In this document: piece by piece, positions 1-64,000 of the stretch
How the letters are laid out: each line of letters opens with the position of its first letter
Numbering within the stretch: the stretch's first letter is position 1
Source of the DNA: Dehalococcoidales bacterium
Lineage (GTDB): Bacteria > Chloroflexota > Dehalococcoidia > Dehalococcoidales > RBG-16-60-22
Assembly (NCBI GenBank): GCA_041652735.1
Contig: JBAZGT010000003.1
Location: forward strand, 49,485 to 113,484
DNA length: 64,000 nucleotides
Reading direction: 5' to 3'
The notes under the pieces: generated by a model
Database searches by the model: none
What the model saw: only the letters and a program-made list of their open reading frames with translations
Told to the model about the DNA's origin: nothing
Made by a program: the position numbers and the translations under genes

Positions 1-541
1 CCTCCGGGGCGGCTTCTTTAGCTACTCCCAGGCTGAAGCCGATGATGCCCGCCTTGGCGGCGGCGTAGCCGGCGGTGAACATGCCGCCGTGAATGCCCGC
101 GCCGGACGTGATGTTGACGATTTTGCCGCTCTTCTGTTTTATCATCAGCGGCAGGACGGTCATGGTGCCGTTGCGGGTGCTGGTCAGGTTGACGTTGATA
201 TCGAAAGCCCAGTCCTTGTCCGTCATCTGGAGGAAGGGCTTGGGGGGTGTACAGCCGCCGGCGTTATTGACCAGGATGTCTATCCGCCCGAATTTTTCCA
301 TTATCTTGTTCACCATGTCCGCCCATTCCGGCACGCTGGTGACGTCCGCTTTCAGCGCTATGGACTTGCGCCCGAGCTTCTCCACCGCGGCAGCCGTGGC
401 TTTGGCGCCTTCGAGGTCGAGGTCGGCGATGGCGACATCGCAACCTTCTTTGGCCAGCTGTAAAGCTATCGCTTTGCCGAAGCCTATCTGGCTGCCGGCC
501 CCGGTCACCAGTGCTATCTTGCCTTTTAAGCCCAGTTCCAT
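1..541 (-). CDS. short-chain dehydrogenase/reductase (SDR), partial (C-terminus lies left of window)
   Basis: Reverse-strand reading from ATG at 541 (GGAGG 6 nt upstream) gives MELGLKGKIALVTGAGSQIGFGKAIA... with a Rossmann TGxxxxxG motif. It is paralogous to the next gene and is missing from the ORF track because it runs off the edge. Confidence 0.8.
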   Translation of the reverse strand, partial: MELGLKGKIALVTGAGSQIGFGKAIALQLAKEGCDVAIADLDLEGAKATAAAVEKLGRKSIALKADVTSVPEWADMVNKIMEKFGRIDILVNNAGGCTPPKPFLQMTDKDWAFDINVNLTSTRNGTMTVLPLMIKQKSGKIVNITSGAGIHGGMFTAGYAAAKAGIIGFSLGVAKEAAPE

Positions 542-551
542 CTAATGCCTC

Positions 552-1337
552 CTAAAATTTTATAATCTTGCCGCCGTCCACGTCTATAACCTGGCCGACG
601 ATATCGCTGGAGACGTCCGATGCCAGGAAAGCCGCCATGCTGCCGATGTCCTGCGGCGTGGTCATCCTGCCGGCGGGTATATCCATGCTCACGTGCCTGG
701 CGAACTCCGGCGGGGTCTCCGCCGTTTTCAGTACCTGGCTGGAGCGTAAAAACCCCGTGTCCCCGATGCCGGGACTGATGCTGTTGACGTTGATGCCTTT
801 GCCTATCACTTCCTTGGCCAGGGACTTGGTGAAAGCCATCACGCCGGCCTTGGCCGCGCTGTAAATGCTGGAGTTGGCCAGCCCCATCGTGCCCACGCCG
901 GAAGAAATGTTGATAATTTTACCGTGCTGGCGCTCTATCATCTGCGGCAGCACCGCTTTGGTGCAGATGAACACCGCTTTGAGGTTGAGGTTGATATCCG
1001 GCTCCCACTCCGCCTCCGTCTTTTCCGCGAAAGGCCTGGGCGGGGTGGCGGCCCCGGCGTTGTTCACCAGAATGTCTATTCCGCCGAATCTGCCAACGGT
1101 CTGCTTTACCGCGGCGCCGACCTCCGCGCTGCTGGTGACGTCCGCTATCAGGGCCAGGGCTTCCCGCCCCAGCGCTTCGATAGACGCGGCGGTCTTTTGC
1201 GCGCCCTCCAGGTCTTTATCCACGATGACAACATTACAGCCTTCTCCGGCCAGCGCCAGGGCGATGCCCTTGCCGAAGCCGGTCTGGCTACCGGCCCCGG
1301 TCACCATTGCCACTTTGCCTTGCAGTCCCAGGTCCAT
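552..1337 (-). CDS. short-chain dehydrogenase/reductase (FabG-like SDR)
   Basis: 261 aa with VTGAGSQTGFGKGIA glycine-rich motif, NNAG, and YSAAK catalytic Y-x3-K. Confidence 0.9.
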   Translation of the reverse strand: MDLGLQGKVAMVTGAGSQTGFGKGIALALAGEGCNVVIVDKDLEGAQKTAASIEALGREALALIADVTSSAEVGAAVKQTVGRFGGIDILVNNAGAATPPRPFAEKTEAEWEPDINLNLKAVFICTKAVLPQMIERQHGKIINISSGVGTMGLANSSIYSAAKAGVMAFTKSLAKEVIGKGINVNSISPGIGDTGFLRSSQVLKTAETPPEFARHVSMDIPAGRMTTPQDIGSMAAFLASDVSSDIVGQVIDVDGGKIIKF

Positions 1338-1341
1338 GTTC

Positions 1342-2160
1342 CTACCCCCTTTGCCCGAATTTCCCCTCTATATTGCGGGTAATGCGCGCCGCGCTGGCTT
1401 TCAGCTCGATAATTATCTCTTTGACCCTGGGCTGCATACGCGGTTCCGGTCCCACCACGCTCAAACCTACCGGTAGAATGTAGTTGGAAATGGGCGCGGC
1501 GATGCACAGTGTCCCCTGGATGCGCTCTCCGCGGCTAACGGCGTAGCCTTTGACGAGGATATCCCGCAGCTGGGCCAGCAGCAGGTTTCTATCCGTGACG
1601 GCGGGCCCGTTCGGCGTAGTGATTTTGATGATATCCAGCAGCATGTTGAGTCGGCTGGCGTCCAGCTGGGCCATGAGCACCTTGACGGAAGCCCCGGAAA
1701 AAAGGCCGGCGGAAAACTGCTCCAGCCGGTAGCTTTCCCGCGTCACCCGCAGGTCATGCTGGCTGGGTATATCGTGGAGGGAAAGCAGCTGCATCCCGCT
1801 CAGGATATCCAGGGATACCGTTTCCCCGGAGGCGGAAGACAGCCGGCGCATCTCGGCGTCGGAGTAGAGAATAAGTCGCTTGTGGGTGCTGATGGCGTTG
1901 ACCGCGAACCGGCTGACCAGCAGGCTGAGGTAATACTGGCGGTTAATCGTGTCCTGCACGACGAGCTGCGACTGCTCCAGCAATTTGAGCACCCGGTGCA
2001 CCGTGGACTTGCTGAAGTTGCACTCCCTGGCGATATCGCTCACGTTGTGGATATCCTTGCTCAGGCATACAAGGATAGCCGCGGCATGGGCGATGGAACC
2101 GGTGGCCGGCTGGATTTTTGCCGGCCCGGTTTTCTGGCCTGACATTACCATATCAGTCAT
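1342..2160 (-). CDS. IclR-family transcriptional regulator
   Basis: 272 aa with N-terminal wHTH (VSDIARECNFSKSTVHRVLKLLEQSQLV) and a C-terminal IclR-type effector domain. It is divergent from the FAD oxidase operon. Confidence 0.85.
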   Translation of the reverse strand: MTDMVMSGQKTGPAKIQPATGSIAHAAAILVCLSKDIHNVSDIARECNFSKSTVHRVLKLLEQSQLVVQDTINRQYYLSLLVSRFAVNAISTHKRLILYSDAEMRRLSSASGETVSLDILSGMQLLSLHDIPSQHDLRVTRESYRLEQFSAGLFSGASVKVLMAQLDASRLNMLLDIIKITTPNGPAVTDRNLLLAQLRDILVKGYAVSRGERIQGTLCIAAPISNYILPVGLSVVGPEPRMQPRVKEIIIELKASAARITRNIEGKFGQRG

Positions 2161-2260
2161 CTCCGTACAAATATTCGTTCACGGAAGGCGCTTTTCCTCC
2201 CGGTGGGCGTCCGCGGAATGTTCAGCCTGTAGGAACCGGAGTTCCTTTTTGTTCGTAAAT

Positions 2261-2270
2261 ATTATAGCAC
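2261..2270 (-). promoter_or_regulatory. putative extended -10 (GTGCTATAAT on minus strand) for the IclR gene
   Basis: attatagcac is the exact reverse complement of gtgctataat at 2377-2386, in a divergent intergenic region. Confidence 0.3.
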
Positions 2271-2376
2271 ATGGTGTCAATAAAGCCTTGCGCCGGCAGG
2301 TTGTATTTTTAAATTTCCCCGCTCATTTCGGAAGATTTGAAGGGCGCGGAACTATTTTATCGTTGTTTGACACGTT

Positions 2377-2386
2377 GTGCTATAAT
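2377..2386 (+). promoter_or_regulatory. putative extended -10 (TGcTATAAT) for the FAD oxidase operon
   Basis: gtgctataat lies about 125 nt upstream of the ATG at 2511. TATAAT at 2381-2386 is preceded by TGc. Confidence 0.35.
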
Positions 2387-2510
2387 GAGAAATATTTTAC
2401 GGCCAGCACAAATTCAGATATACGGAACGTACGAACCGCAGCCTGGTTGGCCGGGCCCATTTTGTTTAATGTATATTGCCACGCGTCCATCGCCGTGAAG
2501 GGAGGGTAAA

Positions 2511-3977
2511 ATGATTGCCAAAAAAGAACTGAGCGGAATAGTCGGTGCCGGTAATGTCGGCAGCGATGCAGCCACGCTGGCGCAATACGCCGGGGACATG
2601 AGCTTCGTCCATCATGTGCAGCCGGACTACGTGGTTAAGCCGCGCAACGCCGACGATGTGGAAAAACTGGTGAATCTCGCCCGGGAAAAGAAGGTGCCGC
2701 TGGTGCCGGTAAGCTCCGGCGTCCCCCACTTCCGCGGCGATACCGTCCCCTCCGCCGGCGGCGCGGTTATCGTCGACCTTTCCAATATGAAGAAAATCAT
2801 CCGCGTGGACCGCTATAACCGCGTGGCGTTGTTCGAGCCGGGCGTGACCTACGGCGAGCTGATTCCGGCGGTGGCTAAAGAAGGCCTCCGCCTCAATATG
2901 CCCCTCCTCCCCCGGAGCACCAAGTCCGTGGTGGGCAGCATGCTGGAGCGGGAGCCGGTGGTCATGCCGGACTATCACTGGGACATCGCCGACCCGCTTT
3001 GCGATGTGGAGATTATCCTGGGCAGCGGCGCTTTATTCCGCACCGGCGCTTCCGCCGGGCCGGGCACGCTGGAGGAGCAGTGGAAGGTGGGCGGCGCGCA
3101 GAAAGAGGCGGCCGGTCCTTCTTCCGCTTCCTGGTACCGCGTTATCCAGGGCGCGCAGGGCACCATGGGCATCGTCACCTGGGCGTCCGCCCGCTGTGAA
3201 ATCCTCCCTAAAAAAGAGGAGCCGTTCCTCGCCGGCTCCAGCGATTTGGCTAAAATCATGGAAATGGTGCACTGGCTGATTCGGCTGCGTCTGGTTAACG
3301 AGTGCTTTATCCTGAACAGCACCGACCTCGCCACCCTTTTACCCAAGAAATCGTCCCATGAATACCCGCAGGTCAAGAGCAGCCTGCCGCCGTGGATTCT
3401 CTTCTATAATGTAGCCGCCTATGATTATCTCACGGAAGACCGGATAAAATGGCAGGTGGCGGACATTAAAGATTTATCCCAGCGCCTGGGGCTGGAACCG
3501 GTGCAGTCGCTCGGGGCCGCCTCCGCCTTTGATTTGCTCAAACTGGTACAGGCCCCCTCCCCGGAACCCTACTGGAAAACGCCGGGCGGCTGGGGCTGCC
3601 AGGACATTTTCTTCATCACCGCCTTCGATAAAGTGAGCGGGTTGGTGGCCGCCATGCATGACCTGGCGGCGGAGGCCGGCTACCCCACCCCGGACATGGG
3701 CGTTTATATCCAGCCGGCGGTGCAGGGGGTTAACTTCCACGTGGAGTTCAACCTGTTCTATCCCCTCGGCAACCCCGCGGAAGCGGCAAAGGTGCAGCAG
3801 CTTACGGTGAGCGCGGTGCGCCGGCTGATGGATAAAGGCGCTTTCTTCTCCCGCCCCTACGGCGACGCCACCGGCGCCATCATGAACCGCGATGCCGCCA
3901 CCGTGGCCGCCCTCAAGAAAGTAAAAGCTATACTCGACCCCGATAATATCATGAACCCGGGCAAGCTGTGTTTTTAA
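2511..3977 (+). CDS. FAD-binding (PCMH/GlcD-type) oxidoreductase
   Basis: 488 aa. The N-terminal 'LSGIVGAGNVGSDAATLAQYAGD' and PVSSG segment are typical of FAD-linked oxidases. An RBS (gaagggagggtaaa) precedes the ATG. Confidence 0.85.
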   Translation: MIAKKELSGIVGAGNVGSDAATLAQYAGDMSFVHHVQPDYVVKPRNADDVEKLVNLAREKKVPLVPVSSGVPHFRGDTVPSAGGAVIVDLSNMKKIIRVDRYNRVALFEPGVTYGELIPAVAKEGLRLNMPLLPRSTKSVVGSMLEREPVVMPDYHWDIADPLCDVEIILGSGALFRTGASAGPGTLEEQWKVGGAQKEAAGPSSASWYRVIQGAQGTMGIVTWASARCEILPKKEEPFLAGSSDLAKIMEMVHWLIRLRLVNECFILNSTDLATLLPKKSSHEYPQVKSSLPPWILFYNVAAYDYLTEDRIKWQVADIKDLSQRLGLEPVQSLGAASAFDLLKLVQAPSPEPYWKTPGGWGCQDIFFITAFDKVSGLVAAMHDLAAEAGYPTPDMGVYIQPAVQGVNFHVEFNLFYPLGNPAEAAKVQQLTVSAVRRLMDKGAFFSRPYGDATGAIMNRDAATVAALKKVKAILDPDNIMNPGKLCF

Positions 3978-3984
3978 GGAAGCA

Positions 3985-4056
3985 GACAGTAAATAGTAAA
4001 CAGTCCCCGTCCCCTTTTCCCCAAACTGTAAACTGTCTACTTTAGACTGAAAACTC
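3985..4056. repeat. dispersed intergenic repeat, family A (AAACAGT arm / C-rich core / AACTGTAAACTGT arm)
   Basis: gacagtaaatagtaaacagt-ccccgtccccttttcccc-aaactgtaaactgtctactttagactgaaaactc. Related copies occur at 5389, 17934, 19382 and 61927. Confidence 0.8.
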
Positions 4057-4077
4057 ACCGACTAAGGAGGTCCTAAT

Positions 4078-5346
4078 ATGGCGCTTGAAGATTTAAGAAA
4101 CGAGATGGAAACGTGCCGCCGCTGTTCCGCCTGCAAGTTCATGCCCTTTGAAAAGGTGACGGGCTACGCGCCGATTAACGTCTGCCCCAGCATTTCCCGC
4201 TATAACTTCCATACCTATTCCGGGGGCGGGCGCATGGTCAACGGCGTGGCGCTTCTGGAAAAAAGGCTGGATTTCTCCCCCAAGTTCATGGACGTGATGT
4301 ACAACTGCCAGATGTGCGGCGCCTGCGATGTCTCCTGCAAGTACGCCATGGACATGGAGGTCATGGAACCTATTTACGAGACCCGCATCAAGGCGGTGGC
4401 GGAAGGCCATACCAACCCTGCCCTGGACAAGGTTATCAACAGCCTGCGCAAGCAGGGGACGATGGTCCCCGGCGCCAAAACAAAGCGCGGGGACTGGGCG
4501 GAGGGGCTGGGACTCAAGGACTGCACCAAAGAGAAAGTGGACGTTATCTTTCACGTGGGCTGCCAGACCAGCTTCAATAAAGATATGTGGCACCTGGCCA
4601 GGACCACGGCCAAGCTTTTGCAGAAAGCCGGCGTGAACTTCGGGGTGGCGGGAGAGAGCGAGACCTGCTGCGGCGGGCGCGCCTACCAGACGGGCTACCG
4701 GGACGACTTCCTTGCCCAGGCCAAAAAGAACATGGTCATGATTAAAAAGTCCGGCGCCAGGACTCTGGTCACCGGCTGCGCGGACGGCTACCACGCCTTT
4801 AAAGTGCTCTATGATAAATTCAACCTCAAGGGCAAGCTGGAAGTCCTGCATATTACCGAATACCTCGACCGGCTGATAAAAGAAGGCAAGCTCAAGCCCA
4901 AGAAGAAGGTTGACATAACCGTAACCTACCACGACCCCTGCCACCTGGGGCGGCTGGGAGAGCCGTTCGTTCACTGGCAAGGCAAGGAGATTCCCGGCCA
5001 TATCCGCATCTTCGAGCCGCGCAAGGAATGGCGGCGGGGCACCTACGGCGTTTACGAGCCGCCGCGCGATGTGCTAAAGAGCATCCCCGGCCTCAAGCTG
5101 GTGGAAATGACGCGTATTAAAGAGTACACCTGGTGCTGCGGCGCCGGCGGCGGCGTCAGCGTCTCCAACCCGGACTTTTCCCTCTGGACGGCCGTGGAAA
5201 GAATTAAAGAGGCGGAGTCCACCGGGGCGGCGGCTATCGTTACCACCTGCCCCTGGTGCGTCAGCAACTTTACCGGGGCTATCAAGGAAAAAGGCAGCAG
5301 CCTGAAAGTCTATGACGTTATAGAGCTGCTGGAAAAAGCGCTGTAA
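4078..5346 (+). CDS. (Fe-S)-binding protein, GlcF/HdrD-like with two CCG domains
   Basis: 422 aa with two 4Fe-4S ferredoxin-type motifs (CRRCSACKF..CP; CQMCGACDVSC) and two CCG motifs (ETCCGG, WCCGAGG). Confidence 0.85.
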   Translation: MALEDLRNEMETCRRCSACKFMPFEKVTGYAPINVCPSISRYNFHTYSGGGRMVNGVALLEKRLDFSPKFMDVMYNCQMCGACDVSCKYAMDMEVMEPIYETRIKAVAEGHTNPALDKVINSLRKQGTMVPGAKTKRGDWAEGLGLKDCTKEKVDVIFHVGCQTSFNKDMWHLARTTAKLLQKAGVNFGVAGESETCCGGRAYQTGYRDDFLAQAKKNMVMIKKSGARTLVTGCADGYHAFKVLYDKFNLKGKLEVLHITEYLDRLIKEGKLKPKKKVDITVTYHDPCHLGRLGEPFVHWQGKEIPGHIRIFEPRKEWRRGTYGVYEPPRDVLKSIPGLKLVEMTRIKEYTWCCGAGGGVSVSNPDFSLWTAVERIKEAESTGAAAIVTTCPWCVSNFTGAIKEKGSSLKVYDVIELLEKAL

Positions 5347-5361
5347 AAACATACTATTGTT

Positions 5362-5385
5362 GTCATTCCGGCGGAGGCCGGAATC
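5362..5385. repeat. short hairpin repeat, family B (GTCATTC...GAATC type)
   Basis: gtcattccggcggaggccggaatc is a perfect stem (ccggc/gccgg), followed by a G-rich tract. Confidence 0.8.
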
Positions 5386-5388
5386 CAT

Positions 5389-5447
5389 GAGGTGGGGTGG
5401 GGTAACTAATAACTGAAAACTGTAAACTAATAACTGTTAACTAATAA
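5389..5447. repeat. family A repeat (G-rich core variant)
   Basis: ggtggggtgggg-taactaataactgaaaactgtaaactaataactgttaactaataaac. Confidence 0.7.
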
Positions 5448-5470
5448 ACACCGCCGAGGAGGTAAAAAAG

Positions 5471-7036
5471 ATGTCTTTACCCAAGGATTTTTATAAAGCG
5501 TTAGAGGACATCCTGGGGCCGGAAAACGTTTCCGACGACCCCGTTATCAACGAGTCGTACTCCTTCCCCATCCGCAAGAAGACGATGCCGGAGAAGGTGG
5601 GGTATTTGCCCCGCTTCGAGGCCGTCGCCCTTCCCGCCAGCACGGCGGAGGTGCAGGCCATCGTCCGGCTGTGCAACAAGCACAAGGTGCAGTATAAGGC
5701 ATCCAGCACCGGCTGGCTCTACTGCGACCCCGTTGCCCCCAACTGCATCAAAATAGACCTGCGCCGCATGAACCGCATCCTGGAAATCAATGAAAAGAGC
5801 ATGTACGCCGCCGTGGAGCCTTACGTCATCGGCGCGCAATTGCAGGCGGAGCTGATGAAAAAAGGACTCACCTGCAACCAGTGCGGCGCCGGCGCCAACT
5901 GCTCCATCATGCCGCTGGCCTCCCACGTGGGGCTGGGGCACATGAGCCAGAGCGGCAGCTACACGGAAAGAAACCTCCTGGCGGTGGAATGGGTCACCGG
6001 GGAAGGGGATATCGTCAAGCTGGGGTCTTTAGGCTCTTTAGGGGAGTGGTTCAGCGGGGACGGCCCCGGGCCTTCTTTGCGCGGCGTTATCCGCGGCAAC
6101 TCCACGCCGCTGGCCGGTCTTGGCGTTTATACCGCCGGCGCGGTCAAGATATACCACTGGGCCGGCCCGCCGGCCTGGAAGGTGGACGGCGTTTGCCCCC
6201 AGTACAGCCACCCGGAAATGCCTCCCACCGTAATGATACGCTACCTGTCTTTTAAGGATATCGAGGACACCTTCGAGGCGGTGCGGCGCATCGGGGAGGC
6301 GGAAATCGGCTACACTTTAATGGGCTTCAACGCCGCCATGATGGCTTCCAACATCGCCACGGACAACCAGGAAGATTTGGACTACCTCAAGCAGTTCGCC
6401 GCGCAGGTGCAGGGCGTGGGCTTCCTTATTATTATCGTCGGCAACTCCGCGCGGGACTTCGCTTACAAGAAGGGCGCCCTGGAGCAGATTATGCAGGAGA
6501 CCGGCGCCATGTCTCTGAAAGACGTGGAAGACCCGGTCATGGGTGCCGGCTTTGCCTGGCGCTTCATCCGCATCACCGGCTCCATCCGCGAGACCTCCCG
6601 CGCTACCGGCTGGGGCGGCGGCACGGTGGGCGGCTCCGATGTGTTCCCGCTGATGACCCGCTACATCCTGCACACCTCCAACCTCAAGCAGCAGCTTATC
6701 GACCAGGGCCTTATCATGGACGATTTCACCCACCCCTTCATCCAGTCCATCGAGCACGGCCATACCGGCCACGGTGAAATCCTGATACGCTATAATCCCG
6801 CCGGCCCCGACCACATCAACAAGGTGCAGGGGATGCTTTCCCGCGAGGCCAACAAGACGGCTATCGAGGGGCGCTTCGGGGTACCGCACCATGTCTGGAG
6901 CGATGCCCTGCACGATATGTACGGCCCGGAGGCGCATAACTACCACTTATTATTAAGGAAGATAAAGAAGACCTTCGACCCCAATGCGGCGTCGGAGTCG
7001 TCCAACTATATTACCGCCAGGGATGAGAAAAAGTAG
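5471..7036 (+). CDS. FAD-binding oxidoreductase (second FAD-linked oxidase-like subunit)
   Basis: 521 aa. The N-terminus LPKDFYKALEDILGPENVSDDPV is typical of FAD-linked oxidases. An RBS (gaggaggtaaaaaag) precedes the ATG. Confidence 0.75.
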   Translation: MSLPKDFYKALEDILGPENVSDDPVINESYSFPIRKKTMPEKVGYLPRFEAVALPASTAEVQAIVRLCNKHKVQYKASSTGWLYCDPVAPNCIKIDLRRMNRILEINEKSMYAAVEPYVIGAQLQAELMKKGLTCNQCGAGANCSIMPLASHVGLGHMSQSGSYTERNLLAVEWVTGEGDIVKLGSLGSLGEWFSGDGPGPSLRGVIRGNSTPLAGLGVYTAGAVKIYHWAGPPAWKVDGVCPQYSHPEMPPTVMIRYLSFKDIEDTFEAVRRIGEAEIGYTLMGFNAAMMASNIATDNQEDLDYLKQFAAQVQGVGFLIIIVGNSARDFAYKKGALEQIMQETGAMSLKDVEDPVMGAGFAWRFIRITGSIRETSRATGWGGGTVGGSDVFPLMTRYILHTSNLKQQLIDQGLIMDDFTHPFIQSIEHGHTGHGEILIRYNPAGPDHINKVQGMLSREANKTAIEGRFGVPHHVWSDALHDMYGPEAHNYHLLLRKIKKTFDPNAASESSNYITARDEKK

Positions 7037-7044
7037 GCTGTCAT

Positions 7045-7068
7045 GTCATTCTGGCGGAGGCCAGAATC
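7045..7068. repeat. family B hairpin repeat
   Basis: gtcattctggcggaggccagaatc. Confidence 0.8.
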
Positions 7069-7106
7069 CACTGAAAATACCTGGTATATTTTAGGGTTCA
7101 TATATG

Positions 7107-7130
7107 GATTCCAGCCTTCGCTGGAATGAC
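7107..7130. repeat. family B hairpin repeat (inverted orientation)
   Basis: gattccagccttcgctggaatgac. With 7045-7068 it forms a larger GTCATTC...GAATGAC inverted pair. Confidence 0.8.
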
Positions 7131-7200
7131 AATACTGGTGGAGGATTACTTTCCTCTTCTGTGAAGGGAGAGGCACAAAATAGATTAGGAGGGAACACCA

Positions 7201-7977
7201 ATGTTGCTTAAAGACAGGGTTGCCATTATCACCGGCGGTGCCCGCGGCATGGGCCGGGCTATCGCGCTGCGCTTCGCTAAAGAGGGCTGCTCCTCGGTCA
7301 TCGTCGACCTGCTGGACCAGGACGGCGAAAAGACGGTGGCGGATATCAAGAAGGCCGGGAAAGACGCTATTTACGTCCGCTGTGATGTCACCAGCAGCGC
7401 CCAGGTGAAGGACATGGTGGCTAAGGCCGTCGCCAAGTTCAAGAAAATAGACATCATGGCCAACTGCGCCGGCATCGGCAAGCCCCCCAAGCTTATCGGC
7501 GATATTTCCGAAGAAGAATATGATAAGGTAGTCGCCGTCAACATGAAGGGCATTTTCCTCTGCCTCCAGGCCATCGCCCCGCACATGAAAGCCAACAAGT
7601 ACGGCAAGATTATCAATATCGCCTCGCTGGCGGGCATTTCCCCCAGCCCGATGTCCATTCACTACGCCGCCGCCAAAGCCGCCGCCAAGCACCTGTCCGA
7701 CTGCTTTGCGCTGGAGGTGGCCAAGTTCAACATCACCTGCAACGCCATTCTGCCCGGCATGATACGCACGGACATGACGCGTGATTTCGCCCCGCCCATG
7801 ATTAAAGACCTGGACGGTTTCATGAGCAAGATGGCGGAAGGCATACCCCTGGGCCGTGAGGGAACGGTTGATGATATCGCCTCGGCGGCGCTTTTCCTGG
7901 CCTCGGAAGAGTCGTCCTACATTACCGGGGACAGCATCCGCGTCGGCGGCGGCATGCCCAACCGGGCCGCGGGATAA
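7201..7977 (+). CDS. short-chain dehydrogenase/reductase (SDR)
   Basis: 258 aa with ITGGARGMGRAIA, NCAG, and YAAAK catalytic motif. RBS ggaggg. Confidence 0.9.
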   Translation: MLLKDRVAIITGGARGMGRAIALRFAKEGCSSVIVDLLDQDGEKTVADIKKAGKDAIYVRCDVTSSAQVKDMVAKAVAKFKKIDIMANCAGIGKPPKLIGDISEEEYDKVVAVNMKGIFLCLQAIAPHMKANKYGKIINIASLAGISPSPMSIHYAAAKAAAKHLSDCFALEVAKFNITCNAILPGMIRTDMTRDFAPPMIKDLDGFMSKMAEGIPLGREGTVDDIASAALFLASEESSYITGDSIRVGGGMPNRAAG

Positions 7978-8040
7978 AAGGGATTAATTTTTAGTAATTA
8001 ATGGGGGGCAGGGGAGTCAAAGACGGGATAAATATACCGC

Positions 8041-8095
8041 TCATGGTGAGCCTGCCTGCCCTTCATAGCTTCAGCGTAGGAGGGTCGAACCATGA
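8041..8095. repeat. hairpin repeat (TCATGGT...ACCATGA type, family B-like)
   Basis: tcatggtgagcc...gtcgaaccatga has 7-bp terminal inverted arms. Confidence 0.6.
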
Positions 8096-8161
8096 GGCCT
8101 TGCCCCTCTAAAAGCTCACTTCGTGGTGACTCAGTATCAACGGGGTGAGCGTACTAAAAAC

Positions 8162-8974
8162 CTAACTCTTTTCCTTGCCGAATACCCGCGCGATGTTATC
8201 CGATATCTTGGCGGCGCTGGCTTTTACCGCGGTGATAACCTCGGTTTCCTTGGGCCGCAAGCGGCTTTCCGGCCCCACCACGCTCACCGCCACCGGCAGG
8301 CTGTAGTTTTTCAGCGGCGCGGACACGCACATCGCCCCGCTTATCCTCTCCCCGTAACTTACCGCGTAGCCCTCCCGCCGGATTTCCTTTATCTGCGCCA
8401 GCAGCTGCTCTTTGCCGGAGGTAACCCGTTCCGCGCCGCGGCTGGGACCGCCGGCCAGCGCCGCCTTGAGCTGCCGGTCGTTCAGGAGGGAGAGCAGCAC
8501 CCGGGTGGAAGCGCCCGTCTGCAAAGTGCCGGAGAGCCGGCTGGCCTGGATTACCCGGAGGTCGTGCCGGCTGGGTATCTCGTACAGGGAAAAATGCTGC
8601 GTGCCTATCAGGATATCCAGGGCTACCGTTTCCTCGGACAGCGCGGAGAGATGCTTCATCTCCCGGTTGGCGCACATGATAAGAAATTCATGGGTGGTTA
8701 CCGGGTTGGCGGCCAGCCTGGTAATCAGCGGCCCCAGGTAGTAGCGGCGGTTCATCGCATCCTGGATAACCAGTCCGGACTGCTCCAGCAGCTTGAGCAC
8801 CCGGTGCACGGTGGACTTGCCCAGCTTGCACTGCGCGGCGATGTCCGTCAGCGAGTGGGAGTCCTGGCTGATGCAGTCCAGCACGCTCACGGCGCGGGCG
8901 ATGGAACCGGAGGCCTGCCCGTCCCTCTCCGCGATATTGTCCTCTTTAGCGGCGCGGCCGCTGTCTTTACGCAC
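8162..8974 (-). CDS. IclR-family transcriptional regulator
   Basis: 270 aa with LTDIAAQCKLGKSTVHRVLKLLEQSGLV. It is a paralogue of 1342-2160. Confidence 0.85.
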   Translation of the reverse strand: MRKDSGRAAKEDNIAERDGQASGSIARAVSVLDCISQDSHSLTDIAAQCKLGKSTVHRVLKLLEQSGLVIQDAMNRRYYLGPLITRLAANPVTTHEFLIMCANREMKHLSALSEETVALDILIGTQHFSLYEIPSRHDLRVIQASRLSGTLQTGASTRVLLSLLNDRQLKAALAGGPSRGAERVTSGKEQLLAQIKEIRREGYAVSYGERISGAMCVSAPLKNYSLPVAVSVVGPESRLRPKETEVITAVKASAAKISDNIARVFGKEKS

Positions 8975-9133
8975 GGGACTATTATAGCATAATACAAAAA
9001 ACTACTCCCAACTTTTCTCAATACCAAATATGGAACTTCCTTTCCGGCGGCGGGGATAAGCGGTATAATACGCGGTAACAGTCCGCTTGGTACTATACAT
9101 TATATAAAAAGAACGCACAGGAGGTTCCCGCCG

Positions 9134-9601
9134 GTGTCTGAAGGAAAATACAGCCAATACGTTATCAAAGCCCCCACCCTGAAAGGGGATTTCCCCCCGC
9201 TGGCGCAGCGCATGGTCTATGACGGCCTGACCGGGGGCGGCACGGGCAACGTGGGCATAAGGTACTCCTTTTTCCACGGCCCGCCCTTCCAGTTCGAGGT
9301 GCCCCACCGCCATGATTATGACCAGTTTCTCTGTTTCCTGGGCACGCCGGAAGATGTGCGGGTCTTCGATGCCGAGGTGGAGATATGGCTGGGCGACGAG
9401 AAAGAGAAGCACACCATTACGGAGTCCACCATCGTCCACATTCCGGCGGGGCTGCTGCACTGCCCCATGAACTACAAACGGATAACCCAGCCCATCATGC
9501 TGATAAACATCACCCTGGGCGGGGAGTACGTCAAGAAAGGCGTCAAGGGGGAGCTGCTGCCCTGGCGGCCGGAACCTAAAAAGAAACCGGAAAAGAAATG
9601 A
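9134..9601 (+). CDS. small cupin-like protein of unknown function (paralogue of 49807-51194 trio)
   Basis: 155 aa, GTG start 9 nt after AGGAGG. It shares H-R-H-D-Y-D / E-V-E-I-W / IPAG..H.P blocks with the three tandem proteins at 49.8-51.2 kb. Confidence 0.6.
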   Translation: MSEGKYSQYVIKAPTLKGDFPPLAQRMVYDGLTGGGTGNVGIRYSFFHGPPFQFEVPHRHDYDQFLCFLGTPEDVRVFDAEVEIWLGDEKEKHTITESTIVHIPAGLLHCPMNYKRITQPIMLINITLGGEYVKKGVKGELLPWRPEPKKKPEKK

Positions 9602-9663
9602 CCGCCGGTTGATTGGGGGGAAAGGATTGCTGACGGGACGGCTCTTGTAGCAGTCTTTGGAGC

Positions 9664-9690
9664 GGGAGATCCCGATTTCATCGGGACGAC
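9664..9690. repeat. family B-like hairpin repeat
   Basis: gggagatcccgatttcatcgggacgac. Compare 61766-61825 (gggagtcccgat...atcgggacgacc). Confidence 0.6.
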
Positions 9691-9700
9691 TTTCTGCTGA

Positions 9701-9775
9701 TGGAGCGGGAGACGGGATTCGAACCCGCGACTTCCTGCTTGGGAAGCAGACATTCTACCACTGAATTACTCCCGC
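9701..9775 (-). tRNA. tRNA-Gly (anticodon CCC)
   Basis: Hand-folded 75 nt: acceptor GCGGGAG/CTCCCGC, D stem ATTC/GAAT, anticodon stem TCTGC/GCAGG with loop TTCCCAA, T arm GCGGG-TTCGAAT-CCCGT, encoded CCA. Confidence 0.9.
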
Positions 9776-9789
9776 TTAAGGCCATCTAA

Positions 9790-9857
9790 TTTTAGCGGAA
9801 AAGGCTGATGTTGTAAAGAATCCTTTTAGCGGAAAAGTCCGATGCTGTATAAAATCC
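9790..9857. repeat. tandem 34-bp direct repeat (2 copies)
   Basis: ttttagcggaaaaggctgatgttgtaaagaatcc | ttttagcggaaaagtccgatgctgtataaaatcc, about 80% identical by eye. Confidence 0.85.
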
Positions 9858-9931
9858 GCGGGCGTAAAATAAGGATGGTATCAGGAGGATTCTATAAGTT
9901 TATTAAATAAATAATATACAAAGTGTAACAT

Positions 9932-9960
9932 TTGACTTTTTTTTATGGCATTGATATACT
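9932..9960 (+). promoter_or_regulatory. near-consensus sigma70-type promoter for the methyltransferase operon
   Basis: TTGACT, 17-nt spacer, TATACT, about 85 nt upstream of the corrinoid protein ATG (10046). Confidence 0.5.
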
Positions 9961-10045
9961 CGCCATGAATGTTTGCACTTGAAATTGAATCAGGCAGACT
10001 GTTAGAATTTCAGGTATACCAAAAAAACTTAAGGAGGATGAAGGT

Positions 10046-10681
10046 ATGTCCGAAGATTTTGTGAATTTGTTGGCGGATCTTAAGGAGGATGAGGTCCTGA
10101 AGCTCGTCAAGCAGCGGCTTGATGCTAAAGAAGACCCTCTGAAAATCCTGGAAGATGCCCGGAAGGGTATGGAAATAGTCGGCAAGCGCTTTGCCGGCGG
10201 CGAATATTTCCTCCCCGAGCTCGTCTTTTCCGGCGAGCTGCTCGCCCAGGTTACCAATATCGTTAAACCCCACCTCACCGGGTCCGGAGTCCAGGTCAAG
10301 AAAATCGGCAAGGTCGTCATCGGCACCGTCGCCGGCGATATTCACGATATCGGCCTGAACATCGTCGACTTCATGCTGGATGTCAACGGCTTCGAGGTCA
10401 CCAACCTCGGCGTTGACGTGCCGGTGGAAAAGTTCGTCAAAGCCATGAAAGACACCAAAGCGCCGGTCCTCGGCCTGAGCGGCTTCCTTACCCCCGCCTT
10501 TGACGCCATGAAAGAAACGGTAGAGGCGCTGGAAAAAGCCGGCCTGCGCAAGGACATCAAAATCATGATCGGCGGCGGCCAGATGGACGATGAGGTCCGC
10601 AAGTACGCCAAAGCCGATGCCTTCGGTAAAGACGCCATGGCGGCAGTCACCCTGTCCCAGAAGTGGATCGGTACGAAATAA
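10046..10681 (+). CDS. corrinoid (cobalamin-binding) protein, MtaC/MtbC-like
   Basis: 211 aa with an N-terminal helical cap plus Rossmann B12 domain carrying the DxHxxG motif (GDIHDIG). RBS aaggagga. Confidence 0.9.
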   Translation: MSEDFVNLLADLKEDEVLKLVKQRLDAKEDPLKILEDARKGMEIVGKRFAGGEYFLPELVFSGELLAQVTNIVKPHLTGSGVQVKKIGKVVIGTVAGDIHDIGLNIVDFMLDVNGFEVTNLGVDVPVEKFVKAMKDTKAPVLGLSGFLTPAFDAMKETVEALEKAGLRKDIKIMIGGGQMDDEVRKYAKADAFGKDAMAAVTLSQKWIGTK

Positions 10682-10683
10682 CC

Positions 10684-12015
10684 ATGGAAAAGACATGGGC
10701 GGAGTTATCTCCGGAAGAAAAGCGCCAGGAACGCTTTAAGCGGTGGCTTTCTCCGCCGGGTGTCACCTTTGCCACCCCGCAAGCTGAAAAGCTCTATAAA
10801 GAGCGGGTCACCAGGTTCATCAAGGCGTTTTCCCTGCAAAAGCCGGACCGGGTTCCCTGTATCCTCCCCACCGGCTTTTACGCGGCCGCTTACGCCGGCA
10901 CCAATCTCGGCACGGTCATGTATGACTATGACGAGATGAAACGCGCCTGGCTCAAGACGCTGCACGACTTCGACGGGGATACCTACGTTCCCCCCGCCCT
11001 CGTGCCGCCCGGCCGCTCGCTGGATGCCGTGGACTACAAACTGTACAAGTGGCCCGGCCACGGCCTGGCCAAGACCACGCTTTCCTACCAGGCGGTGGAA
11101 GGCGAATGGATGAAGCCCGGTGAGTACGATGCCCTGATTAGAGACCCCTCTGATTTCTGGCTGCGCACCTATATGCCGCGGGTCTTCGGCGCGCTTAAGG
11201 CCTTTACCCAGCTCCCGCCACTGACCGGCTTTGAGGAAATAGCCACCCAGTCTTTCCTGCCCTTCGGCAACCCGGAGGTGCAGGCCGGCTTCAACGCATT
11301 AATGCAGGCCGGCAATGAAAGCCTCAAGTGGATAGCCGTGGTGGGTGAGGTGGCGGGGCAGTCCCTGTCCCTGGGGTTCCCCGGCGTGATGAGCGGCCTG
11401 GCCAAAGCCCCCTTTGATACGCTGGGAGATACCCTGCGCGGCACGCAGGGCATTATGATGGACATGTTCCAGCGGCCGCAGAAAGTCCATGAAGCCATGG
11501 AAAGGATAGTGCCCATCGCCGTGGAAGGAGCGCTCGCCTCGGTGGCCAATGCCGCGGCGCCCGTTATCATCATGCCGCTCCACAAGGGCGCGGATACTTT
11601 CATGTCCGTCAAGCAGTACGAGACCTTCTACTGGCCTACCTTCAGAAAGGTGGTCATGGCGCTGGTCAATGAAGGCGTTTTCCCCATGCTCTTCGCCGAG
11701 GGAAGCTACAATAAGCGACTCGATATCATCGGCGATTTTCCCAAGGGCTCGGTAGCCTGGTACTTCGACCAGACGGATATCTTTGAAGCGAAGAAGAAAA
11801 TCGGCGATAGATGCTGTATTGTCGGCAACGTGCCCACCTCCATGATAATGACGGGCACCCCGCAGCAGGTTAAGGAACACTGCCGGAAACTCATTGAAGG
11901 CTGCGCCCCGGGCGGCGGCTACGTGCTCGCCGGCGGCGCCAACGTCGATGAGGGCAACCCGGAAAACCTGCGGGCCATGATGGCCGCGGTCAGAGAATAC
12001 GGCGTTTATAAATAA
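10684..12015 (+). CDS. corrinoid-dependent methyltransferase, URO-D/MtaA-like family, paralogue 1 of 7
   Basis: Start moved to ATG 10684 (MEKTWAELSPEEKRQERFKRWL) by alignment with the paralogues. Carries the PLHKGADTFMSVKQYETFYWPTF and CRKLIEGCAPGGGYVL blocks. Confidence 0.85.
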   Translation: MEKTWAELSPEEKRQERFKRWLSPPGVTFATPQAEKLYKERVTRFIKAFSLQKPDRVPCILPTGFYAAAYAGTNLGTVMYDYDEMKRAWLKTLHDFDGDTYVPPALVPPGRSLDAVDYKLYKWPGHGLAKTTLSYQAVEGEWMKPGEYDALIRDPSDFWLRTYMPRVFGALKAFTQLPPLTGFEEIATQSFLPFGNPEVQAGFNALMQAGNESLKWIAVVGEVAGQSLSLGFPGVMSGLAKAPFDTLGDTLRGTQGIMMDMFQRPQKVHEAMERIVPIAVEGALASVANAAAPVIIMPLHKGADTFMSVKQYETFYWPTFRKVVMALVNEGVFPMLFAEGSYNKRLDIIGDFPKGSVAWYFDQTDIFEAKKKIGDRCCIVGNVPTSMIMTGTPQQVKEHCRKLIEGCAPGGGYVLAGGANVDEGNPENLRAMMAAVREYGVYK

Positions 12016-12112
12016 TAAGCACGGCTGATTAGCTGGCAGTGCTCGCCTATCATCCTTTCTCCCGGCTGGCGGCACTGCCGCTTATTAAGCGGTTGTCTCT
12101 GGAAGGATTGAC

Positions 12113-13441
12113 ATGGAAAAAGAATGGTCGGAGATGACCTGGCAGGAAAAACGCGAGCAGCGCTTCAGCCGATGGCTTTCCGCCGCCGATGTCAAGTTTA
12201 AAAACCCGGAAGCGGCTAAAAAATATAAAGTCCGCGCCACCCGGATGATTAAAGCTATCAAAATGGAAATCCCGGACCGCGTTCCGGTGCATATCGCCGC
12301 CAACTCTTTCGTCGCCTACAACGCCGGCTATACTCTTAAAGACGTCCTGTATGATTACTCCAAGATTTACCCCGCCTGGGAGAAGTTCATCACGGAGTTT
12401 GACCAGGACTCCAATGATACCCCCGGCTTTTTCCCCGCCCGGGTCTACGAGCTGCTCGGCAACCAGATAACCAAGTGGCCGGGCGGCGGCCTGCCGGACA
12501 ACGCCTCCCTCCAGAACTTCGTGGAAAAGGACTACATGCAGGCGGACGAATACGACCTTTTTATGAAAGACCAGTTCGACTTCGGGACGCGGTTCTTTAC
12601 CCCCCGCACCTGGAGCGCTTTCGCGCCCCTGGCCAAATTGCCTCCCCTCACCTCCTACCAGGGCCTGCCCAACCAGCTCATGGCCCTGTGCCTGGACCCG
12701 GAGTTCCGGCAGATGTTCAAGAAAATCCAGGCGGCCGCGGCGGAGCAGGCCAAATTCAACGAGGTAATGGGGAAATGCGCCCGGCTCTCCATCGAGTCCG
12801 GCTACCCGCCGCTGGCGGGCGGCGTCATGCTGGCCCCGTTCGATACCGTGGCGGATATGCTGCGCGGCACCCACGGCTCGGTCATGGACATGTACCGCCA
12901 GCCGGAAAAGCTGCTGGAATCGCTGGAAGTTATCGCGGAGCACAGCATCAAGTCCACGGTAAACATGGCCGCCATGTCCCGCAGTCCCATCGTCTTCGTC
13001 CCCATGCACAAGGGCGATGACAGCTTTATGTCCGTCAAGCAGTTCGAGAAGTTCTACTGGCCCACCTTCCGCAAGCTTCTCCTGGGCGTGGTCGATGCTG
13101 GCCTGGTGCCGATGATGGTCATCGACGGCAGCTATAACGAGCAGCGCCTCAAGATTATCAGCGAGCTGCCGCGCACCTGCTGCGTCTGGACGATGGAAAA
13201 AACGGATATGTTCAAGGCCAAGGATATCCTGGGCAATGCCGCCTGCATCTCCGGCAACGTTACCGCGGCGCAGCTTTATACCCAGCAGCCCCCCGCCATT
13301 AAAGAGTACTGCCGCAAGCTGATTGAGTACTGCGGCCAGGGCGGCGGCTATATCCTGTCGCTCGGCTCCGGTATTGATAAATGCAACCCGGCCAATCTGC
13401 ACGCCATCGTAGAAGCCGCCGAAGAATACGGATATTATTAG
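12113..13441 (+). CDS. URO-D/MtaA-like methyltransferase, paralogue 2 of 7
   Basis: 442 aa with MEKEWSEMTWQEKREQRFSRWL, PMHKGDDSFMSVKQFEKFYWPTF and CRKLIEYCGQGGGYIL. Confidence 0.85.
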   Translation: MEKEWSEMTWQEKREQRFSRWLSAADVKFKNPEAAKKYKVRATRMIKAIKMEIPDRVPVHIAANSFVAYNAGYTLKDVLYDYSKIYPAWEKFITEFDQDSNDTPGFFPARVYELLGNQITKWPGGGLPDNASLQNFVEKDYMQADEYDLFMKDQFDFGTRFFTPRTWSAFAPLAKLPPLTSYQGLPNQLMALCLDPEFRQMFKKIQAAAAEQAKFNEVMGKCARLSIESGYPPLAGGVMLAPFDTVADMLRGTHGSVMDMYRQPEKLLESLEVIAEHSIKSTVNMAAMSRSPIVFVPMHKGDDSFMSVKQFEKFYWPTFRKLLLGVVDAGLVPMMVIDGSYNEQRLKIISELPRTCCVWTMEKTDMFKAKDILGNAACISGNVTAAQLYTQQPPAIKEYCRKLIEYCGQGGGYILSLGSGIDKCNPANLHAIVEAAEEYGYY

Positions 13442-13609
13442 GGGGGAAACCGGGACATTACACTGTTAAAGTCTATTTAAAGACCAATAACCGGAAAAAA
13501 AGACCGGACAAACATGCGTCCGGTCATGCAGATACAAAAAGATATTAACCGTCTGTCTCCTGGTTGTTGGTCATTTTATTGCAGCGCTATTAAGAAGGAG
13601 GATTTGACC

Positions 13610-14953
13610 GTGGCGGAAACTAAAAAATGGGAAGACATGACCTGGCAGGAAAAACGGGAGGAGCGCTTTAAGCGGTGGCTCAACCCGCCGGATGTAAAAT
13701 TCGTCAGCAAGGAAGCGGAACAGCTTTACAAGGCGCGCGCGACCCGCTTCATCAAGGCCATCAAGCTGGAAGAGCCGGACCGCGTGCCGGTAATGCTCCC
13801 CACCGGCAATTTCCCCGCCTACTGGGCCGGGGAGAGCTTCCGCACCCTGATGTATGACTATGATAAAGGGACGGAAATCTGGAAGAAATACCTTAAGGCC
13901 TTCGGGGATATGGATACCTTCAACGGCCCCGCCCTGGTGCCTTCCGGCAAGATAGCGGCCGCCATCCCCTCCAAGCTCCAGAAACTGCCCGGCCTGGGCC
14001 TGCCGGAAGACGCCACCATGAACCAGTTCGTCGAAGGCGAGTACATGATGGCCGATGAGTACGACCGCTATATGCTGGACCCGTCCGATTATAACCTGCG
14101 GGTGATGCTGCCCCGCACCTCCCCCTTCTTCGATGCTTTCAAACGCCTGCCGCCCTTCCGCGCCCTCATGGGCACGAGCTGGGTGTCCGTTATGGCGGAC
14201 CCGGAGATACGCCATATTTTCCAGACCCTGATGAACTTGACGGATGAGCAGAATAAATGGATGAAAGCCAACCTGGAAATCAGTAATTATATTAAAGAAC
14301 TGGGCTATCCTTCCCTGTTCGGCGGCGGCATTATGGCCGGCGCGCCCTTCGACCATTTTGCGGACGCGCTGCGCGGCACGCAGGGCATCGCCCGGGACAT
14401 GTTCCGCCAGCCCAAGAAACTGCACCAGGCTATGGAATATTACCTGAACATGACCATCGAGACCACCATTAAAAATTTCCCGATGACCTCCAGCCCCGTC
14501 TGCATCATGCCCCTGCACAAAGGCGACGATTCCTTTATGTCCGATAAGCAGTTCGCCGAGTTTTACTGGCCGACCTACCGCCGGCTGCTCCTGGCCATGG
14601 TGGACGAGGGACTGGTGCCCATGCCCTTCGCCGAGGGACGCTATAACAACCGCCTCAAGCAGATTACGGATACCCCTCCCAGCGGCGTGGTCTGGTACTT
14701 CGACCAGACGGATATGAAGGAAGCCAAACGCATTCTGGGGGACGTCTGCTGCATCGCCGGCAACGTGCCCACCTCCGTAGTCATTAAAGGCTCCGTCCCG
14801 CAGGTGAAAGACTGCTGTAAAAAGCTTATCGAGGACTGCGCCCCGGGCGGCGGGTTCATCCTGGCCGGCGGCGCCAGCATCGATACCGGCAAGATAGAAA
14901 ACCTCCAGGCCATGATGGACGCGGCCAAGGAGTATGGAGTGTATAAAAAGTAA
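13610..14953 (+). CDS. URO-D/MtaA-like methyltransferase, paralogue 3 of 7
   Basis: In-frame GTG at 13610, 7 nt after aaggagga, gives (M)AETKKWEDMTWQEKREERFKRWL. The longer track ORF (13514) has no paralogue support. Confidence 0.8.
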   Translation: MAETKKWEDMTWQEKREERFKRWLNPPDVKFVSKEAEQLYKARATRFIKAIKLEEPDRVPVMLPTGNFPAYWAGESFRTLMYDYDKGTEIWKKYLKAFGDMDTFNGPALVPSGKIAAAIPSKLQKLPGLGLPEDATMNQFVEGEYMMADEYDRYMLDPSDYNLRVMLPRTSPFFDAFKRLPPFRALMGTSWVSVMADPEIRHIFQTLMNLTDEQNKWMKANLEISNYIKELGYPSLFGGGIMAGAPFDHFADALRGTQGIARDMFRQPKKLHQAMEYYLNMTIETTIKNFPMTSSPVCIMPLHKGDDSFMSDKQFAEFYWPTYRRLLLAMVDEGLVPMPFAEGRYNNRLKQITDTPPSGVVWYFDQTDMKEAKRILGDVCCIAGNVPTSVVIKGSVPQVKDCCKKLIEDCAPGGGFILAGGASIDTGKIENLQAMMDAAKEYGVYKK

Positions 14954-14961
14954 ATTAAATT

Positions 14962-15082
14962 GTCATTGCTAGCCCCGACGGCATTCTCAACAACCGGCTT
15001 GAACGATAGATAGGGATTGCCGCGCTTGCGTGCCGTAACATACTTCAGCGTGCAGGCGCGTCGCTTCGCTCCTCGCAATGAC
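14962..15082. repeat. composite family B repeat (GTCATTGC ... GCAATGAC)
   Basis: Terminal inverted 8-mers gtcattgc / gcaatgac. The inner segment cgcttcgctcctcgcaatgac is the reverse of the common 'gtcattgcgaggagcgaagcg' unit. Confidence 0.7.
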
Positions 15083-15118
15083 ACCGCAAATAGAAAAAAC
15101 AAAAATTGGAGGCAGCAA

Positions 15119-16453
15119 GTGTTTACCAGACCGGATAATTGGAAAGACCTTACCTGGCAGCAGAAACGGGACCTGCGCCTGAATTACTGGATGAGCGCGC
15201 CGGGCGTGAAATTCGATAGCAAGGAAGCGGAACGGACCTTTAAAGCCCGCGCCGCCCGCCTGGCCAAAGCCGCTAAAATGGAGCTGCCGGACCGCGTACC
15301 CTGCATGCTGCCCACCGGCTGGTTCCCGGCCAAGAACGCCGGCGTCAACCTTAAAGAGGTGATGTATAACCCGGAGCTGATGAAAAAGGTCTGGCTCAAG
15401 TTCGTGGACGAATATGAATCGGACTCGTTTGACGGCACCCTTTTCTTCCAGGCCCAGGTCAATGACATCATGGACGCCAAGACGCAGAAATGGCCCGGTC
15501 ACGGCCTGCCGGATAACGCCCATTCCTACCAGTACGTCGAGGGCGTTTACATGAAAGCGGACGAGTACGACCTTTTTATGAAAGACCCCTTTGATTTCCA
15601 GCTGCGCAAGCTTTTGCCCCGCACCATGGGCGTCTTCGAGCCTTTTGCGGACGTCCCGTCTTTTTCCTCGTACCAGGGCCTGCCCAACCGCCTGATGGCC
15701 ATGTGCCTGGACCCCCGCTTCCAGAAGCTTTTCAAGGCTATTCAGGAGGCCAGCCAGTACCTCCCCGCCTTCGGCAAAGCCACCGCTGAGACCACCGCCG
15801 CGGCCGCCGCCCGGGGTTTCCCCATGTTCCGCGGCGGCATGGCCGTCGCCCCCTTTGACGTTTTCGCGGACAGCCTGCGCGGCACCCAGGGCATCGTCAT
15901 GGACATGTTCCGCCAGCCGGACAAGATACACGAGGCGATGGAGTTCGTCCTGCCACAGCTGGTCTCCGGCGCTATCGCCATGTGTGACGCCGCCGATTGC
16001 CCGGTGGTCATGATGCCCCTGCACAAGGGCGATGACACCTTCATGTCCGACAAGCAGTTCGAGGTGTTCTACTGGCCCACCTTCCGCCGCCTGCTCCTGG
16101 GTATGGTGGAGGAAGGCCTGGTGCCTTACCCGGTGGCGGAAGGCGCTTACAACCGCCGCCTGGAAGTTATTTCCGATATGCCCAAGTCCGCCGTCTGCTG
16201 GATGTTCGACCAGACCAACATGGCTAACGCCAAGAAAACGGTCGGCAGGGTGTCCTGTATCGCCGGCAACGTGCCGGTTTCCATCGCTTACACCGGTACC
16301 GCCAAAGACATGAAGGAAGCCTGCCGCAAGCTTATCGAGACCTGCGCCCCCGGCGGCGGCTATATCCTTACCGGCGGCGCCACTTTTGATATGGCCAAGC
16401 CGGAAAACCTGCACGCCATGATGGACGCGGCCAAGGAGTATGGCAAGTACTAA
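15119..16453 (+). CDS. URO-D/MtaA-like methyltransferase, paralogue 4 of 7
   Basis: In-frame GTG at 15119 after ggagg gives (M)FTRPDNWKDLTWQQKRDLRLNYWM. Carries PLHKGDDTFMSDKQFEVFYWPTF. Confidence 0.8.
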   Translation: MFTRPDNWKDLTWQQKRDLRLNYWMSAPGVKFDSKEAERTFKARAARLAKAAKMELPDRVPCMLPTGWFPAKNAGVNLKEVMYNPELMKKVWLKFVDEYESDSFDGTLFFQAQVNDIMDAKTQKWPGHGLPDNAHSYQYVEGVYMKADEYDLFMKDPFDFQLRKLLPRTMGVFEPFADVPSFSSYQGLPNRLMAMCLDPRFQKLFKAIQEASQYLPAFGKATAETTAAAAARGFPMFRGGMAVAPFDVFADSLRGTQGIVMDMFRQPDKIHEAMEFVLPQLVSGAIAMCDAADCPVVMMPLHKGDDTFMSDKQFEVFYWPTFRRLLLGMVEEGLVPYPVAEGAYNRRLEVISDMPKSAVCWMFDQTNMANAKKTVGRVSCIAGNVPVSIAYTGTAKDMKEACRKLIETCAPGGGYILTGGATFDMAKPENLHAMMDAAKEYGKY

Positions 16454-16578
16454 GAACTAAATAAAGCCGTCATTACCTGCCGTCCCGGTGAGACCTCTTT
16501 TATACCCCCGCGCACCGGGAGTCGCGGCAGTGTCACGCGTTGCCCAAAAATCTAATCTCGTTTATCAGGAGGATAATC

Positions 16579-17919
16579 ATGGAAGGTATCGCTAACTGGA
16601 AAGAACTGACCCCGGACCAGAAAAGAGAACTGAGGTTCAAACGCTGGCTGGACGCGCCCGGCGTTAAATTCAAGGACAAGGAAGCGGAAAAGCTGTACAA
16701 GACCAGGGTCGGCCGCTTCATTAAAGCCATCAACATGGAAGAGGCGGACCGCGTTCCCTGCAACCTGCCGGTGGGCTATTTCCCCGCCTACTATGCCGGG
16801 TACGACCTCAAGACCGTGATGTACGACTATGAAAAACAGCGTGACGCCTGGCTGAAGTTCATGTATGACTTCGGGGATATGGACAGCTACGGCGGCCCCG
16901 GCCTGGTGCTGCCGGCCAAGGCGCTGGAAATCATGGACCACAAGCTGCACAAGTGGCCGGGCCACGGCATCGCCGACGATGTGCCTTCTTACCAGTTCGT
17001 GGAAGGCGAATACATGAAAAAAGACGAATACGAGCACCTGATTCAGGACCCGTCCGATTTCTGGCTGCGGGTTTTCATGCCCCGCCAGGCCGGCATCTTC
17101 GCCCCGCTGAAAAACTTTCTCCACCTCAACCCGATGATCGGCCTGCCCATCGGCACCATACCGGCCCTCTCCACCCCGGAAATGCAGGACATGTTCAAGA
17201 AAGTCTGGGCCGCTGGCGAGGAGATGAACAAGTGGATGAAAATGGTCGGCGAGGTCAGCCGCACCGCGCTATCGCTGGGCTATCCCGGTTTCAGCAGCGG
17301 TGGTTTCTCCGGCGCCCCGTTCGATATGCTCACGGACATGCTCCGCGGCACCCAGGGCATTTTCATGGATATTTTCCGTCAGCCGGATAAAATCCAAGAA
17401 GCTATGGAGCGGATAACGCCCATCGTCATCGAGGAGGCGGTAAAGTCCGCCGAGCACTCTATCTCCCCCATCATCATGATGCCCCTGCACAAAGGGGAAA
17501 AAGGCTTCATGTCCCCCAAGCAGTTCGAGACTTTCTACTGGCCTACCTTCAAGAAAGTCCTGCTGGGCATTATCGAGGAAGGCCTTATCCCCATGCCCTT
17601 CGCCGAGGGCAACTATATCCCCCGCCTGGATGTTATCCAGGACATGCCCAGGGGCTCTCTCATCTGGTACTTCGAGTATATGGACATGGCCCAGGCCAAA
17701 AAGACGGTCGGCCGGACCAACTGCATTTGCGGCAATCTGCCTGTTTCCATTATGGTTACCGGCACGGCCAAAGAAGTCAAGGAAGGCTGCCGCAAGCTTA
17801 TCGAGGACTGCGCCCCCGGCGGCGGCTATATCCTCACCGCGGCCGCCAGCGTGGACAAAGGCAAGATTGAAAACCTCCACGCCATGATGGACGCGGCGGT
17901 GGAGTACGGAAAGTACTAG
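16579..17919 (+). CDS. URO-D/MtaA-like methyltransferase, paralogue 5 of 7
   Basis: ATG 16579 after caggagga gives MEGIANWKELTPDQKRELRFKRWL. Carries PLHKGEKGFMSPKQFETFYWPTF. Confidence 0.85.
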   Translation: MEGIANWKELTPDQKRELRFKRWLDAPGVKFKDKEAEKLYKTRVGRFIKAINMEEADRVPCNLPVGYFPAYYAGYDLKTVMYDYEKQRDAWLKFMYDFGDMDSYGGPGLVLPAKALEIMDHKLHKWPGHGIADDVPSYQFVEGEYMKKDEYEHLIQDPSDFWLRVFMPRQAGIFAPLKNFLHLNPMIGLPIGTIPALSTPEMQDMFKKVWAAGEEMNKWMKMVGEVSRTALSLGYPGFSSGGFSGAPFDMLTDMLRGTQGIFMDIFRQPDKIQEAMERITPIVIEEAVKSAEHSISPIIMMPLHKGEKGFMSPKQFETFYWPTFKKVLLGIIEEGLIPMPFAEGNYIPRLDVIQDMPRGSLIWYFEYMDMAQAKKTVGRTNCICGNLPVSIMVTGTAKEVKEGCRKLIEDCAPGGGYILTAAASVDKGKIENLHAMMDAAVEYGKY

Positions 17920-17933
17920 GAGTAAAGAAGAAG

Positions 17934-17998
17934 TTGACGGTAATAAGTAAACAGTATCCCCCCTTCTCCCCAACTGAAAACTGTCAACTGTAAACTAT
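17934..17998. repeat. family A repeat
   Basis: gacggtaataagtaaacagt-atccccccttctcccc-aactgaaaactgtcaactgtaaact. Confidence 0.8.
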
Positions 17999-18021
17999 AT
18001 ACTATCCACCAGAGGTGAAAC

Positions 18022-19359
18022 ATGGAAGGCATCGCTAACTGGGAAAACCTGACGTGGCAGGAAAAGCGGGAAGCGCGCTTTAAGAAATGGCTGGATGCCC
18101 CCGGCGTCAGCTTTAAAAGCCCGGCGGCTAAACAGGCCTACCGCCAGCGCGTGACGCGCTTTATCAAGGTCATCAAGCTGGAAGAGCCGGACCGCGTGCC
18201 GGTAATGTTGCCCTCCGGCTATTACCCGGCCGTTTACGCCGGCTATTCGCTGAAAGAGGTCATGTACGATTACCAGAAGCTGGCGGACGCCTGGCGCAAG
18301 TTCAACCGCGACTTCCAGCCGGACAGCTACTCCGGCCCCGGCCTGGTCTATCCCGGCCGCGTTCTGGAGAAAATAGGCCACAAGCTGCATAAGTGGCCCG
18401 GCCACGGCCTCCCGGACGATGCCTCCATGTACCAGTTCGTCGAAGGGGTTTACATGCAGCCGGAAGAGTTCGACGACTTTCTGGAGAACCCCACCGAGTA
18501 CTGGGAAAAGGTCTTTCTGCCCCGCACCGCCGGCGCCCTGGAGGCGTTTAAATACATCACCCCCTTCAGCCCCGTCCTCACCAATCCCCTGGGCTGGATC
18601 ATGTCCTTCTCCCGGCCGGACGTGCAAAAAGCCTTCGAGACGGTGCTGGAGGCCGGGAAGGAGATAGCTAAATGGCGTGACGCCGTGGGCGCCGTCAGCC
18701 GCGAGGCGCTGGAGGAAGGGTTTGCCTCTCTGGGTGGGGGCGGCATGGCCGGCGCGCCCTTTGATAACCTTTCCGATGTCCTGCGTGGCACCCAGGGCAT
18801 CGTCATGGACATGTTCCGCCGGCCGGAGAAAATCAAGGAAGCCATGGAACGCCTGGTGCCCGTTATCGTCAAGGGGGCGGTCAAGGGCGCGGACGCGTCT
18901 TTGAGCCCGGTGGTCTCCATGCCCCTGCACAAAGGGGAAAACAGCTTCATGTCCGGCAAACAGTTCGAGGAGTTTTACTGGCCCACTTTCAAGAAAGTAT
19001 TGCTGGGTATGATTAACGAGGGGCTGGTGCCCATGCCCTTCGCCGAGGGCAATTATGAGCCGCGGCTGGACATTATCAAAGACATGCCGCGGTCGTCCGT
19101 CATCTGGTACTTTGAGGTTATGGATATGGCCAAAGCCAAACAGGCCCTCGGCGGCGTGGCCTGTATCGCCGGCAACGTGCCGGCCTCCCTGCTGGTCACT
19201 AGCACGCCTGTAATCGTTAAGGAGGCCTGCCGCAAGCTTATTGAGACCTGTGCTAAGGGCGGCGGCTATATTTTGACTGGAGCGGCCAGCGTCAGCAAAT
19301 GCAATCCGGCCAATCTCCATGCCATGATGGCGGCGGCGGAAGAGTACGGCAAGTATTAG
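18022..19359 (+). CDS. URO-D/MtaA-like methyltransferase, paralogue 6 of 7
   Basis: 445 aa with MEGIANWENLTWQEKREARFKKWL and PLHKGENSFMSGKQFEEFYWPTF. Confidence 0.85.
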   Translation: MEGIANWENLTWQEKREARFKKWLDAPGVSFKSPAAKQAYRQRVTRFIKVIKLEEPDRVPVMLPSGYYPAVYAGYSLKEVMYDYQKLADAWRKFNRDFQPDSYSGPGLVYPGRVLEKIGHKLHKWPGHGLPDDASMYQFVEGVYMQPEEFDDFLENPTEYWEKVFLPRTAGALEAFKYITPFSPVLTNPLGWIMSFSRPDVQKAFETVLEAGKEIAKWRDAVGAVSREALEEGFASLGGGGMAGAPFDNLSDVLRGTQGIVMDMFRRPEKIKEAMERLVPVIVKGAVKGADASLSPVVSMPLHKGENSFMSGKQFEEFYWPTFKKVLLGMINEGLVPMPFAEGNYEPRLDIIKDMPRSSVIWYFEVMDMAKAKQALGGVACIAGNVPASLLVTSTPVIVKEACRKLIETCAKGGGYILTGAASVSKCNPANLHAMMAAAEEYGKY

Positions 19360-19381
19360 GGGTAAAGGGAGAGTTTTACGG

Positions 19382-19446
19382 CAAACAGTAAACGGTTGCT
19401 CCCCCTCTTTCCCCCCCAAACTGAAAACTGTCCACTGTAAACTAAC
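19382..19446. repeat. family A repeat
   Basis: caaacagtaaacggttgct-ccccctctttccccccc-aaactgaaaactgtccactgtaaactaac. Confidence 0.8.
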
Positions 19447-19518
19447 TACTCACTTTAGTTGATTCAGCGGATTCTCCTCTTCCTTTGATGGAGTAAAATA
19501 ACAGGGAGGGCTGCGAAG

Positions 19519-20847
19519 ATGGAAAAACAATGGGCGGAATTGACCTGGCAGGAAAAACGGGAGGAGCGCTTCAAGCGCTGGCTCAATCCCGAGGTCAAGT
19601 TTAACAGCAAGGCGGCGGAGAAGCTCTATAAAGACAGGGCTACCCGCTTTATCAAGGCCGTCAAGCTGGAGGAGCCGGACCGCGTGCCCTGCATGTTGCC
19701 CTCCGGCATGTACCCCGCCTTTTACGCCGGCTATACCCTCAAAGACATCATGTATGACTACGCCAAGATGAAAGAGGCTTACCTCAAGTTTGTGGCTGAT
19801 TTTGATATGGACACCTATACCGGCCCCGCCCTGGTTTTCCCCGGTAAGGTCCTGGATATGACTGACCACCGTCTGCACAAGTGGCCCGGGCACGGTTTGC
19901 CGGATAACGCTTCTCTCTACCAGTACGTGGAAAAAGACTACATGAAAGCGGACGAGTACCCCCTGCTGCTCGGCAATCCGGCGGACTTCTGGTGGCGCTA
20001 TCTCCTGCCGCGGGTGGTGGGGGCCCTGGAGCCTTTCCGCAAGCTGCCCCAGATGAACGGCATGATGGGCATACCCATCATGTTCTACGGGGCCATGGCG
20101 GAGCCGGACGTCGAGCAGGCTTTCAAAACGATGATTGAGGCCGGCAAAGAGGTGCGACGGTGGCAGCAGGCGGTCGGGGAAATCGGTATGGCTACCCTCG
20201 CCGCCGGTGTTCCCAACCTGCGCGGCGGCGGCATGGGCGGCGCCCCGTTCGATAGCGTGGCGGACATGCTGCGCGGGACGCAGGGCATGGTCATGGATAT
20301 GTACCGCCAGCCGGAAAGACTGCATGAAGCCATGGAGATAGTCATCCCTAACACGATTAAGAGCGCGGTGGCCGCGGCTGATGCTTCCGGCTGTCCGTTC
20401 TGCTTTATGCCCCTGCACAAGGGCGATGAGAGCTTCATGTCCCCCAAGCAGTTCGAGACTTTTTACTGGCCCAGCTACCGGCGCGTGCTCATGGGCATGG
20501 TCGAGGAGGGGCTGGTGCCCTATCCCTTCGCGGAGGGGCGTTATGGCGCCAGACTTGATATAATAAAAGATATGCCCCGCGGCTCGGTGCTGTGGTCGTT
20601 CGAGGATATTGACATGGCGCGGGCGAAGAAGGTCCTGGGTGATACCGCCTGCATCGCCGGCAATGTCCCGTCCTCGGTCTTATACACTAAAACTCCCGCG
20701 GAGGTGAAGGAATACTGCCGTAAGCTTATCGAGACCTGCGCCCCCGGCGGCGGCTATATCCTGACCGGAGCGGCCGGCATGAACGAGGGCAACCCTGAAA
20801 ATCTGCGGGCGGTGATGGCAGCCGCCGTTGAATACGGAGTCTATTAA
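19519..20847 (+). CDS. URO-D/MtaA-like methyltransferase, paralogue 7 of 7
   Basis: 442 aa with MEKQWAELTWQEKREERFKRWL and PLHKGDESFMSPKQFETFYWPSY. Confidence 0.85.
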   Translation: MEKQWAELTWQEKREERFKRWLNPEVKFNSKAAEKLYKDRATRFIKAVKLEEPDRVPCMLPSGMYPAFYAGYTLKDIMYDYAKMKEAYLKFVADFDMDTYTGPALVFPGKVLDMTDHRLHKWPGHGLPDNASLYQYVEKDYMKADEYPLLLGNPADFWWRYLLPRVVGALEPFRKLPQMNGMMGIPIMFYGAMAEPDVEQAFKTMIEAGKEVRRWQQAVGEIGMATLAAGVPNLRGGGMGGAPFDSVADMLRGTQGMVMDMYRQPERLHEAMEIVIPNTIKSAVAAADASGCPFCFMPLHKGDESFMSPKQFETFYWPSYRRVLMGMVEEGLVPYPFAEGRYGARLDIIKDMPRGSVLWSFEDIDMARAKKVLGDTACIAGNVPSSVLYTKTPAEVKEYCRKLIETCAPGGGYILTGAAGMNEGNPENLRAVMAAAVEYGVY

Positions 20848-20866
20848 CTGGAACAGGAGAAAAAAT

Positions 20867-21739
20867 ATGGAAACAAAAGTATCTACACCCACCCGGGAAG
20901 TCATTATCTCCTACGACCGCCCCACGGTCATTATCGGCGAGCGCATCAACCCCACCGGCAAGAAGAAACTGCAGGAAGCGCTTAAGACCGGAGACCTTTC
21001 CATCGTGAAAAAGGAAGCGCTGGAGCAGGTGGCCGCCGGCGCCACTATTCTCGATTGTAACGTCAATGCCCCGGGCGTGGACGATGTCAAACTCCTGCCG
21101 GAGGCTATTAAAGTTATCCAGGACGCGGTGGACGTGCCTATCTGTATCGATAGCCCCAACGCCGCCGCCCTGGCCGCCGGACTGAAGGTCTATAAGGGCA
21201 AGCCGCTGGTCAACTCCATCAGCGGGGAAAAGGCCCGCCTGGAGCGCGTCCTGCCCCTGATTAAAGAGTACGGCGCCGCCGTTATCGGCCTCGCCCAGGA
21301 CGATGAGGGCATTCCCAAGACCACCGCGCGCCGCGTGGCCATCACCTACAAGATTGTAGAAGCCTGTGAAAAAATGGGCGTCCCCCGGGAAGATATCGTT
21401 ATAGACGTTATGACTTACGCTATCGGCGCCGAACCCAAAGCGGCCATCGACGTGCTTAACGCCCTGCGCCAGATTCGTACCGAGCTTGGCCTGAACATGA
21501 CCATGGGCGCCTCCAACATCTCCTTCGGCATGCCGGACCGGCTGATTCTGAACAACGCCTGGATGGCCATGGTTATCGAAGCCGGCGGCACCGCTCTGAT
21601 TGCCGACGCCGCTAAAGTGCTTCCGGCCGTGCTCTCCGCCGACCTCGTTCTCGGCCGCGACCGCTTTGCCCGCCGCTACCTGGCCGACCACCGCAAACGC
21701 GCCGAACTGGCCGCCCAGGCTGCCCAGCAGGCAAAATAA
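20867..21739 (+). CDS. pterin-binding methyltransferase (methyl-corrinoid:tetrahydrofolate methyltransferase, MeTr/AcsE/MtrH-like)
   Basis: ATG 20867 follows caggaga. METKVSTPTREVIISYDRPTVIIGERINPTGKKKL... with the GERINPTG start of a DHPS-like pterin-binding TIM barrel, and MGASNISFGMP. Confidence 0.85.
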   Translation: METKVSTPTREVIISYDRPTVIIGERINPTGKKKLQEALKTGDLSIVKKEALEQVAAGATILDCNVNAPGVDDVKLLPEAIKVIQDAVDVPICIDSPNAAALAAGLKVYKGKPLVNSISGEKARLERVLPLIKEYGAAVIGLAQDDEGIPKTTARRVAITYKIVEACEKMGVPREDIVIDVMTYAIGAEPKAAIDVLNALRQIRTELGLNMTMGASNISFGMPDRLILNNAWMAMVIEAGGTALIADAAKVLPAVLSADLVLGRDRFARRYLADHRKRAELAAQAAQQAK

Positions 21740-21745
21740 TAGAAT

Positions 21746-21793
21746 GTCATCCTGAGAGTTTATCCTGAGCTGGTCAAAGGGCAGCCAAGAATC
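21746..21793. repeat. family B repeat (GTCATCCTGAG type) followed by G-rich tract
   Basis: gtcatcctgagagtttatcctgagctggtcaaagggcagccaagaatc, then ccggggcggggtggggg. Confidence 0.7.
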
Positions 21794-21877
21794 CCGGGGC
21801 GGGGTGGGGGTAAAGCGCCCTCCCCCTACTCTTGACACTCATTGATGAAAGGGCATATACTTAAAACTGCGTCTCAA

Positions 21878-21952
21878 CGCGGGGTAGAGCAGTGGTAGCT
21901 CGTCGGGCTCATAACCCGGAGGCCGTTGGTTCGAATCCAACCCCCGCTACCA
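21878..21952 (+). tRNA. tRNA-Met (CAT), initiator type
   Basis: Hand-folded: acceptor CGCGGGG/CCCCGCT with a C1xU72 mismatch, D stem GAGC/GCTC, anticodon stem with three G-C pairs next to loop CTCATAA, T arm GTTGG-TTCGAAT-CCAAC, discriminator A, encoded CCA. Confidence 0.88.
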
Positions 21953-21953
21953 A
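21916..21953. repeat. attL: 38-bp direct repeat (3' part of tRNA-Met)
   Basis: ccggaggccgttggttcgaatccaacccccgctaccaa matches 30585-30622 with 2 mismatches. A 20-bp identical core is aatccaacccccgctaccaa. Confidence 0.85.
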
Positions 21954-21990
21954 GAACCGTACAGCCCGCTTGAGCTTCGGCAATCTCGCC

Positions 21991-22434
21991 CTAGCTCACC
22001 AAAGCGGGCTTTTTCGTGCCCCTCGCGCCTGCGCCTTTGACTGCCGCGACCTTACTAGCCTTGAGCTTTTCGACCTTTGGGGTTGACCCGGTAACGGCCT
22101 TGCCCTTGTGCGACGCCTTTTCGGATGCCTTCTGAACCTTCGCCGCCTCCGCCTTCGCCTTGTCGGCAACCTTCTTGGCCTCCGCCCTCGCTGTTCTTTC
22201 CGCCTCTTTCTTGGCGGCCCTCTCGGCCTTCTCTTTGGCCCTCTGCTCCTTGGCCGCCTGGCGTTCTGCGAGGAACCTGCTGGGCGGCAGCGCGATGACG
22301 CCGATGTCCAGGCCGTAGTGAGTGGCGACGGCGTTGTTTAGAAACGCATCCCAACTCATATCGCCCTTCGTCTTGTTGAGCAGGGCAAGCCCCTGCTCCG
22401 TTGTCCTGGCGCTGTAAACGTAATGCTTGTCCAT
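21991..22434 (-). CDS. hypothetical protein with Lys/Ala-rich (histone H1-like) C-terminal tail
   Basis: 147 aa. The N-terminal approximately 60 aa look globular, followed by AKEQRAKEKAERAAKKEAERTARAEAKKVADKAKAEAAKVQKASEKASHKGK... Function unknown. Confidence 0.5.
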   Translation of the reverse strand: MDKHYVYSARTTEQGLALLNKTKGDMSWDAFLNNAVATHYGLDIGVIALPPSRFLAERQAAKEQRAKEKAERAAKKEAERTARAEAKKVADKAKAEAAKVQKASEKASHKGKAVTGSTPKVEKLKASKVAAVKGAGARGTKKPALVS

Positions 22435-22747
22435 CCGATTCTCCCTTAGGCCGCCTCCCTTCGTGGTGAGGCCTTACACCTATATTGAATTATGGCGAGA
22501 ATCTGGACGCACGGGGATGGGAGATTAGTCCTATGCCCAACCGAGAGGAAAGTCCTATGGAGATGTCTTGCCTCCAATAGCGGAGGCCCGAAATCTCGAT
22601 GTGGGTTGTGTGGAATATGCCAAAATGAGGCTCTTATTGGGATTGTGGGCGGGAGCACGATAACCCTCACGAGAGGCGCGGAAGGCCTCCACCCTTGACG
22701 TGGTGCGTCGCGAGAGCATCGCAGGTCATTTTCAGTTGCAGGTGCCT

Positions 22748-23296
22748 TTACTTCAGGGAACGCGGGTTCAGCCTCCCGCGCCTGCCCCCGGTGGCGATGT
22801 ACCTTTGCCTGTCCTCTTCGGCGCATTTCCGGCAGCGCCTGTAGCCCTTGCCGTCGATTAAGGGCGCTTCTTCGTCGAAGCGGTGGCCCCTTGTGCATTC
22901 GCCTGCCGGAACCATGTGGTGAAGGTAACGGTGGGCCGTCGCCAGAACCAGGGCGAGATGGGTGGGGCTGGCGCAGAGCTTGTTGCGGCAGAGGTGGTGC
23001 AGGTTGAAACCATTCCCCGACAACCCGCCGCCCGCCAGCAGCCAGACCCAGTTGTAGACTGGCATGGTGAGGTGGGCGTCGCCTGCAAGCGCCACCAAGA
23101 CGCCGTAACCGTCGTTGGCCACCCTGCCCTTCCACTGCCAGCACCTGGTGGGCATAGCAGGCATCATCGGGCCTGCCGTGTCCACAGATATGTCCAGTTG
23201 CCGCCGCGCGTCCGCCAGGACCAGATTGACGTCGGCTTCCGACATTCTTCCGGCCTTCAGGTCTTCGGCGTTCACCAGCCTTTTGCCGTCTGCCAT
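22748..23296 (-). CDS. HNH endonuclease
   Basis: 182 aa with CWQWKG...DGYG and the HHLCRNKLCASPTHL HNH core, plus a C-terminal CxxGH...CRKC zinc-finger-like segment. Confidence 0.8.
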   Translation of the reverse strand: MADGKRLVNAEDLKAGRMSEADVNLVLADARRQLDISVDTAGPMMPAMPTRCWQWKGRVANDGYGVLVALAGDAHLTMPVYNWVWLLAGGGLSGNGFNLHHLCRNKLCASPTHLALVLATAHRYLHHMVPAGECTRGHRFDEEAPLIDGKGYRRCRKCAEEDRQRYIATGGRRGRLNPRSLK

Positions 23297-23457
23297 GTTG
23301 CGTCATCCCGTTTCCATTTTTCGCGACTGCCTGGAAAAGAGGAAGGGCCAGACCTGCCGCCCGGCCCCTCCCGTGAAAGGAGACCGCCTGTCCGCGTTAC
23401 CGGACAGGCTTAGGCCCGGAAGTTCGCATGGCCGCTTCCGGGCCGCGTGCCTGCCTG

Positions 23458-23646
23458 TTACCGCGCCTTCAGCGATTCGATGCGCCGTTTCAGGCCCTCC
23501 AGCCCGAGCCGCCTCAGCGCCCTCTCGACTTGCGGAACGGGGCAGTCGAAGTGGATTGCCAGCTCCGCCGGAGACCAGCCCTGTTTCTGCATGAGCCGTA
23601 GTTCGCCTTCGTCTATCCTGGCCTTGTCCTGTGTCGATATTGTCAT
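23458..23646 (-). CDS. small HTH protein (excisionase-, small-terminase- or sigma region 4-like; function unresolved)
   Basis: ATG 23646 follows GGGAGA. 62 aa: MTISTQDKARIDEGELRLMQKQGWSPAELAIHFDCPVPQVERALRRLGL. Confidence 0.5.
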   Translation of the reverse strand: MTISTQDKARIDEGELRLMQKQGWSPAELAIHFDCPVPQVERALRRLGLEGLKRRIESLKAR

Positions 23647-23673
23647 GGTCGTCTCCCTGCCTTTCATCCGGCT

Positions 23674-24129
23674 TTAGGTGTCGTCGTTTATGGCGGCGCT
23701 TGCCTCGCCCTGCATGACCCCGAGGGCTATGTCCACGAGGACTTCCGTGGCCAATACCACCTCAACAACCACCCCGGCAATTATGCCTTGGGTAGCAGTC
23801 CCAGCGTCATCTACCGTATCGTCATCGGTCACATAACATTTGATTCCGATGTCCGCCTGCACCAGGTCGGCGGTGGCGAAGGGGAAGGTGCCGCCCTTGA
23901 ACACTCTCACGGACTTGCCACCCTGGCTGTGACCCGTGAGGGTGTTATCGCACTCTTCATACGCGACTCCGAGTAGTACCTTACCGGACGCATTAGTGGC
24001 TGGCTCGGCGTACCCAGAGGCATTGGCAACCACCAATGCCGATTTGAAGATATGAACGTCATCCTCGACGAGGAATGACTGAAGCATGCCAGCGCCTTTT
24101 ACGCTTCTGTTTTTATTTTCTGACAACAT
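23674..24129 (-). CDS. putative head decoration / DUF2190-like capsid accessory protein
   Basis: ATG 24129 follows AGGAGAAAAGACA. The 151-aa product sits directly downstream of the capsid gene. The family call rests on size, position and composition only. Confidence 0.45.
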   Translation of the reverse strand: MLSENKNRSVKGAGMLQSFLVEDDVHIFKSALVVANASGYAEPATNASGKVLLGVAYEECDNTLTGHSQGGKSVRVFKGGTFPFATADLVQADIGIKCYVTDDDTVDDAGTATQGIIAGVVVEVVLATEVLVDIALGVMQGEASAAINDDT

Positions 24130-24287
24130 TGTCTTTTCTCCTATCCGATTTTCGTTTTCTGCGGGGATGGGGGCGGGCGTGCTCATACCCGTCCCCTCTC
24201 CCCTGAAGGAGATACCGCCCGGCCATGTCGAAAAACCGGGCGGGTGCCGCCGCCATGAGTCTAGCGGCGGCACGCCTCCTTTGATTC

Positions 24288-25211
24288 CTAGTCGGAGCAG
24301 TCCACCATCACAGCGCAACGGGGTTCGAGGAGCGCGGCGGCATATCTGCCGGCGACGCCGTAGAAGATGCGCCGGGACATGAAGTTCTCGTCGCTATCTG
24401 GCCTGTCCAGCGCCACCAGTTCCGGCTTCTTCCGCGTCTGAAAGAGCATCGGCTTTAGCTCGTTCTGGGTCGCCAGCAGGTAGAAGTCATGACCCGCGGT
24501 CGCGCCGCTGGTCAAGTAAGGGCTGACGATGATGTTCTTTATAAGCTCCGCCTCCGCCCGTTCGGTTCCGGCAACAGCAGGCAACAGGGCGTTGCGTATC
24601 GGCAGTTCCATCACCGCCGAGCACGCTATGGTGTCGGGCACGAGGTCAAGGTATTCCCCGCGGTCATCGCGGAAGTTTCGCATGCGCTCCACCGCCGCCG
24701 CTATCCCCGCCCGTATCTTGTCGCCGTCGGCGGCGTAGGCCCCGTCGATGATGTTGTCCAGGTTGCCGCTCTTGCCGAAGGCGCGGGTGTCGCTGAAGAA
24801 GTTGACGCCGTCGAAGGTCTTGGTGCCTGACCCGGCGTTGAGAAGCTGGTAAACCAGCTTGGCCGGGTGGTTGGCGCATCTCACCGCCAGTTGGCGAACG
24901 CGGGGCGCGATAAGCCCGTAACGGTCATCCTCGATGACGTTCCTGTCGACTTCGATGGTGCCTTCATAGTTTTTATTGGTTATCTCGTAACCCTTGGCGG
25001 ACATGCCGGATATGACGCGGGTGTCCTTCCATTCGCTCATCGAGGGAACGGCCTCAAGCCAATTATAGCTCTCTTTTTCGCCGGTGCTGTCCACCAGCAG
25101 GCACAGCGCACGCCAGGCAGCCTTTTTGTCGGCCTCGGTGAACGCGCCTGTGAATATGGCGCGGAAGCTCGTGAGCAATCCGGCCGTGAAGTCGCTATTG
25201 ACTAATGCCAC
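24288..25211 (-). CDS. major capsid protein, Mu gpT-like family
   Basis: 307 aa. The block YNWLEAVPSMSEWKDTRVISGMSAKGYEITNKNYEGTIEVDRNVIEDDRYG matches the remembered hallmark of Mu-like gpT head subunits (WLG..P.mrEW.G.R ... y.i.N..fE.ti.v.r..ieDD..G). Confidence 0.75.
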   Translation of the reverse strand: MALVNSDFTAGLLTSFRAIFTGAFTEADKKAAWRALCLLVDSTGEKESYNWLEAVPSMSEWKDTRVISGMSAKGYEITNKNYEGTIEVDRNVIEDDRYGLIAPRVRQLAVRCANHPAKLVYQLLNAGSGTKTFDGVNFFSDTRAFGKSGNLDNIIDGAYAADGDKIRAGIAAAVERMRNFRDDRGEYLDLVPDTIACSAVMELPIRNALLPAVAGTERAEAELIKNIIVSPYLTSGATAGHDFYLLATQNELKPMLFQTRKKPELVALDRPDSDENFMSRRIFYGVAGRYAAALLEPRCAVMVDCSD

Positions 25212-25413
25212 TTTGTGTTTCTCCTTTTCTGTCTTTATTCTGCGGTGGCATCCGGCGGACTTCGGGAGGCTCGTCGCCCGTCTGCGTTATGCTGATTACA
25301 CGTCCGTCCGGCAGTTGCACAAGCCGGAGGTGCGTTTCGGGCAACCCCCTCACGTACCCCTGAAAGGCGGGATTGTCTAGAATACCCGTCCGGTAAAGCG
25401 GTTTTTCGTCCAT
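25195..25413 (-). CDS. hypothetical small protein (72 aa)
   Basis: ATG 25413 follows GGAGGG. It overlaps the capsid gene start by 17 nt. No recognisable motif. Confidence 0.3.
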   Translation of the reverse strand: MDEKPLYRTGILDNPAFQGYVRGLPETHLRLVQLPDGRVISITQTGDEPPEVRRMPPQNKDRKGETQSGISQ

Positions 25414-25593
25414 CGGATACCCTCCATTTCGGAACCTCGTCCATGCGCCGCGCCTATCGCCCCTCATCCGTCCGCCTTGTCGGCGGCGCGGCGTTTGAGT
25501 TCCAGGCCGGATGGCATTTCCGGGTTCCGTTTCGGCAGCTCTGCCTATCGCCGCCATCTTTATTATGCGCCTTCCCTTGAAGAGTGCCCCTTC

Positions 25594-25787
25594 CCTTCGG
25601 ATGCCCTTTGATTTGGTTGAGCCTTCCTCAAGCTCTAAGCCCACATAACCATTGTACGGCATGGGACTCTTTTGCCGATGCTCCTTCGGATGCCGCCAAT
25701 TTTTAGTCTGGCCTTTTTCAGGCTCTAGGGAAGCCACACATAAAGCATAACATGGTAGACCCAAGTGCCAATTTCCCTTCGGATTCC
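25594..25787. repeat. degenerate tandem repeat of about 90 bp (2.1 units), each starting CCTTCGGAT(G/T)CC
   Basis: The 12-mers lie at 25594, 25683 and 25776. The units also share ...caGCTCTAaG...CCACAcATAA...cATGG.aGAC...TGCC.At. Confidence 0.6.
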
Positions 25788-25832
25788 TGTGCTATCACCA
25801 ACGCTCCAAATCAAAGGCGGACTAGAACCGGC

Positions 25833-25860
25833 TTGACGCCGCCGCCCACAGATGTATAAT
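25833..25860 (+). promoter_or_regulatory. promoter of the XRE repressor gene, probably giving a leaderless mRNA
   Basis: TTGACG, 16-nt spacer, TATAAT. The ATG (25871) starts 10 nt after the -10 with no SD sequence. Confidence 0.5.
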
Positions 25861-25870
25861 AAAATTATAC

Positions 25871-26164
25871 ATGTCAAGGTTCGAAGTGACGGGGGAAGAA
25901 CTTAGGGTTAAGAGGGTGCTGGCACGGCTCACGCTGGCCGAGGTCGCGGAGATGGCGGGGATGTCGGCAAGCCGCCTGTGCAACTATGAGAACGGCGTCC
26001 ATAAACCCAACGAAGAATCCCTGAAGAGGGTGGCGGACGCCATAGGCAGGCTTTCCAAGTTTGGTAGGACAATACATGACGGCGGGAACAGGCTGCTTTT
26101 GAAACCGAAGGGCAACACTGGCAGGGTGAAGGTCTACAGGATGCCGCCGCTTCTCCGGCAATGA
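25871..26164 (+). CDS. XRE/cI-type HTH transcriptional repressor
   Basis: 97 aa with LTLAEVAEMAGMSASRLCNYENGVHKPNEESLKRVADAI, a classic XRE HTH. It is divergent from the capsid operon. Confidence 0.8.
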   Translation: MSRFEVTGEELRVKRVLARLTLAEVAEMAGMSASRLCNYENGVHKPNEESLKRVADAIGRLSKFGRTIHDGGNRLLLKPKGNTGRVKVYRMPPLLRQ

Positions 26165-26191
26165 CCTCTAAAAGAAGGCGTGTGTTTGGCC

Positions 26192-33465: not shown

Positions 33466-34434
33466 CTAGTTCTTACGCTTGACTATATAATCCGCAATGT
33501 CTGTGAGTGCCTGGCAACTTACACTGTTTGGTAATAGACCAAGATTCCGGCACGCTTTGGTACAATAACTCGCAGCAATGTCGTAACATTCTTGAATAAT
33601 CGGGGAAACGCGGATTGACTCCAAAACTCGCTCCTTCGTTTCCAGATCACCTCGGTTCTCAAAATACTTCTGTATCAGACTATCTTCAGGGTGATATTCA
33701 AGAATAAGTATTACCGGTAGGGTAAGAGTCCCCTGTGCCAAGTCTGAGCCTACCGGTTTGCCCAGTTTATCTTCAGTACTAAGAAAATCCAGGAGGTCGT
33801 CCACAATTTGGAAAGCCATACCCAGGTTATAGCCATACTCTCTCAGAATTTTAATCGACTGTTCTGGAGCTTGGCTCAAGATAGCCCCAGACTCTGTCGC
33901 AAGAACGAATAGAGAGGCGGTTTTTTTACAAATCCTGTCCAAATACTGCTCACGAGTTTGGTTTAGATTGAAGGTGTCAAAAGCCTGATTCATCTCGCCG
34001 ATAGACATCATCCCCAGTGTTTGAGAAAAGAGCTTTACCACGCGTAGATTCCCAGTACTTGCACAAAGCTCTCCTGCCTTAGCGAACAGATAATCTCCGA
34101 AGATAATCGCCTTGTTTTCTCCCCAGATATCATTTACAGTTGGGCGGCCGTGACGGACTGCCGATTTGTCGATGACATCATCATGAACCAGAGTCGCAGT
34201 ATGCAGTAGCTCAACCGATGTTGCCATCGGTACTAAATAACGGAGGTCATTGCTATAAAATTTCCCTGATAATAAGGTGAGGATGGGGCGAATTCGTTTT
34301 CCACCAATCCCTAGAGAATAGCCTAACAATTCTGATAGATGGCTGTCTTGAACCTCCCCGACCGATTTCAGGCTATCCTCTACTTTAGATAAGTCACTAT
34401 TAATCGAGTCTATTACCTTGCTAAGCGATAGCAC
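33466..34434 (-). CDS. polyprenyl diphosphate synthase (long-chain, IspB/HepT-like)
   Basis: 322 aa with both aspartate-rich motifs (LVHDDVID, IVDDLLD). The small residue (Ala) at -5 of the first motif suggests a long-chain product. Confidence 0.88.
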   Translation of the reverse strand: MLSLSKVIDSINSDLSKVEDSLKSVGEVQDSHLSELLGYSLGIGGKRIRPILTLLSGKFYSNDLRYLVPMATSVELLHTATLVHDDVIDKSAVRHGRPTVNDIWGENKAIIFGDYLFAKAGELCASTGNLRVVKLFSQTLGMMSIGEMNQAFDTFNLNQTREQYLDRICKKTASLFVLATESGAILSQAPEQSIKILREYGYNLGMAFQIVDDLLDFLSTEDKLGKPVGSDLAQGTLTLPVILILEYHPEDSLIQKYFENRGDLETKERVLESIRVSPIIQECYDIAASYCTKACRNLGLLPNSVSCQALTDIADYIVKRKN

Positions 34435-34473
34435 CTTGACCTCCTTGGTTTATTACTCATTTGAATTGTGATA

Positions 34474-35343
34474 TTACTCCTCATCCGCAAGCGCCAGGAG
34501 AGCCCGGGTAATCTCCGAGGTGGCTTCTTCCCGCCCACTCTCGCTAACCAAAAAAGGCTCACCGATTTTAATGGTGATCCGGTGCCATAGCCTGGGCAGC
34601 GGGAACCTGTTGTTCGGTAGAACCTTATCCGTTCCCTCAATCCAGATCGGTAAAACTCTGGCACCGGTATTTATCGCCAGCCAGGCGGCTCCGTGCTTCA
34701 GATTACCTATCTCCCTGCCGCCGGCACTTTTTAACCTACCCTTTTGTACGGTTTTAAATGTCCTGCCGCCTTCAGGGAAAATAAGAACCCTGCCGCCATC
34801 TTCCAGAATGCTCTTGAGTGCTGAAATGGAGCTGATTCTATCCTGCGGTCTCCCGTTCCTGTCAACAGGGACATTGATTCCCTGAAATAGTCTCCAGAAT
34901 CCGTAGTCAAAGAAGTTTTGTCTATCAGGCACGTTGGCCGGTATGAGCTTTTTCGGGAGGTTAAATTCCTTTCGCATCCGGCTGAACCACCTGAGAGAGA
35001 ACTTCAACCGGCCCCATTGCGAGGAAAATACCCAGGGGAAATTCATCCATGGGAACCCCATAAAAGGAAGAAGTACCGGCTCAAAGAGAGAAGGATGATT
35101 GGACACTATGATCAATTTTTCTTCCCAGATGGGGAACCGTTCGAAATGAACAAACCTTATCCTGCCGATAGCTTCGAGAAGACAAAAAAGCACTCCGACA
35201 ATCGGGCCGAATACATAGTTAACCAAAAGAAACCTGATTTCATTAATCAGATTACGAAGAAACTTCTTACTCTCTGACAGCCTGATGGGAAGATGCAAAA
35301 AGGCATTCCCGTATACCTCTGACCTGTGTTGTATCCCCATCAA
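34474..35343 (-). CDS. PlsC-type (lysophospholipid) acyltransferase
   Basis: 289 aa with the NHPSLFEP (NHxxxxD/E-type) and FPEGGRT acyltransferase motifs and an N-terminal TM segment. Confidence 0.8.
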   Translation of the reverse strand: MMGIQHRSEVYGNAFLHLPIRLSESKKFLRNLINEIRFLLVNYVFGPIVGVLFCLLEAIGRIRFVHFERFPIWEEKLIIVSNHPSLFEPVLLPFMGFPWMNFPWVFSSQWGRLKFSLRWFSRMRKEFNLPKKLIPANVPDRQNFFDYGFWRLFQGINVPVDRNGRPQDRISSISALKSILEDGGRVLIFPEGGRTFKTVQKGRLKSAGGREIGNLKHGAAWLAINTGARVLPIWIEGTDKVLPNNRFPLPRLWHRITIKIGEPFLVSESGREEATSEITRALLALADEE

Positions 35344-35529
35344 TCACATCCTATTGACAGCTTCGGTCGCCGTCTCCGTTGCTATGGCTGTTTTCCCTGC
35401 CAATAATCTCCTTGTTTTCTTCTCCAGCGTGGCTACATAGAGAACTCCGACAGCTAAACCTGCCGCGATACCAACGAGGATCCCGGTAATCAAATTATCC
35501 CTTGCAATTTCATTACAATCCATTTCCAC
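35344..35529 (-). CDS. small single-TM protein (YtxH-like?)
   Basis: 61 aa with GILVGIAAGLAVGVLYV as TM. The stop abuts the next gene's start. Confidence 0.4.
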   Translation of the reverse strand: MEMDCNEIARDNLITGILVGIAAGLAVGVLYVATLEKKTRRLLAGKTAIATETATEAVNRM

Positions 35530-35560
35530 CCTCTCTTGTTCAAGAAGAATGAGACCTGCC

Positions 35561-36931
35561 TTAACTTTTCAGTGATTCCTTTTCACCCACCTTTTTAGCA
35601 GCGAATTCACGCTCCCAGACCGGGTCCAGTACCCCGGCTGCATCACTTGAGTATTTATCCAGGTCATCGGCAAGTGAGGTGATAAATCCGCATTCCGGAC
35701 CATCGGTAGGATAAGGCTTACATTCAGCGCAGAGGCCCCGGAGCACTTGCGGATGGTCGATAATCATGCACGGACGGAGCAGATTCTCACCATACGGCTG
35801 GCGGGACCTGATAGCCTTGAAGTATGGGGAATTGATGGCCTCCTTCAGGCTCTTTTGCTTGATATTGTCCACAGCCATATGAACGAAAATGCATGGCTCG
35901 ACATCGCCGCTGGCATTGATATGAAAATAGTTTCGGCCTCCGGCGATGCAGCCGCCGACAACAGGCGCATCGTTCCAGAAGTCAACGACAAACATCGGTT
36001 TCTCGTTACGAATACGCTGCGCCCCGCGCTGTCTCATGAGTTCTCTCTGCTCGGCGGTCGGCATCAAGTTGACATCGGGGTTAAGGCCGACGGGGATGTA
36101 AAGGAAATGCCAGCCGATGAGGCAACCCTTTTCCACTAGCATATCGTTGAACTCGTCACTGATGATGGTTTCCATATTCCGGCGGGTAATCATCGAGGAA
36201 AAACCAAAGGGAACTCCCGCCTCCCTCAAGTCATCCATCGCCTGCATTACCCCCCGGAAAACCCCCTTGCCCCGCCGGGCATCCGTCTCCTCCTCGAATC
36301 CGTCCAGGCTGAAAATAACCAGCACGTTGCCCGTTTCCGCCAGCTTGCGGGCCGTTTCCTTGTTTACCAGGGTGCCGTTGGTAAATACCTGGAAAAGGAC
36401 ATCCTGGTGACGCCGGTAAATCTCCCACATGTGCCAGTGAACGAACGGCTCGCCGCCGAGGATGGTTACCCAGAACATCCCCATCTCCTTACCCTCGGTT
36501 ATTACCCGGTCGATGACCTCAATCTCCAGGTCATCCTTCTGGCTGTAGTTAGCGGCATAACAGCCGGGACAGTGTAAATTGCAGCGCATGGTAGGGCTGA
36601 TAAGGTAAACCTGGGGGGCCGCCAGTCCCTGACCGCGAAGTTGGTCACGTATCACGTTACCCTGCATGAGTTCTTTAATCAAAAGGCTGTTTATTAACCT
36701 CTTCCTGACATTCGGGCTGGTCTGGCGGATCATCTTTCTTATCATTTCAATGGTCGGGTGTTGCTCACGGCGCATCCTGTCCAGAGCATCCAGGAACGAC
36801 CTGGTATAGTCAGTAGGTGCCAGCTTTCTTGCTACCAACAGCAACCGCCCCAGGTCCTTGTCAGACATGCCGACTACCCAGGGTAAAATCATGTCCGCCG
36901 TCTTTTTCGCCGCAAATTCTTTTAATGCCAT
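35561..36931 (-). CDS. radical SAM enzyme with C-terminal SPASM/twitch-like domain and N-terminal helical extension of about 110 aa
   Basis: 456 aa with the CNLHCPGC (CX3CX2C) motif after residue ~115, and a later GGCIAGGRNYFHINASGDVEPC auxiliary-cluster-type motif. Confidence 0.85.
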   Translation of the reverse strand: MALKEFAAKKTADMILPWVVGMSDKDLGRLLLVARKLAPTDYTRSFLDALDRMRREQHPTIEMIRKMIRQTSPNVRKRLINSLLIKELMQGNVIRDQLRGQGLAAPQVYLISPTMRCNLHCPGCYAANYSQKDDLEIEVIDRVITEGKEMGMFWVTILGGEPFVHWHMWEIYRRHQDVLFQVFTNGTLVNKETARKLAETGNVLVIFSLDGFEEETDARRGKGVFRGVMQAMDDLREAGVPFGFSSMITRRNMETIISDEFNDMLVEKGCLIGWHFLYIPVGLNPDVNLMPTAEQRELMRQRGAQRIRNEKPMFVVDFWNDAPVVGGCIAGGRNYFHINASGDVEPCIFVHMAVDNIKQKSLKEAINSPYFKAIRSRQPYGENLLRPCMIIDHPQVLRGLCAECKPYPTDGPECGFITSLADDLDKYSSDAAGVLDPVWEREFAAKKVGEKESLKS

Positions 36932-36987
36932 TCGAGACTCCTTTTAAAATATTTATCTGGCTTAACCTGAATAATACGATAGCTTAC

Positions 36988-37617
36988 TCACGCTCCGAGC
37001 CCTAATCTGTAGAAAATCGAACTGCTGACCACCAGCCCAATCAAAAAGCCGGTAACCATCTGTGCCGGCGTATGTTCGCCAAGCTGGTACCGGGAAAATC
37101 CTAAAACAGGCAGCAAGATGAAGGTTGTCAGGTAAACCGGACCGAAGAGAAACCACAGCGCCGTTAACATAGTGGTAACCATTGACAGGTGAAAGCTTGC
37201 CCGGTATTTCAGGTTTACCAGGGCTATTACTAACATAACCGCGGTACATCCCAGCATAATAGCCGACAAATTGTCAGGACCATTGAAGAAGTGAAGAATT
37301 AAGATTGATGGAACACCGAAAAGACCCGTCATGATTAAGAGTTGTTCCGGTTCATTACGCACAAGGGAACGGGAAACCTTATGCGGTATGCCGCCTCGGG
37401 ATAACATTACAGCTCTGGCTTTAGTGTAAAGAAACGGGAACATAACTGCCGGCAAATAGGCTGCCGGAGTCCATTTAATACACTCAAGAGAGTTGCCGGT
37501 TGCCTGGTAAGCCGCCGAAGCTAATACCGGAACCAGAACTACCCATGGGTGAAAGATGTTTGAAACCAGCTTGAATCTTTTCAGGGCTATATTGCTACTT
37601 GCTGCTATAATATTCAT
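36988..37617 (-). CDS. polytopic membrane protein, degenerate PAP2 (phosphatidic acid phosphatase-type) fold
   Basis: 209 aa, about 6 TM. SFHLS and SRYQLGEHTPAQ resemble PAP2 motifs C2/C3 (PSGH, SRxxxxxHxxxD) with substitutions. Confidence 0.45.
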   Translation of the reverse strand: MNIIAASSNIALKRFKLVSNIFHPWVVLVPVLASAAYQATGNSLECIKWTPAAYLPAVMFPFLYTKARAVMLSRGGIPHKVSRSLVRNEPEQLLIMTGLFGVPSILILHFFNGPDNLSAIMLGCTAVMLVIALVNLKYRASFHLSMVTTMLTALWFLFGPVYLTTFILLPVLGFSRYQLGEHTPAQMVTGFLIGLVVSSSIFYRLGLGA

Positions 37618-37638
37618 CCTTGGTCTTTCTGATGTTTA

Positions 37639-37902
37639 TTATGAAATATTGAATCTATCCGTTGGCAATTGTTTCAGAATTTGGGGCAAAAGCGAATTCA
37701 TCAATTTGACTTTGTCGTCGTCATCCAGGCCGGCCAAGAGATTTACTATTTGCTTATCGACCGTATTTTGGATAAAACTTAGCCTCTCCTCTTTAGTCAT
37801 AGTGCTGAGCATCCGTTCCATAGCACTATTCATAAGCTGCTCAAGTTCATCTTTGCTTAAAGTCTGCAGCGCTTGCTGCGCCATGCGGCTGAAGAGTCCC
37901 AT
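37639..37902 (-). CDS. hypothetical small helical protein
   Basis: 87 aa, acidic, no motif. Tightly packed between the ArsA and PAP2-like genes. Confidence 0.4.
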   Translation of the reverse strand: MGLFSRMAQQALQTLSKDELEQLMNSAMERMLSTMTKEERLSFIQNTVDKQIVNLLAGLDDDDKVKLMNSLLPQILKQLPTDRFNIS

Positions 37903-37906
37903 AGTC

Positions 37907-39100
37907 TTACTCCCCTTGTAAATGGTTATTTACAGCTTCTCCAAACCTGATACGAAGATGTCCGTCATCCAATTTCGCACCCTTAAGTTCACAGGCCAGG
38001 AGGGTTTGTGGCAAAAGGATACTGTGTCGCTGGCTGCCTATCGTGGCGACAAGCTCATCCCCGTTTCTCATCAAGGACACATCCCCCTTGGTCACAAAAG
38101 GCAATGGCATGGTAAGCACATAGCCTCCATCTTCCCGGTCGATGCTCATCGTTTTTCCCTCAAAAAGAATGCGGGTAGGGTCGTCTTCGCCGTACAGGTG
38201 GCGGCCTATTTCCTCCAACGCTTCTATGCCAACCACCTCGTTTTTTAGAAGTGGCACCCTGAGGATAGGGAGCGGCGAGAAACGCTCTTCGATGAAGCGC
38301 AGGTACTCAGCCTGAGATTCTTTCCATTTCTCCCAGTAACTGCCGTCGGCATCCTGCGGGATAAGACGGTTACAGATGACGGCGTCCGTAGGGTATCCGT
38401 ACAGGTTTAGATAGGTGTAGGTGCGTTGAGCCTCCTTAATTACCATCTTCTCCGCGTTCATGACCAGACGTATCGTCGTAACTTTTGGATTAGTCAAAAG
38501 CGAGCGTAACCCTTGAAGCTGTTTGAATAGCTCGTCTATCGTTGTGAAGATATCCTGATCAGGCAAAGGCATATCGGTAAAGCGATGGATTATGGGAGAG
38601 GTCACCGGTATGAGTTTGCGCCCCACCGGCAATAGCTTGTTAATCCACCACTGCATCACTTCGGGAAAGGTGAGCAGCCGGAGCGATTCACCCGTGGGAG
38701 CGCAGTCAACCACGATGACATCATAGTCACCCTGCCGCTCATAGTTATAGACCCAGAGAAGATCGGCCAGTTCCTCTATCCCGGGCAGGACGGCAATCTC
38801 CTCCGCCACGATTTCATCAACGCCACGCCAGGCCATCAGCGCCGTCAGATATCTTTTAACCGTGCCCCAGTGTTTTTCTATGTTGTAGAGGACATCGGAT
38901 TCCTGTGCCCACAGATTGGCAGAAATCTGAAGTGGCTCCGGCCCGAGCTGGCGGTCCAGGCTGTCACCCAGGCTATGAGCGGCATCCGTGCTCATAATCA
39001 CCGTCTTGTATCCGTGTCTCGCCGCACATACGGCGGTAGCAGCGGCTACGGTGGTCTTACCGACACCGCCCTTACCTGTAAATAGCAGGACTCGACTCAT
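37907..39100 (-). CDS. ArsA/GET3-family ATPase with C-terminal HSP20-like (ArsA_HSP20) domain
   Basis: ATG 39100 follows GGGAGG. Has the deviant Walker A FTGKGGVGKTT, DTDAAHSL and DCAPTG. The C-terminus DGGYVLTMPLPFVTKGDVSLMRNGDELV...LDDGHLRIRF is alpha-crystallin-like. Confidence 0.85.
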   Translation of the reverse strand: MSRVLLFTGKGGVGKTTVAAATAVCAARHGYKTVIMSTDAAHSLGDSLDRQLGPEPLQISANLWAQESDVLYNIEKHWGTVKRYLTALMAWRGVDEIVAEEIAVLPGIEELADLLWVYNYERQGDYDVIVVDCAPTGESLRLLTFPEVMQWWINKLLPVGRKLIPVTSPIIHRFTDMPLPDQDIFTTIDELFKQLQGLRSLLTNPKVTTIRLVMNAEKMVIKEAQRTYTYLNLYGYPTDAVICNRLIPQDADGSYWEKWKESQAEYLRFIEERFSPLPILRVPLLKNEVVGIEALEEIGRHLYGEDDPTRILFEGKTMSIDREDGGYVLTMPLPFVTKGDVSLMRNGDELVATIGSQRHSILLPQTLLACELKGAKLDDGHLRIRFGEAVNNHLQGE

Positions 39101-39128
39101 ACAACCTCCCATTTCCATCAATATCCAT

Positions 39129-39143
39129 AAGAAACCAAAATAT
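39129..39143 (-). promoter_or_regulatory. 15-mer ATATTTTGGTTTCTT (minus strand), copy 1, upstream of the ArsA gene
   Basis: Identical 15-mer at 41873-41887. Lies 29-43 nt upstream of the ArsA ATG. Confidence 0.4.
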
Positions 39144-39156
39144 TAATGTAAAAAAA

Positions 39157-39867
39157 TTAACGTGTTGTTGTTTTCAGAATATTCCAGACGTCACGGGTAA
39201 ACCGGTGCAGCTTTAATAAACTATCACGGCTTAAATCCTGTAACGATGCCTCGTATTTCTCGGCATATTCCTGATAAATACCCAGCAACTGCTGTGCCCT
39301 GTGGTCAGCTTGTGATAATCCCAGGATAAGCCCGGCAAGTATACTCATACGCAGCTTGCTGGCCGGTGCTTTCAAGATATTATCCACCGAGCCTTGCTCA
39401 GTGATCTCCTGCCTGGCTTCTCTGAGGTTCAGCAATAGAGCCGTCATAACTTCGGCGCATTGCACCAGCGATGACCGCGGTTCTGGCATTTTAGCCAGTA
39501 ATTCATTCAGGATGTCCTGATAATCGCCAGCCTTTCCTCTGCTCAGGTTCGTCAGAATGCGGGCTTTGACATCATCCCATTCATCTTGTTCCCTGATGTC
39601 ACCGGCCAGGTGGGAGAAAAGCTCCAGGGTTTCGGCAGTCGGCACGAAACGGATATTCGACCGTCCGGGGCCGGCAGTCTCCTTCGGGGTCTCGTACTCT
39701 GAAATTATCATTCCTTTTTGCTCCAGGAGCCTCAGCATGTCATAAGCAGTGGAATTATTCAGTCCTAATCTTTTGGCAATGACGCTGTAGTGAACAGGTT
39801 CCTGCATCTCCCGATAAACGTCGAGAAGTTTGCTGAGAAAAGCCTTCTGTCTAAACGTAAGTTCCAT
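39157..39867 (-). CDS. winged-HTH (MarR/DtxR-like N-domain) transcriptional regulator with unknown C-terminal domain
   Basis: MELTFRQKAFLSKLLDVYREMQEPVHYSVIAKRLGLNNSTAYDMLRLLEQKGMI. Start chosen at ATG 39867. Confidence 0.65.
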   Translation of the reverse strand: MELTFRQKAFLSKLLDVYREMQEPVHYSVIAKRLGLNNSTAYDMLRLLEQKGMIISEYETPKETAGPGRSNIRFVPTAETLELFSHLAGDIREQDEWDDVKARILTNLSRGKAGDYQDILNELLAKMPEPRSSLVQCAEVMTALLLNLREARQEITEQGSVDNILKAPASKLRMSILAGLILGLSQADHRAQQLLGIYQEYAEKYEASLQDLSRDSLLKLHRFTRDVWNILKTTTR

Positions 39868-39930
39868 AATTTTAATCACCCCCCGCTCAACTATGCCCAT
39901 TATACAATGGACATCCGGTATAGCGGAAAA

Positions 39931-40773
39931 TCAGTCGGACAGCAGTTGTTTTATCTCCGGCATAAAAGCCTTAGCGGCCAGTTCCCCCTGGAAAATGCAC
40001 TCGCGGGCGCTCTTGAAATCACTGAAGCCAATGTCGGCTACGCCGGGTTTAATGACTACGTCAGCTCCAGCGATACCGTGTTTCAGTGCCTGATAGGAAG
40101 TAATATTAACGAATTGCATCATGATATTGATGATATTAGGCTCTTTTACCTTTCCGCTATGCTTCTGCATGTCTGCTGCCGGTTGAGTCTTTTTGACTCT
40201 ATCGACAGGCTTTACAACTACATTTGAAGCTATAATGAAATCGGCGCCCATACCCTTGAGCACGCTAACCGGCACAGGGTTTACAATACCGCCGTCTACC
40301 AGATAGCTGCCGTGCCATTTGGCTGCTCTGAAAATAACCGGCAGGGACATGCTGGCGATGACTGCTTCCAGTACCGGGCCATGCTTGATTACCACCTCTT
40401 CACCGGAGAGGATATCCGTGGCTACGCAGGCAAAGGGTATCCGCAGGTCGGCAAAGTCCAACTCACCGATTATTTCCTTTAAGCGGGCCTTTATTTTCCG
40501 CCCGCTGAGAAGTCCGGCCTTAGGTGATGTGAGAGCAACCATCCCGGCCATTTCCATCCATCCTAGGTCCAGGACTGCTTCCTTCATCTCGGCGGCATTC
40601 TTACCCTGAGCGTACATGGCGCCGATAATGGCGCCCATGCTCGTGCCGGCAATCATGTTTATGGGGATTTCTTCTTTCTCCAGGATTTCCAGCACGCCGA
40701 TATGAGCCAAGCCGCGGGCAGCGCCGCTGCTAAGCGCCAGACCGACTTTCCTGTCAGAAAATGAGCTTCGCAA
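39931..40773 (-). CDS. patatin-like phospholipase (RssA/YlbK-like)
   Basis: 280 aa with oxyanion GAARG, nucleophile GTSMG, and catalytic DGG. Confidence 0.85.
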   Translation of the reverse strand: MRSSFSDRKVGLALSSGAARGLAHIGVLEILEKEEIPINMIAGTSMGAIIGAMYAQGKNAAEMKEAVLDLGWMEMAGMVALTSPKAGLLSGRKIKARLKEIIGELDFADLRIPFACVATDILSGEEVVIKHGPVLEAVIASMSLPVIFRAAKWHGSYLVDGGIVNPVPVSVLKGMGADFIIASNVVVKPVDRVKKTQPAADMQKHSGKVKEPNIINIMMQFVNITSYQALKHGIAGADVVIKPGVADIGFSDFKSARECIFQGELAAKAFMPEIKQLLSD

Positions 40774-40798
40774 TAAAATAATTCCTCTCTACCGGTTC

Positions 40799-41005
40799 TT
40801 ATCCCTTGTCCTTTTCTTCCGCAACATTGATCGCCTTGTCAATAAGGCTTCGCACGGCAAGAAGGACTTCCTTTCTAGCTTCTTTCAGGTGACCTCCCGT
40901 CAAGTCGGAGGGAAGCTTTATCTGTGGCGCCTTGAATCTGAGAACATATTCCCCCCCATCCTCATGCTCAAACTCCAGTCCCTGCTCCAATTTCATTTTT
41001 GCCAT
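40799..41005 (-). CDS. small protein S1 (paralogue of 41600-41821)
   Basis: 68 aa, RBS GAGGAGG. Shares (E/D)GG.E..(L)RF...LP....HL..A..EVLLA with S2. Confidence 0.5.
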   Translation of the reverse strand: MAKMKLEQGLEFEHEDGGEYVLRFKAPQIKLPSDLTGGHLKEARKEVLLAVRSLIDKAINVAEEKDKG

Positions 41006-41303
41006 TTCCGGCCTCCTCTGTTTTAATTGCTGTTATTGCTCGTTCTGGCGGCGCACAGGCCTTTCCCTTACAGACCAACTCCCAGTCTTCGCTTAACAAG
41101 CTGTGACGCTGAACTTTGGCAGGTTTACCCTCAATTTTAAAAGACTTTTTTACCAGCACGCCCATACTAGACGAACTTTTAGAGTCAACGATATTACCAT
41201 CAACTAAGACTTCACCACTTTCTATCCCGGCTTTATATCTAACAAAATGGTCTTTCCCATCTATTTTTATCCGCCAAATCATCTCATTCACGCTTGATAG
41301 CAC
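40968..41303 (-). CDS. hypothetical protein (111 aa)
   Basis: Beta-rich N-part (WRIKIDGKDHFVRYKAG..GEVLVDGNIV). The 3' end overlaps S1 by 38 nt, so the true stop or extent is uncertain. Confidence 0.4.
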   Translation of the reverse strand: MLSSVNEMIWRIKIDGKDHFVRYKAGIESGEVLVDGNIVDSKSSSSMGVLVKKSFKIEGKPAKVQRHSLLSEDWELVCKGKACAPPERAITAIKTEEAGNGKNEIGAGTGV

Positions 41304-41327
41304 CTCCTCATTAATGAAATGCGGTGG

Positions 41328-41603
41328 CTATTCCATGGCGTCACTGAATGCCTTTTGAGCCTCATCCATAACCTTGTCACGCACTTTTCTTGCCTGTTCT
41401 AATGTTTCCTTGTATTTTATATCGGTTTCTTCCTTAGCTCGCTTATCGGCGGCTTGTTCAATCGCCTTCTTATGGGCTACGTCCGCTTGTTCTTTAGTAT
41501 CCTTGTTTACCCTGAAGGCCCGAAGAATGGTCTCTTCATATGCTTTTCTGGCTTTATCTTGAGCTCCGGTATTGGCACTAGACGCTCTTTCTTTCGGCTT
41601 CAT
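41328..41603 (-). CDS. small Lys/Glu-rich coiled-coil protein (phasin/apolipoprotein-like composition)
   Basis: 91 aa, KARKAYEETILRAF...KKAIEQAADKRAKEETDIKYKETLEQARKVRDKVMDEAQKAF. Composition-based call only. Confidence 0.45.
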   Translation of the reverse strand: MKPKERASSANTGAQDKARKAYEETILRAFRVNKDTKEQADVAHKKAIEQAADKRAKEETDIKYKETLEQARKVRDKVMDEAQKAFSDAME

Positions 41604-41821
41604 GCTTCCTCTATATCGATTTTCGTCCTTACCTTCTCTTGTGTCTGCCCAGTTCCCGGACCAGCTAATTGCTCCAGCGCCAGTAATACTTCCTCTCCGG
41701 CACGGGCAAGATGCTCCGTAAACCCGCGAGGAAGGCTTCCACCGTGCCTAAAACGGATTTCAATTCCACCCTCGGTATCACAGGTTACTTCACAGTTTAG
41801 CTTGAGAATACTATCGCCCAT
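41600..41821 (-). CDS. small protein S2 (paralogue of 40799-41005)
   Basis: 73 aa, first gene of the minus-strand cluster. Overlaps the next gene by 4 nt (ATGA-type coupling). Confidence 0.5.
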   Translation of the reverse strand: MGDSILKLNCEVTCDTEGGIEIRFRHGGSLPRGFTEHLARAGEEVLLALEQLAGPGTGQTQEKVRTKIDIEEA

Positions 41822-41872
41822 TTCTCAACACACTCCAGCGTTAAAAGAAACATATACCATCATAATATTCCA

Positions 41873-41916
41873 AAGAAACCAAAATATATGATATACTACC
41901 GTTAAATGGTTGTCAA
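41873..41916 (-). promoter_or_regulatory. promoter (TTGACA-17-TATCAT) plus 15-mer ATATTTTGGTTTCTT, copy 2
   Basis: On the minus strand: -35 at 41911-41916, -10 at 41888-41893, and the 15-mer immediately downstream (41873-41887), 52 nt before the S2 ATG. Confidence 0.45.
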
Positions 41917-41940
41917 GTTGTCGGTACGCCAGATGAAAAA

Positions 41941-42350
41941 GTGAATCAAGTTCGATAGCTACGGTTAGCAGCATCCCTTGTTGTCCTGATTGGCCTTAGT
42001 TTCGGGTTAATGTGGCTGCTTCAGGAAGCTGTGGCACTTCTTCATCTGCCGCTGGACAAGTTTGCCTGGTTAGCTTATCTCAATGTTTTTATCTCTACAC
42101 TGATATGCAATCTCACTATATTTATTCCGGTTCCGGTAGCCACTCCAATCCTGATAGCGACAGCAACCCAGTGGAACCCCGTGATGGTGGCGTTGGCTGC
42201 CAGTATCGGTGGAACATTGGGAGAGCTTAGCGGCTAATATGCAGGTTACCTGGGCAAACGAATAGCAATAAATGAACGGGTGGCAGGATACAACAAGGTT
42301 ACAGAGTGGATGGTTCTGCTCATTCTTGGTTGTTCTCCTAAAGTAGCTTG
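41941..42350 (+). pseudogene. YqaA/DedA-type (VTT domain) membrane protein, disrupted
   Basis: An in-frame TAG at 41956 lies before the TM-like LAASLVVLIGLSFGLMWLL. An in-frame TAA at 42235 splits ...GGTLGELSG*YAGYLGKR. The remainder is truncated. Confidence 0.5.
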
Positions 42351-42523
42351 ATGTACCTCCTGCCAGTCCGCCTATCCTGAACAATGCCACCACCCACTGT
42401 ACCAGTGAATATTCCAGCACCAGCTCCAATAAGCAGAATAAAAGCTACTTCACCTAGAGTAAACATGTCATCAACTTTACTTCTGCTTTTCCGTAAGGTG
42501 TGTCATTTTTGTATTTCCGATGA

Positions 42524-44340
42524 TTAGTCTCGCCTGGACGGCCACCAATTCCATTTACCCAGTTTTGTAGCAATTGCCGGTAACAGGAAGACCTGCATGA
42601 TAGCGGTATCGATAAGGACGCCAATAGCTACAGAGATACCGAATTGCACCATGAAGAGGATAGGTGATGAGCTAAGCGCAGCAAAGGTTCCAGCCAGGAC
42701 AACGCCGCAGGCTAAAATCACCGCTCCGGTAGCAATCGCGGCTACACGGACACCATCGCGGGTGCCCCTCTTCTCAGATTCTTCTCTGATCCTTGACATC
42801 AAGAATATGTTATAGTCTGAACCCAGGGCGATCAGTAAAACAAAGGTTATTATTGGTATCAAGAAAAATATGCCTTCTTGTCCCAGCCAGACTTGAAATA
42901 TCAGAGTCATAAGTCCCATAGTAGCACCATAACTTAGCAGTACCGCCAGCAGCAGATACATGGGAGCTATCAAACTTCTTAGAATGAATACCAATATCAG
43001 GAAAGTGAAAATAATCACCAGGATTATGATCCGGTTAAAATCGGTATCTACCATATGTTTGATATCCGTATAGGTTGCCGAACTGCCGCCTGTGGCAATT
43101 TCACTGCCAGACAATATTGTGTCTTGGACGCTGGAAGATAGCGTGGTACGGACAGAGTCGATAGTCTGGATAGCTCTATCGGAAGCCGAAAACGAGTCTA
43201 GCACTACGTACAGCAAAGTGGACTGGCGACTTTCACTCACAAACATATTGACCAGACCCTGGAATGACGGAGAGGCACTCAGCAGGGTAGGCGACAAGAA
43301 GACCGGGTTATCCCGGGAGGCAAATTGGGAACTCAGAGCTTGCAGGTGAGTCTTTAACCCGGCCAGGCTACTTTGTAAAGCCGTGGCAGTAGCGGCACTG
43401 TCTGTTCCGGAAGCTTGCGCCAGGACCTGGGAAACCAGGTAAGCATCCTGTTTCTGGAAGGTAGAGGCCAAACCGGTCAAACTGGTAGTGAGATTCTGGA
43501 TTCCGGACTGCAATTGGGCGCCGGCTGCAACTTGTTGATCTTCCGGGAGTTGGGATATTTGCTCCAATAAGGTAAGTCCGTCGTTGCAAACCTCCAGGGC
43601 AGTCAGGTAATCACTATCCGATTGAATTGCCGGGTATTGTTGTCCTAGTTCATTCAAATAAGCGGCGATTAACTGAAGATATTGACCGGCCTGGGCAGGC
43701 GTAAAAGCGGTAGTTGAGGCGGCGGTAACCTGGCTCAATTGAGATACCAAATACTGCAACTGGTTGGTCACGCTGGCATCGGCTTTAATTTGGGCTACCG
43801 CAGTCTGCATATTATTGAGGCTAACCAGCGCCCCCTGGTAATCGGAATCCTCCTTTACCCATGTAAAATTCTCGTTCAATTCAGTAAGATATGCTGAAAT
43901 CTGCTGGAAACCGGCGGCGGTTTCCGGGCTGAAAAGGGCGGTTATATCTCCACCGGAACTATCCAGAGCGGCGCTCAGAGTAGTCAATTGCCCTGAGACA
44001 GTGAGTTCGTACATAGCACCGGTAGTTCCCTGCGGATTGATAATGCTTTTCACCTTGACAACACCGTCAATCCGGCTTAAATCACCACTAAGTTTAGAGA
44101 GAGCGGCCAGAGCCTGGGGTGAAGTCAGGTCGACCCCTTCCGGGGCTGCAATAATGATGTTGGCGGGCTCCATTTCACCGATATCATAGTGTTTTTCCAG
44201 AACGTTGTAGCCGGCGATCGAATCGTATCCTTTTCTATCACCGAGTTACCTTGGGTAATAAACGTCTCGATTCCAAGGAGCATACGGCAAGTAACTTCCC
44301 AGTGAGAGGAGAGATACAATTAAAGTCACAACCATAGCAA
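42524..44340 (-). pseudogene. MMPL/RND-family transporter, N-terminally truncated and frameshifted
   Basis: The C-terminal TM bundle carries GSDYNIFLMSRIREE. Upstream of 44173 the reading frame breaks (stop, then TM-like MVVTLIVSLLSLG in another frame), and the first half of the protein is absent. Confidence 0.6.
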
Positions 44341-44652
44341 TTGAGATAGTCCGCCGTTACAGAGTTAGAACAAACCTTCGGAGCTAATTCGGCATTTGAC
44401 GAGTGTCTCTCAATATAATAAATTTATGAATATTGGCCTGATTGCGAAACGAGCAACTGTTGTAGGCTGGGTATAAGCTGTTTCTTCTCTAAGAATAGTC
44501 CGGAATCCTTCCAACCCCGCTCTACCAAGCCAAACAATGAAGCCCTCGGAGAATATCCGGGGGCTTTTTCTTTTTTGCCAACCATTTGCTAACCAAAGAA
44601 ACAAGAGGTATTTATTATATCTTTACTTTATGGGCCTCAATTTATTAATAAC

Positions 44653-45348
44653 TTACTTTTCCTTAGCCTTTAACCCTAACTTCTTGATTTCTGCGAGAAC
44701 ACGTTTCCTAATCGTTCGTTTGTCTCTGAGTCTTATCTTAGGGGGATTAGGAGGGTATGGAAGTCCTCTCATTTCAGCTTCAAACATCGCGTCCTCGTGC
44801 TTATACGCTTCAACCTGACGCAGATGCTTATCCTTTAGCTGGACTACCCTAACCATCTCGTCTACATCCACCTCTTCCGGCTCTTGTGGCTTTGGTGCAT
44901 ATTGGCTAGAGAGTTGCCGTACTCTTTCCCTGGAAATGCCCAGAAGCCTCCCAACATTGGCATTGTTCATTCCCTGCATTCTGAGTCGTATAATGTCTTC
45001 CGGTGCCCACCTAGATAACATGATGTGAACTCGGCAATGTGGACACACGACCGCAACGTTCCCGTGCTGTTTATTGGATACGTCGCCGTCCAGATGGTGA
45101 AACTTTTGTGCTCTATATACAGTAGTAAGGCGATGTTGGAAATAGCCTAGATTCTCTGTATTCATGCACTCCAAGCAGACTTTTTCTGCTGCTCCTTTAT
45201 CCAAATCATCCAGTAATCTAGAGATTTGCCTGATTCGTTCCTCAAGCCGATTCCGTTCCTCCATCAATTCTAGTTTTTCATCTTGTGATAAAGACTTCAT
45301 GCAAAAAGTGTAGAGCTGTTTCACATATTTGTCAATAGGATTTGACAA
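44653..45348 (-). CDS. hypothetical DNA-binding protein (CxxC...CxxC zinc ribbon + sigma-70 region 4-like HTH)
   Basis: 231 aa with CLEC...CPHC and NVGRLLGISRERVRQL. Confidence 0.5.
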   Translation of the reverse strand: MSNPIDKYVKQLYTFCMKSLSQDEKLELMEERNRLEERIRQISRLLDDLDKGAAEKVCLECMNTENLGYFQHRLTTVYRAQKFHHLDGDVSNKQHGNVAVVCPHCRVHIMLSRWAPEDIIRLRMQGMNNANVGRLLGISRERVRQLSSQYAPKPQEPEEVDVDEMVRVVQLKDKHLRQVEAYKHEDAMFEAEMRGLPYPPNPPKIRLRDKRTIRKRVLAEIKKLGLKAKEK

Positions 45349-45471
45349 TTACCTAGCTAACTATTCTACATTTATTACGAACAATTTATCTCATTGCGTG
45401 AAAACTTGACAAGAATTACGCTCTGTGAGATGATCAATTTGTGGGTGAGTTTTACCCACAAATCGGACTAT

Positions 45472-45506
45472 AAAGGCGAGTGAGTTTGACTCCCCGCCTT
45501 TTTTTT
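45472..45506 (+). terminator. hairpin + T8 (intrinsic terminator-like), 1 of 3
   Basis: ggcgagtgag...ctccccgcc stem followed by tttttttt, with an A-run upstream (possibly bidirectional). Confidence 0.45.
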
Positions 45507-45560
45507 ATTCCTTGAAATATTAACTAGGTGGCAAAGTATGTAAATAGAAACATTTAATTT

Positions 45561-45604
45561 AAAGGGGTATATTTGCGTGTATTCGCGGATTTACCCCTTT
45601 TTTT
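45561..45604 (+). terminator. hairpin + T7 (intrinsic terminator-like), 2 of 3
   Basis: aggggta...tacccct stem with an inner gcg/cgc extension, then ttttttt. Confidence 0.45.
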
Positions 45605-45618
45605 GTCTCCAAAATTCA

Positions 45619-45655
45619 GGGCAGTTTACGAACGAAATTCGGGGCTGCCCTTTTT
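45619..45655 (+). terminator. hairpin + T5 (intrinsic terminator-like), 3 of 3
   Basis: gggcag...ctgccc stem, then ttttt. Lies 30 nt before the RBS of 45685. Confidence 0.4.
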
Positions 45656-45684
45656 ATTTACCCGAACTGTTTAGGAGGTAAGAT

Positions 45685-46002
45685 ATGAAAAGAATTAGGA
45701 AACGAAAAGGGTTCTGTAATTTGACTTATTGTATTTTATTCTACATTTTGGTTAGTATCATCTTGTATATATTTGTGAAAGAGTGCGGCCTCTGGGCAGC
45801 TTTAGCTGTGACGGCAGTAAGCTACCCGACGATGGTCCTTATTATTGCCACAATTTTACGCATGCGCGGTGACATTACAGAAAGAAGTTTTATCATCTTG
45901 ATTTTTGAAGGGTTTAAAATTACACATCTGATACAAAATATACGGAATGATTCAGTAAACATCAAGTCTAACAACCCCCCTAGATCCAAGAAATCATCCT
46001 AA
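45685..46002 (+). CDS. hypothetical small membrane protein
   Basis: 105 aa with 2-3 TM segments, RBS taggaggtaaga. AT-rich codon usage. Confidence 0.4.
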   Translation: MKRIRKRKGFCNLTYCILFYILVSIILYIFVKECGLWAALAVTAVSYPTMVLIIATILRMRGDITERSFIILIFEGFKITHLIQNIRNDSVNIKSNNPPRSKKSS

Positions 46003-46010
46003 TAACACTC

Positions 46011-46154
46011 CTAATGTTCCCTCCTTGTTAGCTCCTTACTACTAATCACTTCATCAAACCCCTTCGCCGCAGCTTCCAGTAATCTAGGCGCCACGTGGCT
46101 ATAAGTATCCAGGGGTATTTGTATTCTGGAATGTACCAACCCGTGTGGATTATC
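46011..46154 (-). pseudogene. tyrosine integrase C-terminal remnant (47 codons)
   Basis: The reverse strand reads DNPHGLVHSRIQIPLDTYSHVAPRLLEAAAKGFDEVISSKELTRREH*. This is the conserved (G)HS.I..T.D.YSHV catalytic-Tyr end of phage integrases, preceded by a stop. Confidence 0.65.
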
Positions 46155-46210
46155 TTACAACGGATTTTTTATGGAGGCAATAGAGGGGATTTTGAAATCT
46201 AGAAGTAAAT

Positions 46211-47992
46211 CTACTTCCTCACCCGCGCCGGCAGCTTCTGCTTGGTCTTTTTCTGGTAAACGCTGATTACCTCGTGGCGGCCGATTACTCCTAGCAGTTT
46301 CCGCGTTTCCCGGTCCACCACCGGTATGCGCGCCTCGGTGCTCTCTATGGCGTCCAGCAGCCGGAACATCATCTGCTCAGGGTAAGCCACGAACGGGTTT
46401 TTGACTACTATGTCCCCGGCGGTCAGTTGGCTTTCCATATAGCTCGTATCCAGGTAGTGTGCTATATCCGTCTCCGTCAATACGCCCACCAGATTCCCCT
46501 TCTCGTCGATAACCGGGAAGCCGTGGTGTCCCGTTTTCTGGAAGGTCTTGAACAGCTGTGACAGCTTCGTCGTCGCCGGCAGGGTAGGGTAATCTTTAGT
46601 CATCGCTTCCTTCACCGTCGTGGAGCGCAGCACGTCGCCCAGCTCTTCCTGGTCCAGGTCAACCCCCCGCCGCCGCAGCTTCAGGGTATAAATGCTCTCC
46701 CGCCGCAGCGCCCGGCTGACCACCGTGCTGATAACCACCGCCGTCATCAGCGGCAGGATAATGGCATAGTTGCCGGTCATCTCGAAGATTATCAGGATAG
46801 CGGAAAACGGCGCCCGCGCCGCGCCGGAGAAGACCGCCGCCATCCCCACGATGCCGTAAGCCCCGGCCGGCGCCGTGATGTTGGGGAAAAAGTGCCCGAA
46901 GAATATGCCCACCGCCGTGCCCAGCATCGCTCCCATGAAAAGGCTCGGCGCGAAAACGCCGCCGCTCCCGCCGCTCCCCAGGGTGATGGACGTCGCCAGT
47001 ATCTTGAAACCCAGGTAGGCGATTACCACCCACACCGTTATCTCGCCGGACAGGGCCTTGGTAATTCCCTCGTAGCCCACGCCCAGGACGTCCAGGCTGT
47101 ATAGGCCGATGGCGCCCACCGCCAGACCGCCGATGACCGGCCTGATATACTCCGGTATTTTTTTTAAGGCGTCGAAGCGGTCCTCGCTCCAGTAGAGCAG
47201 CCAGACGAAAAGCTGGGCGGTAAAAGCTGCCAGGATGCCCAGGACCACGTAAAACCCGAACTCCCACCCGCTGACGATGCCGAACTCCGGCAGGGGAAAA
47301 GCGCGGACGTTCCCCAGGAAGGCCTGTGCCAGGAAGTCCGCCACCACCGCGCTGATGACCACGTACCCGAAGCGCCGCGTCACCACCCGTCCCAGTATCA
47401 CTTCCAGCGCGAAGAGCACCCCGGCGATGGGCGCGTTAAAGGTAGCCGCGATGCCCCCGGCCGCCCCGCAGGCCACCATCACCTTCACCATTTCTTCCGG
47501 CAGCTTGAGCCATTGCCCGATGGTCGAGCCGAAGGTGGAGCCTATCTGTACGATGGGGCCTTCACGCCCCACCGACCCCCCGCTGCCGATGCAGATGGAG
47601 GAAGCCAGGATTTTTACCAGCGCCACCCGCGGCCTTATCCGCCCGCCCCGCAGGGCCACGGACTCCATTACCTCCGGGACGCCGTGCCCCTTGGCTTCAC
47701 GGGCGAAGAAATAGACCAGCAGCCCCACCAGCAGCCCGCCGATGGCCGGAATGACGATGATGTAGTAGTGCCCCATGAAGCTGAAGACATGACTGCCCCA
47801 GTCGAGGAAGACCGTCTGGAAGGATTTAATCAGCCACCTGAATGCCACCGCCCCCAGCCCGGACATCAACCCCACCAGTACCGCCAGTATCAGCCACGCC
47901 ACCATTTCCGAGGAGCGGAACCATAAGGCGATGGCGGCAAGTCTATCCGCGAGAGTTTTACGAAACATGATGAACAGTTTTAATGATAGCAC
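46211..47992 (-). CDS. ClC-family chloride channel/antiporter with C-terminal CBS pair
   Basis: GSGGSVGREGP, GGVFAPSLFMG, then two CBS-like repeats. The alternative start is ATG 47968. Confidence 0.9.
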   Translation of the reverse strand: MLSLKLFIMFRKTLADRLAAIALWFRSSEMVAWLILAVLVGLMSGLGAVAFRWLIKSFQTVFLDWGSHVFSFMGHYYIIVIPAIGGLLVGLLVYFFAREAKGHGVPEVMESVALRGGRIRPRVALVKILASSICIGSGGSVGREGPIVQIGSTFGSTIGQWLKLPEEMVKVMVACGAAGGIAATFNAPIAGVLFALEVILGRVVTRRFGYVVISAVVADFLAQAFLGNVRAFPLPEFGIVSGWEFGFYVVLGILAAFTAQLFVWLLYWSEDRFDALKKIPEYIRPVIGGLAVGAIGLYSLDVLGVGYEGITKALSGEITVWVVIAYLGFKILATSITLGSGGSGGVFAPSLFMGAMLGTAVGIFFGHFFPNITAPAGAYGIVGMAAVFSGAARAPFSAILIIFEMTGNYAIILPLMTAVVISTVVSRALRRESIYTLKLRRRGVDLDQEELGDVLRSTTVKEAMTKDYPTLPATTKLSQLFKTFQKTGHHGFPVIDEKGNLVGVLTETDIAHYLDTSYMESQLTAGDIVVKNPFVAYPEQMMFRLLDAIESTEARIPVVDRETRKLLGVIGRHEVISVYQKKTKQKLPARVRK

Positions 47993-48166
47993 CGGGCGGC
48001 CTTCCCTATCAAGAAAACAGGCCTGTTTACGATTAAATCTGGTAGAAAGCCATGCCGGGCCGTCCTGCCCGCTGCCCGTGCTGAAGGTGCGCTTGACATC
48101 CCGCGATGGCGGTAAGTATAATGAGGGCTATCCGAACAAACATTCTAATATGCGGGAGATGACAAT

Positions 48167-48601
48167 ATGATGAAAATCAACCTGGGTCTGCGCTTCCCCG
48201 GCACCTGTGAAGAAGCCTTTGAATTCTATCGGTCCGTGTTCGGCGGGGAGCTAATCAAGCTGCAAAGATACAAGGAAATGAGAGAGCACGGCTACGAGGT
48301 TGCCGCCGGGGATGAAAACAAGCTGGCCTTCGTGGGCCTGGCGCTGGGAGAAAACATGCTCCTGGGCGGGGATGATTATACGGAATCCTCCGGCCAGCAA
48401 TACATCCAGGGCAATAACTGCACCATAGAGGTCAGGGTGGACACCAAAGAGGAGGCGGATAGGGTATTTCACGCTCTATCCGCCGGCGGTGTGATAAAGA
48501 TGCCCCTGGGGGACGTTTACTGGGGGGAATACTGCGGCTATTTTACGGACAAGTTCGGGGTAAGCTGGGGCGTGACCTGTCACTGTTCCCAGGCGGCGTA
48601 A
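48167..48601 (+). CDS. VOC-superfamily protein (PhnB/3-demethylubiquinone methyltransferase-domain-like)
   Basis: 144 aa with LRFPGTCEEAFEFYRSVFGG...YWGEYCGYFTDKFGVSWGV, typical of PhnB-like glyoxalase-fold proteins. Confidence 0.7.
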   Translation: MMKINLGLRFPGTCEEAFEFYRSVFGGELIKLQRYKEMREHGYEVAAGDENKLAFVGLALGENMLLGGDDYTESSGQQYIQGNNCTIEVRVDTKEEADRVFHALSAGGVIKMPLGDVYWGEYCGYFTDKFGVSWGVTCHCSQAA

Positions 48602-48701
48602 TGCCCGGTAGCCGTAAAACGGGGGATTTCTCATCGGCAGGTGGTCCCCAGGCATGGTTTGAGCATCTATTGGCGCTGGGATAATAGCCTCAGGACTAAA
48701 T

Positions 48702-49718
48702 TTATTTTTGAGAAAGCACTATCAACACCGCCAGTATTATTAGCAGCAACAGCCATGATACCACGGCGATACGAGTGGCCTTTTTAGCCTTTTCTGCTTC
48801 CCACCATTTGGCCGGTCTGATTCCTTGAAAAATAAAAGTGCCTACCGCCGCCAGATTAAGCGCCACGATGTTGATGGCGAATAGGAGCAGAGCGCCCAAA
48901 GCCGGATGCCAGAGCAGTCTGCCTGATAACATGCCGAAAGTAACCAGCGGAGGCAATATTGCTACAGAGACCATAACCCCAACCAGAGCCGCTGATAGAC
49001 TCGTCGTGAAGGCAAGAGCGCCGGCGCTGCCTGAAGCTAAAGCTATCACAATGTCTTGTATATTCACTTGAGTTCTGGAAACAACTTCAGGTGTATTCGG
49101 ATTCACGTCGAGTACAAAGCCCAGCAGTAATGAAAACACCAGAACTACCGCCAGCGCAACCCCGCTGGCTTTCAAGGCGCGGCGGGCTAAATCGGCGTCT
49201 CCCAGCGTGGTGGCCAGCGCCAGGGCTATGTTGGGACCCAGCATCGGGGCGATTACCATCGCCCCGATGATTATCACAAGATTGTTTTGTTGCAGTCCCA
49301 GCGCCGCCACGATGGAGGAGAGTCCCAGTAAAACAATAAAATTCCTTGAAATTTCAGTAGCACTGGATATTCCGCTGTATAGTTCTTCCCGGCTTATCCG
49401 GGGCGCCGGTTTTTTTACAGGTTCCGGACCGGGTTCAGGCTGGACTGCATTATTTTCCTTTTCAGGAGGCTCGGGGCGGGGGATAGTTGCCGCCACGTTC
49501 AGGATATTTACTCTGAAACCTTTGACGTCGGCAAAGCTCTGGGTAAGTTCGTCGGTCAGCTTTTCTATCTCATTCTCCGGCATGAGAATCTGCATCTGCA
49601 ACCAGTCACCGTTCAGTTTCTGGTAGCGTTGGTCTAGATTCTGGTGTTGCTCCAAGATATTTTGCAGCTCATTGGACTTGTTTTCCGGATAATATATATG
49701 AACCAGACGCAGTTCCAT
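48702..49718 (-). CDS. DUF389 / TIGR00341-family membrane protein
   Basis: 338 aa. The N-terminus MELRLVHIYYP... is soluble, followed by a hydrophobic DUF389-like core (IIGAMVIAPMLGP). Confidence 0.7.
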   Translation of the reverse strand: MELRLVHIYYPENKSNELQNILEQHQNLDQRYQKLNGDWLQMQILMPENEIEKLTDELTQSFADVKGFRVNILNVAATIPRPEPPEKENNAVQPEPGPEPVKKPAPRISREELYSGISSATEISRNFIVLLGLSSIVAALGLQQNNLVIIIGAMVIAPMLGPNIALALATTLGDADLARRALKASGVALAVVLVFSLLLGFVLDVNPNTPEVVSRTQVNIQDIVIALASGSAGALAFTTSLSAALVGVMVSVAILPPLVTFGMLSGRLLWHPALGALLLFAINIVALNLAAVGTFIFQGIRPAKWWEAEKAKKATRIAVVSWLLLLIILAVLIVLSQK

Positions 49719-49806
49719 CTAAAACCAATCCGCCCGCCGTTTTTCCCGCCGGCAGGCTAATGTAAATATTGTTTTTCCCTTCCCCCTCACCCCTAATCTC
49801 TTCCCC

Positions 49807-50253
49807 CTAATCCTTATACTTCTTCCCCATCCCCGCCGTGAAATGGAACATCGGCTTGTCAATCCGCCGGATGTTTATCGGCCCGTGCTCCACCCCCGCC
49901 GGGATGAACGCTATAAAGCTCCGGCTGATGAAGTTCTGCCGCCCGTCTATCCAGAACTCGATTTCCCCGTTGAGGTTATAGGGGTCTGCGGGGTCGGTCC
50001 CCACCCAGGCTATCGTCTCGTCAAAGTCGTGCTTGTGCGCCCCGATGGTGCGGTCTTTCAAAGAGCCCGTTTTCTCCGGCCAGTCCCCCGGTAAAAACCA
50101 GGCCGTCTCCATGTAAAAAGCCCCCTTGAGCACCTCGCTGTCCAGGGAAAGCAGCCGCCGCGCCTCGTTATCCCTAAAAACCGGCGACCACGGCGCGTCG
50201 CCCGCCACGTCCCTCAGCTCCGTCACGAAGTATTTTTTATCTATTTTTGCCAC
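49807..50253 (-). CDS. cupin-like small protein, tandem paralogue 3 of 3
   Basis: 148 aa with AHKHDFDETIAWVGTDPADPYNLNGEIEFWIDG...IPAGVEHGP. Confidence 0.65.
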   Translation of the reverse strand: MAKIDKKYFVTELRDVAGDAPWSPVFRDNEARRLLSLDSEVLKGAFYMETAWFLPGDWPEKTGSLKDRTIGAHKHDFDETIAWVGTDPADPYNLNGEIEFWIDGRQNFISRSFIAFIPAGVEHGPINIRRIDKPMFHFTAGMGKKYKD

Positions 50254-50713
50254 TTTTTTTCTCCCTTCTGGTTTCGTGCCCGCCCGGGTCCGCCTCGGCT
50301 AAAGACCCCGCCCCCACCATGATGGTGAACTCCAGGTGCGGCCGGGTATATTTTTTCCAGGTCAGCGGCCCGTGTTTGACCCCTTTGGGCACGAATACCG
50401 CGGACGTTTTGTTGATCAGCAGCGGCTCCCCGTCCACCATGAACTCTATTTCCCCGCCCAGGTCCTCCTGGTTTTCCGGGTCCGTCCCTATGTGGACGAC
50501 AATCTCGTCGTAGCGGTGGGTGTGCTCGTGGATATGGGGATTGGGGTCCGGCATGCCGAACACCCAGCCCGTCTCGATGTAGATATTGCTGGCCGGCACC
50601 AGGTTATTGCTCATCAGCGTCATCGCCGGGCGGCGGCCCTTGACCTCGGTTTCCGGCGTCACCTCGTAAGCGGGCTGGCTCACGAAGTACTTTTTGGGGT
50701 TCTTCTTCGGCAT
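50237..50713 (-). CDS. cupin-like small protein, tandem paralogue 2 of 3
   Basis: 158 aa with EHTHRYDEIVVHIGTDPENQEDLGGEIEFMVDG...VPKGVKHGP. Overlaps the next gene by 17 nt. Confidence 0.65.
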   Translation of the reverse strand: MPKKNPKKYFVSQPAYEVTPETEVKGRRPAMTLMSNNLVPASNIYIETGWVFGMPDPNPHIHEHTHRYDEIVVHIGTDPENQEDLGGEIEFMVDGEPLLINKTSAVFVPKGVKHGPLTWKKYTRPHLEFTIMVGAGSLAEADPGGHETRREKKSGKNR

Positions 50714-50729
50714 CGATATCCTCCTGGCC

Positions 50730-51194
50730 TTATTTTTTAATTTTTACGTATGAAACGTCGTTGCCGGACTCGAACATGAAAATGGGGGTGTCTATCCGCT
50801 TGAGGACGACGGGACAGTGCTTGACGCCCCTGGGGATGAGAATCAGGCAGGACTTGGTCAGCGTGTAGGGCTCGTCGTCCATCCACAGCTCTATTTCCCC
50901 GCCCAGCTCCCGCGGGTGGTTGCGGTTCGACCCCGCGAAGCCGATGACCTCGTCGAAGTCGTGCGTGTGCGGCGTCTCGATGCTGACCGGCCCGTCCCCG
51001 GTCAGCTGCCACAGCCACTCGCACCCCGCGAAGGGCGACCCCTTCACTATCGAGTCCTGGATGCCCAGCAGCAGCGTCCGGTCCAGCGTTTTGCCCGCTT
51101 TGGCCTGCTCTTCCAGGCTCTTCACGTCGCGTTCGGGCGGCGGCGGCATCAGGTCTTCCGTCACGATGTTATTGGCGTATTTCTGTCTGGGCAT
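50730..51194 (-). CDS. cupin-like small protein, tandem paralogue 1 of 3
   Basis: 154 aa with PHTHDFDEVIGFAGSNRNHPRELGGEIELWMDD...IPRGVKHCP. Confidence 0.65.
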   Translation of the reverse strand: MPRQKYANNIVTEDLMPPPPERDVKSLEEQAKAGKTLDRTLLLGIQDSIVKGSPFAGCEWLWQLTGDGPVSIETPHTHDFDEVIGFAGSNRNHPRELGGEIELWMDDEPYTLTKSCLILIPRGVKHCPVVLKRIDTPIFMFESGNDVSYVKIKK

Positions 51195-51215
51195 GTCCCT
51201 GTCTCCTTTGTTCGA

Positions 51216-53321
51216 CTATATCTCGCGGGCGGCCTGCATCCCGGCGCTCACGGCGTCCGCTATCAGCAGCGGCTCATGGCAGTCGCCGGCGGCGTAAAGC
51301 TCCGGCACCTTGCCCTGGAGGCTATCGTAAAGCGTGGTGTTGGGCACCAGCGGCAGCGCCGGTATAATGGTATCCGCTTTCAGGGACTGCCGGGAGCCGT
51401 CCTTGTTGACGATCATCAGCCCCTGGTCGTTGATTTCCACGTACTCCTTCACCCCGCTTATCAGGGTGACGTCCTTTTTGCGGAACCACTTGAACAGGTA
51501 GGCCTGGATAACATCCACCATCCCCTGTCCCATGTGGGCCGATTGCTCCACGATGGTGACCTGCCGCCCGCGCTTTCTTAAAAACTCCCCCAGCTCGCAG
51601 CCGTGCAGGCTCCCCCCGATAATCACCACCCTTTGCCCGATGGGCAGATAGTATTTGGTCAGCCGCCGCAGCGTGTCCGGCCGGAAAATGCGTAAGTAGG
51701 ACTTGAGCTGGCGGTGCAGCGCGGCGCTGCTCACTACCTTGTGGTTCCGGATGCCTTTTATCTCCGGCATAAACGGCATGCCGCCGGTGGCCACGATAAC
51801 CGCGTCCGGCTTTATCGCCGCTATCAGCTTGGCGTTGACCTGCTTCCCCAGCTTTATTTTCACGCCCAGCTTGACCAGCTGGCGGTGGTAATAGCTGATA
51901 ATTGCCGGCAGGTCTTCCAGCTCCGTGCCTTTCACCATGGCGGCTATCGGCAGCAGCCCGCCCAGCCTCGACTGCTTATCGTAAAGGGTGACGCTGTGTC
52001 CCCGCAGCGCCGCCACCCGGGCGGCTTCCATGCCCGCCGGGCCCGCCCCCACCACTACCACCTTTTTCTTTTTATCGGCTTTATCTATCGTGTTAAAGGT
52101 CTTGCCCATGAAAGCGTTGATGCGGCAGCGCTGGCTGCCCAGGCAGTTCTCGCAGGCGGTGCAGGGCGCGATGTCCTGTAGCCTCCCCGCCGCCACCTTG
52201 TTGGGAAAATCCGGGTCCGCCTGGAGGCGCCGCGTCATGGCTATGAAGTCGGCTTTGCCTTCCCTTAGCGCCTGCTCCCCCAGCGCCGCGTCCAGCTTGC
52301 CCACCACCATCACCGGGATGGATACCAGTTCTTTAATCCCCGCCGCCAGGTTAACGTTAGCCGCCGCCCCCCGCAGGCCGGCGTTGTATTGAGGGGGGAA
52401 GTGGTTGAGCGGGACGATGGGCTCCGGGTAGAAAAGCAGGTCCGGCAGGTAGGCCCCCACGTGATAGCCCAGCCAGTGGCTGCGCACGTGTATCATGTCC
52501 GCCCCGGCCTCCTGTAAAAGCCGCGCCGTCTGGTGGCTTTCTTCCTGGGTCAGGCATTTGTCATCGGCGATGCCGGCGATTTGCCCTGTTTCCACGGCGT
52601 TGATGCAGACGGACACGGGGAAGTCCCGGCCCAGCCGCTTTTTAATCTCTTTGACGATGGCTGTTACCAGGCGGGCGCGGTTGACCTGGCTGCCGCCGTA
52701 GCTGTCCTGCCGCCGGTTCCAGAACGGGGAGAGGAAGTTGTGCAGTAAATGGCTGCTGGCGGCGTTCACGTCCACGCCGTCGAACCCGGCCTGCTGCGCG
52801 CGCACCGCCGCGCTGGCGAATTTATCGATGATGATTTCTATTTCCGGTATGGTAAGCTCCCGCGGCATCTCGTTATGGAAGTCGTTTTCCGACTTCAGCG
52901 AGACGCGGGAGGCGGCAATCGGCGGCCCTTTGAAGGGGGAGTCCGGGGGTACGCCCGGCGCCTCGAAGAGATTGGACTGCCAGGGGCCGTCATGGTTCAT
53001 CTGCATGAAGGTGGGGCAGCCGTATTTGTGGATGATTTTGGGCAACTCGCTCAGCCCCGGCACGTACTTGTCGTCGTCGATACGGTAGCGCGCCCGCCAC
53101 CGCGCCCCGGCCGGGTAGTCTATAGTGGGGGACTCCACGATGAGCAGTCCCACCCCGCCCCGCGCCAGCGATTCGTAGTACGCCAGCACCTTGCCGTTCA
53201 TGGTAGTCTCGTCCTCGTGCCACATCATCACCCCCGCCCCGGTCTTGACGATGCGGTTCCGCGTCATCACCGACCCTATTTTGCCGGGCTCCATCAGCCT
53301 CTCGAATTTCCTCGTAGCCAT
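51216..53321 (-). CDS. OYE-like FMN/Fe-S/FAD oxidoreductase (2,4-dienoyl-CoA reductase / enoate reductase family)
   Basis: 701 aa with an N-terminal OYE TIM barrel, the CTACENCLGSQRC...4Fe-4S motif, and a C-terminal VVVVGAGPAGMEAA dinucleotide fold. Confidence 0.9.
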   Translation of the reverse strand: MATRKFERLMEPGKIGSVMTRNRIVKTGAGVMMWHEDETTMNGKVLAYYESLARGGVGLLIVESPTIDYPAGARWRARYRIDDDKYVPGLSELPKIIHKYGCPTFMQMNHDGPWQSNLFEAPGVPPDSPFKGPPIAASRVSLKSENDFHNEMPRELTIPEIEIIIDKFASAAVRAQQAGFDGVDVNAASSHLLHNFLSPFWNRRQDSYGGSQVNRARLVTAIVKEIKKRLGRDFPVSVCINAVETGQIAGIADDKCLTQEESHQTARLLQEAGADMIHVRSHWLGYHVGAYLPDLLFYPEPIVPLNHFPPQYNAGLRGAAANVNLAAGIKELVSIPVMVVGKLDAALGEQALREGKADFIAMTRRLQADPDFPNKVAAGRLQDIAPCTACENCLGSQRCRINAFMGKTFNTIDKADKKKKVVVVGAGPAGMEAARVAALRGHSVTLYDKQSRLGGLLPIAAMVKGTELEDLPAIISYYHRQLVKLGVKIKLGKQVNAKLIAAIKPDAVIVATGGMPFMPEIKGIRNHKVVSSAALHRQLKSYLRIFRPDTLRRLTKYYLPIGQRVVIIGGSLHGCELGEFLRKRGRQVTIVEQSAHMGQGMVDVIQAYLFKWFRKKDVTLISGVKEYVEINDQGLMIVNKDGSRQSLKADTIIPALPLVPNTTLYDSLQGKVPELYAAGDCHEPLLIADAVSAGMQAAREI

Positions 53322-53433
53322 ATATCTTCTCTCCGTTTGATTCTTGGCTATATACTAGCATTTTTCCCCGGAATTTCATACAATTATTCAGCAGTCATAC
53401 TGCATACCCCGCTGCTTGCAGAAAGGAACACTC

Positions 53434-54246
53434 ATGCTCTCTTACACGGAAGGCTATCTCACCATAGAAGGTGTTAAAATCCACTACTACCGCACCGGCG
53501 GCGCCAGGCCCCCTTTCCTCCTGCTCCACGGGGCGGCGGATAACGGCCTCTGCTGGACGCCCACGGCTGAATGGCTGTCAGACCGCTACGATGTCATCAT
53601 GCCGGACGCCCAGGGCCACGGCCTTTCCGACCGACTGGACGCGGACTTTTCTTATCAGAAGCTTACGGACCAGGCGGTGGGGCTGATAAAAGCGCTGGGC
53701 TTGAAAAAGCCGCTTATCATGGGGCATTCCATGGGGGCGGGCACGGTGCTGAACATCGCCGCCGGACACCCCTCCATCCCCGGCGCGGTTATCTGGGAAG
53801 ACCCGGCCTGGTACGCGCCGGATACCCCTCCCGTTTCCAAAGAGGAGCTGGCGGAACGGGACGCTTTCTGGAAACACCTGGCGGACCTGGGTAAACGCCC
53901 TGAAGCGGAAATTGTCGCCTCCTGCCGCGCCCAGAACCCCGGCTGGTCGGAAGCGGATATCGTTTCCTGGTCCAGAGCCAAGCTCCAGTTCGACCCCTCT
54001 CTCAGAGACTATGAGCTGATAAACCCGCGCACCTACGTGGAGTTGGTGCCGCAAATAAAGTGCCCCGCCCTCCTCATCATCGCCGATGGCGGCATCGTCA
54101 CCAAATCCGTCGCCGAACACGCCGCCCGACTCGGTAAAAACCTGAAGTGGGTGGAGATAAAGGGCGCCGACCATTTTGTCCGCAAGGAGCGGTTCGCGGC
54201 GTTCCGGCAGGCCCTGGCCGCTTTCCTGGATACCCTGCCCGCTTAA
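53434..54246 (+). CDS. alpha/beta hydrolase
   Basis: ATG 53434 (the track start 53416 is TTG). HGAADNG oxyanion region and GHSMGAG nucleophile elbow. Confidence 0.85.
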   Translation: MLSYTEGYLTIEGVKIHYYRTGGARPPFLLLHGAADNGLCWTPTAEWLSDRYDVIMPDAQGHGLSDRLDADFSYQKLTDQAVGLIKALGLKKPLIMGHSMGAGTVLNIAAGHPSIPGAVIWEDPAWYAPDTPPVSKEELAERDAFWKHLADLGKRPEAEIVASCRAQNPGWSEADIVSWSRAKLQFDPSLRDYELINPRTYVELVPQIKCPALLIIADGGIVTKSVAEHAARLGKNLKWVEIKGADHFVRKERFAAFRQALAAFLDTLPA

Positions 54247-54286
54247 AAAAACAAATTAGACGCTACTATACCCGCCGGAGGCGACC

Positions 54287-56764
54287 ATGGAAGAACGCAT
54301 TGCCGCGCTGCTGTGTAAAATGACTCTGGAGGAGAAAATATCCCTCCTGGCCGGTGTGGATAACTGGCATACCCGGCCCGTTAAGCGCCTGGGCATTCCC
54401 GCTATCAAGGTTACGGACGGGCCCCACGGCGCCCGCACCGCGGACGAAAGTAATCCTAACGAGACCCTACCCGCCACCTGTTTCCCCACCGGCGTGGCCC
54501 TGGCCGCCACCTGGAACACCGACCTCATTAAAAAGGTGGGCGTGGCTCTGGGAAAGGAAACCCGGGCGCGCGGCTGTTCCGTTTTGCTCGGCCCCTGCGT
54601 CAATATCCACCGCTCCCCCCTTGGCGGCCGCAACTTTGAAAGCTATTCGGAAGACCCCTGCCTGTCCTCGCGGCTGGCCGTGGCTATCGTCTCCGGCATC
54701 CAAAGCCGGAAGGTCAGCGTCTGCGTCAAGCACTTCGCCCTGAACAACCAGGAGTACCAGCGCATGACTATCAGTTCCGATGTGTCGGAACGCGCCATGC
54801 GGGAAATCTATTTCCCTTCTTTTGCCAAAGCGGTCAAAGAGGCCGGGGCCTGGGCCGTGATGTGCTCTTACAACAGGGTGAACGGCGTATACGCCTCCGC
54901 CAACCGCCGGCTGCTGACCGACCTTTTGAAGGGGGAATGGGGCTTTGAGGGGCTGGTGATGTCGGACTGGTTTGCCGTCCACAGCACCGTGCCCGCCGCC
55001 AAGGCCGGCCTGGACCTGGAAATGCCCGGCCCGGCGCTGTATTTTAATGAAACCTTGCTGGAAGCGGTCAAACAGGGCCAAGTGCCCGTTGATATTATCG
55101 ACGATAAGGTGCGGCGGCTTTTACGGCTTATGTTTAACACCGGCGCTTTTGAAGAAGATATTAAAGTCGCCGGCGCCGTTAAGGACTTCCCCGCCCACCG
55201 CCGCCTCGCCCGCGCCGCGGCGGAAGAGGCCATCGTCTTATTGAAGAATGAAAGGAACGTCCTGCCGCTTGATAGAAAGTCGGTCAGGACCATCGCCGTC
55301 ATCGGGCCCCAGGCCGCGGTCGCTGGTATCCAGGGCGGCGGCAGCGCCGAGGTGCGGCCGTACTATAAAGTGTCGCCGCTGGCGGCCCTGCAAAAGCTCT
55401 GCGGCGATAAGGTAAAAATAATCTACGAGCTCGGCTGCCCCAGCAATATCTATACCCTGCCCCTCGACCCCGCTTGCCTGATTTCCGCTAAAGGCAGCAA
55501 AAAACCCGGCCTGACCGCCGCCTACTACGGCAACAGCGATTTTGTCGGTAAGCCCGCCCTCACGCGGGTGGATACCGATTTCGATTTCCGCTGGACGCCG
55601 GACGCCCCCCCGGTCGAATGCTCAGGCGGGACGGACTTCTCCGTGCGCTGGCAGGGCATTTTCAAAGCGCCGGAAACCGGCCTCTTCCGGTTCGGTCTGG
55701 CGGCCAACGGCTGGGGGCGGCTTTATATCGACGATACTTTAGTCTGCGGCAACTGGGGCGAGCGCCGGGGCGGCGCGGACTTTCACGTTACCGAATCTAC
55801 CGGTGAGTATGCCATGAAGTCCGGCCGTTCTTACGCTATCAAAATTGAGTTCCGCAAAAACGACTTCGAGCAATTCCCCCGGCGCTCCATCAGAATCGGC
55901 TGTGATTTGCCCCGCCCCGATGACCTCCTCGAACGCGCCGCTAAAGCCGCCGCCGGGGCGGATGTCGCTATCGTTTTTACCGGCCTGACGGAAGAGTACG
56001 AGAGCGAGGGGTTCGATAGAAAAAACATGGACCTGCCGCCGGGGCAGAGCGCGCTTATCCGCGCCGTGGCCAAAGCCAACCCCAATACGGTGGTCGTCCT
56101 GAACAACGGCGCGCCGGTGACCATGGCGGACTGGATTGATGACGTTCCCGCCGTGGTTGACGCCCTCTTTCCCGGCCAGGAAGGCGGGAATGCCGTGGCC
56201 GCCGTGCTCTTCGGGGACGTGAATCCCTCCGGTAAGCTGCCGGACACTTACCCCCGCCGCCTGGAGGACAACCCCGTCTTTATCAATTACCCCGGCGAAA
56301 GCGGTAAGGTGCTCTACGGCGAGGGCATCTACGTGGGCTATAGGTATTATGACGCCAAAAAGGTTGAGCCTTTATTCCCCTTCGGGCACGGCCTGTCTTA
56401 CACCGGCTTCAAGTACGGCAATCTCAAGGTTTCTCCGGCTAAAGCTAAAGTTGGACAAAAAATAGCCGTCAGCATAGATATTACCAATACCGGCCAAACG
56501 GCTGGCAAAGAGGTGGTGCAGCTTTACGTATCGGATGTCGTTTGCCGCCTCGCCCGCCCGCCCCGGGAGCTTAAAGCCTTTAAGAAAATCAGACTGGCCT
56601 CCGGCGCGACGCAGACGGTGACTTTCACGCTGGATGATGAAGTCTTCTCCTTCTACGACCCCGCCCTTAAGGACTGGACGGTTGAGCCCGGCGATTTTGA
56701 GATTTTAGTGGGGAGTTCTTCCAGGGATATCCGGGCTAAAAAGACTGTCAGCCTGGACGCCTGA
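54287..56764 (+). CDS. glycoside hydrolase family 3 beta-glucosidase with inserted PA14 domain and C-terminal Fn3-like domain
   Basis: 825 aa with KVTDGPHGAR, GFEGLVMSDW (nucleophile Asp region), and the PA14-like FSVRWQGIFKAPETGLFRFGLAANGWGRLYIDD. Confidence 0.9.
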   Translation: MEERIAALLCKMTLEEKISLLAGVDNWHTRPVKRLGIPAIKVTDGPHGARTADESNPNETLPATCFPTGVALAATWNTDLIKKVGVALGKETRARGCSVLLGPCVNIHRSPLGGRNFESYSEDPCLSSRLAVAIVSGIQSRKVSVCVKHFALNNQEYQRMTISSDVSERAMREIYFPSFAKAVKEAGAWAVMCSYNRVNGVYASANRRLLTDLLKGEWGFEGLVMSDWFAVHSTVPAAKAGLDLEMPGPALYFNETLLEAVKQGQVPVDIIDDKVRRLLRLMFNTGAFEEDIKVAGAVKDFPAHRRLARAAAEEAIVLLKNERNVLPLDRKSVRTIAVIGPQAAVAGIQGGGSAEVRPYYKVSPLAALQKLCGDKVKIIYELGCPSNIYTLPLDPACLISAKGSKKPGLTAAYYGNSDFVGKPALTRVDTDFDFRWTPDAPPVECSGGTDFSVRWQGIFKAPETGLFRFGLAANGWGRLYIDDTLVCGNWGERRGGADFHVTESTGEYAMKSGRSYAIKIEFRKNDFEQFPRRSIRIGCDLPRPDDLLERAAKAAAGADVAIVFTGLTEEYESEGFDRKNMDLPPGQSALIRAVAKANPNTVVVLNNGAPVTMADWIDDVPAVVDALFPGQEGGNAVAAVLFGDVNPSGKLPDTYPRRLEDNPVFINYPGESGKVLYGEGIYVGYRYYDAKKVEPLFPFGHGLSYTGFKYGNLKVSPAKAKVGQKIAVSIDITNTGQTAGKEVVQLYVSDVVCRLARPPRELKAFKKIRLASGATQTVTFTLDDEVFSFYDPALKDWTVEPGDFEILVGSSSRDIRAKKTVSLDA

Positions 56765-56781
56765 TGTGCGGCGATCCCCCG

Positions 56782-57489
56782 CTATTGGTAATTCGCGCCC
56801 CAGTAAATGATGTTGATGACCCTGCCGAACACCCATTGGAAAAGCGGCGAGAAAGCGTACCAGGCCAGTATCAGGCCGATGAATCCGAACAGCGGATTGG
56901 CAATAAATTTCCGGTATTTACGGGCGGTGTCCTCGCTCATGAATAGAGAAATTACACCGCTGCCGTCCAGCGGCGGCAGGGGAAACAGGTTTAGAATCAC
57001 CAGTATCAGGTTCAGCATGAACAAAATGCTGATGAAGGTGGCAAACCCGTCCAGCCTGACTGACGTGGCATCCACGATGTGCTGGATATTGGCGGTATAG
57101 GGTGCCGCGAAAAAGCCGATTTGTATGCCCAGTTTGATGATGATTACGGCGAAAATCGCCAGCAGCAGGTTCGCCGCCGGGCCCGCCGCCGCCATCCAGG
57201 CGGCTTTCCGCGGGTGCTGGTGCGCCCATGTCGGGTCATAAGGCGTACGCGCGAACCCGAAAGGCCACCCTATGGCGAACGCTGATATCAGCGGCAGTAC
57301 CACCATGCCCCACGGTTCCCGCTTGATGTGCGGCCAGGGGTTCAGGGATACCTGCCCCCCGGTATATGCGGTAAGGTCGCCGCCTTTTTTGGCGGCCCAG
57401 GCGTGGGCGGCTTCATGAAAGGTGACCGAAATTACAAAGACGAAATACCAGGCGAGCGCGTAGATGACCCTCGTGGACTCTCCCTGCAT
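56782..57489 (-). CDS. site-2 protease family (peptidase M50) membrane metalloprotease
   Basis: 235 aa, polytopic, with the HEAAHAW (HExxH) motif inside the first TM region and the NLFPLPPLDG motif. Confidence 0.8.
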   Translation of the reverse strand: MQGESTRVIYALAWYFVFVISVTFHEAAHAWAAKKGGDLTAYTGGQVSLNPWPHIKREPWGMVVLPLISAFAIGWPFGFARTPYDPTWAHQHPRKAAWMAAAGPAANLLLAIFAVIIIKLGIQIGFFAAPYTANIQHIVDATSVRLDGFATFISILFMLNLILVILNLFPLPPLDGSGVISLFMSEDTARKYRKFIANPLFGFIGLILAWYAFSPLFQWVFGRVINIIYWGANYQ

Positions 57490-57572
57490 CTAAATCACCG
57501 GGGCAGACGTTTTGAACGATAAAGACATTTTGGCGTTATTATATGGGGACGATGCCGCTTTGTTAAAAACGC

Positions 57573-57920
57573 TTACTTGCCCCGCCCCGCCCCCTCCTTG
57601 CATTCCTTTTTATCCGGCCCCGGCTGCCATTTGGCGCAGCAGGCCGGCTTCACCTCGTGGATGGCGCAGGCCGCCAGCCCGTTATCGAACTGGAGAAAAG
57701 CGCAGGCGCCGTTGACGTGGCGTATCAGCCGGTACTCGGAATACTGCCAGCGCCGGTCGTCGTAAAGCTCTTCCCAGTCGCTCTCCGTTATCCCCAGGTA
57801 ACTTAAAATTCTTTCCGTATCCTGCGGCGTCACGAAGGCCTGGTGCATGGTGCAGCACATACCGCAGCGCCGGCAGGGCATAGCCCCGGGTTCTTTTCCG
57901 GGAACGTTATCTTTTACCAT
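57573..57920 (-). CDS. YkgJ-family cysteine-cluster (zinc/iron-chelating) protein
   Basis: 115 aa with CRRCGMCC and further conserved Cys (CAF, CAIH, CC). Confidence 0.7.
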   Translation of the reverse strand: MVKDNVPGKEPGAMPCRRCGMCCTMHQAFVTPQDTERILSYLGITESDWEELYDDRRWQYSEYRLIRHVNGACAFLQFDNGLAACAIHEVKPACCAKWQPGPDKKECKEGAGRGK

Positions 57921-57921
57921 G

Positions 57922-58476
57922 TTACTTTACGATGCTGCTTATCTGCTTGAATTTGTCCGTCCCGGCCGCCTTGAGCAGCTCGAACAAAGCCGTTTCGACG
58001 GTGGTGGGGCTGATGCCCGCCGCCCCCATCTTGAAAAGCGCCGTCAGTTTGTTCTCGGGGTCGCGGGAGGCCGCGGCGTCGCTCACTACCTGCGCCTGGT
58101 ATCCCTCCCGCGCCAGCGCCATCGCCGTCTGGTACACGCAGATATGCGCCTCGATGCCGGCTATCAGCACCTGCTTGCGCTTTAGCGATGCCACCGCCGC
58201 CCCGAACTCCGGCGCGTCACAGCAGGAGAAGCAGACTTTCTCTACCGGTTTGACGTCCGGTAAAAGCTCTTTAATCTCCGGGATGGTGGGGCCCAGCCCC
58301 CTGGGGTACTGCTCGGTGATGATTACCGGCGCTTCCAGCACCTTTATCCCCCTGATAAGCTTGAGGAGGTTACGCAGCAGTTTTTCTTTATCGTGCATCA
58401 CCGGGAAAAGCCTCTCCTGGAAGTCGATAAGCAGCAGCACGGTATTGGCGGCATCCAGCGCCGGCGGTACGTTCAT
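57922..58476 (-). CDS. isochorismatase-family cysteine hydrolase
   Basis: 184 aa with LLLIDFQ (Asp) and GIEAHICV (Cys) motifs. Confidence 0.8.
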   Translation of the reverse strand: MNVPPALDAANTVLLLIDFQERLFPVMHDKEKLLRNLLKLIRGIKVLEAPVIITEQYPRGLGPTIPEIKELLPDVKPVEKVCFSCCDAPEFGAAVASLKRKQVLIAGIEAHICVYQTAMALAREGYQAQVVSDAAASRDPENKLTALFKMGAAGISPTTVETALFELLKAAGTDKFKQISSIVK

Positions 58477-58731
58477 GTTATTTCTCCTTATGGTTATTGC
58501 GGGTGAAGCGCGGCCATTTCTGTCCCGGCCTATCGCTAAATCCTGTATTTTCCCACGCTGTTCGGCGTCAGCTCGATGTTTCCAGTATAAATTCCATCCC
58601 GGCGCCTGTCAAAAAGCCCTGTCTATTACTTACCCTCTTGCCCCCGAGAGATAAATGTCCTATAATCAATATCCCGCTTCCTGTTGCCATAATATGTAAC
58701 ATTATCGTTGTTGCGAAGGAGGAGTACGGTA

Positions 58732-59271
58732 ATGCATAACCAGCAGTGGCTGTTGCTCGCGGTCATGGCTGTCTGCGGCGCCGCCGTCATCGGCAGCTAT
58801 GTCCGGGGTTTTCACACGCACCCCGGCAGCGCGGAAAAGCTCTGGGGTGGGGTTACCGGCGGCTTGAGAACGTTCAATTTCGTTACCATGATACTGGCGG
58901 TTTTCGGCTTCTTTGCCTTCAGCTACTGGCTCTTTTTCCGCCTGGACCCCGCTGACATCCAGATTGCCGGGCGCTTCGGCTTCTGGCTGTTCGATGTCAT
59001 CTTCCTGGTTATTCTCATTCCTTCCGCCCTGTGGATGCCGCTGACTATCGCCTATGTGGACCATCCCGGCCCCGGTCTCTGGGTCGGCGTCCGCCTGGCG
59101 CTGGCGCTGGTCGGTATCGGTTCCCTGGCGCTGCTCTGGGCTATTCTGGCCGTCAGCCCGCGGGAGGCCGGCACGGCTTACTGGCTGGCGGTAGCGGGCG
59201 CCGCCGCTTTTTGCGTGCAGACCGCGGTGCTGGATATGCTGGTCTGGCCAATGCTGTTCCGCGCCCGGTAG
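58732..59271 (+). CDS. hypothetical integral membrane protein
   Basis: ATG 58732 follows gaaggagg. About 5 TM helices, no motif recognised. Confidence 0.5.
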   Translation: MHNQQWLLLAVMAVCGAAVIGSYVRGFHTHPGSAEKLWGGVTGGLRTFNFVTMILAVFGFFAFSYWLFFRLDPADIQIAGRFGFWLFDVIFLVILIPSALWMPLTIAYVDHPGPGLWVGVRLALALVGIGSLALLWAILAVSPREAGTAYWLAVAGAAAFCVQTAVLDMLVWPMLFRAR

Positions 59272-59297
59272 GGCCGGGCTTGCATTAAAGCAAAAGT

Positions 59298-60137
59298 TTA
59301 GCCGGACTGCCTCAATCCCACCAGCAGCACGCCCGGCCCGCCGTGGACTCCCAGCCCCGCTCCCATCTCCATTACCCGGATTTTTTCCTCCGGGAAGAGC
59401 CGTCCCAGCCGTTTTTTGAACTCGGCGGCTTTTTCCGGTATGGCGCTGTGGGTGATGACCAGCTCCGCTATGTCCTTTTTTTCCTGGACGAACTCATAAA
59501 GCTTTTCCGCCCCGCGCGTGAAGCTGCGCACCAGCCCCGTCCTTACTATCTCTCCGTCCCGGAAAGCCAGCATGGGCTTGACGTTAAGGATATTGGCCGC
59601 CGCCACTATCGCCCGCGGCACCCGCCCGCTCCAGGCCAGGTACTTCATCGTGTCGAACATGCCCAGCATGTGTACCTGCCCGATAACCTTCCGCACTTCT
59701 TCCGCGATTGTTTTCAGGTCTTTCTTTCCCCCGGCCAGCCTGGCCGCGGCCATCGCCACCAGCGCCAGCCCCGCCGAATTGAACCTGGAGTCGATAACTT
59801 CGATAGGGCACCGGCTTTCCACCGCTTTCTTGGCCAGCAGCGCCGCGTTACAGGTGCCGCTTATTTTGGACGAGATATGCACGGAGATAATGCCGTCGGC
59901 CCGGCCGCAGTACTCCCGGTACGCCAGCTCGAAGTCCTCCGGCGTCGGCTGTGAGGTTGCCGGGTGCAGCCGCGAATCGGTAAGCAGCCGGAAAAACTCG
60001 TCGGTCTTTATGTCCACGCCGTCGCGCAGCAGCCGGTCGCCGAAGCGCACGTATATCGGAATCACCCTGATGCCGAGCTCCGTCGCCAGCTCCTGCGGTA
60101 TATCGGAGGTGCTGTCTGTTATCACCTGTATAGTCAT
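59298..60137 (-). CDS. DegV-family fatty-acid-binding protein
   Basis: 279 aa, MTIQVITDSTSDIP... typical DegV N-terminus. Starts 13 nt downstream of the heliorhodopsin stop. Confidence 0.85.
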   Translation of the reverse strand: MTIQVITDSTSDIPQELATELGIRVIPIYVRFGDRLLRDGVDIKTDEFFRLLTDSRLHPATSQPTPEDFELAYREYCGRADGIISVHISSKISGTCNAALLAKKAVESRCPIEVIDSRFNSAGLALVAMAAARLAGGKKDLKTIAEEVRKVIGQVHMLGMFDTMKYLAWSGRVPRAIVAAANILNVKPMLAFRDGEIVRTGLVRSFTRGAEKLYEFVQEKKDIAELVITHSAIPEKAAEFKKRLGRLFPEEKIRVMEMGAGLGVHGGPGVLLVGLRQSG

Positions 60138-60150
60138 GCTGTCCCCCGCC

Positions 60151-60924
60151 CTACACCGGCCGCAAAGTGCCCGCGAAGACCTGCCAGGCCAGGGCGGACT
60201 TGGCTATCAGGCTCAGCAGGATATACATCCGCTCCCCGAAGATGTAGTCCCGCCACTTGCCCGCCTTTTTGTATTGCAGCACCATATTGACCGCGAAGCA
60301 GAAAAAGAACACGAACAGCGTGGGCAGGATGGCGTAAACGAACTTGGGCACGCCCTCGTCCGCTTTGGCCAGCGACCCGAAGAAGTAGATGGCGATAGCC
60401 ACCCACGGCACCGCCCCCGCGATGCACCCCACCACGTAAGACGTCCAGTTGGTCTTTGCCGTGGTCTGGTTGTGGACTTCCATTACCAGGCCGCAGAGGT
60501 TCATCACGCCCGTAAGCGCGAAGGCCATCAAAAGCGCGCCGAGGTCGTATACGCCGCAGAGCATCCCTATCAGCACTATCATCAGGGAGGCGCTCAGGGA
60601 ATACTCGTACCAGCGGGCGTAGTTGATGCCCTTTTTGAGGTTTTTCACGTACCACCCGAACGCCACCGGCGAGGCGACGGTAAAATGCGCCGCGGCGGAG
60701 AGCAGCAGGAATACCGCCACCAGTAGGCCGAAAGGCAGGTTGACCAGCACGCTGGTCTCCGGCCAGAGCTTGCCCGTGCCCTGGTTCAGCGTCAGGAAGG
60801 AAGTGGTGATGGGTAGCTTGAAGTCATTGGAAAGGAGAATGATAAGTAAACCCTGGACGAGGTGCAGGAAACCCATGAAGAGATTGTAGAGGCGGAGCCG
60901 GTTAAACTGCGGCTCATATCCCAT
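60151..60924 (-). CDS. heliorhodopsin
   Basis: ATG 60924 follows AAGGAGGG. 257 aa, 7 TM. The blocks RWYEYSLSASLMIVLI, GCIAGAVPWVAIAIYF and ERMYILLSLIAKSALAWQVFAGTLRPV match heliorhodopsin 48C12 as remembered, including the Schiff-base Lys (SLIAKSALAW), the counter-ion Glu (YEYS) and both conserved His. Confidence 0.88.
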   Translation of the reverse strand: MGYEPQFNRLRLYNLFMGFLHLVQGLLIILLSNDFKLPITTSFLTLNQGTGKLWPETSVLVNLPFGLLVAVFLLLSAAAHFTVASPVAFGWYVKNLKKGINYARWYEYSLSASLMIVLIGMLCGVYDLGALLMAFALTGVMNLCGLVMEVHNQTTAKTNWTSYVVGCIAGAVPWVAIAIYFFGSLAKADEGVPKFVYAILPTLFVFFFCFAVNMVLQYKKAGKWRDYIFGERMYILLSLIAKSALAWQVFAGTLRPV

Positions 60925-61086
60925 ATAACCCTCCTTTTTACGGTCGGCTACTCCATGTTTTAATAATATATTCGCCCCGGCGGATTTAGTCAATATGTAC
61001 AAATAAACCGCCGCCCGCCGCCGCGCCGGGGCGGGCACTTACCTAATGCTGGTACTAACAGCTATAAAATATAATGTCAAACCCTA

Positions 61087-61115
61087 TTGCAAAAACGAAT
61101 GTTCCAGTATATAAT
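61087..61115 (+). promoter_or_regulatory. consensus-like sigma70 promoter
   Basis: TTGCAA, 17-nt spacer, TATAAT, about 115 nt upstream of the GTG at 61230. Confidence 0.5.
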
Positions 61116-61229
61116 ATCCAACGGTGGTTTTCAGTCTAGGTTATCGCAAATGCATATACTTTACCTTATCCCGACCCTGATACGGATGACCTTAGCTCTA
61201 ACCAACTAACAGAAGAAAGGAGGTCATCC

Positions 61230-61529
61230 GTGGCATTTCAGGACAAGACATTACAGTGTTCCGATTGCGGGACTTCGTTCACATTTTCCGCTGCGGAGCA
61301 AGAGTTCTTCCAGTCCAAAGGTTATACCAATGAGCCCAAGCGCTGCCCTACCTGCCGTCAGGCAAGAAAATCGGAGCGGATGGGTGCCGGCGGTATGAAA
61401 TCCCGCCAGATGTTCCCGGCCGTCTGTGCCGAGTGCGGCAAGGAAACGGAAGTACCTTTTGAGCCCCGTGAAGGCAGACCGGTTTATTGCAGCGATTGCT
61501 TCAGCAAAATGCGGTCCAGCCGCAGCTAG
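61230..61529 (+). CDS. zinc-ribbon domain protein (two CxxC...CxxC units)
   Basis: 99 aa, GTG start after gaaaggagg. CSDCG..CPTCR and CAECG..CSDCF, both in the conserved 'F.F...EQ.F...G....P.RC..CR' style. Confidence 0.7.
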   Translation: MAFQDKTLQCSDCGTSFTFSAAEQEFFQSKGYTNEPKRCPTCRQARKSERMGAGGMKSRQMFPAVCAECGKETEVPFEPREGRPVYCSDCFSKMRSSRS

Positions 61530-61551
61530 TGATTTAGTTCACTGAAACGAT

Positions 61552-61595
61552 AACAGGTCGGTGAGATTAATTTTTCACCGGCCTGTTGTTTTTTT
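61552..61595 (+). terminator. rho-independent terminator
   Basis: aacaggtcggtga / tcaccggcctgtt stem (one G-U pair), then gttttttt. Confidence 0.7.
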
Positions 61596-61641
61596 ATGCG
61601 CCATTCCCGCCCCGCTCGGGAATCCGGACTATACCCGCCTT

Positions 61642-61667
61642 GTCATTCTGAGCCGAAACGAAGAATA
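61642..61667. repeat. family B repeat
   Basis: gtcattctgagccgaaacgaagaata, followed by G-rich ggggtgggggg. Confidence 0.75.
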
Positions 61668-61765
61668 TCGGGGTGGGGGGTTCCCCTTCGCGGGGGATAA
61701 GAGGGATTTTGCTCCCTGTCTTTGCGAGGAGTAAAACGACCAAGCAATCTTATTATTCCGTAACT

Positions 61766-61825
61766 GTCATTCTGAGGGAGTCCCGATGAGTTCCCCTACA
61801 TCTTTATCGGGACGACCGTCAGAAT
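61766..61825. repeat. family B repeat (long form)
   Basis: gtcattctgagggagtcccgatgag...atcgggacgaccgtcagaatc. Confidence 0.75.
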
Positions 61826-61903
61826 CTGCCTGTAGTAGTAGCTACCTGAATGGCGAAGGTGTCAATCCATTATTAGTACCTGTAATTTAGGAATGCGTAG
61901 CTG

Positions 61904-61927
61904 GATTCCAGCCTACGCTGGAATGAC
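61904..61927. repeat. family B repeat (inverted orientation)
   Basis: gattccagcctacgctggaatgac, near-identical to 7107-7130. Confidence 0.8.
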
Positions 61928-61982
61928 AGTGGGGAAAAGGGGCGGGGGAAAACTGTAAACTGTAGACTGAAAACTGTTAACT
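61927..61982. repeat. family A repeat with inverted (G-rich) core
   Basis: cagt-ggggaaaaggggcggggg-aaaactgtaaactgtagactgaaaactgttaactc. The core is the reverse complement of the 4005-4022 core. Confidence 0.8.
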
Positions 61983-62900
61983 CTTGTATAAATACAGCGG
62001 CTTCTTGTCCGTTATCACTCTCTTTTGCGCCGCCAGGGCTTTTCTGATGTATAAAGGCAGGGAAAAAATGCCGCGGTGGGTCTCGCCGTCATAAAAGCTA
62101 AGACCGTTCAGCTCTCTGGCTTTGATACGCCCGTCCACTTCATAAGACGTCAGCAGGGCGGGACTGTGCTTGCGTGAGGCGGTGCAGAAACCCCACGGCC
62201 CCCCGAAGCAGGGCATGTAGGTGGTGTACTGTGAGACTACCGGGAAAACGCTTTTCAGGGTGGTGCTTACCGCCGTCAGGTTCAGCAGCTCCGTGGGATT
62301 GGCGGAACCGGCCTGGACGGATATCAGCCCCTCCACGTTGAGCTTTTCCCGCACTATCCAGTAAAACTCGTTGGTGAAAAGCCTGGCCGCCGGCCCCTCT
62401 TCTATGGGGTCGGGTAAATCTATGATGATGACATCGTACTTTTCTTTGGATTTTTTCAAAAATTCCCGGGCGTCCACGTGATGGACTTCCGCGCGCTTGT
62501 CTTCAAATGCGCCGGCGGCGTGGGCGGGCAGGTACTTTTTGCTCAGCTCGGTAACCTGGTCGTCGATGTCCACCATCACCGCTTTTTTTACCGTTTTATG
62601 ACGCAGCACTTCCCGCAGGGTGGCGCCTTCGCCTCCCCCCGCTATAAACACGGTCTCCGGCCCGGGATGGGTTATCATCACCGGCTGGACCAGCGCCTCG
62701 TGATAGATAAACTCGTCCCGCTCGCTGGACTGTATTTTATTGTCCAGCACCAGGCATACACCCAGCAGCCGACTTTTCAATATCCGGGCAGACTGGTATT
62801 TCGTCCGCCCCTCATACATTACTTCGTCGATGCGGTGCAGCTGTAAAAAGTCTTCGTTTATCTTGTCGCGCAGCCAGTTTTTATCTGGGTCTGTATCCAT
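61977..62900 (-). CDS. speE: spermidine synthase (polyamine aminopropyltransferase)
   Basis: Start moved to ATG 62900 (MDTDPDKNWL...). Has GGGEGATLREVLRH and VDIDDQV motifs. The longer ORF to 63167 overlaps speH. Confidence 0.85.
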   Translation of the reverse strand: MDTDPDKNWLRDKINEDFLQLHRIDEVMYEGRTKYQSARILKSRLLGVCLVLDNKIQSSERDEFIYHEALVQPVMITHPGPETVFIAGGGEGATLREVLRHKTVKKAVMVDIDDQVTELSKKYLPAHAAGAFEDKRAEVHHVDAREFLKKSKEKYDVIIIDLPDPIEEGPAARLFTNEFYWIVREKLNVEGLISVQAGSANPTELLNLTAVSTTLKSVFPVVSQYTTYMPCFGGPWGFCTASRKHSPALLTSYEVDGRIKARELNGLSFYDGETHRGIFSLPLYIRKALAAQKRVITDKKPLYLYKS

Positions 62901-62917
62901 AAAAAAATCCCCGTGAT

Positions 62918-63274
62918 TTACACGGCAACCATGACCCCCCTCGGTATCTCGGTGGTAAAGTGGTGCTTGGAGCCGAATTTCTCGATGAGTACCTCGGCCG
63001 CTTTTTCCGGATTGACGGAAGTGCCGCAGGTAAATACATCCACCGCCGCGTAGCCGTATTCCGGCCAGGTATGGATGGATAGGTGAGATTCGGCGATAAC
63101 CACCACCCCGCTGACTCCCTGGGGACTGAAACGGTGGAAGGAGCTTCCGAGTACTACCGCTCCGCAATCGATGGCCGCTTTGACCATGACGTCGCGGATG
63201 AGGTCCAGGTCGTTCAAAGCCTCCCTGTCACAGTCATGCAGTTCAACCAGTAGGTGTCTTCCCAACGCATTCAA
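62918..63274 (-). CDS. speH: S-adenosylmethionine decarboxylase proenzyme (small class 1 type)
   Basis: 118 aa with the self-cleavage/pyruvoyl motif [12 protein letters not shown]. Confidence 0.9.
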
Positions 63275-63512
63275 TCACCTGCCCCCCTTTATAAAGTTTA
63301 TTCCCGTATTTCAGGCACGGCCGGGTCGCCGTAAGCGCAATAGAGAAATTTTATAACTTTTTTTCCGCTATAATCAAGGGTTGACCAAATAAAAATTCCC
63401 AGAGCAATATAGCCACCCCAGGAATCTTCCCCGCCTCCCCGTTTTTAGGAGTTGGGGAACGTATTTTTACGGATGATGCTCAATCCGTTATGTTGATAAA
63501 GCCCCTTTCCTG

Positions 63513-64000
63513 CTACCCGAACACCTTCATATCCAGGTTCTGTTTTACTATCTCTGCCAGTCTGGCCAGTTTCTTTTCCTGGTGCAGCCTGGTTTTCATT
63601 AATGCGTTCTCGATGCCGGTCACGATGTCCGGCACGGCGCTGTCCGTGGTGATTACCGGCACGCCCTTGCTCTCCGCTTTGCTGATGACGTTATAGATGG
63701 GGGGCTGGCCGCCGCCGCTCAGGACCAGGCAGGCGGTAGAGGTTTCCAGCGCCGCCAGCTGCATGTCCGGGCGGTCCAGCCGGAGGATGGCCGCTTTATG
63801 GCTCTTGCGCCCGAAGTAAACCGGTCCGGCATCCAGCGTCATGGCGCCCAGCAGGTAGTTCTCCACCAGCTCGCCCGCTTTGTCCGCGTTGTTCAGTATC
63901 TTGCCCCGGATGCCGGCCGCCACCTCGCCGATGGTCAGGGCCAGGAGGGCGCGGCTTTCCGGGATGGCCCCCAGCACCTTTATCCCCGCCTCCCCGAACT
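63513..64000 (-). CDS. DRTGG-domain protein (phosphotransacetylase N-terminal-like), partial; N-terminus beyond window
   Basis: C-terminal ...LVLSGGGQPPIYNVISKAESKGVPVITTDSA (DRTGG-type). The frame stays open to the window edge. Confidence 0.6.
   Translation of the reverse strand, partial: FGEAGIKVLGAIPESRALLALTIGEVAAGIRGKILNNADKAGELVENYLLGAMTLDAGPVYFGRKSHKAAILRLDRPDMQLAALETSTACLVLSGGGQPPIYNVISKAESKGVPVITTDSAVPDIVTGIENALMKTRLHQEKKLARLAEIVKQNLDMKVFG

Follow-up and report, generated by a model that had tools for sequence, protein, structure and literature searches.

Seven conserved methyltransferase I paralogues in a probable corrinoid-dependent demethylase operon of Dehalococcoidales

Why a single corrinoid carrier should be accompanied by seven tandem methyltransferase genes is the question raised by positions 10046-21739 (+ strand) of a 64-kb stretch of DNA (the window) from a Dehalococcoidales MAG. 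The region encodes one B12-binding corrinoid protein (CP), seven URO-D-fold methyltransferases I (MT I, M1 to M7) and one MeTr-type methyltransferase II (MT II). A previous reading of the letters without database searches (the sequence-only reading) had proposed seven alternative substrate-activating enzymes served by one cobalamin shuttle. Our analysis makes it fairly probable that the locus specifies a corrinoid-dependent methyltransferase (demethylase) system of three components, in which each of the seven MT I enzymes would have its own substrate; these substrates are most likely methoxylated aromatics.

Gene content and layout of the locus

All nine ORFs are intact and lie on the + strand at the coordinates given by the sequence-only reading, and HMM searches placed PF02607 and PF02310 in the first product, PF01208 in the seven paralogues and PF00809 in the last, the domains that it had anticipated. 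CP (10046..10681, +, 211 aa) carries the motif GDIHDIG, corresponding to DxHxxG, scores 150 bits against TIGR02370, under the cutoff of 215, and has the Desulfitobacterium hafniense corrinoid protein 4jgi as its closest solved structure (E 4e-44). MT II (20867..21739, +, 290 aa), a MeTr/AcsE-type methyl-corrinoid:tetrahydrofolate methyltransferase, passes the cutoff of NCBIfam NF005719 (methyl-THF:corrinoid methyltransferase) with 284 bits against 259, its best solved relatives being the MeTr structure 2yci (E 1e-40) and 4o0q/4o1e/4o1f (E 2e-39), of which 4o0q and 4o1e are D. hafniense MT II. As the best solved relatives of CP, MT I (CdmB, discussed below) and MT II all come from corrinoid methyltransferase systems, they support, together with the Pfam and NF005719 matches, the proposed architecture of corrinoid protein, MT I and methyl-THF-forming MT II.

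Between these two genes the ORFs and Pfam matches bear out seven tandem paralogues of 442-447 aa, all on the + strand: M1 (10684..12015, 443 aa), M2 (12113..13441, 442 aa, the most divergent copy), M3 (13610..14953, 447 aa), M4 (15119..16453, 444 aa), M5 (16579..17919, 446 aa), M6 (18022..19359, 445 aa) and M7 (19519..20847, 442 aa), the last of which matches an NCBI Dehalococcoidales MAG protein at 100 % identity. PF01208 (URO-D) matches every copy with E values of 1e-20 to 2e-29 (2e-29 for M1), spanning only the C-terminal ~200 residues. Three shared motifs that had been described are real but have exceptions, M6 having N for E/D in the N-terminal motif and M3 reading KQFAEFYWP and GGGF for GGGY.

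The intergenic gaps from CP to MT II measure 2, 97, 168, 165, 125, 102, 159 and 19 nt, M1 starting 2 nt past the CP stop codon. A GGAGG-like ribosome-binding site precedes every operon gene except M1 (gaaggagga before M3), M3 and M4 have GTG start codons, and no + strand terminator-like hairpin was found in any intergenic gap of the operon. With one strand, gaps of 2-168 nt that contain no such hairpin, and ribosome-binding sites, the nine genes have an operon-like layout. Two overlapping sigma-70-like promoter matches lie 5′ of the CP gene (9932..10008, +; 10/12 matches each, both extended TG), candidates by consensus scan and not by functional evidence. As weak promoter-like matches also precede M4 (15078-15106) and M6 (17974-18003), transcription as one unit is only putative. 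The operon is bordered upstream by a tRNA-Gly(CCC) (9701..9775, - strand; ARAGORN, Rfam 70 bits) and downstream by a tRNA-Met(CAT) (21878..21952, +; ARAGORN), which also serves an integrated element as its attachment site and whose 3′ end is repeated at 30597-30621.

Conservation of the array in related genomes

The succession of tRNA-Gly, CP, two to seven MT I genes, MT II and tRNA-Met recurs in many Dehalococcoidales MAGs. More than 25 Dehalococcoidales loci follow the pattern CP-(MT I)n-MT II (n = 2-7), each having a single CP and a single MT II; array size among MAGs runs from 2 to 7 or more MT I copies, and the array of locus L005 includes fragmentary ones. Both borders are conserved, the tRNA-Gly lying upstream of the CP gene also in L002, L008, L033, L044, L045, L046 and L050 and the tRNA-Met following MT II also in L004, L008, L033, L036, L044, L046, L050 and L060. 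A homologue of the window gene 48167-48601 directly follows the tRNA-Met in L007 and L060.

Each window paralogue has same-position orthologues in other MAGs at 70-90 % identity (80-90 % for M1, 70-78 % for M2 at array position 2, 73-81 % for M3, 78-88 % for M4, 70-84 % for M5 and 70-85 % for M6), whereas the paralogues are 41-60 % identical to each other (M2-M7 against M1, 41-54 %; M5 and its closest paralogue M6, 60 %). They fall into seven conserved orthogroups that keep a fixed order across arrays, with 57 alignment columns constant within orthogroups and different between them and 128 columns invariant across the seven copies. DNA identity among the copies is 60-79 %, and their comparison at this level revealed no long gene-conversion tracts. 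Because each paralogue has positional orthologues at 70-90 % identity, the array is old and maintained rather than recently amplified, and the seven MT I genes are ancient and separately conserved orthogroups. Seven alternative substrate-activating enzymes sharing one shuttle would be consistent with the single CP and single MT II per array, the seven ordered orthogroups and the 57 orthogroup-specific columns.

Fold, zinc motif and nearest characterised relatives

An AF2 model of M7, the copy chosen for structural work, has a pLDDT of 93.7 and a pTM of 0.91 and was recognised by Foldseek as a URO-D/MtaA TIM barrel. URO-D structures rank first, at 12-18 % identity, because the library (to April 2026) contains no CdmB entries, and MtaA (4ay7/4ay8) is among the best matches with a TMt of 0.68-0.71. 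The nearest solved relative of the paralogues is CdmB (9rui; E 4.7e-54 over the full length), with identities of 24-28 % (24 % for M1, 28 % for M6). CdmB, from Acetobacterium dehalogenans, is a chloromethane methyltransferase I that contains no zinc; it acts biochemically as an MT I with CP, MT II and an activase, is grouped with the O-demethylases MtvB, OdmB, VdmB and MtoB, and is haloalkane-specific with no activity toward methoxylated aromatics (PMC13222342).

The window clade itself has no characterised member, its nearest characterised protein, CdmB, using chloromethane and not aryl methyl ethers. By their motifs the window proteins are not CdmB-type, since the 100 CdmB-like proteins examined all lack H-K-G, Glu and Asn and carry different insertions: 100 of 100 read P(V/I)W--, xQG and CxAGG, and the channel-forming region of CdmB contains insertions of 17 and 9 residues that are absent from the window family, which in turn has a segment of ~20 residues missing from CdmB. 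A cultured homologue that keeps the same motifs as the window proteins, at 37-39 % identity, is WP_014813177.1 of Desulfomonile tiedjei, an organism that O-demethylates methoxybenzoates.

H-K-G had been suggested to occupy the place of the H-x-C zinc motif of MtaA/MtbA-type enzymes, which our alignment contradicts. HMM alignment to 4ay7, weak in itself (E 0.009) but consistent with the offsets given by the NCBIfam MtaA models, puts MtaA H-I-C-G-N on (F/V)-A-E-G-x-Y-N, ~39 residues downstream of H-K-G, and the third zinc cysteine (PGCG) on TGGA; H-K-G aligns with ADPVAS of MtaA and FDTWGG of URO-D. The zinc ligands His-x-Cys...Cys, required in MtaA for thiol activation, are F/V-A-E and G/A in the window paralogues. 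His300, Glu339 and Cys378 (M7 numbering) lie on three consecutive beta-strands, and of 108 diverse family representatives, clustered at 50 % identity, 91 keep the His, 84 the Lys/Arg, 97 the Glu and 94 Cys378. From alignment and strand topology we propose that the family-wide polar set of His300-Lys301, Glu339 and Asn382 could protonate or hydrogen-bond a leaving phenolate.

Genomic neighbourhood, alternative readings and proposed system

The reported absence of a RACE/RamA-type activase from the window was confirmed by tblastn with three RACo proteins (best E = 1.3 across the 64 kb). RACo genes (Fer2 and RACo linker/middle/C-terminal domains) lie within the operon in L038, L042 and L054, and one adjoins the CP gene in the Bathyarchaeia locus L077. 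No transporter gene adjoins the operon; the window does contain MMPL (42524-44173) and CLC channel (46211-47992) genes far downstream, in or beside a mobile/variable region. An IclR-family transcriptional regulator (8162..8974, - strand; PF09339 and PF01614) is a candidate regulator of the neighbourhood, and its homologues precede the CP gene in L005, L014 and L020. A cupin-like protein of 155 aa (9134..9601, +; no Pfam match, PDB cupin 7eqk at E 0.029) has window paralogues with weak Cupin_2 matches at 50237-50713 and 50730-51194 and co-occurs with SDR and URO-D genes in 9 loci; since other MAGs also place it next to family members, it may be part of a downstream pathway. Family members elsewhere adjoin MFS, TRAP or Opp-type ABC transporters, SDRs, cupin-like proteins, OYE-type enoate reductases, FAD oxidoreductases and a carboxylesterase with a feruloyl-esterase-like match, and the window also encodes IclR regulators, SDRs, VAO-type flavoproteins, OYE, cupin-like proteins and a GH3 glycosidase. 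These neighbours, here and elsewhere, point toward organic solutes. The gene types concerned (SDR, flavoproteins, transporters) are generic and differ between loci.

Public names such as 'uroporphyrinogen decarboxylase family protein' and 'uroporphyrinogen-III decarboxylase', like the Foldseek ranking explained above, would suggest HemE isozymes or other decarboxylases, a reading that is effectively refuted by 20-33 bits against TIGR01464 (cutoff 303), a Pfam match confined to the C-terminal half, the low identity to URO-D structures and the flanking of these genes by corrinoid protein and MeTr genes in every array; the URO-D fold and the B12 and pterin domains that the sequence-only reading supposed are all present. 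URO-D-fold enzymes include the MT2-type MtaA and MtbA and the bifunctional MtsA, and some paralogues might accordingly work on the acceptor side, moving the CP methyl group to thiols, sulfide or other nucleophiles in an array of mixed donors and acceptors. The structural match to MtaA and weak NCBIfam MtaA/CmuA matches agree with this, but we regard it as improbable: the MtaA, MtbA and CmuA models give 17-60 bits against cutoffs of 235-600, the thiol-activating ligands are replaced, the sequences resemble the MT I CdmB (E 5e-54) far more than MtaA, and the operon already ends with a dedicated MT II. Gene-dosage amplification or decay, leaving copies redundant or partly pseudogenised, is very improbable. 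Head-to-tail copies of similar length, variable array size and the fragments in L005 would fit it, but here 7/7 genes are intact, with ribosome-binding sites (M1 excepted), and the reading is contradicted by the ordered orthologues, more alike than the paralogues, and the orthogroup-specific columns, with the 128 invariant columns and the DNA divergence free of long conversion tracts also against it.

A system of the same type serving other C1 donors, be they halomethanes (CdmB-like), methanol, methylated sulfur compounds or methylated/quaternary amines, is a real if clearly less favoured possibility. Organohalide metabolism is known from the Dehalococcoidales, the order of the host, the sole characterised close relative is the haloalkane-specific CdmB, and the window contains the CLC chloride channel gene, chloride transport genes being induced on chloromethane in A. 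dehalogenans. Moreover, sequence does not predict which substrate a UroD-superfamily MT I enzyme uses, and uncharacterised clades are scattered through their tree (PMC13222342). Against this, the CdmB-clade signature (W--, Q, G) and insertions are missing in 7/7 paralogues, the CLC gene lies 24 kb off, beyond both the integrated element and a variable region of low GC, and does not adjoin the operon in L007 or L060, and the uptake systems beside the family elsewhere are of organic-solute types (MFS, TRAP, Opp-ABC), unneeded for gases. The methylamine and methanol MT I enzymes MttB, MtbB, MtmB and MtaB have folds other than that of the window MT I. Absence of the CdmB signature and insertions, together with retention of His/Lys/Glu, favours a polar leaving group over a halomethane. 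The most likely substrates are methoxylated aromatics, in the form of aryl methyl ethers derived from lignin or plant phenolics.

In the demethylase system that we favour, each URO-D-fold MT I would bind its own methyl donor and present it to Co(I) of the single CP, which would attack the methyl group to give CH3-Co(III); we infer that methyl groups then flow through the single MeTr-type MT II to tetrahydrofolate, regenerating Co(I). Adventitiously oxidised Co(II) would be rescued by a RACo-type ATP-dependent activase, the gene for which would lie elsewhere in the genome. On the assumption that a single CP docks to all seven MT I enzymes, these would most likely let one shared carrier serve seven substrate specificities. 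The locus would represent an expanded form of a familiar type of anaerobic demethylation system, in which methyl groups may be drawn from several compounds.

Architecture of a probable corrinoid methyltransferase operon

The nine ORFs which the sequence-only reading had placed on one strand at window positions 10046-21739 are all intact there, and Pfam bears out the assignments, with B12-binding_2 and B12-binding in the first ORF, URO-D in all of the following seven and Pterin_bind in the last. The first ORF encodes a corrinoid protein (CP) that combines a PF02607 cap domain with a PF02310 Rossmann domain and, in translation, carries the DxHxxG motif as GDIHDIG. It lies outside the curated subfamily TIGR02370 because it scores 150 bits against a cutoff of 215 (NCBIfam), and its closest solved structure is 4jgi (E 4e-44), a CP belonging to a putative O-demethylase of Desulfitobacterium hafniense. 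The seven ORFs of 442-447 amino acids (M1-M7, the putative substrate-side methyltransferases or MT I) each match PF01208 (URO-D, E 1e-20 to 2e-29), the match being confined in every paralogue to the C-terminal ~200 residues. The final ORF, the putative folate-side methyltransferase (MT II), contains a pterin-binding barrel (PF00809, E 2e-30) and exceeds the cutoff of the methyl-THF:corrinoid/iron-sulfur protein methyltransferase model NF005719 (284 bits, cutoff 259; NCBIfam), its closest solved structures being MeTr (2yci, E 1e-40) and D. hafniense MT II (4o0q/4o1e/4o1f, E 2e-39). M2-M7 are 41-54% identical to M1 and 128 columns are invariant among the seven; three motifs noticed by eye in the sequence are present in the paralogues, apart from minor exceptions in M3 and M6.

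Intergenic gaps within the operon range from 2 to 168 nt, none of them containing a terminator-like hairpin on the + strand, and a GGAGG-like site precedes every gene but M1, which begins 2 nt past the CP stop codon. A single transcript is likely rather than proven, since weak promoter-like matches occur upstream of M4 and of M6. Rfam searches in and before the operon found two tRNAs only and no riboswitch or other RNA family; a sub-threshold SAM/SAH match falls inside M6.

A profile built from the seven proteins identified CdmB (9rui) among solved structures at E 4.7e-54 over nearly its whole length (profile positions 34-445), followed by URO-D and MtaA at E ~0.01 only. CdmB is the MT I of the corrinoid-dependent chloromethane dehalogenase/methyltransferase CdmBCA, the activase of which is encoded separately (PMC13222342), and pairwise identity of M1-M7 to CdmB is 24-28% over ~440 columns. 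M1-M7 have the URO-D-type TIM-barrel fold, as judged by PF01208 in all seven and by an AlphaFold2 model of M7 (74 sequences; pLDDT 93.7, pTM 0.91), for which the top-ranking Foldseek folds were URO-D and MtaA (TMt 0.6-0.7; MtaA entries 4ay7/4ay8 0.68-0.71) from a PDB library ending 2026-04-08, the CdmB entries being later. No curated family claims the seven paralogues because their NCBIfam matches are only weak, with 17-60 bits against the MtaA/MtbA/CmuA models (TIGR01463, NF040654 and NF041608; cutoffs 235-600) and 20-33 bits against the HemE model TIGR01464 (cutoff 303), to which M4 has no match at all; they do not group with genuine HemE decarboxylases, in keeping with the sequence-only reading of them as methyltransferases. 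With CdmB as query, in a search for MtoB, MtvB and OdmB, almost only the CdmB clade (≥49% identity) and orthologues of the window genes were returned. The matches of CP, MT I and MT II to solved relatives mean that all three parts fit known three-component corrinoid methyltransferase systems, and we consider it very probable that the locus encodes such a system.

In the mechanism we propose, the CP in its Co(I) state would dock to one of the seven MT I enzymes and Co(I) would attack the methyl group of the bound donor, after which CH3-Co(III)-CP would pass to the MeTr-type MT II for methylation of tetrahydrofolate, with Co(II) repaired by an unlinked reductive activase of the RACo type. An activase had been reported as absent from the window, and tblastn with three RACo proteins taken from related loci agrees (best E = 1.3 over 64 kb). 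In related loci of other metagenome-assembled genomes (MAGs; locus names beginning with L), a protein of 616-618 amino acids with Fer2 and RACo linker, middle and C-terminal domains is encoded between the CP and MT I genes (L038, 6765-8621; L042, 8152-10008; L054, 8151-10001), while the Bathyarchaeia locus L077 encodes a 660-amino-acid protein, likewise with [2Fe-2S] and RACo domains, beside its CP gene (7310-9292). RACo-bearing operons belong to a sister group of Dehalococcoidales and to this one Bathyarchaeia MAG, and the seven-gene arrays are without RACo; the presence of RACo genes within or beside related operons ties the family to corrinoid reactivation. The window also lacks an obvious transporter, as had been remarked, with none of the MFS, TRAP or Opp-ABC types adjoining the operon. 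Among related loci, L010 and L013 have an MFS gene immediately before the CP gene and L024 and L036 have one close by, a TRAP DctM gene is found in L014, L022, L029, L052 and L069, and Opp-type ABC systems occur in 11-13 loci with family members.

Conservation of the seven-gene array

A Dehalococcoidales MAG protein at NCBI matches M7 with 100% identity, and a scan of one genome per species identified at least 594 relatives. Among the matches listed, these come mostly from Dehalococcoidales/Dehalococcoidia MAGs of soil, peat, aquifer and spring metagenomes, with single copies in Acidobacteriota, Desulfobacterota-type, Syntrophus and Bathyarchaeia MAGs. The order CP-(URO-D)n-MeTr, with n = 2 to 7 and always one CP and one MeTr, is repeated across Dehalococcoidales loci, and the CP gene directly upstream and the MeTr gene directly downstream of the MT I genes recur in more than 25 related loci. 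The arrays are flanked by the same tRNAs, tRNA-Gly upstream and tRNA-Met downstream.

Every window paralogue has orthologues that are 70-90% identical to it and occupy the corresponding place in their arrays; in L045, for instance, all seven occur in order at 87/73/81/87/84/85/81% identity. A recent amplification, which would also give tandem copies, was rejected on these seven ordered orthologue sets together with the identity between window paralogues, which is ≤60%. DNA identity between copies is 60-79% with no long conversion tracts, and 57 alignment columns are conserved inside each orthogroup and differ from one orthogroup to another under a relaxed criterion (4 columns only under a strict specificity-determining criterion), concentrating at M7 residues 101-120, 181-200, 234-248 and 341-364. 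Taken together, these comparisons indicate that the seven genes are distinct from one another, of old standing and maintained as a set. In every system characterised so far, specificity is determined by MT I (PMC10989822; also established knowledge), and the seven conserved orthogroups would on that ground most simply represent seven substrate ranges. In one related MAG, a long-read assembly, the CP gene is followed up to the end of the fetched DNA by no fewer than five complete URO-D copies and four fragments (L005, 9436-21302), reflecting either a larger array or frameshifted copies.

Relationship of M1-M7 to characterised methyltransferases

CdmB, described in 2026 from Acetobacterium malicum subsp. 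dehalogenans, is a homodimer, and extensions to its URO-D-like TIM barrel make up hydrophobic substrate channels; it neither contains nor needs zinc, accepts haloalkanes but not methoxylated aromatics, and has as its characterised relatives the O-demethylases MtoB (31% identity), MtvB, OdmB and VdmB (PMC13222342). The window locus resembles CdmBCA in combining a UroD-superfamily MT I with a corrinoid protein and a pterin-binding, methyl-THF-forming MT II, with the activase gene presumably apart here too, but has seven MT I genes where the CdmB system has one. M1-M7 and CdmB have in common DRVP, PxD...R, FxSxKQ(Y/F)xxF(H/Y)WP and C-I-A-G. Both also lack the MtaA-type zinc site, CdmB being zinc-free by experiment.

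The proposal from the sequence alone that H-K-G occupies the H-x-C zinc position of MtaA/MtbA-type enzymes did not survive HMM alignment to 4ay7, in which MtaA H-I-C-G-N aligns instead with F-A-E-G-x-Y-N, the third MtaA ligand (P-G-C-G) lies opposite T-G-G-A, and H-K-G falls opposite MtaA 'ADPVAS' and URO-D 'FDTWGG'. The zinc positions His-x-Cys ... Cys thus read (F/V)-(A/I)-(E/D) and G/A in the window proteins, in an MtaA alignment that is weak (E 0.009) but consistent with the offsets of the NCBIfam MtaA models. The alignment indicates that H-K-G is off the H-x-C position and that the MtaA zinc site is absent. MtaA, MtbA and CmuA are zinc-dependent methylcobamide:CoM methyltransferases, MtaA acting on the acceptor side. 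The window proteins share with this family (TIGR01463) the URO-D-type TIM barrel and a corrinoid protein partner, but are ~100 residues longer, score far under its cutoffs and have the zinc ligands H-x-C...C replaced.

The window proteins and the CdmB-type haloalkane MT I enzymes differ at several positions. P-L-H-K-G-D-D-S-F-M-S of the window proteins aligns with M-P-V-W-(2-residue gap)-Y-N-S-F-L-S of CdmB, Glu339 (M7 numbering) of (A)-E-G is replaced by Gln and Asn382 of C-I-A-G-N by Gly, and CdmB has insertions of 17 and 9 residues in its channel-forming region that are absent from the window family, while lacking a ~20-residue segment and a ~30-residue N-terminal helix present in the window proteins. 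The combination P(V/I)W-- / xQG / CxAGG occurs in 100 of the 100 proteins that are ≥49% identical to CdmB, whereas all seven window proteins have P(L/M)HKG, (A/I)(E/D)G and CIxGN. Since both the clade signature and the channel insertions are missing from M1-M7, we rejected their assignment as CdmB-type enzymes. The bathyarchaeial MtgB of Ca. Baizosediminiarchaeum ligniniphilus, an O-demethylase MT1 that transfers the methyl group of aryl methyl ethers to Co(I)-CP and is present in two copies (mtgB_1/2) on one CP (PMC10989822), was considered because L077, where a bacterial-type member of the window's MT I family lies beside the CP and RACo genes, is a Bathyarchaeia locus. MtgB belongs to an unrelated family of ~300 amino acids without homology to the window proteins and was set aside as a close characterised relative.

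The architecture is that of the aryl-methyl-ether O-demethylase systems MtvABC of Moorella thermoacetica, OdmABCD/Vdm of A. dehalogenans, the Dhaf proteins of D. hafniense and MtoABCD of Methermicoccus shengliensis, the MT I enzymes of which fall in the same UroD-superfamily clade as CdmB (PMC13222342, PMC8630106). The window proteins are linked to MtvB, MtoB, OdmB and VdmB through CdmB and published descriptions only; for the partner proteins, the window CP is nearest 4jgi and MT II is near the solved D. hafniense MT II (4o0q/4o1e). In the mto cluster mtoB1 and mtoB2 share one mtoC (PMC8630106), compared with seven MT I per CP in a fixed, conserved order in the window. The window operon differs further in its MT II, which is MeTr-type rather than MtrH-type as in M. 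shengliensis, in having no activase gene in the locus and in its host, a member of the Dehalococcoidales rather than an acetogen, Desulfitobacterium or methanogen.

A profile search of 1.84 billion cluster representatives identified 6304 relatives at E ≤ 1e-3, 752 of them at E ≤ 1e-30. In the 108 full-length proteins among the best 150, the His is conserved in 91, Lys/Arg in 84, the Glu in 97 and Cys378 in 94, while the ~30-residue N-terminal helix is absent from many. In the M7 model strand 294-299 leads straight into His300-Lys301 and strand 333-338 into Glu339, a topology that would place these residues at C-terminal strand ends on the catalytic face of the TIM barrel; His300, Glu339 and Cys378 are spaced 39 residues apart on consecutive strands. 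Such a polar set would be dispensable for a halide leaving group and expected where the leaving group, for example phenolate, needs protonation.

Genomic neighbourhood, candidate substrates and significance

We annotated the flanks with Pfam and PHROGs. Upstream of the operon are a GlcDEF-like FAD oxidase pair with a CCG iron-sulfur protein, two SDRs, two IclR regulators and one cupin-like protein. The GlcDEF-like trio (+ strand) consists of an FAD_binding_4 oxidase (2511-3977), a Fer4 protein with two CCG domains (4078-5346) and a second FAD_binding_4 protein (5471-7036), with an SDR next in line. In L002 the trio is conserved upstream of the array (~82% nucleotide identity), and in L041 and L071 it is close to members of the family. 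Recurrent neighbours of the family include SDRs (13 loci), OYE-type enoate reductases fused to Pyr_redox_2, FAD oxidoreductases with small ferredoxins, DUF169 proteins and a carboxylesterase with a feruloyl-esterase-like secondary match. A cupin-like family of ~155 amino acids, with weak Cupin_2 matches only, has three copies in the window (9134-9601, 50237-50713 and 50730-51194) and neighbours family members in 9 loci; MAG loci in which it stands beside SDR and URO-D-family methyltransferase genes are L020, L023, L025, L029, L030, L032, L039, L050, L054 and L061. These proteins may take part in downstream handling of the demethylated product. A DUF169 protein (PF02596, COG2043) of ~265 amino acids is encoded directly upstream of the CP gene in L023, L032 and L039, in single- or double-MT I operons that also contain an Opp-type ABC transporter, an SDR and a cupin-like protein.

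Downstream, an integrated element of ~8.7 kb (21953-30622) is inserted in the tRNA-Met 3' end. A copy of the final 25 nt of this tRNA (21928-21952), with one mismatch, lies at 30597-30621, just past a tyrosine integrase gene (29511-30503, - strand). Other genes within the element are those for a phage major head protein (24288-25211) and for a Ser/Thr-kinase-like protein (27884-29362), and related MAGs have the tRNA-Met without the element. There follows a low-GC stretch (~31000-46000; 42-53% vs ~58% elsewhere), probably a second island or variable region, with genes for a radical-SAM protein (35561-36931), a ParA-like protein (37907-39121) and an MMPL transporter (42524-44173) and a weak small-terminase-like match (44653-45348). 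In L007 and L060 a homologue of window gene 48167-48601 directly follows tRNA-Met. Past the inserted DNA are two of the cupin-like genes, an OYE-type flavin oxidoreductase fused to Pyr_redox_2 (51216-53321, - strand), an alpha/beta hydrolase (53416-54246) and, at 54287-56764, a GH3 glycosidase containing a PA14 insert together with an Fn3-like domain, the last three forming a possible phenolic-glycoside or enoate-processing set. Without the inserted DNA this set would sit a few kb from the operon. A heliorhodopsin gene (60151-61038, - strand; PF18761, E 1e-100) is also present in this presumably anaerobic Dehalococcoidales genome.

The CLC gene (46211-47992, - strand), for a voltage-gated chloride channel that includes two CBS domains, might hint at halomethanes, but was rejected as an operon partner, being located beyond the integrated element and the low-GC region and not adjacent in related genomes. 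A phloroglucinol-type ring pathway, drawn from the SDR and cupin-like pair, was retained as a lead only, the SDR being generic FabG-like and the cupin-like protein having no informative match. The neighbourhood is compatible with catabolism of plant-derived phenolics, as supporting rather than decisive evidence, the families all being generic. Among cultured organisms, Desulfomonile tiedjei has a relative (WP_014813177.1) with 37-39% identity in which PLHKG, IEG and CIMGN are kept, and D. tiedjei O-demethylates methoxybenzoates. For the methyl donors we lean slightly towards mainly aryl methyl ethers.

A wider joint reading is tentative and, taken as a whole, rather doubtful. An ordered cassette of tRNA-Gly, CP, up to seven MT I, MT II and tRNA-Met would be confined to those Dehalococcoidales of soil, peat and aquifer that do not respire organohalides; its hosts would be broad-spectrum methoxydotrophs demethylating lignin-derived aromatics; His-(Lys/Arg)-Gly, Glu and Cys-x-x-Gly-Asn would form an undescribed ether-activation device in MT I, acting through acid catalysis without a metal or through a novel metal site of His, Glu and Cys; and loss of this device in the CdmB clade would mark a switch to halomethanes. 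The type of system is already known, as are clusters with several MT I on one CP, two copies each (mtoB1/2, PMC8630106; mtgB_1/2). What is new is the sevenfold order-conserved array, its host lineage and a large uncharacterised clade; within the literature searchable here we found no paper on such an array in Dehalococcoidia or Chloroflexota.

The clade is systematically mis-annotated, because its members are named only 'uroporphyrinogen decarboxylase family'. The difference between the CdmB clade, where H-K, E and N are missing, and the other family members offers a testable sequence marker of halomethane versus other MT I, and seven natural paralogues on one carrier provide a ready panel for how MT I specificity is encoded. 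Uncultured Dehalococcoidales abound in anoxic soils, peat, aquifers and sediments, and accounts of them usually turn on organohalide respiration or fermentation. If the reading of the operon as a demethylase system for aryl methyl ethers holds, these bacteria would demethylate plant-derived methoxylated compounds and feed methyl-THF into C1 metabolism.
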